Positions 1 to 64,000 of a stretch of DNA of 64,000 nt are shown one piece after another. How positions within the stretch are numbered: the first letter of the stretch is position 1; the number at the start of each line of letters is the position of its first letter. The notes beneath the pieces were generated by a model. It was not told where the DNA came from. It was given only the letters and a program-made list of their open reading frames with translations, and did not search any database. Source of the stretch: Eledone cirrhosa (lineage: Eukaryota); NCBI GenBank assembly GCA_964016885.1, contig OZ024743.1, forward strand, positions 337,466,001 to 337,530,000. The letters run 5' to 3'. The position numbers were made by a program, and so were the translations under genes.

Positions 1-278
1 AAGCCGCATGTAGTGTTGTCTAGTGTGTGTGTGTTATCTTTTTATGTGTCTACGATTTAGTAAGCAGTCAACATTTTGCTTGCCCCAAAGCTGTCGTGTG
101 TTGGTGTGTATGTGTGTATGTATGTGTGTGTGTGTGTGTGTTATCTTTTGATTTGTCTATACGATTTAGTAAGCAGCCAAAATTCTGCTTGCTTCAACCG
201 ACGCAATTGATCAACTCAAGATTCTATAACGCATGCACTGCATGCGTTGCATGCACGGACCCTTCGCCCTTGATATAT

Positions 279-372
<94 letters not shown>

Positions 373-494
373 GCGTGCGCGCGCGCGTGCTTCAAGGTGT
401 GTGAGTGTCCGCATCTGTTTTTCAGCTGTTTGTAGGCGTGACTACATAGGTGTGCGTACGTATATAGATATGTATATGCGTATGTATATAGATA

Positions 495-526
<32 letters not shown>

Positions 527-528
<2 letters not shown>

Positions 529-925
529 AGTTAAAACAATGAAATAAAAAATCAAGTCAGAGATATACTTCACTGCTTTACGATCGTTTCTAGATGATGA
601 TAATATATTGTAGCTATACTCCGTTATTGATCTATGTAAGGTTAGTTACAAAATATCAGATAAAGAGAACTAACCTTACATAGATCAATAACGGAGTATA
701 GCTACAATATATTATCATCATCTAGAAACGATCGTAAAGCAGTGAAGTATATCTCTAATGACTTGATTTTTTATTTCATTGTTTTAATTTATATCATGAC
801 TCTGTTTTGCTTTTAATGTTTTATTGTTTTTCGAGATTTATCTTAACCTACAACATTTTCAACATATGGATTACATCGAGTTCTTCATGCAGAATAGACC
901 CCACAACTTACTGTGGATATCTCTG
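527..925 (+). repeat. Penelope pLTR-like fragment with inverted 5' arm (fold-back ~527-795) containing the 3' half of an HHR
   Basis: 527-647 is the near-perfect reverse complement of 668-793. The right arm has ctaGAAAcgatcgTA, the same stem III as the HHR at 23252. Confidence 0.7.
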
Positions 926-927
926 TG

Positions 928-992
<65 letters not shown>

Positions 993-994
993 TT

Positions 995-1178
995 ATATAG
1001 ATGAGATTCTACAGGACTAGAACTGTTTCATTCTTTATAAATCATCTGATGATTTGTAAAGAATGAAACAGTTCTAGTCCTGTAGAATCTCATCTATATT
1101 AAAACTTTTATACTCTGCTATGTATTGAGTACCTTACTTACTGTGGTTACCTCCGATTCAACCAGGAATAACGTACCT
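995..1178 (+). repeat. Fold-back pLTR fragment of the Naiad family at 45-47 kb
   Basis: Palindrome centred near 1047. The right arm (gaatGAAAcagttctagtcctgTAgaatct...aataacgtac) matches the reverse complement of 47121-47250. Confidence 0.75.
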
Positions 1179-1250
1179 ATATATATTTATATATATAAAT
1201 GAAAGTATAGAAATTATTGTGAGCATGAAGCCAACAGAATTTCATAATAT

Positions 1251-2070
1251 ACTAGCAGTAAAGCCCGGCGTTGCTCGGGGTCGCTCAGTAGCTGTGTTAA
1301 AGTTACAATGTTAAGTTTCTTTTTTGGCTTAAAAACTGTAGTGTCTACTATGCAGACTTGCATGTGGTGTTTTTGATTAATATTCCCTCAACCAACAATA
1401 TGCCTTATGAAGTTAAGAAAACATAACGATAACCCCAATGTTATAACAAAAGAGGATGCTGGGGATAAAAACTGCACTGGTTATTTATTAACAAAGTTCG
1501 AAAATGTAAACACTGCAACGCAGAGAAAAACATTAGCGTAACCAAATTATCAGTTATGTCTGTCTGCACGCCTATATCACCTCTCTGCACGACTGTCTGT
1601 CTGCACGCCTGAAATATTTGCTTGTTTTACGTAGTCTTTAAATAGACTTGTTTTCAAGTAAAAATATTGTTTTAAAATGCTTTTAAATGGAAATGAAGCA
1701 AAACGGAAGCCTAGTGTTCGAACTGATGAATTTTGCAGGTCAATATTTTGCTGGCTCGACAACTGTCTGTTCGTGTATTGTGTTAATGTCATTTTAAACG
1801 CTGAGAAAGCCAGCGTAATTTTTTACGTAAGACGCTCAATGTAAACAGAACAAAGGGAAATAACTGATAACTTACGCTCAAAAATCGATACATTATATTC
1901 GATTTCGTCACATAGAGTGGGTCAATTTGAAATTTTTTTTTCCGATGTCTTCGCTAGGGCTCAATGTACAAGTATAGCAATTTCGGTGCAATTCCGTGAG
2001 AGATTCTAAGAGGAGATGTGTGCCAAAAATCGATAGACAGACAGACAACCACAGTTTTATATATATAGAT
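1251..2070 (+). mobile_element. Non-autonomous Helitron-like element (Lep1/HINE-type)
   Basis: Starts ACTAG..CCCGGCGTTGCTCGGG (hairpin) and ends (ACAG)n...TTTTATATATATAGAT, the terminal pattern of this group. Confidence 0.55.
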
Positions 2071-2442
2071 AAGTGACTATAGCGTCAAAATGGAAAAATA
2101 GTTAACGTAAGATGTGGGAAAATAATTCAAACTCAATAAAAAAAAAATCAAGACAGATTTATCCACAGATTTTGTGAAATCCAGAGAGAAACCAATAAAG
2201 CCTTAACTCTGAATAAAATAAAGTTTAAATACTCATCCTTCATGTGTGTGTGCATGTGTGTGTGTGTATTTGAGTGAAGGTATATGTGTGTGTGAATGTA
2301 GGTAGTATTATGTGTCCGTATGTGTGGAGAAGAGAGATGTTTGTGTGTAAAGGTAGACAGATATATAGCTGGAGCGGTAAGTAGGAATAGTGTAGGGATA
2401 GGAGTGTGTTTTCATTGAGTGTTATATAGTGTACAGTAATGT

Positions 2443-2473
<31 letters not shown>

Positions 2474-2549
2474 TACACTCACACACAGACACATATATAT
2501 ATATACATATATAGTTGAAAATTGCAAACTTGACTGTCACCACAGAATA

Positions 2550-2588
2550 TGAACCTGAAGATTGCGAACGCACGAAAGTACTTGTTCA
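2550..2588 (+). ncRNA. Minimal type I hammerhead ribozyme
   Basis: tgaac CTGAAGA t tgcg aa cgca c GAAA gtac TT gttca. Stem I tgaac/gttca, stem II tgcg/cgca, palindromic stem III. Confidence 0.75.
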
Positions 2589-2737
2589 ATTAACACTTAA
2601 CATTTAATATTCTACCATACTATTTCATTATAATATCATTATAAATTTAAAGGATTGTAACGAATAAATCAGACAAAGTTGGAATTCCTTTTATTAATAT
2701 AAACTTCTATACACAATCAGAGACACCCGTGTATATT

Positions 2738-2785
<48 letters not shown>

Positions 2786-2824
2786 AACATATACATATAT
2801 ATAAACACACACACACATACACAC

Positions 2825-2987
<163 letters not shown>

Positions 2988-3099
2988 TATATATATAATA
3001 TAGAAATGGCTTCTACAGGATTAGAACTGTTTTATTCGGTAGAAATCATTGAGTACCTTACTTACTGTGGTTACTCCCGATTGAATATATATACTCCCG

Positions 3100-3135
<36 letters not shown>

Positions 3136-3186
3136 CGGGAGTAACCTGATCAGAGCAAACAGCACGGACACTCTATCTCAAAATTA

Positions 3187-3223
3187 TTTTTGAAAAGCAT
3201 TTAGAAATGCGCAACCGGTAAAA
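3187..3223 (+). ncRNA. Possible variant hammerhead (U3-A8 core, GCAA)
   Basis: ttt TTGAAAA gcatt taga aatgc GCAA ccgg TA aaa. The same core recurs at 42958-42993 (-). Confidence 0.35.
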
Positions 3224-3341
3224 ACTTAAAAACTTAAAACCACAACTGAATACTAACCCATACAATCACTAATACTCTTTTATTCCTAATTAAACCATTT
3301 TTCAACTGTGAACAATTTGTCAGCATTTTCTATTCCGTTTA

Positions 3342-3438
<97 letters not shown>

Positions 3439-3454
3439 TTATATATATATACAT

Positions 3455-4225
3455 ATATCACCTTGATCACCTTGACCGACCAGTCTGTTGGGCGTCCATT
3501 CAGCGCCGATGGTCACAGCACGCCGTTCATTCCTCTCTGGATCGTGCTTTCCTCATCCATGTATTCCCAATCGTATTCTTAAAATCGTAACTCCATCCTC
3601 GTGGAGGCCTTCCGAGTGGTCGTTTCCGCTCGCGCGGTACCACTCGGCAACTGCGCGGGTCCAGCGATTATCGCTGAACCGGGCGACGTGTCCAGCCCAT
3701 CTGAACTTGCTTTTATTCCGTGATTACGTCCCTCACGCCGGACTTCTGTCTGATGACTTCGCTCCTGATGTGCTCTCTCAACGAGATTCCTAGCATTGAT
3801 CTCTCCATGGCTCTTTGTGCCGTTACCAGCCTCTGCTCTTCTCTCTTCGTTCTCGCCCAAGTTTCACTACCATACAACATTGCAGGTAAAACTGTGCTAT
3901 TGAAGAGGTTGGTGCGGGTGGTCTTGTCCAACCTCCCCTTGAGCACATCCCTTATGCCGTTGAACGCCTTCCATCCGGCCCTTACTCTCCGCGAGATTTC
4001 TCTCTCAATGTCTCGGCGCATGTTCACTTCTTGTCCCAGGTAGACGTATTCCTCCGCCTCCTCTATCTCGTGAACATTTTTGGTGAGATCGTATCTCCTT
4101 GCTTCACTCCCTTCTTGACCGGCACTCGTACGGGTGATGACAGAAGAGCTATGTCGGTGGTGCATCCGGAACTCGCCTCCCTGATCTGTTGAACGTATTG
4201 CGCCTCGACTCCTTGCCTCTGTGTA
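3455..4225 (-). mobile_element. 5'-truncated, internally deleted RTE-clade LINE
   Basis: YVYLGQEVNM...EISRRVRAGWKAF...VLPAMLYGSETW; upstream GVKQGDTISP in another frame; (GGTGATCAA)n tail beside (TA)n. Confidence 0.85.
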
Positions 4226-4478
4226 TGTATTTTTTACACGTAGGAATTCATACTTTATTATTATTGATCTCCCCCTGAGGTAGAGATTACATTTTGGCCA
4301 TTTGGACTGCTGCTATTTCTAGTGGCAGGACATTGACCTGTCCACTCTGTCTTTTGTCTTTGCACACGGTACCAGACAGAATTATTTCTTTCATCATCCG
4401 CTCTCATTTGGGAATGGTTTTGTATGGCGTCAGCTTGTGATTTGAACTCGGGAATTTTATATTCTCCGAGGGAGAAAA

Positions 4479-4560
4479 GACTTCTGAAGATTGCTCCCTT
4501 CTCAATAAAAATCCGCTTGGATTTTCCGTTTATTCTGGAGCATGAAACCGCGGTAAAGGC
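4479..4560 (+). ncRNA. Type I hammerhead with extended stem II
   Basis: ctt CTGAAGA t tgctcc...ggagca t GAAA ccgcgg TA aag. A diverged homologue lies at 44106-44190 (-). Confidence 0.7.
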
Positions 4561-4628
4561 ACATATAGTAAGTACAGCGAATTTTTTAAAATTTATTTTA
4601 AAACTTTTTCACTATTTGCTAGACCTTG

Positions 4629-4731
<103 letters not shown>

Positions 4732-4999
4732 CTGTGTGTGTACTGGGTAATTGTTGGCCTTGTGCCAAATGTAGAAACAATTATATATATATATATATAT
4801 ATACATATGTGTGTGCGGCAGGGTCTGTGTGCGATTGCGTGTGTGTATTATTCAAGTAAAGAAATGTTGAAAGGTTGGTTGATCAAATAATCTACTGACG
4901 GTAGATGTAAACAGACGTAAAACACTCTACAATTTGTGTTCCTTAAAGTATTATCAATTAGGTATCAAAGGAATATCAGATTGGCAGTATCATTATAGC

Positions 5000-5102
5000 A
5001 AAGAGTTACGGCCCTTTATGGTCTGAGTTCAAATCCCGCCGAGGTTAACTTTGCCTTTCATCCTTACGGCATCGATAAAATAAAGCACCAGTAATACACT
5101 GG
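5000..5102 (+). mobile_element. tRNA-derived SINE fragment
   Basis: B-box gagttcaaatcc followed by gccgaggttaactttgcctttcatcc...gataaaataaagcaccag. Further copies on - at ~27568, 33575, 37616, 38560 and 41453. Confidence 0.75.
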
Positions 5103-5104
5103 AA

Positions 5105-8090
5105 TAATTACTCAATACACAAGGTATCAGCCTATCCATCAATGTACAGAAATGTAAGATCCAATTCATTGAGGATTGGTTTGGTAACCATCCATTTCAC
5201 ATCCCCTTCTTCATTCTTACTGAGACCCACCTTGACAACTCCCACTTGGAGGCTGAAGTAAGAGTGAGGAATTTCACAACCATCCGCGCGGATCGTGTTG
5301 GCAGAAGGAAGGTGGAACTGCCATTTTCCTGCATGATTCCTTTACAGCAGATGGTAACACAACATTCTCCAATGGCTTCTGTGAATCAGTCACTGTGCAC
5401 AACAAAGCCAATGACCTGCTATTAGTTGGGCTCTATAGGCCACCACAAACACCCATAATCTGCTTTAAAGAATGCTTCAACAGCATTAAATGCTTTATTA
5501 AATAGTGCCATTCTAGCAACATACTTTTGATGGGAGACTTTAATCTACCCTGTGTCGATTGGTCTACATGCAGTTTGAAACCAGGCACTCCAACCTCAAT
5601 CACTGACAAAGCAGCTGTCGAGTCACTTCTTAACTTCATGAACGAGATTTTCTTGTCACAACTTGTCCTTGCACCAACGAGGCATCAGAAGAACATTCTG
5701 GATCTAGTGTTTAGTAACCATACTAACACTATACATAATATTACAGTGGAAAAAGCCCTTCTCTCAGACCATGACATGGTTCTTTGTAACCTGAGATTCC
5801 ACCAGCCGAAAGCTAATCCCAGGGTCCTCTTTCCAGCCCACCCATTTGATAACATTGATCTCTACAATGCCAACTGGGGTGGAATTATGAACGAACTGTC
5901 ACACGTCGACTGGTCTTTTACACACGCACACATTTCCACCAACATCAAACCATCTTGGCAGATCTTTGTAGACACTGTCACAAATATATGTACAAAACAC
6001 CCCCACCAAAACCTGTGAACAAAACTAAGTGCAGTATCCCCCAAAACAGAAAAAACAATTATCAGAAAAATAAAAAGAACAAACAAAAAAATTAACACAC
6101 TAAAATACTGCCAACAGCAACACACACATTCGACGGCTATCGCCATGCTTGAATAAAAAAAAATATAACCTCCAACAATGCATGAAGATCATCATCAATA
6201 ACCAGAGAACAGCTGAAGAGAGGTGGGCCATTGAGAAAACCAAACTCAACCCCAAAGTGTTCTTTTCTTTTGCTAAAAAACACAAGGTCACTGTCTCCAC
6301 TGTTGGCCCCCTAGTTGATGAAAATGGCACACTCCAAGATAATGCCAAAACCATGGGCGAGATACTGCAGAAACAATACTGCTCTGTTTTCAGCAATCCT
6401 GATATGACCGATCTGGGCTGTACCAGTGATGTTAATCCCCAACACACTATATCAGACATAACGTTTGGCGCCCCTGATGTCTTAGCGGCAATAAACGAAA
6501 TTAAACACAATTCAGCAGTAGACCCCGACAGGTTCCCTGCTTGTGTCCTGAAGGTGTGTCGACACTAACTTGCATCTCCTCTTGCTAATCTGTGGAGGAA
6601 CTCACTGGATACAGGCTATATTCCTGAAAACTTTCTGTCGCAGTCCGTTGTCCCAGTCTTCAAAAATGGAAATAAGTCCCTTGCAGTGAACTACCGTCCG
6701 ATCTCACTCACCTCTCATATTATCAAGGTATTTGAGAGGGTGGTGAGATCACGAATAACCCACTTTCTTGAAAGCAACGGTCTGCTGAACTCCACGGCCT
6801 GCTGAACATGGGTTCCGTAATGGAAGGGACTGCCTAACGCAGCTTCTGCATCACATTGACGAGGTTTTGAGAGCCTTGGGAGAGGGCTCCAACACTGATG
6901 TCATCTACCTTGATTTCAGCAAGGCCTTTGACAGGGTTGATCATAAGATTCTACTGAAAAACTATCCAATATTGGTGTCTCTGGAAAGTTACTACAGTGG
7001 ATCAAATGTTTCTTGACAGACAGAACCCAACATGTTGTAGTCGAAGGAGTAATCCTGCCAAAGTCAGCAGTGACGTCCCACAAGGCACTGTGTTGGGCCC
7101 TTCTTTTCATCATCTACATTAATGACATTACTGACATCATCAAGCACAGCAACATAAGAATCTTCGCAGATGATTCCAAGCTCCAAAGGGTCATCAATGA
7201 AGTGGGTGACCGGATTTGCCTTCAGTCAGACCTACTGGCTGTTATCCAATGGCAGAAAAGAATAATATGCTGTTAAATGAGGATAAGTTTGAATTTCGGG
7301 TGAAACTCTAGTGGCATCCAACAACATCAGAGACCTGGGAGTAATTGTGGATAACAACATAAGCTGGGTCACTCATATAAACAGTAAAGTTGACATGGCC
7401 CGCAAAATGTGTTCCTGGATTCTCAGAACCTTCCAGTCGAGAGATATCCACACTGTTATCCTTCTCTTCTCCACTTTTGTCTGTCCCCACCTTGAATACT
7501 GTTGTCCAGTGGTCTCCCCACACGAAACAAAGTATCATGAAAGTTGAAGCACCCCAAAGATCGATTACAAAAAAGATAGATGGCATGACAGGCCTTGACT
7601 ATTGGAGTGGATTAGAAAAGCTCAACCTTTATTGTCTCCAACGTCGAAGTGAGCGCTACATTATCTGCATGATGTGGAAAATATTCCATCAGCTTTGCCC
7701 AAATGATGTTGGCATTACCTTTAATGTACACCCAAGGCTTGGGCCCCGTGATATCCGCCCACGACAAAAATCTCACTCGCATCTCATATCAACAATACGG
7801 CAGAATTATTTCATCTCAATTGGCCCTACTCTCTTAAACATTACACCAAAACACATCAAAACAGAAACAGACTCCATCAAGTTCAAGAAGTCTTTAGACA
7901 AATTCCTTCAAGAAATCCTGGATAAGCCTCCTACACCCGGATATGCCTCCGTAAACAATAACTCTCTGCTCGAGTGGGCCATGGTACCCAAACACTGATT
8001 TGTAAGACTTCGCCAGGTGGTGCTATTAAGTTAGACATGGCCTGGGCCAATACTGGCCGAAACCTATCAAAGTTATGAAAGTTATGAAAG

Positions 8091-8094
<4 letters not shown>
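5105..8094 (+). mobile_element. CR1/Jockey-group LINE, degenerate APE endonuclease + RT
   Basis: MGDFNLP and SDHDMV (EN); NYRPISLTS, YLDFSKAFD and IFADDSK (RT); PHLEYC C-terminus; (AAAGTTATG)n tail; many stops and frameshifts. Confidence 0.9.
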
Positions 8095-8138
<44 letters not shown>

Positions 8139-8189
8139 AGTCACACAGCAGGCTTTGTTTACAAACGGCTCGCCAATTTGAAAATTAGG

Positions 8190-8474
8190 TGGTAACATTT
8201 GCTTACGCCGTATTTGACTACATAGAATTAGTCTGTCAGTTGGGATTTAAAAAAAAGCCTCTGAATGGAAAAAAGAATGAGTATTGATGTACATGGGACA
8301 CGAACCCGCATTCTTGTTTTGCCGGTAACACATTGGTCCGGCAAACCAAAGACGTGGGTTCGTGTCCCATGTACGTCAATACTCATCCTTTTTTTCCATT
8401 CAGGGGATTTTAAAATCCCAACTAACAGACTAATTCTACTTAGTCAAATACAGCATAAGCACATGTTATCACCT

Positions 8475-8478
<4 letters not shown>
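8190..8478. repeat. Imperfect fold-back element with a tRNA-like T-arm next to its centre
   Basis: 8190-8326 is the imperfect reverse complement of 8339-8478. gtgggttcgtgtccca resembles a B-box. Confidence 0.6.
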
Positions 8479-8571
<93 letters not shown>

Positions 8572-8573
<2 letters not shown>

Positions 8574-9067
8574 TAGCCGCCTTGTTTTCTAAGACATTTT
8601 TTTGTAAGACATTTTTTTGTATGAAAAGGATTGATTTTAAATCACTGATATCATTTATGGAGAAAAACTCTGCATTTCAATATTACTCAATGTAAAACGT
8701 AATGCATGAAAAATTGGAAAACATTATTTTTTGTAATATATCACATCAAAATTACATTATTAAATCTTATTCTTATTTTGTTTCTTGTAAATAATTTTTT
8801 TCAAAATATCAATTCAAAACTTTTGTGAATAGGCATCATATCTTGTCATTTACCTGTGATTTAAATTTCATATAAATCGAAGGGAAAACATTTTCAGCGG
8901 GGGTTTGTGTCCCCGGGGAACTCTTTGATTAAAATGAAATATACTTAGCCAAGTACACTGGGCAATGTAGTTTCAGAATATATATGGTTATGGAGGTCTA
9001 TCTCCAAAACCATAGGAGGAGTTCGTGAACAAACAAACAAACAGACACGAACTACAACTTTATATAT
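8572..9067 (+). mobile_element. Non-autonomous Helitron-like element
   Basis: Starts ACTAG after (TA)n and ends (ACAA)n..acagac..CTTTATATAT. Confidence 0.4.
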
Positions 9068-10163
9068 GGGAGCGGCCCACACAGGAAAAACAATTATCCT
9101 TAGGTACTAACCCTATACGCATGAATGAGTGCCCGCAACCGTGCAATGTGTGTATACTGGGACTGCGTGAATGTACACACTCATGTGAACGCAACGTAAT
9201 ACTAATACCCCAGGTTCGAGTGTGTGCTTAAGAGTATATTTGTATATACTCTCTTGTATGAGTGCACATGTGTATATAGACATACACGCGCATCCAGAAG
9301 TATAAAAGTATGGGTGGGTATATACGTCTGTACTAAGGGATTCGCCTAAGCTACAGAGCCCCCTAGCTGTGAAGATATATATCACACTCTACCTTTGTCT
9401 AGTCTAAACAATAACTTTTCCAAACACCCACTTTACTTTTCTTTAAAAATAACACCCACCTAGTTTTATGTCTGCCTTATACTTGGATTTGGGGGCCTCT
9501 GTTGTATATATATATGCACTTGTGCGTACATATATATATATACACACCTGTATGGATTTGTGTGTGTAGATGTGTGTGTGTGTGAGGGGGTATGTGTGAG
9601 TGTATGTAAAAGTCAACCAACATAAGTCTTTTTATTTCTAAATTTTCTAAACTATCTAAGTATTTGACTCTAACCAATATTTTAAGTATTACCACCCCAC
9701 ATTAATTCCTCAATTCGTATGTGTGGATGTGTGTGTGTGTCTGTGGAGGTGGGTGTGAGTGTATGTGCAAGCCAGCCTACATAAGTCTTTTTATTTGTAA
9801 ATGTTCTACTCTAACCATAATTTTCAGTAGCACCACTCCACATAAATTCCTCAATTTAAGGATGACCTGTAGTATCTATTTCATACTATTAACCTTAATT
9901 GAATATATATCTGACCAGGAATGCTTTTTGTGAAAATCAGTCATATGGAACTATTGTCATCTTGTCTGACGGTTTGAACTTTACAACACCGCCTGCCTCT
10001 TTGAGGTCAAATACCAACCCTACTAGTATCTACAAACTGACCAATGAGAATTAAAACTATTCCTGCTGACAACATTAAATTATTCCTAACAAGCTCATAT
10101 GTCCCAAGGCTCTGATACCATCAACACTATAAACACAGAGCTGGCATATCTAAGAACTGACTA

Positions 10164-10219
10164 ACTGCCTGATGAGGTCATAGCCATTCAATGGCTATCA
10201 TCGAAATATATATAGCAGT
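10164..10219 (+). ncRNA. Type I hammerhead in the 5' pLTR
   Basis: actgc CTGATGA ggtc atagccat tca atggctat catc GAAA tatata TA gcagt. Confidence 0.85.
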
Positions 10220-10408
10220 AAATAAAGGATTATGAGTTCATGCAATTGACTTATGTTTCGTCACTATTATAACTCCGGAACTTATATCTTCGTTGAGTGC
10301 TCCCTATCCGCATATTGAAGTACTGGATTTTACCAACACTTACTTTCTTGCTTACCTCATGCTCCACACCCTGTTGAGCGCTTCATACAGTAGCGGACCG
10401 CAGCCAAT

Positions 10409-13021
10409 ATGAATAAACTCACCACTCTGGCATCACTGAAGGACAGCCCATTACCAGGTAAAAGAGAATACACCAGGAATCTCTCTAAGAGTACTGACTC
10501 CCTAATACGCAGGATGAGGTGGAGGGCTTCCCACTTTGATAGAGGAAACCCCAATATTAATAACAAAAAAAACATGGAGTGCCTCTTCAGATCAAGAAAG
10601 AACCCCCCCCCCCCACAACAGACTATTGGAAGAGTTCGAGAACGAAATGATTGGCATGATTTCCAACATCATTTTTCCGACCAACCATACCGGGGTCGAG
10701 AGTACCTTAGACGACTGGAAAATGGAATTACCGAGCTTAAGGAATCTACAGGAATACTCGTCCATGCCGACAAAACCAACAACTTTTACAGCATGGAAGT
10801 TCAACTTTACCATGAGCTAATCCTCAGGGAATTGAGAAAAAGCTTCAAAAAAACGCCCGAGGCTAGCCTGGAGGATATCAACATCAAGGCTTATGAGATC
10901 GTATCTGGTCTTGGCATAGATGATAGGACGGCCCCATACCAACCAGGGGAGCCGAGGATTACCATTAAGGACCACCAACCAAACTTCGAGTCTAACCTGC
11001 CGGTCAGACTGATAGCCCCCTACCGGTCAGACATGGGGGTTATTAGCAAAAGCAGTTTAGATAGGATCCTGCCCACACTTAAGAGTAAAATAAGGTTACA
11101 ACTCTAGTCCTGCACTAGCCAGTTGCTGGACTGGTTTACATTTTTACCTGACAAACATAGGACTAGCTTCATACAACTAGACATCAACAATTACTACTCC
11201 TCTATCTCGACCATAGTCCTGAACAAGGCACTCATATTCGTGATGAATAGGACAGACCTAACGCGACGAGGTCCGAATCATACGCGCCGCCAGAAAGACC
11301 CTGATCCGATTTGGTGGAGACATATGGACCCGGAGCGAATGGCCAAATAATTTTGACATTACAATAGGCTCCAGTGACTCCGCGCAGCTAACGGACTTGG
11401 TTGGGATATACATACTCTACGAGATCAGGAGAGAAATACCCAACCTGGGTGGCGGGCTGTACCGAGACGACGCACTCTTCACCGAAGTGGACCACAGCAC
11501 CACAATGGTCGAAAATATGAAGAGGAGAATTAGGCACTTCTTTAGCAAGGTAGGACTTAAAGTAGAGATGGAACTCAATAGAAAAAGTAGTGAATTTCCT
11601 GGACACCACCCTCAACCTCAACACCAAGCTACACCACACATATCATAAACCCAATGAGAAGCTGGTGTATATCAACGCTGGGTCCAATCACCCTAGATCT
11701 ATAGTTAAGGCCGTAGTTAAGAGTGTCTCTGACAGATCTCTAACTTGTCGGCCAATAAAGAGATCTTCAATAGTAACGCTGATTACTATAACTCAGCGCT
11801 AGCTAAGTCGTCCCACAGCCATAGGATCAGCTATAACTCTAAGGGACATGATCGAGATGACCCAACGGTACCCCGGACCAATACCCTCAGGGGCATGAGT
11901 CGCCCACCTAATATCACGGTGACCAGTAGTAACACTCCCAGACCCCTATCCGTCACCACCCCCGGTAATAGGTCCCGCATACCCCACTGGTCTAATACCT
12001 ACAACGCTGAAGACCACTGTGCTGTGGAAAATAGGCACCCCTGCAACGGCCCCACCACCCGCCGAACCCTAATTGAGCAGGGAGGCCGCACCTCGCAGGT
12101 TTATAGCCCCACGGTGGGCCCATATAACCATCATGATAGTGACCGCTCCGCACACCTGAGTGACACCAACCGAGCTCGACCTGAGCTGTGCACAACCACG
12201 CGATGGACCACGGCGGACACCCAACAACTCCGCAAGAATAGGACCAGGAAGGTCACATGGTATAACCTTCCGTACTCGGTGGGTCTACGTACCAGCCTGG
12301 CTAGAACATTCTTTAGAGTACTGGATAAATGTTTCCCTAGGGCCCACAAGTACCATAAAATATTCCACAGGCACACGGTGAAACTTTCCTACTCAACCAC
12401 TCGCTCCGTAGCCCAGCACATAGCTGGTATAAATAGGAATAGGCTCACTGCCTCTAATACCACCGTAAACCCCGGAGCCACCCAACTAGCACACCGGAAC
12501 CCAACGACCCTGTGCTGATTGCGGCGGCTACCCAGCCAACCCCGAGTGATTGTAACCACGCGGTACATGTGGTGGGGCTTAAGAAGTCATGTAATTGCAG
12601 AGACCCATCACTATGCCCTCTTAGTAATGAATGCATGACGAAAAACGTAGTCTACAGGTGCAAGGTCACATCCCCTAACTCGGAGCACCACTACACAGGA
12701 TCCACAGCGACGAGCTTCAAAGATAGGTGGTATAACCATCGCCATTCCTTTAACAGAATAGATAAGAAGAAATGTACGGCCCTTTCTGAATTGATCTGGA
12801 AGCTCAAACTTGAAAAGACCCCGCACTCTCTGATCTGGTCCGTGGTTAGAAAGGTTCCCCAGACAGAGGCGGGTCTGGTATTTGCAACCTCTGTCTTAGT
12901 GAGACCTCGAGATACTTCATGGCGGAACCAAGCTATTAAACAGAAGGGCCGACTTATTCGGCGCCTGCAGACACCTAAGGATGGGAACTTTCCTCAAGCT
13001 ATATGGATAAACTCCGGTTAA
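10409..13021 (+). pseudogene. Penelope (Naiad) RT + GIY-YIG endonuclease, frameshifted
   Basis: LIRRMRWRA, ADKTNNFY, FIQLDINNYYSSI, GLYRDDAL, FLDTTL, SNHP, CNCR..CPL..EC, VVYRC, YTGSTATSFKDRWYNH. Confidence 0.92.
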
Positions 13022-14311
13022 GGCCTCCCACAACGCCCCACCCCCCTATAAGGTCCCCTACACCCCGTACCGATGACCAATGGACAACAACAACCACCCA
13101 TAGTTTGTGGTCCCTATGGTGGATGGTCCACCGGATCCTCTACTGGTTAGGAGTCATCAAAACCACGCTTTATTGAACCTGAGGAACCCCCTCCTCCCGG
13201 GGAGCGGCCCACACAGGAAGAACAATTATCCCAAGGTACTAACCCTATACGCATGAATGAGTGCCCGCAATCGTGCATTGTGTGTGTGTATACTGGGACT
13301 GCGTGAATGTACACACTCATGTGAACGCAACGTAATACTAATACTCCAGGTTCGAGTGTATGCTAAAGAGTATATTTGTATATACTCTCTTGTATGAGTG
13401 CACATGTGTATATAGACATACACGCGCATCCAGAAGTATAAAAGTGTGGGTGGGTATATATGTCTGTACTAAGGGATTCGCCTAAGCTCCAAAGCCCACA
13501 AACTATTGCTGTTAAATTATATATCACACTCTACCTTTGTCTAGTCTAAACAATAACTTTTCCAAACACCCACTTTACTTTTCTTTAAAAATAACACCCA
13601 CCTAGTTTTATGTCTGCCTTATACTTGGATTTGGGGGCCTCTGTTGTATATATATATATATATATATGCACTTGTGCGTACATATATATACACACCTGTA
13701 TGGATTTGTGTGTGTAGATGTGTGTGTGTCTGAGGGGGTAAGTGTGAGTGTATGTAAAAGTCAACCAACATAAGTCTTTTTATTTCTAAATTTTCTAAAC
13801 TATCTAAGTATTTGACTCTAACCAATATTTTAAGTATTACCACCCCACATTAATTCCTCAATTTGTATGTGTGGATGTGTGTGTGTGTCTGTGGAGGTGG
13901 TTGTGAGTGTATGTGCAAGCCAGCCTACATAAGTCTTTTTATTTGTAAATGTTCTACTCTAACCATCATTTTCAGTAGCACCACTCCACATAAATTCCTC
14001 AATTTAAGGATGACCTGTAGTATCTATTTCATACTATTAACCTTAATTGAATATATATCTGACCAGGAATGCTTTTTGTGAAAATCAGTCATATGGAACT
14101 ATTGTCATCTTGCCTGACGGTTTGAACTTTACAACACCACCTGCCTCTTTGAGGTCAAATACCAACCCTACTAGTATCTACAAACTGACCAATGAGAATT
14201 AAGACTATTCCTGCTGACAACATTAAATTATTCCTAACAAGCTCATATGTCCCAAGGCTCTGATACCATCAACACTATAAACACAGAGCTGGCATATCTA
14301 AGAACTGACTA

Positions 14312-14367
14312 ACTGCCTGATGAGGTCATAGCCATTCAATGGCTATCATCGAAATATATATAGCAGT
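14312..14367 (+). ncRNA. Type I hammerhead in the 3' pLTR
   Basis: Identical to 10164-10219, 4148 nt downstream. Confidence 0.85.
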
Positions 14368-14570
14368 AAATAAAAGATTATGAGTTCATGCAATTGGCTT
14401 ATGTTTCGTCATTATATATATATTTATATAAGTTAAAACAATGAAATAAAAATTCAAGTCATTAGGAATATACTTTATTGCTTTACGATCGTTTCTAGGT
14501 GATAATAATACAGCGTACACTAGACCCCACAACTAACCGTGGATATTTATGTGTGTATATATATATATAT

Positions 14571-14660
<90 letters not shown>

Positions 14661-14664
<4 letters not shown>

Positions 14665-17242
14665 TCTTGGTTTTTTCACAACTGATGCGCAGGCCAACTT
14701 TCTCTGCATTGTCATTTAGGACGTTTGTCATCTCTTGCAGGTCTTCTCTGGAATGGCCTATCACTGCGATGTCATCGGCAAAGTCCAGGTCGCTTAAACT
14801 CCTTCCATCCCAACTGATGCCAAAACGAGGATCATTCATTGTCTTATTCATGATGAAATCGATGACAATGAGGAAAAGGAAAGGCGAAAGGATGCAGCCT
14901 TGTCGAACACCCGTCAAGATGTCAAACATTTCCGTGTTTCCGTCCTTTGTCCTAACGCAGCACCTGGAATGTCGGAACAGCGACCTGAAGATGTTAATAT
15001 ATTTCTCTGGGACACAGTAGAGTCTTACAATCTTCCACAATGACTCCCGATGAATACTGTCGAAGGCTCTCCTGAAGTCAATGTAGTTGACAACAAGGGA
15101 CTTGTTGAACTCCCGACATTCTTCAATGATATTTCGGAGAGTGAAGATCTGCTCTGAACAAGACCTTCCACTGCGGAAGCCAGCCTGTTCGTCTCGAAGA
15201 TGACGATCTACTTCTGCTCTCAGCTGGTTCAGGATGACTGTGCAGAATACCTTCCCTGGCACTGATAGCAACGTGATCCCTCTCCAGTTGTTGCAGTCGC
15301 TGAGACAGCCCTTCTTCGGTAGTGGTACAATCACTCCATTTCCCCAGTCCTCCGGCACCTCCTCTTCTTGACAAATCACATTGCTTAAATGGGTGAGCTG
15401 CTCCTCTATTACATCCTTGCCGTGCTTCAGAATCTCTGCAGGAATCTCATCCAGCCCTGCCGCTTTGTTATTCTTTTGGCAGCGGATTGCCTTGGCCACC
15501 TCAGCTCTTGTGATGTCGTCTGGTCGTACATCCAGCCGGTAGCTCGCTTCCTCCCAGTCAAGCTGGAAGACTGTGTTTGGGGGATGGCTGATTGAGGACC
15601 TCACGAAAATGTTCGTTCCACCTCTGGGTCTGCTCTTCATTGGCTGTAAGCATCCGACCATCTTTGCTCTTGATTGGCAAACTGCTTCCACTTCGTCCTC
15701 CAGTTAGCTCTCTGACGATCCGGTACAGCGTCTTGGAATCATTTCGATCTGCTACCACCTGAGGCTCTGCAGCCCGATCTTCTAACCACTGGCGCTTGTC
15801 TTTTCGACAGCTCTTCTTTACTTCCTTATCAAGACGTCTGTACTCTTTGTCCACTTCCTTCCATTGCTGTCGAGTTTTGATTTGATCTCTTTTGTTCTTA
15901 ACATCCTTCCTCTCGACAATGAGATTCCATGAAGTACTGCTGATCCACTGTTCCCGGTTGGTCCCCCTTCTTCTACCAATAACTACATCAGCACTCGCCC
16001 TGACCGCATGAGCAGACATCTGCCACTGGTCTTCACGGTTCTGTGCGTGCTGTAGTTCTTGGAACTTATTCCTGATCTCCAGGTAGAACCCCTCTGACGT
16101 GCCTCACGGTCTTATTTGCTTTGTTCTTCTTCAACCTCAAGCGGATTTTTCCAACCACAAGATGGTGGTCATATCTGACGTCTGCCCCTCGGTAGGTGCA
16201 AACATCCAAAAGAGAGGAACGCCACCTCGTGCCAATGCAGATATAATCAATCTCATTCCTGGTGTTGCCATCAGGGGAAGTCCATGTCATCTTGTGAATC
16301 CGCCTATGGGTGAAGAATGTATTCCCGATGGAGAGGTTGCTGATACTGCTCAGGGACAGCACCCGTTCCCCGTTTTTATTGGTGGAATCAGCTGAACCGT
16401 GGGGGCCAATGGCTGAATGCATTTCTCTCCTATCTCCATCTAGCTTGTCATTGAAGTCACCAATCACCAGCCTAATGTCTGACCTGGGTGTTTCCTCTAG
16501 GACATCCTGTAGTTGAATAAAGAAGGTATCATTATCTTCATCTGAGACAGCTTCAGTCGGGGCGTAGACTTGCACTACGGTCAAAGACCATGTCGACAGG
16601 TGACCCTCCAAATCCTCCCATCATGGTTGGTCAGCGTAACATTGAATGTGTAAACCACTTCCAATACCTTGGCAGCAACGATGGGGATGCTGAGGTCGAT
16701 GTGCGCACAAGGCTGGGAAAAGCAGCGGCGGTCTTCCAGCGACTCCGTCTGGTATGGTCCAGGTGTTCCATCGGCAACGCCGTCAAATTCCGTGTTTACA
16801 TGTCCATTGTAGTACCAACAGCGATATATGCCTGTGAGACATGGAAGAGTACGGAAAGTGTATGTAACAAGCTTGATGTATTCCAGCGTCGTTGCATTCG
16901 GACCATATTGAAAATTTCATGGAGAGACCAAGTTAGCAACGAGGAAGTGATGAGGTGGTCAGGATTGGAGAGGTTAAGGGACATTGTCGAGACGGCGGTT
17001 CGCGGGCCAGATCCTTCGTTTGCCGGCAGATCGACCTGCTCATATTGCCATGGATTGGGTACCAGAAGGTGGCAAGAGAAAACGGGGAAGACCACGAAAA
17101 ACATGGCGGGGCACATTCAGAACCTGCGGGAGATGGGAATTACCTGGAGAGGTGCTAGAAGGGCCGCCAGTGACAGGATCAATTGGAGGAAGCTCGTCGC
17201 CCAATGTTCCACAAGGGACTGGAGGAACTAAGACTAAAACTA

Positions 17243-17243
<1 letters not shown>
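14661..17243. mobile_element. RTE-like LINE with 5' inversion: EN/RT on - (14661-16591), C-terminus on + (16584-17243)
   Basis: VYAPT, GDFN, NWRGITLLS, GVRQGCILSP and LDFADDI on -; FQYLGS and YACETW on +; (ACTAAG)-type tail; (TA)n on both sides. Confidence 0.9.
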
Positions 17244-17296
<53 letters not shown>

Positions 17297-17302
<6 letters not shown>

Positions 17303-17680
17303 ATACTTTGGGAGGGTCATGTTGCCAATAAGAAACACACGCACCAGTTGCTTTCACTCCAATTTATTATAAATTAAATTATAAATTTAAAAATTTATAA
17401 ATTTCCGGTTCGTTGGTTGGTTCCACTACCGGACGGTTGCTCATATATTGTCAAAGTTCTTTCGTCACACATTCTGTGACTTCTTCAGTGACTGGGGATT
17501 ATTTTCTTTGTTTTGTGCCTCTCCTTTATTCTGTCCTACGCCATCTTGTTTGTGTATGTGCTGTGTACTTAGTTTGCGCATGTGTTACATCCGGGTGTCT
17601 GTGTGTGTGATTTTTCTTTTTTTTTGTTTATTTATTTGTTTATTTACATGCTACTGGTTAGTTGTTTGTTCTATGTGCCC
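17297..17680 (-). repeat. pLTR-like repeat, inverted relative to the adjacent PLE RT fragment; second copy at 60311-60690
   Basis: High similarity to 60311-60690; contains an HHR. Confidence 0.75.
17450..17492 (-). ncRNA. Minimal type I hammerhead
   Basis: Reverse complement reads gtca CTGAAGA a gtcac agaatgt gtgac GAAA gaac TT tgac. Confidence 0.65.
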
Positions 17681-17779
17681 ACAAGGCCAGCAAGAGGCAC
17701 ACCACCTATCATTACCTCAATGGCCAAGAAAACCCACACAGAAAGATGGACCCCCGAAAGACGGACCCCCGAAAACCAT

Positions 17780-18455
17780 GATAAACTAAAAAAAAATGAT
17801 TGCACATGCGGTGGGGGCCAGTATAAGACTAACCCTTAAGGAACATATGTTCAAATTTAATGGAAAAACATATGCCCAAGAGGAGGGAGCAGCCATTGGT
17901 GTTAGCATTGCGGGTGACATAGCTAACCTATTCATGGTATGGTGAGACAATAAACTTAAATAACAATTAGAAGACAGCAACCTCTTAATCTTGATAATGT
18001 ACTCTCGCTACGTTGATGATATAAACATCGTAGTAAAAACACCCCCACTAGAGAACAGTCAGGAATTAGAGAAAAACACCATGGAAAGCATCCAGCAAAT
18101 AGCTAACTCCATCCACCAGAGTATTAGACTTACTATAGACTACCCAAGCAAACACCCCAACCATCGATTACCTGTACTAGACACAGAGCTCTGGTTAGAA
18201 ACCATTAATAACAAAAAACAAATCATCCATTCCCATTATGCCAAACCCATGACTTCCAAATATCTGATGCACCGAAACTCAGCTGTTTCGGATCACACCA
18301 AAATCAACATACTGATTGCGGATTTGGTACGGGTGATGAGAAACGTGTCCTGCATGTGCAACTCCAAAGAACTAGAGAGACACATACAACACTTCATCCA
18401 CCGTATGCAGTTCTCTGGTTACAATCAGAGAGATAAAATCAAAGTAAAAAGATAA
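17780..18455 (+). pseudogene. Penelope-like RT fragment
   Basis: FKFNGKTYAQEEGAAIGVSIAGDIANLFMVW*...YSRYVDDI...LPVLDT...HYAKP. Confidence 0.85.
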
Positions 18456-18469
18456 AATCAGAGTTGGAA

Positions 18470-19850
18470 GTCCAGTAGGGATAGGGATCCGCGGCCATCG
18501 GGATTCCCTATCCCTACTGGACTTCCAACTCAGGTTAACAGAGGAAGGCAACATCCACACCTGCTTCTATAAAAAAGCCGCCAGCAGGGACCTGTTCGTA
18601 CATTTCAGATCGGCCCTCCCACTCGGTGCCAAGTTCGGATACATAAAGAACGAACTGACACGTATCCGGAACAAATGCACCGACGCTAGAGACCGAGACA
18701 CACACACCACACATTTCCTGGAAGTACTCAAGCTGAACGGATACACGACATCCACCACAAACCGTGCCAGAAAGAACAGAGGACACCACACCCGAGGCAC
18801 TAACACTTGCTTCCTGAAGCTCCCACACTTCAGTGAAGAAACAACAACAACCATCCGCAGAGCTATCAGACGAGAGGGACTAGATATTCAACTGGCCCAC
18901 TCAGGCCCTTCTCTACGCGGACAGCTAACCAAAAGACACTCCACCAGACATGACAACTGCTGCAGACTAGCCAACTGCCCCATCAACGACACAGACCTAT
19001 GCCACCAGGCTTACGTCGTATACAGACTAGAGTGTGACAAATGCAACAACTTCTACGTAGGTAGCACCACCAGACCACTCCACATAAGAATAAAAGAACA
19101 CCTCAATACTAACGCTTCCTCATTTAAGAAAGACCTAGTTAAATGCAAAAACACCGACAAAACCATAACAGTTAGGATAGAAACTAAGGAAAGAAACCTC
19201 GGCAATCTTAGAATTAAGGAAGCACTAATTATAGACAAAACACAACCACCAATCAATAATAGACTAGAACTCAACACCCAATTTATAACTTGATAGAGCT
19301 TCTAGCCCCATATTTACACACACACCCCACACACATACACACACGCACACACGCACGCACACACACACACACACACGCTTACATCTCCACTTATCCTCTC
19401 TCACACATACACACACAAAACCAGTTCTAACACGAGATAACATCTATCCCCCACATTTACGTATAGACATATCTTCTCACACTCACACACACACACTCAC
19501 ATACTTACACCTTCATGCATTCTCCCACACACTTAAACAGGCATGTATAATAACCCCCCCCCCCCCCATTTTAAAGGGGGACTACTCTTTATCCACCCAT
19601 CTTAACTCTTTGACATTAGAGATAGAACAGATACTCTATACCATTTCCTGTCAACATGATTTGGCAAGCTATTTAGAACACTGGTTTGACAGCTTTACTT
19701 CCCTCTGAAGAAGAGATATTATCTCGAAAATTAAGGACATTTAAATAAATCTAAGGTAAAAGATTAATTGTCAACAATATCTTTTGCATTTGCATTCTTT
19801 ATTCTATGTCCATACCTGCATTGTTTTGGCTTTATGATACATATACAAAC
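18470..19850 (+). mobile_element. 3' part of a different Penelope-like element: thumb, GIY-YIG and pLTR
   Basis: SLSLLDFQL..FYKK..FVHFRSALP; VVYRLECDKCNNFYVGSTTRPLHIRIKEH; (CA)-rich UTR with an HHR. Confidence 0.85.
19702..19736 (+). ncRNA. Minimal type I hammerhead
   Basis: cct CTGAAGA a gagat att atctc GAAA at TA agg; stem I only 3 bp. Confidence 0.55.
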
Positions 19851-19851
19851 G

Positions 19852-19914
<63 letters not shown>

Positions 19915-19920
<6 letters not shown>

Positions 19921-20940
19921 AACCAATTTAAAGTAAGATTTAATACCCACAAACATAGTTTTTAAAATGCCGCATTAGCTAATACAACATCATTGGCTGA
20001 AACAATTAATAATTATAGAAAAAAGAATATCGATTACAACCTGTCCTGGAGTGTGCTCAAAAGGGCCACCCCTTATCAAAATAACAGATATGAATGTAGA
20101 TTATGCTCCCAGGAACTTTTTGAAATAATGAAATCTAAGGATATCCTATTAAATAAGCGACAAGAATTACTTATATCTTGCAATCATAAAATTAGAAGAA
20201 CTTTCAAATATTATAAACCTAATTAATATACACCTTACACTTTTTCCATATTATTATAATTAGTTTTTTTAATTTAGTTAACCTATAATTAGTACTTTAC
20301 TGTAGAGAACTTCATAATTTTATTTCCCTCTTCTTACAGTTCTCTTTTCCTAAAATTAATACCTAAAAGTATTATATATAAATTAATTTAATTTCCTGTT
20401 ATGAATCTCGATTCCTTGTAGTCGATATAAGATTGGTATTTCTCACTACTACATTTATCCCAAAATTTATTTTCCTTCGTTTTTAACAACATTATTTAAT
20501 AACATCTAATTCTTATTTATCACATCCATATGAATTAATATAAATTTATCCCTATAAGTATACCTATCAATTAATTTAATTTCTTGTTATAGATCTAAAT
20601 TCCTTGTGTTTTAAATAAGATTGATATTTTTCACTAACATCTTTACCCTAAAATGTTATTCTCCTTCGGTTTTAACATTAACATTATTCTTTAATAGCAT
20701 CAAATTTTCGTGTACCCTTCACCGGCTTGACCTCTTTTCATCCCCAAAGTATTCTTTTCATTCAAAGAATTCTTTCCATTCAAAACTTAAGTCTGCATTC
20801 CTCTACCCCTAAATTAAATTTCTACTACTACTATTCTATCAACTTGACCTCTTACTACTTTTCTATAGGTCAATTCAAAACCTGTTCCCAAACAGACCTA
20901 TTATTTAAATCTATGTTGTTGTTTTTTTCAATAAACAAAT
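19915..20940 (+). mobile_element. 3' fragment of an AT-rich Naiad PLE
   Basis: GIY-YIG C-terminus (FKVRFNTHKHSF, CRLCSQE) and UTR, similar to 22220-23250. Confidence 0.85.
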
Positions 20941-23575
20941 AGTGATTCTGCCCAAATTACCAATCTTGTAGGTCTCTTTCTTCTATTTAACATAAATGCT
21001 TCTTTCCCCACCTTAAAGGTGGTTTATATCGTGACGACTGTCTTCTTCTTTCCGCTAACCTTAGCCTATCAGAAATTGAAAAAAATAAAAAACTTATTAG
21101 AACTTTCCTCAAAGACTATTATAGTCTCAATATTACATTTGAAAACACAAGTAAAGTAGTTAATTTCCTTGATATAACATTAGACTTATCTACGGGTATC
21201 TACCAACCTTACCATAAACCTAACCAAAATTTACATTACATACACTCACAATCTAATCACCCTAAATCTATCCTTAAAAACCTAGCATATAATATCTCAC
21301 TCAGAATTTCTAACCTTTCATCTAACCAGGATGTATTCGATAAAAATGCGACCTTTTATAACGAAGCTTTAGCTAGAAGCGGCCACAAAAACAAATTAGT
21401 ATATATACCTTGTACCAATAATACTACAAACATACAACCCAATATTACCAACAAACACCAAATGAAATATATACACCTAAATGCCACTCACACTATACCC
21501 CAAAATACCAACTTAAAACTTAATTTCTCTAACTCTTCTAATATACAATATAATAACTTTCAAAAAACCATTCATCCTAATATTCCAATATATGTTAATG
21601 TTAATAACAAAATTCCTAATAATCAGGCTAAAACACCTAAATCAATGAATCTAACTAAAAATATGTGTAATAAAATCACTAATACTAATTCTCTTAGTAA
21701 ACATCAGGATACATCGTATAAAAATAAAAAAAAACAACATCGAAACCGTAATAGACGAGTTACTTGGTATAATGCTCCATTTAATCTACAAATTAAAGAT
21801 AATATACCTAAAAAAATGTTTACTATCCTAGAGAAAAACTTCCCGCCAAACCATAAATACCATCAAATTTTAAATAGATCAACGGTCAAATTCTCCTACT
21901 CAACAACCAAAAATATACAACAAAATATAAGTGCCTATAATGCATATAAATGTAAAAAAAACATGAATATACCACCAATACATAAAACTAACCATAATAC
22001 TAAAATAAACCACAGCAAACCACCATCTCATTCACATACAACAAGTCGAGAAAATTCCACACCTAATTTGACTATCTCCTCTGATACAACATTCACGAAC
22101 GGTTGTAACTGTAGAAACAAAGCAAATTGCCCATTAAAAGGAAATTGCCTTATTAATAACATAGTATATAAATGTAAAATTAACACTAAGGACTCAACTT
22201 ATTCATATATAGGAGCTACTTCTAACCACTTTAAAGTAAGATTTAATACCCACAAACACAGTTTTAAAAATGCCGCATTAGCTAATACAACATCCTTAGC
22301 TGAAATAATTAATAATTATAGAAAAAAGAATATCGATTATAACCTGACCGGGAGTTTGCTCAAAAGAGCCACCCCTTATCAAAATAATAGATATGAATGT
22401 AGATTATGTTCCCAATAACTTTTTGAAATAATGAAATCTAAGGATATGCTATTAAATAAGCGACAAGAATTAATTATATCATGTAATCATAAAATTAGAA
22501 GAACTTTTAAATATTATAAACCTAATTAATATACACTTTACAAATTATTATGATAACATTTTTTTTTTTTAAATTAATTAACCTATAATTAATATTCTAC
22601 TATTAATGAACGGCATAATTTTATTTCCCTTTTACAGGTATCTTTTCCTAAAATTTATACCAATAAGTATACATATAAACTATTTTAATTTCAGGTTATG
22701 AATCTATATTCCTTGTAATCTATATACATTTGTTATTTCTCACTAATATATTTATCCCCCGCCCCCCCAATTATTATTATTTTTTTTCCCTTCGTTTTTA
22801 ACAACATTCTTCAATTACATCTAACTCTTATTTATCATATCTATATGAATTTTATCAATATAAATATACCTATCAATTTAATTAATTTATTTTCTTTTTA
22901 TAGATGTAAATTCCTTATGTTTTAAATAAGATTGATATTTTTCACTAACACATTTATCGTAACATTTTATTCTCCTTAGATTTTAACATTAGCATTATTC
23001 TTTTATAACATCAAATTTTCGTGTACCTTTCACCGGCCTGACTTATTTTCATCCCCAAAGTAATCTTTTCATTCAAAATACTCTTTCCATTCAAAACTGA
23101 AGTCTGCTTTCCTCTACACCTAAATTAAATTTCTATTACTACTATTCTATCATCTTGACCACTTACTACCTTTCTATTGGTCAATTCAAAACCTGTTCCC
23201 AAACAGACCTATTATATTTAATTTTTGTTGGTTTTTTTCAATAAACAAATATCATTATTTCTGAAGACAGCATATATATGTGTAGGTATGTATATTCCCT
23301 CTGATAGTTTGTAAAAATTTTACATAGATCTATATGATATACATACCAACACACACATATATATCCTAGAAACGATCGTAAAATGATGAATTTTTTAATA
23401 TAAGGAACTGTTTCTTTGTTTTTATTCATAATTTTTATTAATTTATCTTGACTCTGTTTCCTGTATTTTTCATCGAAACAATTTTGAATACATCTTCTCT
23501 TTTCATGATATTTGGATTACATTCAGTTCTTCATACGAATTGGACACTACCGTATATTTTGGTAGATTTATCTAC
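20941..23575 (+). mobile_element. 5'-truncated AT-rich Naiad PLE (RT, GIY-YIG, pLTR)
   Basis: SDSAQITNLVG, GGLYRDDC, VNFLDITL, SNHP, VTWYNAPF, CNCRNKANCPLKGNC, YIGAT. Confidence 0.9.
23252..23389 (+). ncRNA. Type I hammerhead with ~100-nt stem II
   Basis: tcattattt CTGAAGA [c ag catatatatgtgt..ggtatgtatat...atatacatacc..acacatatatat cct a] GAAA cgatcg TA aaatgatga. Confidence 0.7.
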
Positions 23576-23687
23576 ACACACACACACACACAAACATATA
23601 TATATATATATATATACATATATATGATAGCTGCCCCCTCGTTATCGAGTATGGCCATTGCACGAGGAGAAAAATAAAATATATTAT

Positions 23688-23719
<32 letters not shown>

Positions 23720-23944
23720 AATAAAAAAAAGAAATATATATATATATATATACACACATACATATACCTATATACACATATATATATATATACACACACA
23801 TATACATTAATAAAAAAAATAATAATAATAATAACAACAATAATAATTACAACAACAACAACAATAATAATATACATATACATATATATATACACACACA
23901 CGCACACACAAACATATCTATACACACATACACACACACGATAG

Positions 23945-26900
23945 CAACTAACAGCGCTGCGATCGAATGTGGCCTTTTAGCCCAGCCAATGATCTAAAAT
24001 GTCTTGCACAGAGTCGGCAACCAAAACATTCACTGGGAATAGCCGGCTGTGGTTGGAGTTCATGTACTTTTGCATGTCGCTTGAGCCCTCCTGCTGATTT
24101 ATATTCTCTACCACATGTTTGGCAAGCACAATGAGTAGCATCTCCAACAGCAGCCTGGTAGTCAACCGCTGGTCTTACTTTATGACTTTCGAGATGACTT
24201 TCGAGATGACTTTGGAGTCCAGCTTTGCTTAAGCAGAGTCTCGCACAGACGCTGCATGTCAGCGCCATAGAGGACCCTCGCCGTCTGGAAGTGCAACAGC
24301 AATGCCCTTCCTCACATCCCGCTTTACTTTCTCGTATGCGATTCGATATGCCTCAAAGGCAACTTTTCCCTCATATACAGTCTTTCTCCATTTATTACGA
24401 TCAGCAGCAATATTTTCCCATGTATCAGCAGAGATGATAGCGTCTTTCAAAGGGGCTTTCAAGGAATCCTTATACCTCTTTTTTTGGTTTATGTGGCGGT
24501 CGTTTTCCTTTAACCAACTCTCCATAAAAGAGTTGTTTTGGTATTCTAGAATCCTTCATCCTGGCAAGGTGACCACTCCAACGGAGTCGTTGCTTAAGCA
24601 CAAGAGCTTCTATACTGTCACACATAGAGCTTTCCAAAATCTCGACATCACTGATGTGGTCCCTCCAGTGAACGCCATGGATCCGTCTGAGACACATCTG
24701 ATGGAAACGCTCCAATTGTTTAAGGTGGTATCGATATGTGACCCAGGTCTCGCAGGCATAAAGAAGACAAGAGAGCACACAAGCCTTGTAAACCTTTACC
24801 TTTGTCCTCCTGCATATGTCTCGCCGACCCCAGAGTCGCCTTTCTAGCTTTCCGAAAGCATCACTTGCTTTCCTAATCCTAAGTGAGATTTCACTGTCAA
24901 GGTTGCTGTATCGATTGACAGTGCTTCCCAGGTAGACAAACTGATCAACCACTCCAAGTCGTTTACCATACACATAAATATTTCGTTCAGTGTACTGCTT
25001 ACCAGGGGAAGGTTGGTACATGACGACGGTTTTCTTGAGACTGACAGTCAATCCTAGGGCAGTGCAAGCGTCAGAAAATGCATTCAAAATGTGCTGCATA
25101 TCACTCTCTGTGTGCGCTACAAGATCGAAATCATCTGCATACGAGAGATCTCTTATGATTGATGTAAATACTTTTGTCTTTGCAGCAAAGCGCCTGATAT
25201 TAAATATGGTGCCTGAGGTTCGATATCGGATGTAAACACCATGCTCGCAATTCCTGAATACAATACAGAAAACCATTGCAAAGTATATGGCAAACAGGGT
25301 CGGTGCTGGAATATCCCCCTTTTTGACTCCATTTTTTACTGAGATAGGCTCCGACATGTTACCTCCGACATTAACCCAAGCCTTCAGGTCGTCATGGAAA
25401 GACCTAACTAAAGCAAGGAACTTATCAGGGCAACCAAGTTTCTGGAGAACCTTCCATAATGCATCTCTGTTAACAGTATCGAAAGCTTTTGTCAGATCGA
25501 CAAAAACCTGATACAGATCCAAGCCTTGTTCCATGCACTTCTCCTGGAGTTGTCTAGCTGAGAAGATCATATCAGTAGTGCCGCGTCCAGCACGAAAACC
25601 AGATTGACTTTCAGGAAGAACACAATCTGCAATGTATGTCAGCAGACGGTCCAGAAGCACCCTACATAAAACTTTCCCTACGACAGAAAGCAATGATATA
25701 CCTCTGTAGTTCCCACAATCATTCCTGTTACCCTTTCCCTTGTACAAGAGCATCATTACTGCATCTCTCCAGTCCTCAGGTACGGATTCATTAGCCCATA
25801 TCCTGCCAAACAAAGAGTGAAGATGTTGCAGGAGTCTCTCACGACCATATTGTAGGAGCTCAGCATGTATGCCATCCATACCTGGAGATCTTCCACTGTT
25901 CAGCTTCGAGATAGCCACTGCAACCTCCACAAGCGTCGGAGGTTCTGCGAGAGCTCCTTTCACAGGACTTTCTGGAATGAGATTGAGGAAATCTTCACTG
26001 ACGACAGACGGCTGATTCAAAAGATCATCAAAGTGCTCTCGCCACCTTTGTAGAATTCCTTGTGAGTCACGAAGAAGTTCTTTGCCATCCTTGCTGCGAA
26101 GCGGTGTCACCAGCGAAGAAGACGGTCCATAAACCTCACGCAAGAGCTGTACAACAGCTTTGTGTTATTGGAATCTGACGCAGTTTGTATCTCACCAGCC
26201 TTCTCACTCCACCACTGATTCTTCATCTGAGAAAGACTCCGCCTAACACGTGATTTTACATCCTTGAGTTCCTCATGCAACGTATTCCTCTCCTGTGGTT
26301 TTGCCATCAAGTAGCGTGACAGAGCACGCCTCTTATCAGCCAACAAGTCTTCTATATGTACATCATTCTCATTAAACCAGTCCTGATGTTTTCTCTGCAC
26401 CAATCCCAGAACATGCCTGCCTATATCATAAACCGACTTTTTAAGGGTCGGCCAATCCTCACCAAGTTCTGCAGCCTGCATCTCTTCTTCCAATATCATC
26501 TTCACATTTTTATCCTTAAGACGAGCAGTATTCAATCTTTTGGGCAGGGCAACACCAGGAGCCCGGATTTTACATTTAGTGATTAGTTTCACTTTTGCGC
26601 GTACTAGGCGGTGGTCCGTCCAGCACTCAGCTCCACGAAGAGCACGAACACACTGCACATCATGTCTGTCACGCATCCTGACTAGGACGTAGTCCAAAAG
26701 ATGCCATTCCTTAGATGCAGGATGCATCCATGTGGTCTTGAATTTGTTCTTTTGTTGGAACATGGTGTTGGTAACACACAGATCCAGCTCCTCACACATC
26801 TGCAGCAGGAGCATACCATTGTTGTTACACTCTCCCACCCCATGCCTTCCGATTACATTGCATGTGTTAAAATCCCTACCCACTCTAGCATTAAAGTCAC

Positions 26901-27480
26901 CAAGCACGATGACTTTGTCTGCTTGAGGGATATTTCTTAAAACATCTTTCAAGGCATGGTAAAAGGACACTTTTTCTTCATCGACAGAATTCATAGTTGG
27001 AGCATACACACTCACCAGGGTCGCATATCTTCCTTTGTCCAGCGGAATTCTCATGGACATAAGACGCTCACTAATCCCTACTGGGAATTCTTCTAATTTA
27101 TTCACAAGAATAGTCTTAACAGCAAATCCTACCCCAGCCTCTCTTCTGGTTCCTTCATCTCTTCCTTTCCAGAAGAATGTATATTCTCCACAAAATTCTG
27201 TAAGATGACCATCTCCAGCTAACCTCGTCTCAGATAAAGCCACGATATCAAGATCGTAACGTCGTAGCTCCTTTGCAACAAGAGCGGTCCTTCGTTCAGG
27301 ACGCTCCAAGGAATCCCTGTCAAGCAGCGTCCGTACGTTCCAGTAGCCAAGACTAAATGCCTTGTTTGGCTCTATTACAATGGCACGATGACGAGCGGGC
27401 CCAGGCTGTGATAACCTGGGGCCCCTGCCCTTATTGCCAATTATCTTTTTTGTTCCAGAACCTAAATTGCCAATTATCTT
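23945..27480 (-). mobile_element. Near full-length RTE (BovB-like) LINE with three C-terminal C2H2-like fingers
   Basis: WNVRTLL..PERRTALVAKELRRY, LSETR, GDFNARVG, WHLLDY, TDHR; YRGISLLS, FVDLTKAFD, YADD, YLGS; fingers at 23948-24268. Confidence 0.93.
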
Positions 27481-27944
27481 TTTATATTGTTCTGCAACAT
27501 CATTGAATTGAAAAAAAAAAAAAAAAAAAAAGTAATTATAATAATAACAACAATAATAATAATAATAATTGTTTCTAATTTAGGCACAAGGCCAGCAATT
27601 ACCCAGTGCATTACTGGTACTTTATTTTATCGACCCCGTAAGGATGAAAGGCAAAGTCAACAATAATGATTTCATTTATTAGCCACAAGGGCCGACATGT
27701 AGGGGACAATACAAAGACAGGGACAGTGGGGGTTTACAATAAGGTCGAGTAAAAGTGCACAATGGCAAGACTATTTAACAATGAAAATATAAAAATATAA
27801 AATAAACTATGCATAAATATAACAAAATAAATTCCCCGATAGGGGGTGGACGACCCTGGGGTGCTTCAGGTATCCCACCAATTCTGAACCACCCTGCGCT
27901 TCTAGGGCACCCAGGAGAGCACCCCTCTCCTCAAGTTACCCAGC

Positions 27945-30900
27945 CTATAGGCGCATGGTCAGAGTAGGCCCATTCACACGAGTCATTCTCGCCACATTCA
28001 CCCACCTTTTAGCAAATGTACTGGGGGGCAGCACTTCTCTCTCCACCCTCACCCTCCTTTCCAGGTGAAACTTGAAGAAGTTGAAGAGGGATTGTCCGAA
28101 GAGAAAAGTGTCTGTCTTTAGTCCTTGCAACCTGGTCCACCATATAATCTCTTTCGCAACTGCCACCAGACAGAGGAAAATTTCCTGCTCTTCCTGACCT
28201 AAGGAAGGTGGCGGCTCGATCTTCACTATGGACTCGGCCGATAGCCGGATTCGTTCCACACGCGACAGTAGCTGTTCGACATAACTCGACAAGTCAGTAA
28301 TGCACGGACATTGGACAAGTGTGTGCAGAACGGTTTCGTCGTTCTGTGCGCATCTTGGGCAGGTCCGTCTGACAGCACTTCCGTGCCTGTAGAGTTTATC
28401 CCGAACCGGCAGTGCCCCCCGGTAGCACTGCCAAGCGAGGGATTTCTGGAAATTGTCCATCGTCCCCGGCTCAAAAGTTCTCCGGTACAGACTGGTCAGT
28501 TCGACTTCGTCGAGGCCCAAAGCTTCTCCGAGTGCGTCATCGCACTTGCCCACCACTAATCCTCTATAGAACTCGAGAGTGGAAGTTCCACTGATCGCAT
28601 TGCCCGCTTGGTAGAGGGCAGTGAGTGCCTGGCAACATTCCAGGTGCCAGTCACCCAGTCTCGGTCTCTTCTTGACCAAGGATTGCAGCTCAGTCAAAGA
28701 AATGAGCTGCGGAAAGACCTGTCTGATAAACGGCGACCACACCTGTTCACCGTTGAGGCAGAATATCTGGAGACGTCGCAGCCTCAACGCATGTCTGCGC
28801 ATCATTAGCCACGGCATGCCCAGCCCTCCGCGTAGAGGGTGCTGGCAGCAGATGGACCGCCTCACCAACGGAACTTGTCCCCTCCACAAGAATTTGAAGA
28901 GGAGCCGTTCCAACTTGACGAGGCGCGGACGGGGTCAAGGCACGACGGTTAGACGGTAGTAGATGACGGACGCGATGTACGCATTCGCCACCTCCGCGCG
29001 ACCTTTCAGTGATAGCTTCCTCCCAGCCCATTTTTGGGTGAGACTGGCTACTCTGCTCGTTACCTCGTCCCAATTCTTTTCCACCTGGAGGTCTGGTCCG
29101 AACCAAACCCAAGCAACTTTACCGGTCCGTCCGTCCAGCGCCCCACGACGCTGTTGGACGGCATGGGCTTGCCTCTCCAGGTTCCGAGCTGCAAGCCCAC
29201 CGACTTTTCCGGGTTAAGTTTGGCTCCTGTCAACCTTTCATATTCCTTCAATAAGGTGCCGACCACCTCGATGTCTGAGGTGTTCGACACCATCATCGTG
29301 ATGTCGTCCGCATAAGCCGACACCACCTTTCCACGTCCCGGTTCGAGCGGGATGCCCTGCAACAGCTCCAGCTTCCGCAGTAAAGGCTAGAGAGTCAATA
29401 CGTACAGAAGGGAAGAGAGAGGGCACCCTTGACGGACCAATCGGGAGAGCCGAAATGGTTCCGAGAGGTGGTCATTAACCTTGACCACCGAGCGTGTGCC
29501 GCTGTGCATTGCAACGATCCAGCTTCTAAAGACAGGGCCGAAGCCAGCTGCTTTGAGGACAAACTCCAGATACCGATGGTCGACCATATCGAATTCTTTC
29601 GATTGATCTAAATTGATCAGTGCCCCACCGAAGCCAGGTTTACACCCTACCCTCTCTATGATGTATCGCATGAGGTGGAGATTGTCGTGTATGGACCTGG
29701 CTGGGATTGCGCAAGTTTGCGCCTCCCCAACCAAATCCCCGACGACAAGCGCCAATCTCTTTGCTAACACCTTGGCCAAAATCTTAAACTCTGTGTTGAG
29801 CAGAGTTATGGGCCTGAAGTTGTCTAATGTATCCCTCTTATTCTCGTCTTTCTTTATCAGCGTCACCACTCCCCTGCTCACAGAACTGGGAATACTCCTA
29901 TTCTGCTGCCAGTTGCAGTAGAGTGCTTCGAGGAGTTCGGAGAACAAGTCTGGCATATTTACGTAAAGCTCGTAGGGCAGGCCATCCAAACCGGGTGACT
30001 TGCGCCTCATGCAGACGACAAGGGCGTCCTGAATTTCGGCTGAAGTAATCGGCCTTTCGCAGCGCTCAGCGTCGACCGTCGAGATGCGCGGAAAGTCGTG
30101 AAGGTAGGGACTGAAATCCGCTACTCTCTCTGACTCGCCACTCTGCCTGAACAACCGAGCAAAGTGCTGGCGAAAGGCCTCACACATCCGCTTGGAATCG
30201 CTTATCTCGTGTCCGTCTCAGTCCGCCAAAGACCGAATTGTGGTTTTATTACCACGCTGGGCCTCCACCACGCGGGCCCATCGAACAGCTTCAGTTCCCT
30301 CGTTTCTCAGCGCACGCGCCTTAGCTCTGACAATGCAACCTTCGTGTTTGGCATTGAAGAAATGGTCTAATGCCATTCTCGCCGCTAGCACGTCAGTTGC
30401 GATGCCACTACAAATAGCCTCGTCTAACTTATCTACCAGCTCCCCCTTCTTTCTATTTTTCTCTAACGCTAGTTCTTTGCTGAACTCTATCGAAGTTACT
30501 CTAATCTCTCTTTTGAGAGCCCCCCACCATCTGTTGTTGATGATCCCCCCTGTCAACTTTTGCTTAACTAAATTGTTGACTCGGTCCCTGTAAGCCTTAC
30601 GTGCCGGAAATGACATGTTCAGCTTCCAGTAACCCGGTCCTAACCTACGCGTTTTACTTAGGTCGACCGTACAGATCACAAATTTGTGATCTGAATAGGC
30701 GACCGTTTTAAAAAGTGGACAGCCCACACTATTTCTATCTATTTTCCTAATGAAGATCCTGTCTATATACGATCTAGATGACCCCATTCGGTTGGTCCAT
30801 GTCCATACTGGCACATTGGGGAAATCTAGTCGATACCTGTCAGACAGTTGGAACTGGCGGAGTAGGTGATTGAGGCTTTTGCACCCCCCGCTCCTATCGG

Positions 30901-31366
30901 CTTCTCCCACACAATCCCAGCGTGGGTCTAAGATGCCATTCCAGTCCCCCGCTAACAGTAAAGGGCGAGACGTACCCATAAAGGTCTCCAGGCGCCTAAA
31001 GAAGTCAGGTCGTCCGGCCCCTGTAGGGGCGTAGACGGCCAGCAGTCTAAAGGCACCACCTTCGCTACTGCTCACATCCAAGACCACCAACTTACCGTCC
31101 GGGACCCGGAAGATCGACCTTACCTCGAGATCCAGTCCTTTCCTAAACAGCACTGCCACCCCACCCCCCATTCCCGGCCTGCTAACAGATGCGAAGATCT
31201 GATAGTCGTCGAAAATGGCGGCTAGTGCGCGCGTGTCGGAAATTCTGGTCTCGCTTACGGCAATCACATCCATTTCCAGCGACCGGAGGTCGTTGAGCAG
31301 GCGACCCTGCTTCCAGGGTGACCCCAGGCCGCGAACATTTAAACTTCTTACTCTTAATATGGCCAT
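27945..31366 (-). pseudogene. Tx1-like ORF2: APE endonuclease, RT, C-terminal CCHC
   Basis: SLNVRGL, VYAP, GDWN, YSDH, SPGLDGLP, FRPITLLN, VRQGCPLS, AYADD, CPRC..ETVLH..C; several frameshifts. Confidence 0.92.
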
Positions 31367-31494
31367 ATTGGTAAGCTAAGAGAGAGAGAGGGAAGGTTTA
31401 CTTACCTCCCGGGTCTTGTGAAGGTCGGGTGGTTCGACCTCCATGGTTGGTGGGGTTTCTTTTGAGAACCCCTTTAAAAGTCTTTATGTGGGTT

Positions 31495-33332
31495 TCACAT
31501 TCGGGTTCCCACGTCTTGAGGAAAGCTCTCTCGAATTTCTTTGAAGGAATTGAGTGACATTCGGACCAGAAGCAAATCTTCTGGCACGCAAAATGTGCTC
31601 ATTTCAAAAATCTCCCCCTCTGTTTGAATGTCCTCGCTTCGCGCTAAGAGGGCCATCAATTTATCGTTGGCCCTTCTGACAAGCACGAAGTTTTTAACAT
31701 TTTGTTGGTGTGGTTTTATTTGTTTTCGTTTTGGTGAAGGTGGTGGCGATGGTTTTGGTGGTGTTGTTTCGGGTATGTCTATGTTTGTTGTAGGTGTGAT
31801 GTCTGCAATTTCAGGTATTTGTGTGTTTATTTGTACTTGTGTTTGTTTAGGTTGTTTGCGTTTCGGGGATTGTGGAGGTGGTGTCGATGTAGCTGTTGGT
31901 GATGATGTTATTGGGGAAATCTTTGCGTTAGTAGTGTCTGTATCTTTTGTTGTGTGTGTTTTTGTGTTTTGTTGGGGCTTTTTTTTTGTGAGTTTTCTCT
32001 GTTTTTTTGCACTTTTGGGTTTTCCTTCATCTTCGCTGCTGGAAGACAAAGGGGCTGTGTCTGTGAGTGTTTCTGTGTCTGTGTGTGCGTTTATTGTTTT
32101 GTCTATGTGTATAAATGGGGGGGGGGAGAGCTTTCCTCGTTTTCTCCTTGGATTGGTTTTGGTGTTGGTGGTGATCCGGCTGCTTTTGACGTTGGTGTCC
32201 GTGTTTTTGTTGATGTTGTTTTTGGTGGTGGTGGTGGTGCAGCTTTCCGTGCTGACACTGGCGTTGGCAACAAAGGAGGTTTGCGACCCCTTGCATTTTT
32301 GCGCTGAGGGCAGAACGTTTGAAGATGCGTTGCTTCCCCGCAGACGAAGCAGCGTGGCCTTCTTCCATCAATCATTAGTTGGATTGTTGTCCCATCCTGC
32401 AGGCGGGCAAAATCCGGGATGTTATTCATATCCTCCGGTTTCATTTGGAGAAGAATCTCCAAATCCATTCCGGACCAGTCCTCTCTCTCTGTCCTTTTGA
32501 TGTCTAGGAGGGCAGTGTCTGTCCCCTCCTCGATTACGCATCCCAGGAGCCACCATATGTTCATTCCTGGTGGGATGCTGGGAATGCGTACCTTCACTGT
32601 CCTTTTACCCATATAGGACGGATGCATGATAATGCGTTCCGTTCTGCAGGGGGTCACCGAGTGCTTAATAGCGAGGGCCTCGGTTTTGAACAGTACCGAG
32701 ATGGTACCGAACTGTTTGCCTCTTGCTTTGTACTCTATGTTACTTCCGATGTACTCCAAAGCAGCCTCTACCTCTGCTTGGCTCGCAAGTTCCACTTTTC
32801 GTGTCTGCACCGAAATACATCGAAAGAGCACCGTCCTCTTTTGCATGGCCGCTATTGCCTCGTCCGGGATGGTCAGGTTTTCCCAGGACTTCTCCCGTTT
32901 AATTAGCCTCCACGCTTTGGCCAACTGTTCGTCTTTATCGCTAATATCAATATTAATATTCAATAAGCGCTTTGTTTTTGCTGCTGCTGCTGCAAATGTG
33001 GTGTTTCTGATGCTCTTATTGTTGTTGTTGTCATTCTTGCTGTTGCCACCACCATCCTTGTTTACATTGAAGCTGTCGGTGTTATTGTCGTTATTGCTCT
33101 GAGTTGTTGTTGTGGTGGTGGTGGTGGTGGAGGTGGTGGTGATGTCGTTTTCAGATGATACTGCTGCTATGGCAGTAGGTTGTGATGGTAGCTTTTGAGT
33201 TTTGCCTTCACATTCAGTAGAGTGGATGACAGGCATGACTGTAGCCGTCGTAGTCGTGAAGAAATCTGCAGTGGCTGCCTTTAAACTTTTGACCTGAACG
33301 TTGTTTACCGTTTCAAGGTCGAAAATTTCCAT
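31495..33332 (-). pseudogene. Tx1-like ORF1 with CCHC zinc knuckle
   Basis: CFVCGEATHLQTFC; one frameshift at the G homopolymer ~32117-32127. Confidence 0.8.
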
Positions 33333-33699
33333 AATTTTCTTTTGGTGGGGAAGCGATTTTTTTCGAAGTTTTTAAAAATAAATCTGAATATTCGGGCTTG
33401 AAGCCCGAATATTGAGAGGTATTCCTCTCTTTAAATCAAGATGTGTACCTTAAGTTTCGTTAACGAGAAGAAAATACAAAAAAAATGACACTTTAAAACA
33501 GCTTAAAATTACGAACCTTTTTTCCCCGCAGACTTGTCTGTCTTCACACATGTGCGGCCATAATAATAATAATAATTGTTTCTACTTTTGGCACAAGGCC
33601 AGCAATTGCTCAGTGTATTACTGGTACTTTATTTTATCGACCCCGTAAGGATGAAAGGCAAAGTTAACAATAATAATAATAATAATACACTATTAATAA

Positions 33700-34149
33700 T
33701 TATTAATGCACTCGTGCAATGCCTGTGCGTGACGAATATTTTTAAAGTGAGAAAAGACTGTGCACTGAGCCAATCCCACTCTCTGAGCGACATAGCTATA
33801 ACCCGAAAAGAAGAAAAGATCAACATCATCGGTAACTACAGAGCCGCAGGTTTTATGTCGGAGTTAACCCAGTTTCCTGAGATGCCTTCTCCTAGAAGAA
33901 TGCCCTAACAAGGGCTAGGGGTTGTTCACTCCCAGTGGTTTAACTGCGCGATCGGGCATCCAGCCCGATTATTTCTATGTCCCCGCGCGCGCGCAAAAAA
34001 AAAAATGTCGTACGTATAAGTGTCAATACATATATATATATATATATATACACACATACATATATATACATATATACATACATATACACATACACATATA
34101 CATACATACACACATATACACACATATATATACATATATATACATACAC

Positions 34150-34226
<77 letters not shown>

Positions 34227-34235
34227 CACATATAC

Positions 34236-34272
<37 letters not shown>

Positions 34273-34440
34273 TATATACATACATATATACATACACATA
34301 CATATACACATATATATACATATATATATACATACATAATATATACACACATATGTATATATATATATACATATACATACATATACACATATATATATAT
34401 ACATATACACACACATATATATATACATATACATACACAT

Positions 34441-34504
<64 letters not shown>

Positions 34505-34880
34505 GGTGGCTGCCAACTCGTTTTCGAGTACAGCCACTACTTTATATCCATGTAGGAGAACCCCTACCGATGCGTTGAACGAGTGTGACTTTTTAGTCCA
34601 GCCAGCGACTTTAAAACTCTGGTACAAACACTACACTTGTGACAATTATTGACAGATAGTGCTGGGCCCATGGTACCATGTGACGACAAGTGAAGAGAGA
34701 TCTCTAGATATAAAGCAATGCCTGTGCCGTGAAACTTTTATCGTGAGCAAAGGCACTGCACAAAGCCAGTCCCACTCTCTTAACCAAGATGATATTTATC
34801 AAAAAGAAGAACAAGTCAACATCATTGGATACCATCAGGGTTGCAGGTGTTATATCAGAGTTTTCCTTCTCCTAGAATAT
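33700..34880 (+). repeat. Two diverged copies (~33715-33900, ~34715-34880) of an unclassified repeat flanking a (TA/CA)n block
   Basis: Shared gcaatgcctgtgc..tcccactctct..aaaagaagaa..tcaacatcat..ttctcctagaa. Confidence 0.55.
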
Positions 34881-34937
34881 GCTGATTTAAAACTGCAATA
34901 TTTACAAGTGTGTTTTAACCTTCATATCATGTCCCCC

Positions 34938-35008
34938 TATTTTATCTGACGAAAACGCAAATGTTATTGCCTGATGATATTTGTTTTTGAAATGCGCATA
35001 ATAAAATA
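34938..35008 (+). ncRNA. Type I hammerhead
   Basis: tattttat CTGACGA aaacgcaaatgttatt gcct gatgatatttgttttt GAAA tgcgca TA ataaaata. A homologue lies at 63135 (-). Confidence 0.8.
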
Positions 35009-35036
35009 CATGGAATGCTTTTAACCATCTTTTGAT

Positions 35037-35070
<34 letters not shown>

Positions 35071-35793
35071 TATATATACAATATCGGAGAAGCTTTATAG
35101 CGATACTCCGGCCAAATTCCAACTCACTCAACAAACATTAGGAAATAAGTCATTATATTCCTAATTAAGCGTTCGGGGTGCTAACTAAAAGTATTGCGTT
35201 GAAAATTGGCTGTATTATTTCATATGAGACATATCGAATATATCTCTTCCCAGACGGACGTCTCGTTTCATTATAGGATTCCTACAATTTGGGTGAAATT
35301 ATACCAATTTATGTAGGAGCTTGTATACCATCAATAGATATATATTCAAGTGGGCTCCTATAATTCATCAGTGGGTGCCCCAATAATACTAATATTGATA
35401 GTCTAATCAACATCAGCATTTAGCGATAATCATCATCAGTGCCAGAGGTATCTGTCAGGTTGCCAGTCCAGCAGTTCTAAAGAAATGCTCAAACTGATTC
35501 AAATATGAGGAAGTAAATTACCGCCAAAAAAAAAAAACAATACATGCGCATGACAATGAACTCTAAAAGTAATTCAGGCCACATGCTAGAACCCAATTGG
35601 AAATTGAAAAAATATCTGTGTGTACAACGTTTGATGACACACAGATATTTTCTCGGGCAAAATAACAGAATGAGATATAAGGAACAATCAATATTCATAT
35701 ATAAAAAAATAAACAAAGAAAGGCTAACCTTATACCGGGAATTTCAAATCTGTTGGACCAAGAGTAAATAAATACATAGAATATCGGAGGAAG

Positions 35794-35990
<197 letters not shown>

Positions 35991-36159
35991 TAATATGTTG
36001 AGAAGGTAACACACCAGAGAGAGATATATAGTGCGTTATCAATAATACAGGGAAAAAAACCACCAGTGTATGGAATCTATAACCTATGAAAGGCAGACTA
36101 TAGACACGATAATTAAAAATATAAATTAAAGCGTAAATAAATACCTTTATAACTATATA

Positions 36160-36240
36160 ACACACGTACAAATCCAAAGATATGTTTCACCAAAAAATTT
36201 GTTGAAAGAAATGGTCTAGTCTCGGTTCATCAGCGTGTGT
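36160..36240 (-). ncRNA. Type I hammerhead
   Basis: acacacg CTGATGA acc...ggt GAAA catatc tttg gatttg TA cgtgtgt. Confidence 0.8.
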
Positions 36241-36701
36241 AAGGCCATACATTTCAGACAACACTAAGAGAATTTTACAATTGACTGTCCAGCTACACGT
36301 GGGAGAAAGAAGTCACAGCGTGTTTAAGGGCAGTGAACCAGTGGCCTCTGAGAGACGAACTGCTAGAAAGGGCAGCCCAAAGCCACTCAGAGAAGTGTGC
36401 TCAACCAAACAGAGATAGGAAAGACTGTTATTAGGAGCGAAATATCACGATAAATTAACGGAGCCATAGGCCGTCGTTATTCCCTGTAAATAATGTGCTC
36501 AAAGGAGAAGAGATCCTGAGCCCTTTAAAATATAATATGTTGAGAAGGTAACACACCAGAGAGAGATATATAGTGCGTTATCAATAATACAGGGAAAAAA
36601 ACCACCAGTGTATGGAATCTATAACCTATGAAAGGCAGACTATAGACACGATAATTAAAAATATAAATTAAAGCGTAAATAAATACCTTTATAACTATAT
36701 A

Positions 36702-36782
36702 ACACACGTACAAATCCAAAGATATGTTTCACCAAAAAATTTGTTGAAAGAAATGGTCTAGTCTCGGTTCATCAGCGTATGT
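36702..36782 (-). ncRNA. Type I hammerhead (second copy)
   Basis: Same motif; the single stem I change gives a G-U pair. Confidence 0.8.
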
Positions 36783-37171
36783 AAGGCCATACATTTCAGA
36801 CAACACTAAGAGAATTTTACAATTGACTGTCCAGCTACACGTGGGAGAGAGAAGTCACAGCGTGTTTAAGGGCAGTGAAAATATACATATATATATATAC
36901 ACAAATACACACATATATATACTAGACATGAAAAATGCGCAAGCTCAAAAGTGCCACAGAATGTTATAATAAACCTTCAAAAGTGTGGGACTAGAGTTGT
37001 TGCTAAAAAATATTGTAATCATTATATATCGTACATTCTGTGGCATCCTTTATAAAAATAGCTTAAACCAACGAAGCCTTTATTTTTACGCTATTTCACT
37101 TAGTTAATTCTTAGAGTGTAACATATAAAAATATGATTTACAACTATAAAATAAATTAATTAATATAATAA

Positions 37172-37259
37172 CAGAGCTGCGGAGCTGAAATTTAGGAAAT
37201 AATGGAGTATCGGATCCTGAGTTGGAGCCAGTCAATTTTTGGCCGACTCCGCAGCCCTG
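37172..37259. mobile_element. hAT-like MITE
   Basis: TIRs cagagctgcggag / ctccgcagccctg; flanks tataataa / tataatac resemble an 8-bp TSD. Confidence 0.55.
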
Positions 37260-37615
37260 TATAATACATTTCATATTAAAGTTATTAATAAACCTATTTT
37301 ACACTGCATGCAAATTACCATGAGATATTGATATTAGATATAAGATACAGCGCAATATCTACAGCTGTAAAAGTACGAAAGCGAAGTAATAATAAGTGGC
37401 TTAAGGTAATTCCAATATGAAAGTTTGTAGTGATAAAAATTTGATAATGCAATACGATTGTTAATATTATAGTTCTATGAAAATGTAACAATAGATAACT
37501 AAATTATTTTACTATTAGTATATTTAAGAAATTATCATTATAGATTTGATCGTTCATATAAGCATCATATTAATTTTCAACACAATTATTTTGTTACTAT
37601 GAGTAAATGATAATA

Positions 37616-37735
37616 ATTGTTTCTACGTTAGGCACAAGGCCAGCAATTACCCCAGTGCATTACTGGTACTTTATTTTATCGACCCCGTAAGGATGAAAGG
37701 CAAAGTTTACCTCAGCGGTATTTGAACTCAGAATG
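37616..37735 (-). mobile_element. tRNA-derived SINE copy
   Basis: Reverse complement of the 5000-5102 motif, including the B-box. Confidence 0.75.
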
Positions 37736-39199
37736 GCAAGTATATGATAATAATATTACGTAATTATTTATAGCTGTTATTACATTAAACATAGATGTAT
37801 TTATTTTTATATGTTACACTCTAAGAATTAACTAAGTGAAATAGCGTAAAAATAAAGGCTTCGTTGGTTTAAGCTATTTTTATAAAGGATGCCACAGAAT
37901 GTACGATATATAATGATTACAATATTTTTTAGCAACAACTCTAGTCCCACACTTTTGAAGGTTTATTATAACATTCTGTGGCACTTTTGAGCTTGCGCAT
38001 TTTTCATGTCTAGTTTAATATTTTTTTAAGGCAACGCTTGTAATAACTCTAGTTAAATAGGATATATATTAATAATAAATTATCGTTGTAATGTAATTAG
38101 ATTATGTAATTGTTATTATAAATTATCTTATAAATATTAGTGTAAGATGTATAAAAATATTTTCAGACTTTTAATATAAACAACTACAAAAAACAATCAA
38201 TATTAAATCAATATATTATACATAATAGAAAACATAAAATAAACAATACAAAAACAAAATATTTACATACAATTGCAATTATCAGTGTATATACATTTTC
38301 TTTATATTCCCTGAGCAAATTAATAAGATTTGTTTTTATTGTACATAATTGTTGGAGTGTATTAAAAGATAGCAACAATTTGTGATTAAATTGTTATCTT
38401 AAGCAAATCACTTTTTAATAGTTGTTGGCTGAGCGAAATTGTAAAATCCTATGAGCAAATATAAAAAAAAATACACAAACAACATTTCCTTGTGTTATTA
38501 CAACATTAGATAAAATAATTGAGCAATGTCGTTATATTTTGCTCTTATTGCACATTAATAGTGTTTCTATTTTTCGGCACAAATCCATTACGGCAGTCCA
38601 TTACTGGTACTTTATTTTATCGAATTAGTAAGTATGAAAGTCGAAGTTAACCTCGGCAGGATTTGAACTTAGAATGCAAAGGACCATAACAATACTGCAA
38701 AGCATGGTGTCTGACGCTCTACCAATACTTGTGTTGAGCTGGTCATTAATTTATGGTGGTCGTGCGTGGAGTAGAGCAATCGCTAGTTGAAATATTATGA
38801 ACAAAACATTTTTATTTGCCGAAGAACATATTTTCAATACTGTTTGTGAATGTGACGAAGGAAATACATTCTGATATGGAACAGTGTACAAAGTGTGTCT
38901 GTGAATAACATAATGTTACCTCATGTTGTTGTCAAGACATAATGGATTTCGTATATCCAGTTAGAAGATGAAACCTAGCCATCTCGGATTAGTTATATTT
39001 CATGCCATGTGTAAACGTGTTTGAGGATAGCAAAATATGCGTGTTTCTTGTCTGGAAACTTTCTGCTAAACTGATTGGTTTCGTTTTTGGCACTATACAA
39101 TACTCATCCAACAGATAGCTGTATTGGATCCTTGATTTGGTTAATATTTAGGTGAGGGTGCTTGATGCAGAGTTAGTGCAAAATGGATCAATGAGTGTA

Positions 39200-39845
39200 A
39201 TAATAATAATGATAATAATAATGAAAATATTGTGTACAATGCTGAGGTGCACTACAACTCATCAAAAGTGCATATATAATACATAGGGTAATATAAAAAC
39301 GTCATGAAAAAAGAACAGTGCATGAGTCATGATATACACATATGTGCATGTGTATGGAAGGGGGACATCAGGTGTAGTTTTGGTGTATTTCGGAATGTAT
39401 GATGGTTTTAAAGGATGCAGTTTGTCATCAGCTAACAACTGATGCAGGAAGTTTGTTCCATCCTTCAGCAACTCTGAGCATGAAGAAATATTTCCTAAAG
39501 TCATGGGAGCTGTGTTGTTTTCTGACTTTGTAGGCATGTCCACGTGTTAGACACATGGAGATCAAAAAGGTGTTCGGGGTTGTTGTTGGTCGGATGGTTA
39601 ATAACTTTGTGGGTGTTTACCAAGTCCATTGCCAGAGGGAAGCAAAATATTCAGGGTATGGTAGGTGTCTGATGGAGGGTATGCGCTTGGTCTCTGAACA
39701 GTTTCCAGGAGGTCAATGTTCTGAGCAAGATAGAGGTTCCAGACTGATGACGCGAACTCCAAGTGTATTCGTACCATAGATGTATACAGCTTTAAATAGA
39801 TGGCTGGAGAGCAGCTAATGAAGGTCTTGCTGATTGATGCCAAGT
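39200..39845 (-). mobile_element. 3' fragment of a CR1-like LINE
   Basis: LYTSMVRIHLEFASSVWN..IDLLETVQR; (ATT)n tail. Confidence 0.8.
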
Positions 39846-40055
39846 CAATCTTAATAAATTGACTGATTTATCTGTTCACTACTGCTAATCCACCGCTGTT
39901 TGTACAATTTTTTAGATAATGTCAATTTGAGCTTGAATCATTGGCGTAATGAAATTTGAAAAGATTATAAGCAAATCTTTTTTAAAATACACAGACAACA
40001 TTTAACTGTATCGTTGCAACATTAGATCTAATAATGGAGCAACATTTGTGCAGAA

Positions 40056-40520
40056 TTATTGTTTGTGCAATAAGATATTTGCAGATCTGTACTTGGTCTG
40101 CTCTTTAGCCAACTCGGTACGTTTAGAAGCTCTACGCTCGGCTTGCTTTTGAGATATAATAGCTGAATTTGCAGATCTATACTTGGCCTGCTTGTTTGCC
40201 AACTCATACCGTTTTGAACATCTATACTTGGCCTGTTTTTGTGTTAATTTAGCAAAATTCACAGCTCTATAATCGGCCTGTTTTTGTCTCAACTTCTCCC
40301 GATTCCGCATCCGGTAAGCTGTTTTCACATCCGATTTAATACGCCCATCTAGATTATTAGCACAGGAATGTGAACAAGCTTGTGGGACCGCATCATTGTA
40401 AGTATATGAACTGCCTGCAACATCAAGACCCAATTCACAAGTGCAGCGTTGCTCATTCACATCGGCAGTGGGGACACCAAAATCAGTGACAGGTCTCGAT
40501 TCACTCGCGAGATACATCAC
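40056..40520 (-). other. ORF fragment with 15-aa basic repeats (KQAxYRx), possibly a Helitron N-terminal remnant
   Basis: 45-bp periodic repeats: QKQADYR, QKQAKYR, NKQAKYR, QKQAERR, KEQTKYR. Confidence 0.4.
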
Positions 40521-40548
40521 AGCTACACTATATATTTAAACATATATA

Positions 40549-40610
40549 CAGTGATACCTCGCTACTTGGCGGTTCAACTATCGCGGATTCACGATTTCGC
40601 GCATTTTTAG
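40549..40610 (+). mobile_element. Tigger/pogo-like terminal fragment
   Basis: TA|CAGTGATACCTCGCTACTT start; no partner TIR seen. Confidence 0.35.
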
Positions 40611-40795
40611 AATATATATATGAACACCTAAAATTTTTCATTAAATCCATTAAAATATTAATAATAAACACAGTTCTAATCATACGCTATATATATATAT
40701 ATAAATATAAGTAATTAATACCGTATAAATGGTACAAAGACTGTTTATGTAAAATGTATTTCTCAACAGAGTATTGAATACTTAGGAGAAATTCA

Positions 40796-41005
40796 AAACG
40801 AAGAGTGATAAAATTTCAAGCAAAGAGTTTAATTAGGTAATGACTTACAAATTTGTTTCAGTATATAGACAAAGCCTGAAGCGCTAATTATAATAATTAG
40901 TTAATAATATTACAAAATATATTAATATTATATTAAATATATACTGAAACAAATTTGTAAGTCATTACCTAATTAAACTCTTTGCTTGAAATGTTATCAT
41001 TCTTC

Positions 41006-41009
<4 letters not shown>
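40796..41009. repeat. Fold-back containing the 3' half of an HHR
   Basis: 40796-40866 is inverted to 40940-41009; GAAA caaatttg TA. Confidence 0.65.
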
Positions 41010-41090
<81 letters not shown>

Positions 41091-42409
41091 TCTAGTCCTT
41101 CGCTCAAGATTAATCTATAAGTTTAGATGTCTGCCTTCGTTTAAGTAAATATTACAGTAAGATTTTTAATATAAACAACTACAAAAAAACAATTAATATT
41201 AAAACGAAAAAATTATCAATGATAAAAGAAGCGGATGCAACTTTTTTTTTTATAAAGTTATATTCCTGTTTCTTTAAAGAACATTTCATTTTTGTTCTAT
41301 TGTAGGCGAAATAATGCAATGGTTTAATAGGGAAGATATAACTTACCAATTATGTCTCTAACCGTGTAACGCTTTTTAAGTAGATAACTACAATTGAAAA
41401 TACTAAAGAAATGGAACCAACAATTCAATTTGAAAGTCGTCTACTTATAGTGACAGTGTATTACTGGTACTTTATTTTATCGATCCCGTAAAGATGAAAG
41501 GCAAATGCTTAAAATTTAAATTGCCTTAATTCTATCGTCTGCTGTTTCATTAAAGGGAGATTCTCGTCTGTATTTAATTATATCGTCTACTGTTCCACTA
41601 AACAGATATACCTCCACTATCGTCTCTATTTATACATTTTAACTTATAACTTATACACATTTGATTTGAAATATTTTATCTAGTCCCCCCTCTCAATATT
41701 ATGATGATTTCTTTCGAATGAAACAGTTCTAGTCCTGTAGAAGCCATTTATATATATAATTGAACTGAGTTAAAAATTCACAATATTTATAATTAAATAA
41801 GCTCATATATATATGTGTGTATTTATCTGTTTATTGTATTATATATAATGTGTGTATATACAGGATGTCCCCCCAAAATATATACACACTTCAACAGCAT
41901 TCTAATAACTATTGCCTGTACAGATAATCAAAGTGTCAATCGAATGTTAGTTTCGTGTTTTAACAGTATAAATTTACAATACACACATAAAACCAGTGTA
42001 TATACATACATGAGTGTGTATACACATACATGAATGTGTATATACAATATATATGTATATAGACATATATTCACGGTGCAACGGAACATTAAAATATAGA
42101 TGCGGGAGGGGGGGGGGTGTATATATAGGGGCGCTGGGGATAAGGGAGTGTAAAGCGTGTGTAATTGATATATTGAAGGAGAGGAGCGTGCAGCGATAGA
42201 GTAACAAATATATAGAGAGGGGGAGAGATGGTATTGAAGGGGAGGAGTGCAAAGCGAAAGAGTAAGAGAGATATATATAGAGACGGAACAGATAGAGAGA
42301 AACAGGCGTAAGTAACAGTGGAAGAGATATATAGAGAGGGGGAAATGTGTTATTGAAGGGGAGGAGTGTAAAGCGAAAGCGTAAGATATATATAGAGAGA
42401 GGGGGAATA

Positions 42410-42473
<64 letters not shown>

Positions 42474-42643
42474 ACACTTACTCTGATTGGTTGAAAATTA
42501 GCCAATGACATACGATCACCACCACCACGGCTATCCCGGGAAAATTTATGAAGAAGTTAGGCATATATGTTAGAACACGATAGAACACGAAAAGTAAACA
42601 TTCTGTTGTTTCACACTTTTCGTGTTCTAACAGATACACAAAT

Positions 42644-42716
<73 letters not shown>

Positions 42717-42758
42717 CATACGGATTGGACACTACCGTAAACTCTTGGTAGATTTATC

Positions 42759-42808
<50 letters not shown>

Positions 42809-44016
42809 AAAGAATAGAGGTGTAACACACGAGTTGTGATATATTGGTAAAAGGAAAAGAAAATGCTGACAAATTGTTCCCAGTGAAAAATAATTTAATT
42901 AGGAATAAGTAAAAATTAGTAATAAGTATTGGTTAGTATTCAGTTTTAGTTTTAAGTTTTTACCGGTTGCGCATTTCTAATGCTTTTCAAAAATAATTTT
43001 GAGATAGAGCGCCCGTGATGTTTTCTCTAATCTGATTAGTTTTGGAAATTCTACCTGTTTTATGTGAAAAAAGTGGCTCCAGAGAGGTATTAAAATAAGT
43101 TTCGCGCCAATTCGTGTTGCAAAAATTCTTGTGGTCAAAACAATTTTGATTGGTCGGTAGAGGTCACGTGAATGTTAAAAATTGATTTTGCGCCAAATGT
43201 AGGTTTGTCGAAGAGCGTCCTTTTTCGCCTGATTGAGAAGTCACTGAAAAATAAGTCTTTTAAGACAAATATGTGTGTGTGTGTATGTGTGTGTGTGTGT
43301 GTGTGTGTGTAGCAGAGTAATTCGTGGTAGAGGGATCGGCCAGTAGGAATGTGTCTGTACGTGTGTGGGGGATATTTTAACATGTTGAAAGATATATTTC
43401 AGCTCTTGTCTTATACGGAGAAGTGTGTGTGTGCGTTTGTGGTTGTGTATATGTCTCTGTGTATGTTAGTGTACGCGTGTGTATGTGTGTGTATATATGT
43501 GTGTGTGTGTGTGTATAAGTGTGTATGTGTGGGTGGCCCAGTATTTTTGTGATACTGGTAAAAATGGTGTACATTATTCGATATTTTCAGCAAAAACGAT
43601 TCTCTCAAGAGAACATCAAAAACCTTAATAATAAAAGGTGTGAAATGATATATAGTATTGTCATAACACCAAGGTGTGTGCGAGTGTCCAGATTGTACGT
43701 ACTGCAAGGGGAATCCATTAGGCCCTGCCGTATTGGAATACTTGTGAACAAATATGTATGTGCCCATCAGTGTGCAATGCATGTGTGCGTATATGTATGT
43801 GTGTGTGTCGGCACGTTTATATCTATAGACATCAGAAGGTATGCAAATTTGTGTATATTTGTGTTGCACCATAGAACATGTGTGTTTACGTATATCATTG
43901 TGTTTATATGTGTATTGAGATGTATGTAGGATGTATGCTGATGTAGGTATGTATGTTGACGTGTGTATGTTGTGGGTTCGTCTTAGGGAGAAGTGTTTAA
44001 ACGGAGTCCGTATTTG

Positions 44017-44053
<37 letters not shown>

Positions 44054-44105
44054 CAAGGTTTAGCAAATAAGAAAAAGTTTAAAGTTCACTGTACCTGTTG
44101 TAATT

Positions 44106-44190
44106 ACCCTTACCGTACGCTTTCAAGTCTCAAAATAAATGGATAATCCATACGGAAATCCATTGAAAAGGAAGACTTTCGTCAGAGGGT
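44106..44190 (-). ncRNA. Type I hammerhead with extended stem II
   Basis: accct CTGACGA aagtctt...gagactt GAAA gcgtacgg TA agggt. Confidence 0.75.
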
Positions 44191-44306
44191 TCTTTTCGCT
44201 CGGAGAATATAAAATTCCCGAGTTCAAATCACGAACTGGCGCCATTCAAAATTGTTCCCGAGATGAGAGTGTATGATGAAGAAGCAATTCTGTCTAGTGC
44301 CGTGTG

Positions 44307-44382
<76 letters not shown>

Positions 44383-44441
44383 TACAAACACACACACATA
44401 CATATATACCCACACATATATACATATACACACATACATAC

Positions 44442-44474
<33 letters not shown>

Positions 44475-44519
44475 CACATACATACACATACATATACATA
44501 CATATATATATATATATAT

Positions 44520-44552
<33 letters not shown>

Positions 44553-44759
44553 TATATATACACATACATATATATAAATATACACACATACATATACATA
44601 TATATATATATACACACATATATACACACACAGACATACACAAAACCATATATACATACAAATAAATATAAATATACTCAGAGAGGACAAGTAATCGCAC
44701 CTACACACAACGATATGCATACAAACAAACGGCCACTCATACAAATACATACAAATAAG

Positions 44760-47690
44760 TACTCATAAATATACGCATATACGCAGGCACATAAAAACAG
44801 CTCTACAAGCATAAAATGCAGATAGGTAAGAGGTACTCACATAACTATAGTGGCCGTATTTCAGGTTGAGGAGGGGTGGTGTTGGGGTGGAAAGGAGGTA
44901 GAGAGGCTAAAAGGGGGAAGTCGTTTTTAGCCATCGGGCATTAACACTGGCTTAAGGTATTTGAAAGTTGGAAAGTTCCTGTGCATGCAGTTCGGGCAAT
45001 GTTCAGAGAGTTTGTTCAGTAGAGGGCCCTTGGCGAATAAAATGTCGTAGCTCTCTGAGATACAAAGGTCGCAGCCTTTGTGTCCTCTGTTGTAAGAGCG
45101 CGCTTTCTGGAGTATTTTCCATTTAAGCGTGAAGGGGGTGGAGTTCCTTTTAAGGTCCCAAACATAGGAGGCGAGTGTTGTCTAGTTTGATTTGTCCGGT
45201 CTTCTGAAGGAGTGGGTATGGGCATACCAATGGGTCTTAAAGTTATTGGAAGTCATGCCGATGTAAGTCTTTTTGTTGTTGCAATCATCGGTGCCTGAGA
45301 TGACATCGCATTTGTATACGATATCATTTGTCAGGCATTTGTTTTCAAGTGGGCAGGCTTCCTTATTTAGGCAATTACACAAGGCCCCAGTCCGGGGATT
45401 GGGTTCAGAGGTGGTTGGCTTATTTAATTTTTTAGAATTGTGATTGGCTATAATCCTAGCTAGGTTAGGTGTGGTGGAGTAGGAGAGTCTTATTGTGTTC
45501 TTATTAAAGATAGTGTAGTAACTATGTTGTATGGGGAAGTGTGTTTTCAGCAAAGTGAAGAAAATCCTAGCTATAGGTGTAGAGACCTCTCTGTTGAAGA
45601 GAGGGTTGTACCAGCTAATCTGCCTATGCCTATTCCTCCTCTGCAATCTTGCGGTGGTTTCTAGGTAGGTTATCTTTTCTTTAAATTCGCTGCGGGAGAG
45701 GGCGTCATTGTAGTAGGAGGCAGAGGCGTTAAAAATATCTTCATTGGCAGAGAGGCCAGAGATTCTAATAGAGACGCTTTTTACTAAGTTATCAGTGATG
45801 TTTTTGGGGTGGTTAGAATTAACATTAATATATCTAAGGGACTCGTTAGGTTTGTGGTACGGGTAATAGAGGGAAGTATCTAGGTCGAGAGTGACATCTG
45901 AAAAGTTAGCCCTAGTCATATTAGATTCTATAATTATACTAAATCCTAGATTAGAGAAGAACGAGCTTAAGTTTCTCCGAAACCCATCGGTGGTTCTGGG
46001 GTTAAACTTTTGCAGGGCGAAGAGGCCGTCGTCTCGGTATAAACCTCCGGTTAGGCCAGTAAAGAGGTTCTTCAGGTGATGTAAAATGTACAAGCCCACA
46101 AGGTCGCTAATTTCAGCCGAGTCACTCGCTCCCATGCTGACGTCAAATGGGGTCTGAGACTTCTTGTTGATCCAGTAAAATCCATCGTGGTATAGAAAGG
46201 TCTTAAGAGCGTGGAGGATAACAACTTGCTCTGCATCGGTAATAGTGGTAAAATTCCTGGCAAAGGTAATTGCGTCCTTCAGGAGGGGCTCCGAGATAGA
46301 AGCATAGTAGTTTTCTATGTCGAGTTGCAGGAAGCGAGTGTGGCGTTTGTCGGGTAAATCTTGGAACCAGGATATTGCCTCAGATATTCTGCTCCAGAGT
46401 GGGAGTGGTGAGGCAACCCGCAATTATGGTAGAACTCTATCTAGGATCTTCTTACTGATAGAGCCGATGTCTGAACGAGTGGGGTTGATAAGTCTGACTG
46501 ATGGTTTGTTGAGGAAGTTTCCCTCATGGTCCTTCAGGGTAAAGTTCGGTGTCTTTACTCTTAAAGGTTCGGTTCGGTCATGTAATTTAAGGGACCTGGC
46601 GATTTCTTTTCCGGCCGCGTTTGTCTCAGTCAATGCCATCTCTATTACCTTTTTGTAGGTGGTCGTGATGGCATTTTTTGCCAGCTTATGGTAGGTCAGT
46701 GGGTCTACCTCATAAACGTTTTTGGTTTTATCGGAGGAGACATGAAAATTAGGGGATTTTTTTATATTCCGCAATTCAGTATTTAAGTAGGCCAGGAATG
46801 GTGTGGTGGCTTTACGGAATTTGATATCTTTGATCATCTTGAAGAGGTCTTCTTCAAATAGTTCAAGAGGGTGTTGGTGGGTGGTGCCTTATTCGTTTTG
46901 AAGCCGAACTTCTCATCATTGGTAGACGTTACATCAGGGTTGTCGAGGAAGAAGGCTCTCCATCTAATACGGTTGATGAACTCGTTGGTACGTCTGATGA
47001 GTGTTTTTAAGTAAAGTTTCCTTGGAGGGATGGGGATGTTCTTCATGGAGACATCAAGGTGGAGTTTGGTCAGCATAGTATCTTGGTGATGGTTATAAGG
47101 AGCACAGAGGGTGCTAAAAGGTACGTTATTCCGGGTTGAATCGGAGGTAACCACAGTAAGTAAGGTACTCAATACATAGCAGAGTATAAAAGTTTTAATA
47201 TAGATGAGATTCTACAGGACTAGAACTGTTTCATTCTTTAGAAATCATCCGGAATCTGGGTATCCAAAAATAAAAGTGGTATATATAGGTCTTTTCAGGT
47301 GGTAGGAGAGGGTGGGGAGGGGAGGGGTAGAGGTCATTGGTTGATAGAAAAGGGAATTCATTAAAAGCTAATTCTTTAAAGCTATAATTTATATTTAGAG
47401 TGACAAAGGCAGAAAGAATTCTATAAACAAGTTCAGATTGGGGTGCCACTCCTTATTTTTAAGTTTCTCTTAAGCTAACAATGCCTATATTTCAGGTGTC
47501 AATAAGATCGTTGGGGGTCGGTCATGGTTGAAGGATTTAAAGAAAAGGGAAATTCTTTAAAAGCTAATTCTTTAAAGTTCTACTTAGAGTGACAAAGGCC
47601 AAAAGAATTCTATAGACCAGTTCAAAATATTGGGTGCCTATCATATCATTATCTTCAAATTTCTCTTAAGCTATGTTCCATGTGTCAATA
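44760..47690 (-). mobile_element. Naiad-type PLE with disrupted ORF (~47075 to 44950) and upstream pLTR
   Basis: SMKNIPIP, FINRIRWRAFF, SDKTKNVY, FLQLDIENYYASI, GLYRDDGL, SNHP, CNC..CPL..C, YIGMT. Confidence 0.92.
47207..47257 (-). ncRNA. Type I hammerhead, variant core CGGAUGA
   Basis: agattc CGGATGA tttc taaa gaat GAAA cag ttctagtc ctg TA gaatct. Confidence 0.65.
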
Positions 47691-47980
47691 GACACATTCA
47701 CAAACACACACACACACGCACCCACACACACACACATATACACACATATATATATATATATACATATATATATACACATATACTATATATACATATATAT
47801 ATACACATATATATATATATATATATACATATATATATACACACATACATATATATACATATATATACATATATACATACATATATACATACATATACAC
47901 ATATACATATACATACATACACACATATATACACACATATATATACATATATATACATACACATGCATACATACATATAT

Positions 47981-48011
<31 letters not shown>

Positions 48012-48274
48012 CACATATATACATATACATATATATATATCCATATACACATATACACATATATATATACACATATACACACATATATATATATATATAC
48101 ATATATATATACATATATATACACATATACATATATACATACATATATATACACATATACATATATACATATATACACACATACACACATATATACACAT
48201 ATATATACATATATATATATATATACATACACACACATACACACATATATATGTATATATATACACATATACAT

Positions 48275-48360
<86 letters not shown>

Positions 48361-48364
<4 letters not shown>

Positions 48365-48716
48365 TGTTATACTTGGGGAGGGTCATATTTGTGTAATATT
48401 GCCAGAATTAATAACAGAACACACTCACTGTTTGGTTGGTTTTCGCTTTTCGCTTCGGTGTCTTTTATATCGGTAATCAAATTTATGCGGTCCTCAATGT
48501 TGCCATTGACTGACCAACGGTCAAAAATAATACAGATACAATATAATATATTTTTGACCGTTGGTCAGTCAATGGCAACATTGAGGACCGCATACATTTG
48601 ATTACCGATATAAAAGACACAGAAGCGAAAAGCGAAAACCAACCAAACAGTGAGTGTGTTCTGTTATTAATTCTGGCAATATTACACAAATATGACCCTC
48701 CCCAAGTATAACAATA
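48361..48716. repeat. ~355-bp near-perfect palindrome related to the 17297/60311 repeat end
   Basis: 48361-48528 is the reverse complement of 48550-48716; starts tattgttatactt.gggagggtcat. Confidence 0.85.
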
Positions 48717-48771
48717 TTTGTTTCGACACACGATTTCATATAAAAAACCTCGCAAAACTAATTCATCGCCG

Positions 48772-48898
<127 letters not shown>

Positions 48899-49176
48899 TA
48901 TCGTAAAACATGTCTATAGAAACACCAGATAAAATATAAACCGTTTCCTCTCCCAATTACCATAATTAACCATATAAAAAATCAATTAGACCAAGCTATA
49001 AGAATAAAGGCTCCTATGAAGAAATCTCCGACAAATAACCGAAAGCAGCCCTTCGCAGCGGTTGCGACGGAGTATTTATCGAGTATTTCGACAGCGTGTA
49101 TAAATCGACCAGAAATACAGTCAACTAAACAGAATTAGGTGTAAAATAAACTAGAAGAAAAGTGCACATATTTAGT

Positions 49177-49256
49177 TACCTCTACCATGGTTTCGTCCGC
49201 ATTTTAAGATATCCGATAGCATTGGAAATCTAGAGCTTCGGATTCTTCAGGAGTTA
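49177..49256 (-). ncRNA. Type I hammerhead with extended stem II
   Basis: taactc CTGAAGA a tccg...cgga c GAAA ccatgg TA gaggta. Confidence 0.7.
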
Positions 49257-49551
49257 GCTCAAATTTAGACAATTAATTTTTCAAAGTGATCGCGCCAAGA
49301 ATACATTAAAAAATGGCTAAGAATCGTGACGTGGCAGCGGTCAAGTTAGAAATGATGTGATTAGTTGCTTACGGCTGCTAGGCTTTTTGCTAGAAAGCGC
49401 AGCCCAATACAGCCAAAATTGTATCTCAACCTAACGGGAGATTATTACATATAAAGGTTTACATATATATATAAAGTCATAGATATATATATGTTTTGCA
49501 ACGGGTCACTTTGTGGCTCAATGAAGAATTAATAAATTAAATAATCAGAGC

Positions 49552-49636
<85 letters not shown>

Positions 49637-49638
49637 AC

Positions 49639-49742
<104 letters not shown>

Positions 49743-49785
49743 GTATTCAGAGCACCTATAGTAATATATATATAATACTATATAA

Positions 49786-49829
<44 letters not shown>

Positions 49830-49832
<3 letters not shown>

Positions 49833-51433
49833 CCATTAAATTTTAAATAGATCAACGGTTAAATTCTCCTACTCAACAACCAAAAATATACAACAAAATA
49901 TAAGTGCCTATAATGCATATAAATGTAAAAAACCATGAATATACCACCAATACAACAAACTAACCATAATACTAACATAAACCACAGCAAACCACCATCT
50001 CATTCACATACAACAAGTCGTGAAAATTCCACACCTAATTTGACTATCTCCTCTGATACAGCATTCACGAAAGGTTGTAACTGTAGAAACAAAGCAAATT
50101 GCCCATTAAAGGAAATTGCCTTATTAATAACATAGTATATAAATGTAAAATTAACACTAGGGATTCAACTTATTCATATATAGGAGCTACTTCTAACCAA
50201 TTTAAAGTAAGATTTAATACCTACAAACACAGTTTTAAAAATGCCGCATTAGCTAATACAACATCTTTAGCTGAAATAATTAATAATTATAGAAAAAGGA
50301 ATATAGATTATGACCTGACCTGGAGTGTGCTCAAAAGGGCCACCCCTTATCAAAATAATAGATATGAATGTAGATTATGTTCCCAGGAACTTTTTGAAAT
50401 AATGAAATCTAAGGATATCCTATTAAATAAACGACAGGAATTAATTATATCATGTAATCATAAATTGAGAAGAACTTTTAAATATTATAAACCTAATTAA
50501 TATACACTTTAGAAATTATTATAATAACATTTTTTTTTTTTTTAAATTAGTTAACCTATAATTAATAGTCTACTACTAATGAACTGCATAATTTTATTTT
50601 CCTTTTACAGGTATCTTTTCCTAAAATGTATACCAATAAGTATACATATAAACTATTTTAATTTCAGGTTATAATTCTATATTCCTTGTAATCTATATAA
50701 ATTTGTTATTTCTCACTAATACATTTACCCCCCCCCCCCAATAATAATAATTATTATTTTTTTATTTTCCCTTCGTTTTTAACAGTACTCTTCAATTACA
50801 TCTAACTCTTATTTATCATATCTATATGAATTAATATAAATTTATCAATATAAATATACCTATCAATTTAATTAATTTATTTTCTTTTTATAGATGTAAA
50901 TTCCCTATATTTTAAATAAGATTGATATTTTTCACTAACACATTTATCGTAAAATTTTATTCTCCTTAGATATTTACATTAGCATTATTCTTTTATAACA
51001 TCAATTTTTCGTGTACCTTTTACCGACTTGACCTATTTTCATCCCTAAAATAATCTTTTCATTCATCATACTCTTTCCATTCAAAACTGAAATCTGCTTT
51101 CCTCTACCCCTAAATTAAAGTTCTATTACTACTATTCTACCATCTTGACCACTTACTACCTTTCTACTGGTCAATTCAAAACCTGTTCCCAAACAGACCT
51201 ATTATATTAAATCTTTGTTGGTTTTTTTCAATAAACAAATATCATTATTTCTGAAGACAGCATATATATGTGTAGGTATGTATATTCCCTCTGATAGTTT
51301 GTAAAAATTTTATATAGATCTATATGATATACATACCAACACAAATATATATATCCTAGAAACGATCGTAAAATGATGAATTTTTTAATATAAGGAACTG
51401 TTTCGTTGTTTTTATTCATTATTTTTATTAATT

Positions 51434-51435
<2 letters not shown>
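49830..51435 (+). mobile_element. 5'-truncated copy of the AT-rich Naiad family
   Basis: Highly similar to 21858-23445, including the GIY-YIG ORF 50099-50500. Confidence 0.9.
51242..51379 (+). ncRNA. Type I hammerhead with ~100-nt stem II (second copy)
   Basis: Near-identical to 23252-23389. Confidence 0.7.
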
Positions 51436-51500
<65 letters not shown>

Positions 51501-51628
51501 GTTATTCCGGGTTGAATCGGAGGTAACCACAGTAAGTAAGGTACTCAATACATAGCAGAGTATAACAGTTTTAATATAGATGTTCTAGTCCTGTAGAATC
51601 TCATCTATATTAAAACTGTTATACTCTG

Positions 51629-51704
<76 letters not shown>

Positions 51705-52006
51705 TTACTATAAAATAATATAAGGTTCTCTTATAATCTTAACTTTTTTATCATATTAACTTTTATACCATATAATCCTTAGAGGTATCTAAATTACAAA
51801 TAAATCAATAAATTTTCCATCACGCTATATTGCTATTACTAAGAAGAGATTTTTCTCCGGTAAAATCTCTGAACATTTCTATATTTTAAACATATATTTT
51901 GCTATTTCTTATAAGTTTTATTGTTAATTGAAAAATTTAATAGTTAATTGTTGGTTGATGATTAATAATAAATTTATGTAAGGTTATGTAATAATAACAT
52001 ATATTT

Positions 52007-52078
<72 letters not shown>

Positions 52079-52675
52079 TCTTTTAATTATATATTCTTTT
52101 AATAATATATAGATCTCAATTTTTAATTTTTAATTTTTAATTTATAGATCTCAATAATTTAATCAAATTTAAACATTAGATAAATTTTAAACATTAGATA
52201 AAATTCTCCGGTTATTACTATTTATTTATTTATTTATCCACGCTTTATTTACTTCGCGTAATTCATCCAATATATATTTATCTTTTCGCTTCATCATCTC
52301 ATAAAATTACGTTAATACAACACTCTCTCACTTGGGGTTTCTCTCTTTCTCTTTCTTTTCTTTTGTTTTTCTTTCGTTCTTTCTTTTTACTTTTCTTTTT
52401 TCCCTATTCCAACGGCTTAATTTAAATGTATAGGATTTAAACCTTTCCGACACTAATTTGCATAATAGACCAATAATAAAATTAGTAACCCCACTATCCG
52501 GGAGCTTCCAACCGACATGGTTGCATTCTTTAAGGGTATGTCAATATTTGTTTATAAAACCGATCTATATTATATTTTATTTGATGAAAGCGCACCATAA
52601 TTTGCTTTGGTGTCCTTGAAATATGTATAATGAAATAAATATGGTTTTATAAATATAGTTTCCATTTGTTAATAT

Positions 52676-52743
<68 letters not shown>

Positions 52744-52783
52744 AAGAAAGAGAGAGAATGAGAGAGAGATACAAATATAGTAA

Positions 52784-52818
<35 letters not shown>

Positions 52819-52819
52819 A

Positions 52820-53560
52820 AATTAGTTACAACAGGTACTTAAGTTTCGTTGGATTATGCAGCCCAAATCATACAGCCAGTTATAAAAACAAAAAATGTAC
52901 TTGAATTTGATTTCTTTTCTGGAAATTATTCGAGTGTTCAAAGGCAGGTAATTTCTAAAATAGTTATAAATAGCTATAAGCAAAATTATTAGATAGGTTC
53001 TAGGGAAGTAACTCTTACAAAACTAACGTCAAGTATAGGGAAAAAATATTTTGCTAAGTTAACTCAAAGAATCCAAATTTATTGACATACAAATTAGTCA
53101 GTAATTCAAAGAAAATATATTCCTTGACATTAGGATTATTTAGTCAGGTCTAAACCATTTACTCAGAATGTATTCCGTATCATGCAGACAGCGACTAAAG
53201 TAGTCAAGTCGTGTATTTAAGCAGTGTTTATCTGAAGTCAGTTCAGAGAGTATATTCCATTTTTCCGATTTACAAAGGTAGTAAATTTTTCTAATATACT
53301 CCATTTGATGGAAAAATGTATACCGTTATTTTTAAGGTCCCATACATGGTTTGGGGGCTGGGTGGCTTGTTTTTTTGTCAGGATGTCTAAAAATTGTTTC
53401 ATGGTTAGGCGCCGGTTTTTGAACCGGCTTTCGGACATTCGATGTAGGTCCAGGCTTCAGTTTGGTGGTTCTGGTTGGTGGAAGTAACTTCTGCTTGATA
53501 TGTTCATCCTAGGATTAAACATTACGATAGCCACCAATCTCACTGTGTCGGACAAAGAAT
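52820..53560 (-). mobile_element. Old Naiad PLE 3' fragment
   Basis: ESRFKNR...HVWDLKNNGIHFSIKWSILEK resembles the GIY-YIG C-terminus; followed by an HHR. Confidence 0.6.
52827..52884 (-). ncRNA. Degenerate type I hammerhead
   Basis: tataactgg CTGTATGA t ttgg..ccaa c GAAA cttaag TA cctgttgta; 1-nt insertion in the core. Confidence 0.5.
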
Positions 53561-54637
53561 CCCTATAATAATTATATATGTGTGTGTGCGCGTGTGTGTA
53601 TGTGTCTATGTGTGTGTGTGTGTGTGTATGTATGTGTGTGTTTGTGTGCGCGCGCACGTTTGTATGCGAAAGTAAGCGAATAAACAACACCGGGAAACGA
53701 TGCAGTACAATGAAGATGTATATTAATTTAAAGCTTAATTTATGAAGAGAAGTGTCTTAACACGTCGTACGTCAGTCCTTCATCAACAGATATAAAGGAA
53801 GAGATAAAATGATAACTAGAAATATAGACGAGAGTAAGTAGAGTAAACAAAAATTGGAAAAAAATCACATGTACGACTGGTTAGTCGTACAAATAACTTT
53901 TTCAAGGCTACAAGGCCTCTCCGGGATCCAACTCACGGATTTGCTACTGTTCATCGAACACCCTACCAATTAAGACACTCGCCTTCGCAGCATTGATCGC
54001 TTAACACTAAACAAACATAAGACACTTGTTTTGCTCTTCGGTGTATCACATAAATGGAAGAATAGATATTAATGATACGATATGATCTGATATGTTATGA
54101 AATATGTCTATAAGATAACGTCAAACATAGCGAACGTCAAACAAAACATGAAATCTTAAGAATGTCATGAATCATCAACATGACTTTCGGGGTGATGAAA
54201 TAACATGTAAGATAGAATATGATCTTTCACACATAGGAAAATATAACCACTGAAATCACAAATTACGAACTGAACAAGCTGAAAGAAACATTAAAAAGAA
54301 AGGTAATATAAATTGAAACATCGTCGTGTCAAATGCTTCAGTTAGCGCAGGCTAGGTTTATGCTTCATAGCTGAAAAACAATATAAAAAACAAAATAATG
54401 AAACTAATTATTCAACAGGCCCACACACTCACTTATGCATATATGTGTGCATGTATGTATCTATGTAAGTATGTATGCATATATGTGTGTGACTGTGTAT
54501 GTATGTTGTATGTGTGTATGTATGTATGCGCGTATGTATGCACGTTTGTATGTATAAATATATGTGTGTATGTATGTATATATGTATGTGTATATACGCA
54601 CGTTTGTACCCTCCCCCCATATATATATATATATATA

Positions 54638-55065
54638 TGTAATCTGAGTATTTCGAACATTCGATTCGTTTGCAATTATGCAAACAGCCTATTTTAAGCC
54701 ATGTCAATAGAATGAGCCCCGCTTGCTCTTGTGTTGGCATGTAAACAGAACTGCAGACACTAATATTTCTGGGTGATTATCCTTCATCAGTACAGTTCAC
54801 TGTTCACCTGCCAAGTGTCAGAGCTAGTTAAAATATATGCTATTTTCTAAAATATACAGTGACTGATCGGCTTGATTTGCATATTAGTAGACTGGCTGAT
54901 CAGTCAGATCTGCATATTAGCAGATCCACTGATCAGCCAGATTTGCATATCAGCAGAGCTCATCAGAGGGGCTCATTCTACTGACATGGCTTAAATGAGG
55001 CTGTTTCCATAATTACAAACGAATCGAATATTATAATTAATATTCGAAAAAACTCAGATTACATT
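54638..55065. repeat. Imperfect fold-back enclosing an HHR
   Basis: 54638-54720 is inverted to 54968-55064. Confidence 0.7.
54748..54798 (-). ncRNA. Type I hammerhead (GUC site, weak stem II)
   Basis: gaactgta CTGATGA aggataatcaccca GAAA tattagtg TC tgcagttc. Confidence 0.6.
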
Positions 55066-55146
55066 TATTGTATTCAACCATTTAGAGCGATAACTTTTTG
55101 TTAGTTATATATATGTACCCCCCCCCCCCCCTCCCCCATATATATA

Positions 55147-58100
55147 TGTGAAACTAATAAACCTTTGTTCGTACTGCCTCTCTGTTTTGTTCCCGTTCCA
55201 TTTTTCACTATACAATACATGCTCCCACGGCTTCCATACCACCTTGGAATACTACCTTGACTACCGGCTCAACCCCGATCTAATCCTCCGTGACCACTCT
55301 CTGAACTTTCCCCACACCTTCCCACAATTTGTTTTTTCCTTTCTTTGCATTACTTTTTGATTGATTTATTTACTGTACTTGTTTATTTCTGTCTATGATT
55401 TTTTGTCCATGATTGCCTGTGTTTTTACGATTATGATTTTTTGTCTAGGATTTTCCTGTGTATACTCTCCTCTCCTTACGTCATTTCTGTTTGATTTTCC
55501 TTCCCCCGTCTCTGCCTATCTTTCGCACTCACCCTTTCGCCCTCCCCCGCTTCACACACCTCCCCCTGCTTTCACTCCACGCCCACCATGCCCAGCCTGA
55601 GATCCTTTCTCCACCAAATCCACACCCGCCTCAAACTTTTCCTCACCCCCCTCCTCCCACCCAGCTATCTCCCCTCGGCCATTCAACTCTCCTACCTTCT
55701 CTTCGCCAAAACCCGGCACTCCAGCCACATCCATTTCTTCAGCCACTGCCTCCACCTCCACCTTATCTCCCTCAGCTTCCGTCTACACTTCCACACCTCC
55801 CCTCCCCCCGCTTCCCCCTCCACCCAACGTATCCTCGCCGGATCCTCGCGCCTCCTAATGCGCCACTCCCTCCGCTCCTCCTGCTCCACCATCCGCAAAC
55901 TTGACTAACAACTGACCCCCACCCTCCTCCGCCTTAACTCCGCCTGCCACCCCCTCCTCGCCCACTCCATCCTCCTCTTCATCCAAAACCTCAACCACGA
56001 CCTCTTCTCCTACCTCACCTCCACCAAAGCCCTTAAACTACACTCACTCATCCCCCTCCCCCCGCCCATCCCTATGACCCCCACCCCCATCCCACCCATC
56101 TCCACCACTCTCCATCCCACCACCTCCAACACCCCTACCCAATCTCCACCGCCACTTCACCCCTCACCACACCCCCACCCCTCCTCCCTTACACACCCAA
56201 CCCCCCACCACTTGTTGTCACCATACCCCCTGACGTCCCCCTCTCCACAACTGAGCGCTCACTCCTCAGTAGAAGCCTTCGCTTCATACCCCACACTCCG
56301 CACAGCGACGAGTTCCGCACCCGAACGGAAGTCGAGTGGTTCGTACGACGCACGAAGCTACAGGCACATTTTAATCAAACGCCACCGGCTCCGAACGCCC
56401 CAGACCCGTTTCTCGCCCTGGGCCGATGACCATCGTCTTGGACGCCGGCCCCAGGGCAATTTAGCACCTTGGACGCGTTCGTCGATGCCTGCCGTAGCGC
56501 AGTAAATCGCTTCAACTTCCGCCACCGGTCCCAACGGAATAACATCTCACGGGGCGAACTCCTCGCTCTCCTTCCGTAGCCGAGATGACATCGTCATCAA
56601 ACCGGCGGACAAGGGAGGGGCCGTGGTGGTGTGGCGCGCTGACCTCTACACGGCTGAAGCCCTAAGGCAGCTCCGTAACCCCTCTTTTACCACCCTCTAC
56701 CCTCCGATCCCACACCCCTCTACCAACAAAAAGTTTCCTCCACCATCCAACACCTTGTCTCCACCTCCCTCCTCCCCCCACCGCTTCCCACCTCACCGTC
56801 CGCACCCCCACACCCCCACTATCTACTTCCTCCCCAAACTCCACAAACTCGACAACCCCGGCCGCCCCATCGTCTCCGCTTGCAACTGCCCCACCGAACT
56901 CATATCCCCCTTCCTTGACTCCATCCTCGCCCCCCTCGTCACCCCCCCCCTTCCCACATCTCCGACACCAACCACGCCCTTCGCCTATTCGACTCCTTCA
57001 CCTTCCCACCCGGCCCACAGCCCTTCCTCTTCACCCTAGATATCAAGTCGCTCTATACAGTCATCCCACACGCCGACAGCCTACGTGCCCTCAAGCACTA
57101 CCTCGACCTTCGCCCCTCCCCCATCCCCTCCAGCCCCACCCTCCTTCGGCTCGCCAAGCTAGTCCGCACCCTCAACTGTTTCTCCTTCTCGGGTGAGTTT
57201 TACCAACAGGTCACGGTGGTAGCCATGGGCACAAGAATGGGCCCAAACTATGCCAACCTTTTCGTTGGCCATGTTGAGGCCCAAATCTCTGCCCAGTACA
57301 CCGGCCCCACGCTCGAACTGTACGGTCGTTACATCGACGACTGTATCGGAGCCACGACCCTCACCCGAGAACAGCTCGATTCCTTTCTCTCCTTCTTCTG
57401 CTCCTTCCACCCCTCCCTCCACTTCACCACCTCTATCTCCACCACCCACGTCCACTTCTTAGACATCTCCGTCGCCTTCGACCCCTCCCACCACTGCCTC
57501 GTCACCTCTGCCTTCTTCAAACCCACCGAATCCCACTCCTATCTCGACTTCACCTCCTCCCACCCTACACACACTAAACACTCTATTCCCTACTCCCAAC
57601 TCCTCAGGAGCCGCCACTGTAGCCGAGATGCTGACTTTGAGTCCCAGGCCCTTTCCCTAGTCAGCCATTTCATCCGCAGAGGTTACCCCCCTTCCCTCGT
57701 CCACACTGCCCTCACTCGCGTTCGTGCTGTCCACCGCTCCACCACCCTCACCTCACGCCACCGCACACCTACCCACCGTATCCTCTTCCCCATCACCTAC
57801 CACTCCTCCACCGCACCATCCTCCGCCTCTTTCGACGCCTCCAGTCCGACCCCTCCACCTCCCACATCTTCCCAGCCCCACCACTCCCCTCCTTCAAACG
57901 CGCACGCAATCTCCGCACCCTCCTCGTCCGCAGCTCCATACCCTCCAACCACGCTCTTTCCCCCCCCCGGTTCCCTTCCCTGTTCCAGGCCTCGTTGCAA
58001 CACCTGTCCCAACATCACCAACACCACCACCTTCCAGGGTCCCAACAGCCACTCTCTCTCTGTCCGGCACGCCTTCCGCTGCACCTCCTCCAACCTAGTC

Positions 58101-59705
58101 TATGGACTTCGCTGCAGGGAGTGTAGCGCAACCTACATCGGACAGACTGGACGTCGCCTGGCGGACCGTTTTACCGAACACATCCGGGATATTCGTCTCG
58201 GCGGGAGTTCCCCCATCGCCCGCTACTTTGGCTCCCCTGGACATTCCGCGCACCACCTCACAGTCTGTGGCCTACTCCAATGCCACGGAACACCCGTCAC
58301 CCTTCTCAAGTTCGAACAACACACCATCTTCACCCTACAGACCCACACTCCTCCGGCCATAACTCCCCACCCCTATTCCTTTAGCCTTCGACCCCCCCCC
58401 CCCCCCTCTCACACACATAACCCCCACTAACATACTCCTCCTTTTCACCGCCCACCCCACAACTAACAATACTAACACCCCACCCACACCCCTTCACACA
58501 CACACACACATCCCACTAACATCTCTTCTAATACACCCCCACCCCTGCCCGCACAACCCCCTCCCGACTCCACCTTTCACAACTCCCCATCCTCTCCCCT
58601 GTCCACCGCACCTCCGCACACACTGACACACCGACTTTGTCCACCTGCCATTCTCCCCTACTGCTGCTATGCTCTGACTCTCTGACCACCTCTCCGCACA
58701 CACAGACACACAACCCTCTCCACCTGTCCTTCTCCTCTACCCTCCTCCTGCCTTGACCCTCTGACCACTTTCTGTTGCGCGCGCACCCCACATCTCCCCT
58801 CTTCCGACCAACCCAACCACGGATTACACACATTGGACATCGCTCCTACGAGTCAACTCCATCACAAGGAAAATATCCGGCACCTCACGACACCCTCTAC
58901 GGAACTAACTTAGGAACTTACCCAAGGATATACGCTCACAAAAATCTTTTTTCCCACACGCCACCTACACCCACAATACGTATAAACACCACACACACGT
59001 GCGTACTCCCACATATTTACACACTCAGCCTCCGGAATCCTCACACCTCCTCCCCCACCCCTTTGACCCATCCCCATCCCCACGCGCACGCACACATCGA
59101 CTTACACCCCACCCCACACACATCTTTTCCGGAATATGGAACCTCGTTCTTCCCCCAACTCTCACATTCACATACATACATACACACACACACTTACACC
59201 TACACACACACACCACCTTTGCATCTCACCACATCCTCTACGGAACTACCTTAGGTTTACCCATGGCCATACACTCACAAAATTTTTTTTTCCCACACGC
59301 CACCTACATCCACAAAAAACACATACACACACACACGTACACCTACACACACACACCACCTTCAGCCCTCCCCGCTCGGACACCCGCCTCCCTCTCCCCA
59401 CTCCACTCCCACCACCCCTACACGCCCCACATCCTTCCACCACTTGTTTATCTTCATGTTTATTTTTATTTTTATTATTTTTATCATTTTTTAATATTAT
59501 TTTCATTTGTACCCCTACCACCGTCCGCCCCTTTTTTTCTAAATGTCTCTCCCCCACTTCCCTACACACCCTTGGAACTCTCTTCCCACACACTTTTCGC
59601 CTGAAGAAGGGCTTATGCTCGAAACGCCCCCCCCCCACTCTCAAGAGTGTGAAACAAATAAAACTTTGTTCGTACTGCCTCTCTGTTTTGTTCCAGTTCC
59701 ATTTT

Positions 59706-59712
<7 letters not shown>
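55147..59712 (+). mobile_element. Full-length Neptune-type Penelope-like element, extremely C-rich
   Basis: IKPADKGGAVVVW, YFLPKLHK, PGRPIVS, MGTRMGPNYANLF, YGRYIDD, FLDI, C..RC..C, LVYGLRC..C..TYIGQT..RFTEH; ~65-bp terminal direct repeat 55147-55212 / 59648-59712. Confidence 0.92.
59598..59630 (+). ncRNA. Degenerate hammerhead in the Neptune pLTR
   Basis: CTGAAGA a gggc ttat gctc GAAA cg followed by poly-C; no UH site or stem I partner. Confidence 0.5.
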
Positions 59713-59762
<50 letters not shown>

Positions 59763-60022
59763 GCTGACCGGATAACCATGTTGCTTGTTTTTTTTCCTAT
59801 CTTCGGTTTGCTTTTATCCTTCTATGTTGTTTACTTGTCTCACTCGCTTTACGCGATTCACTTGACCCAATAGCTTTTTTTAGTTATTGCTCGCACCAAC
59901 CTGAGGTATATGATTTTTAATGCGATGAAATACCAATGATGGTTGGCAAATCACTGACGAGGGACTAATTTTATAATATGTAACCCATGTGCAACCACGC
60001 AGTATTCCTCTTTCTTCTCATT

Positions 60023-60260
<238 letters not shown>

Positions 60261-60462
60261 CTGAATTTGTTTAGCAAGATTCTTTATCTGAAAACGTGTG
60301 TTGAAACCGATATTGTTATACTTTGGGAGGGTGATGTTGCCAATAAGAAACACACGCACCAGTTGTTTCACTTCAATTTATTATAATAAATTTATAAATT
60401 TAGGAATTTATAAATTTCCGGTTGGTTGGTTGGTTCCACAACCAGATGATTGTTCATATATT

Positions 60463-60505
60463 GTCAAAGTTTTTTCGTCACACATTCTGTGACCTCTTCA
60501 GTGAC
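60463..60505 (-). ncRNA. Minimal hammerhead (copy of the 17450 family)
   Basis: gtca CTGAAGA g gtcac agaatgt gtgac GAAA aaac TT tgac. Confidence 0.55.
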
Positions 60506-61251
60506 TGGGGATTCTTTTCTTTGTTTTTGTGCCTCTCCTTTGTTCTGTCCTACGCCATCTTGTTTTTGTGTGTGTTGTGTTCTTAGTTTGCGCATGTGTT
60601 ACATCCGGGTATCTGTGTGTGTTTATATTTGTTTATTTATTTGTTTATTTACATGTTACTGGCTGGTTGTTTGTTCTATGTGCGTGTGTGTTTTCATTTT
60701 GTCCTTAATTGTAAGTTGTGATGTTGCTGTTCCATTCATGATTCATGTACAACATCACAACTTACAATTAGGGACAAAATGTACTAGTTTCAAGCTTATT
60801 AGCTATCGTCAGCAACGTATACCTTCCTGCCAGATTGTTGAACGTATATACTTATCTTATGCATATTAACGGCTGAGTAGCCCAATTTGCATATCGAGTG
60901 GGTTAATCGGCCGGGTGCACCGAAAACGATAAACGGAAAAATTGAAACGAAATTTCATTTCCCACTCTTAGTACGGCTGTTACTTAAATATAAGTATGTA
61001 CACGTACATACACATATGTATACCGAGGTACAGTAGTATGTATATATATATATATATATACATATATGCACACATATATATATGTACGTATGGATTCACC
61101 GAACATTTATTATAATGCTCGGTGTATTTGTAAACGTTTATTGTTTTCGGTGCACCCGGCCGATTAACCCACTCGATATGCAAATTGGGCTACTCAGCCG
61201 TTAATATGCATAAGGTAAGTATATACGTTCAACAATCTGGCAGGAAGGTAT

Positions 61252-61294
61252 ACGTTGCTGACGATAGCTAATAAGCTTGAAACTAGTACAGCGT
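61252..61294 (+). ncRNA. Minimal type I hammerhead
   Basis: acgttg CTGACGA t agct aata agct t GAAA ctag TA cagcgt. Confidence 0.85.
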
Positions 61295-61671
61295 TCCTTT
61301 TTCAGTGTTGAACAAACGATCAACGATGGTTGCTGGACACTACGGCTTAATACGGGATGTTTGTTTACAAACACACCGAGCATTATAATAAATGTTCGGT
61401 GAATCCATACGTACATATATATATATATATATGTGCATGTATGTATATATATATACATACTACTGTACGTCTGTATAAATATATGTATGTACGTGTACAT
61501 AATTATATTTAAGTAACAGCCGTACTAAGAGAGGAAATTTCGTTTCATTTTTTCCGTTTATCGTTTTCGGTGCACCCGGCCAATTAACCCACTCGATATG
61601 AAAATTGGGCTACTCAGCCGTTAATATGCATAAGGTAAGTATATACGTTCAACAATCTGGCAGGAAGGTAT

Positions 61672-61714
61672 ACGTTGCTGACGATAGCTAATAAGCTTGA
61701 AACTAGTACAGCGT
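61672..61714 (+). ncRNA. Minimal type I hammerhead (second copy)
   Basis: Identical motif 420 nt downstream. Confidence 0.85.
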
Positions 61715-61984
61715 GCCTTTGTCAGTGTTGAACAAACGACCAACGATGGTTGCTGGACACTACGGCATAATACGGGATGTTTGTTTACAAACACACCGAG
61801 CATTATAATAAATGTTCGGTGAATTCATACGTACATATATATATGTGTGCATGTATGTATATATATATACATACTACTGTACGTCGGTATACATATATGT
61901 ATGTACGTGTACATACTTATATTTAAGTAACAGCCGTAACAGCCGTACTAAGAGTGGGAAATGAAATTTCGTTTCATTTTTTCC

Positions 61985-62024
<40 letters not shown>

Positions 62025-62083
62025 CAAGCCTCTGATACCATCAACACTATACACACTAAGCTGGCATATCTAAGAACTGACTA

Positions 62084-62139
62084 ACTGCCTGATGAGGTCA
62101 TAGCCATTCAATGGCTATCATCGAAATATATATAGCAGT
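62084..62139 (+). ncRNA. Hammerhead in a solo pLTR fragment (62019-62161) of the 9-14 kb Naiad family
   Basis: Identical to 10164-10219. Confidence 0.85.
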
Positions 62140-62179
62140 AAAGGATTATGTTTCGTCACTATATATATATATATATGAA

Positions 62180-63020
62180 AGACGTAAAATAAGAACATTT
62201 TAAAAATTAAAAATTAACTTACTTACTAAAATTTTCACTCCAACTAATTAGTTTCTGTAATGGGATAAAGATAGTTACGCAATGTAACCATCGAGAATTC
62301 ATTACGTCATCAGGGAGTCTATTCTCAGCTAAGTCTCCAGGCAATGCGCGGACACTAGGGACTCATATAAAAATAATAATTCGGTGGATGGATCAGCTAG
62401 CGGGGACTAAATTCCATAGCACTGAAAAAGTTCACTGTCTCTGGTCAAGTGGCAGATTCTAAAGAATCAATCACGTGACACTGAGGCTAGTCAGTAGGAG
62501 TGGGATGGTATTATGACAAGAGCCTACTACCACTACTATGAGTTAGCAGTGGATTTGGCAAGTTTGCTCAACAGATAAATAATTTGGAGATAAATATAGA
62601 GAATTAGTATATTTACCAACATATGCGTACAGATGTACACTAATGTTAGCAAATACATAAGTTATGTCATAGTACCTAGGTGGTTCAATGCAGGGGGATG
62701 CAGAACAATTATATGACAGACGTAAAATAAGAAAATTTTAAAAATTAAAAATTAACTTACTTACTAAAATTTTCACTCCAACTAATTAGTTTCTGTAATG
62801 GGATAAAGATAGTTACGCAATGTAACCATCGAAACTAATTAGTTGGAGTGAAAATTTTAGTACGTAAGTTAATTTTTAATTTTTATAATTTTCTTATTTT
62901 ACGTCTTTCATATAATTGTTCTGCATCCCCCTGCATTGAACCACCTAGGTACTATGACATAACTTATGTATTTGCTAGCATTAGTGTACATCTGTACGCA
63001 TATGTTGGTAAATATACTAA

Positions 63021-63022
<2 letters not shown>
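62180..63022 (-). repeat. ORF-less element with a 538-bp direct-repeat period and an inverted 5' arm
   Basis: 62180-62293 recurs at 62718-62832; 62831-63023 is inverted to 62600-62794. Confidence 0.85.
62237..62318 (-). ncRNA. Type I hammerhead with extended stem II
   Basis: actcc CTGATGA c gtaatg..gatggttac attgc gtaactatc..cattac a GAAA ctaattag TT ggagt. Confidence 0.8.
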
Positions 63023-63097
<75 letters not shown>

Positions 63098-63099
63098 AT

Positions 63100-64000
63100 A
63101 TATAAGATCAAAAGATAGTTAAAAGAGTTCCATGTATTTTATTATGCGCATTTCAGAAAACAAATATCATCATGCGATGACATTTGCGTTTTCGTCAGAT
63201 AAAATAGGGAGACATGATATGAAGGTTAAAAAACACTTGTGAATAGTGCAGTTTTAAATCAACATATGAAAAGTAGTTTTAGATTGATGTGTGATATTGA
63301 GAAAAAAAATTTTGAGGGGGGGGGGGGTGATGAAAAAGAGGAGGAGATGAGAGTAAAGAATGGAGGGGGAGGAGTATAATAAGAAGGATGAGATAGGCGG
63401 AGAGATAGGTGATAGAGAGAGAGAGATAGCTTTTATAACTGAGAAAAATATATTGTTTTACATAGAGAGGTTAAAAAAACGTTGGAAGATAATATATAAA
63501 TTAAAAGAATTTGAAAATTAACGAAGAGAAAAATTTTAGAATAATGTTAAATTAAGGTTTGTATATTGAAGGGTTTAATAATATGTGCGATGAAAAGAAA
63601 TTGTTAATATGTATTAAGAATAATATTTAAGGGTTTAATAATATGTGCGATGGAAAGAAATTGGTGATATGTATTATTAAGATAAAAAAAAAAAATATAA
63701 CAATAGTAATGTAATTAAGGATATATTGTGAAAAGAAGTAGAAGAGTGGATGAATAAGTGTAATATGTATAAGTTAGATGAGCATGAAAGGGAGAAAAAA
63801 ATAATGAATTGAGGATGAATAATCTAACGTCAAAAAAATGTTTATGTTTACGAAGGATTTTTCAAGGTGATATAAAGTATTTAAAAGGGTAATCTTCCTC
63901 CAAGAGATGTTATAGTTAATATTTTTGTCTTTCAAGGACCATATGAGTTCTGAGAGTGCCGTGTTGGTTCTTTTAAGTTGGTATTTAAAAGACGAATGAT
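63100..64000 (-). mobile_element. 3' end of a Naiad PLE running off the window
   Basis: The reverse complement of 63895-64000 translates HSSFKYQLKRTNTALSELIWSLKDKNINYNISW, followed by a pLTR with an HHR. Confidence 0.75.
63135..63206 (-). ncRNA. Type I hammerhead
   Basis: tattttat CTGACGA aaacgcaaatgtcatc gcat gatgatatttgttttct GAAA tgcgca TA ataaaata. Confidence 0.8.

Follow-up and report, generated by a model that had tools for sequence, protein, structure and literature searches.

The window analysed here, a 64,000-nt stretch of the Eledone cirrhosa genome, contains one copy of a non-coding 538-nt hammerhead unit. The minus-strand layout given for this copy in a preliminary description, with a full hammerhead at 62318-62237, the 3' half of another at 62832-62775, and an inverted arm, was present in full (Table 1); the copy itself holds one full and two partial hammerheads. 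Self-comparison returned a 123-nt direct repeat, 98% alike at a spacing of 538 nt, and an inverted arm of 207 nt at 96% identity; beyond the arm junction, unit sequence (62831-63022) is followed by (CT)10 (63023-63042) and then by (AT)n. Positions within the unit are given below as q, counted along the minus strand over 62832-62172, with the predicted cleavage after q53.

Table 1. Features of the window copy and its immediate flanks
Feature	Position	Strand	Remarks
Arm ending at site A	62172..62832	-	1.23 units (661 nt); terminal ATATA matches (TA)n target
538-nt monomer between both predicted cleavage sites	62242..62779	-	36% GC
Full type I hammerhead motif	62237..62318	-	Long two-part stem II; predicted cleavage after GUU, 62242/62241
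3' half of upstream hammerhead	62775..62832	-	Cut by arm-arm junction
Second (inverted) arm, ends at site B	62831..63022	+	2-nt overlap with first arm at 62831-62832
(CT)10 run, terminal B end	63023..63042	+	Internal B site is (CT)2
112-nt 'tail' between internal sites A and B	62598..62709	-	Short hairpin plus long conserved hairpin
Long conserved hairpin of tail	about 62657-62608	-	Stops just before B
Splice-donor-like motif	62217..62226	-	15 nt past cleavage site; subfamilies share it, but nothing indicates that it is used
(TA)n target remnant, A end	62160..62171		Common to end of another hammerhead family
(AT)n target remnant, B end	63043..63090		Follows the (CT)10 run

The unit was said to lack an ORF, and this holds: its longest ATG frame spans 40 aa and its longest stop-free frame 83 aa, and neither the ORF list nor a frame search of the unit contained an RT/GIY-YIG ORF. 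The donor-like motif that had been pointed out is present downstream of both predicted cleavage sites, and its columns (q68-76) are conserved at 0.97-1.0 in the family alignment. Among 190 spanning alignments, none displayed intron loss or a deletion starting at this motif, a null result that says little because introns are reportedly retained in Penelope-like elements (PLEs; PMC8557442).

On each side, the unit is bordered by the end of a different hammerhead-bearing PLE lying in the same (TA)n tracts. The segment at 62017-62159 on the plus strand carries the hammerhead (62084-62139) and upstream-type end of another family; it matches 10097-10234 and 14245-14370 at 94-97%, two stretches on either side of a decayed PLE ORF (10394-13021), and it meets the 538-nt element tail to tail across (TA)n. 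On the other side, 63064-64000 on the minus strand, with a hammerhead at 63206-63135, is part of an ORF-bearing PLE reaching about 2 kb past the window end (L197), and a related copy lies at 34877-35078.

Further repeats were seen elsewhere in the window. A 420-nt hammerhead tandem family occupies 60780-61990 (hammerheads at 61252-61294 and 61671-61715), has its own inverted arm, and has its upstream end in an AT-repeat-rich segment. A 542-nt unit with two hammerheads (36782-36702 and 36240-36160) lies at 35986-36879 on the minus strand, and another hammerhead, whose stem II spans 95 nt, at 35375-35249. The preliminary description had compared the 538-nt unit with this 542-nt unit; the sizes are close, but the likeness is not one of homology, because no BLAST match to 35986-36879 was obtained at E 1e-8. 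An abundant fold-back-like repeat with a shared terminal motif is found at 42862-43276 and 3148-3327 and adjoins a unit copy at another locus (L127). Decayed PLE-like ORFs of several types (17964-19293, 20991-22418, 45182-47211, and 56506-58430) and LINE-like ORFs read from translations (14495-17231, 24470-27579, and 27945-33371) are also present, and weak GIY-YIG or RT matches were obtained for three of seven ORF fragments.

The unit family and its hammerhead

Searches of the genome (about 3.0 Gb) with an exact 27-mer of the unit gave 947 matches, and a gapped full-hammerhead pattern gave 5,015; reversed controls gave none in either case. Because the exact 27-mer is so frequent and its reversed control absent, the 538-nt unit is not a chance arrangement. 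A DNA search with the unit yielded 3,573 candidates, and the 40 that were scored included full-length matches at 93-98% identity, on many contigs, and several tandem arrays. With part of the unit as query, the family was also detected in three contig sets of one sample, a result that bears on its presence and not on ends, strand, or expression. A 15-nt motif from the loose end of a contig was set aside, as it matched only a subfamily copy.

The conservation of unit length, proposed earlier as a check, was borne out: hammerheads were spaced 508-560 nt apart in 62 of 63 cases (median 538), and the lone outlier, at 973 nt, spans two insertions. Arrays hold about one to six units, with up to five full monomers in one array, and subfamilies are about 75-93% like the window copy. 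There is a type I hammerhead per tandem unit, and some loci contain consecutive complete hammerheads. The spacer, previously called unique, proved in the genome search to be conserved family sequence; across 140 loci (L001-L140) it runs into the next unit and not into an ORF, which speaks against its being part of a longer pLTR. These features fit an animal non-LTR retrozyme, i.e., a non-autonomous PLE. For this genome such an element is ordinary, there being many hammerhead families of like build. At least ten other type I hammerhead families were seen in the flanks of 100 of these loci (L001-L100); several end about 45-60 and 130-200 nt past the cleavage site, and in one, CCGAAGA replaces the usual core.

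The window hammerhead comprises a 5-bp stem I, CUGAUGA, a 51-nt stem II region, GAAA, and a palindromic stem III, with predicted cleavage after GUU. At its base, stem II contains a C-A mismatch, and the nucleotide at the cleavage position is U, giving a triplet that is allowed, though slower. Rfam at gathering thresholds returned no match in the window. In the minimum-energy fold (z -2.81), stems I and II form, while the catalytic core pairs with the stem III sequence and stem III is absent. Across 25 selected variants, 94.3% of cells were paired and double changes occurred at 10 of 23 pairs; slid controls were 31-44% paired, and none of 500 shuffles scored as high, a test inflated by the kinship of the variants. 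CUGAUGA was retained in 214 of 216 copies, all of them pattern-matched, and substitutions amounted to 1.3% in core columns versus 6.0% elsewhere, with many of the loci chosen by core patterns. Together, the covarying stems and the kept core argue for a hammerhead under selection. Folded as a circle, the monomer has a predicted energy of -135.6 kcal/mol (z -6.4 versus 40 dinucleotide shuffles). The tail hairpin is likewise conserved, yet double changes were seen at just 3 of its 28 pairs. Against an active ribozyme count the trapped core in the lowest-energy fold, the lack of an Rfam match, and a study of Xenopus in which eight of nine predicted retrozymes failed to cleave in vitro (10.64898/2026.07.22.740005).

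Insertion ends, paired arms and template form

Copies of the unit are dispersed and have scattered 5' ends and fixed 3' ends. Their fixed ends fall at site A (q118-123) or at site B (about q235); each of the two sites carries AU-repeat words and leads into (TA)n. The earlier term 'ribozyme-delimited mini-element' therefore stands in part: the element is a non-coding hammerhead unit of conserved length with PLE-type spread, but its insertions are bounded by A and B rather than by the ribozyme. Target-site duplications are unreadable because (TA)n lies on both flanks.

To classify the ends, a first sample was drawn from 27-mer matches in chromosome order and scored by script and then by hand. 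Of its 36 head-to-head insertions, 26 were clean A+B and none was clean A+A or B+B; among the other ten, three had one end shifted by a few bases and seven had an arm broken or cut off, the nearest case to A+A being L066. A second sample of 40 further loci from diverged subfamilies, with ends read by hand, contained 26 head-to-head insertions, 22 of them A+B and 4 unclassifiable. The window copy is also A+B. One candidate for B+B (L135) was rejected, as its arm extends past B. A one-sided tail of 30-40 nt is known in PLEs (PMC8557442, PMC3846280); strict A+B pairing is a refinement of it, and the main mechanistic trace is partly in print.

The inverted arm had been attributed to PLE-type 5' inversion. 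In 12 of the 26 clean copies, however, the arms are not nested either way, which disfavours a simple 5' inversion or fold-back, and the arm starts lie more than 15 nt apart in 22. It is accordingly unlikely that the inverted arm arose by fold-back or self-priming of one cDNA (or from an antisense template) that was then resolved at the tail, a route proposed in print for rotifer Penelope elements (PMC3846280). The window copy would suit it, with a B arm wholly inside the A-arm sequence and differing at 4 of about 195 positions, as would the palindromic arm-arm junctions in 4 of the 26 copies and the close relation of the arms in general; chimeras whose arms belong to different families (L062, L093, and L016; see below) count further against it. 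L1-style twin priming, in which one arm begins where the other ends, was also rejected, since the pattern of arms does not match.

Kinship between arms was assessed in 47 insertions. The partner arm was at least as close as any other locus in 31 and within the best tenth by closeness in 41, and median divergence was 2.5% within arm pairs versus 9.7% between. These values suggest that the two arms usually come from one template lineage. In our best reading, a single cut supplied both primers, one of its ends priming at A and the other at B, and the template was one RNA or several transcripts with a common source. A literature search, biased toward open-access papers and confined to main texts, returned nothing on PLE twin priming, slippage, or A/B pairing beyond the papers cited here, and no paper on repeat addition by a PLE RT.

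The two positions of site B differ in their (CT)n content. Internal B sites read (CT)2 in 73 of 75 cases and never more ((CT)3+ in 0 of 75), whereas terminal B ends carry (CT)3+ in 36 of 52, with up to 42 repeats and 10 in the window copy. With CTCT at the nearest internal B, extra (CT)n was found in 45 of 51 terminal ends, and with any other template in 5 of 26, in a tally that counts one duplicate locus twice and in which subfamilies are not independent. A pre-existing (CT)n target is unlikely, because (CT)3+ adjoins only 31 of 1,759 other (AT)6+ runs and none sandwiches one. Of 36 background (AT)n runs in which two CT are already present, 29 have long CT runs, which makes later expansion or target choice a plausible alternative. 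We favour slippage of the RT on CUCU as it starts synthesis, with a confidence near one half.

The 5' ends of the arms bear on the form of the template. Sixteen of 105 fall at q54-68, 0-14 nt past the predicted cleavage site (p 4e-8 versus uniform, for a window picked after the data had been seen and a sampling 27-mer that biases against such arms). This pile-up points to cDNAs that ran off a cleaved RNA end. Another cluster lies at q499-536 and may be due to the same sampling or to the stem II hairpin. Read-through hammerheads are intact, so the arrays would derive from uncleaved multimers or ligated circles; jumping of the RT from one linear monomer to the next was rejected with 1 indel in about 191 copies at each cleavage-site base. 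In one array (L190, G000:C1:199062000-199067000), three sites alternate perfectly, ABAB, over six to seven units, a pattern that fits a two-unit circle or a two-unit duplication. Taken with the intact read-through junctions, it would fit a circular or multimeric template. Five other arrays have at least three monomers; four are without a split site and one has a single non-alternating site, although arrays of three units are unable to display an alternating split.

Helper search and chimeric insertions

The preliminary description suggested looking for an autonomous PLE that shares the tail, and none was found in loci L001-L140 or in 109 loci around three PLE protein queries. Ten PLE fragments of the window, used in tblastn, together with comparison of the flanks in L001-L100 and L101-L140, revealed no ORF-bearing copy of the unit, and the 109 loci (30 for each query plus further stretches) contained no shared pLTR, in a sample that is small against 5,015 pattern matches. 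ORF fragments near unit copies are separate insertions, with the exception of L062. The helper is therefore unproven, because no ORF-bearing element sharing the hammerhead or the tail was found.

These searches also bear on whether the unit is a mere terminal repeat (pLTR) of an autonomous PLE in 5'-truncated form, which we regard as distinctly improbable. PLE insertions are mostly 5'-truncated (PMC8557442), and the window copy has on either side a hammerhead-bearing end of a PLE that carries an ORF, as this explanation would have it. One unit nevertheless leads directly into another, in runs of up to six, none of the units in L001-L140 has a PLE ORF joined to it upstream in sense, and the 109 PLE-query loci, few as they are, point the same way.

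At L062 (2931-5757), an A-ending arm of the unit is fused directly, head to head, to a truncated young PLE, which supplies the downstream end. The family of this PLE (P0001) has at least 150 matches, nearly all at 97-98% protein identity. A copy at L171:2457-4610 (G000:C1:437198000-437216500) has a 3,531-nt tandem period and a 717-aa ORF, whose translation contains RWK-like and DKT motifs, a CxCx5C linker, and, at the C terminus, a GIY-YIG domain lacking CCHH; its target is (TA)n. Compared by motif with PMC8557442, P0001 classes as a Hydra-clade PLE. It shares no sequence with the 538-nt unit. It has two fixed ends 83 nt apart, with one of each in all 17 clean two-armed loci (L176 and L179 are not among these). 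Its sense strand, read over more than one full 3,531-nt period, contains no CTGANGA core, although the Hydra clade is described as having hammerheads universally.

Two further chimeras were identified. L093:2186-3232 joins a B arm of the unit to the upstream end of the 420-nt hammerhead family, and L016:1350-2155 joins an A arm to the apparent upstream end of another family, which looks like A+A, against the rule. The three chimeras thus comprise two A+B and one apparent A+A, with no microsatellite at the junction. They establish that different RNAs can enter one insertion and do not identify the helper; a Hydra-clade helper is a candidate, on the strength of one chimera. At L095:2848-4100, a portion of the 420-nt family lies ahead of a unit arm and shares its orientation, possibly through a template switch.

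Proposed mechanism and relation to known elements

Overall, we consider it probable that the window copy is a head-to-head insertion of a high-copy 538-nt retrozyme, made into (TA)n by a borrowed PLE RT/GIY-YIG protein that primed on both cut ends, at A and at B. The family size, unit length, conserved structure, (TA)n flanks, two ends, A+B pairing, and kinship of the arms are observed parts of this model. In the proposed course of events, arrays would be transcribed, and the hammerhead would cleave some junctions to give linear RNAs whose 5' end is the cleavage site, probably along with circles. The structured A-B tail would be bound by a PLE protein (probably a Hydra-clade dimer), which would nick both (TA)n strands. 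The two 3' ends would pair with AUAUA/UAUAU words, one end at A and the other at B, where slippage of the enzyme on CUCU would add extra (GA)n before it moves on. Both cDNAs would copy back through at least one unit, often stop at the cleaved 5' end, and be joined via short overlaps.

A more specific version is offered tentatively, as somewhat less likely to be right than wrong. Here an asymmetric, telomerase-like PLE RT dimer would start two cDNAs at fixed sites on one RNA, at times a two-unit circle, and would re-copy CUCU up to about 40 times, thereby writing (CT)n(AT)n microsatellites; the helper would be a ribozyme-less Hydra-clade PLE with which the unit shares no sequence. It is highly improbable that the unit is instead a satellite-like repeat that spreads at the DNA level, through recombination or rolling-circle copying, and carries the ribozyme along: tandem arrays exist, and unequal crossing-over could yield the two-unit period of one of them, but the copies are dispersed in (TA)n with fixed 3' and scattered 5' ends, the RNA stems covary, and the 5' ends pile up past the cleavage site.

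Animal non-LTR retrozymes are regarded as non-autonomous PLE derivatives (10.64898/2026.07.22.740005). The 538-nt unit resembles them in its non-coding tandem units with one type I hammerhead each (PMC7229834; 10.64898/2026.07.22.740005), GC below 50%, lack of an LTR, strongly self-paired predicted circle, several subfamilies, and PLEs alongside. Its length is above the 150-450 bp given in PMC7229834 and within the 51-972 bp given in 10.64898/2026.07.22.740005. Its 51-nt stem II is unusually long, and for this unit cleavage and circular RNA are predicted features. In contrast to those retrozymes, it has no PLE pLTR homologue that we could find, and fixed A/B ends are not part of the retrozyme descriptions consulted.

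Several features are also shared with PLEs that encode an endonuclease (EN+; PMC8557442, PMC3846280), namely, head-to-head arms, 5' truncation, extension at one end, (TA)n targets, and a hammerhead upstream of the ends; insertion into (TA)n is known for PLEs of the Hydra (PMC8557442), Naiad, and Neptune clades. The unit differs in having no ORF, a tail of 112 nt instead of 30-40 nt, and the tail at exactly one end in every classifiable case, where those accounts say 'often' or 'optionally'. The non-autonomous PLEs of Chlamys, e.g., MRC1 (PMC8557442), are likewise non-coding and multicopy, arranged head to tail, with PLE-type ends; in general an autonomous family has the same 3' end, whereas none was found for the 538-nt unit.

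The closest biochemical parallel is the anole Poseidon element PAc (Frangieh et al. 2024, PMC11167929), whose protein, a predicted dimer, cleaves both strands, extends both, and initiates at two internal sites on either side of the tail. As proposed for the unit, PAc has two internal starts next to a stem-loop that lies downstream of the hammerhead, targets rich in AT, and extension of both strands. In vitro, the anole PLE displayed no difference in start site between strands, a point against the model. The PAc starts are not homologous to the cut DNA, whereas sites A and B carry AU words matching (TA)n; and no RNA ends were found at the cleavage site with PAc, whereas the genomic 5' ends of the unit cluster past it.

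To what was known, the present analysis adds the 5'-end cluster, the template-linked (CT)n, the ABAB array, and the fusion to a young Hydra-clade PLE. How inverted PLE insertions with a one-sided tail are made is an open question in the PLE literature consulted, and the value of the unit lies in its being a record of PLE mechanism, with counts that make A/B starts, run-off, and repeat addition testable. No RTs are more closely related to telomerase RT than those of PLEs (PMC8557442); therefore, repeat addition by a PLE RT, if true, would be a functional link between the two and a source of microsatellites.
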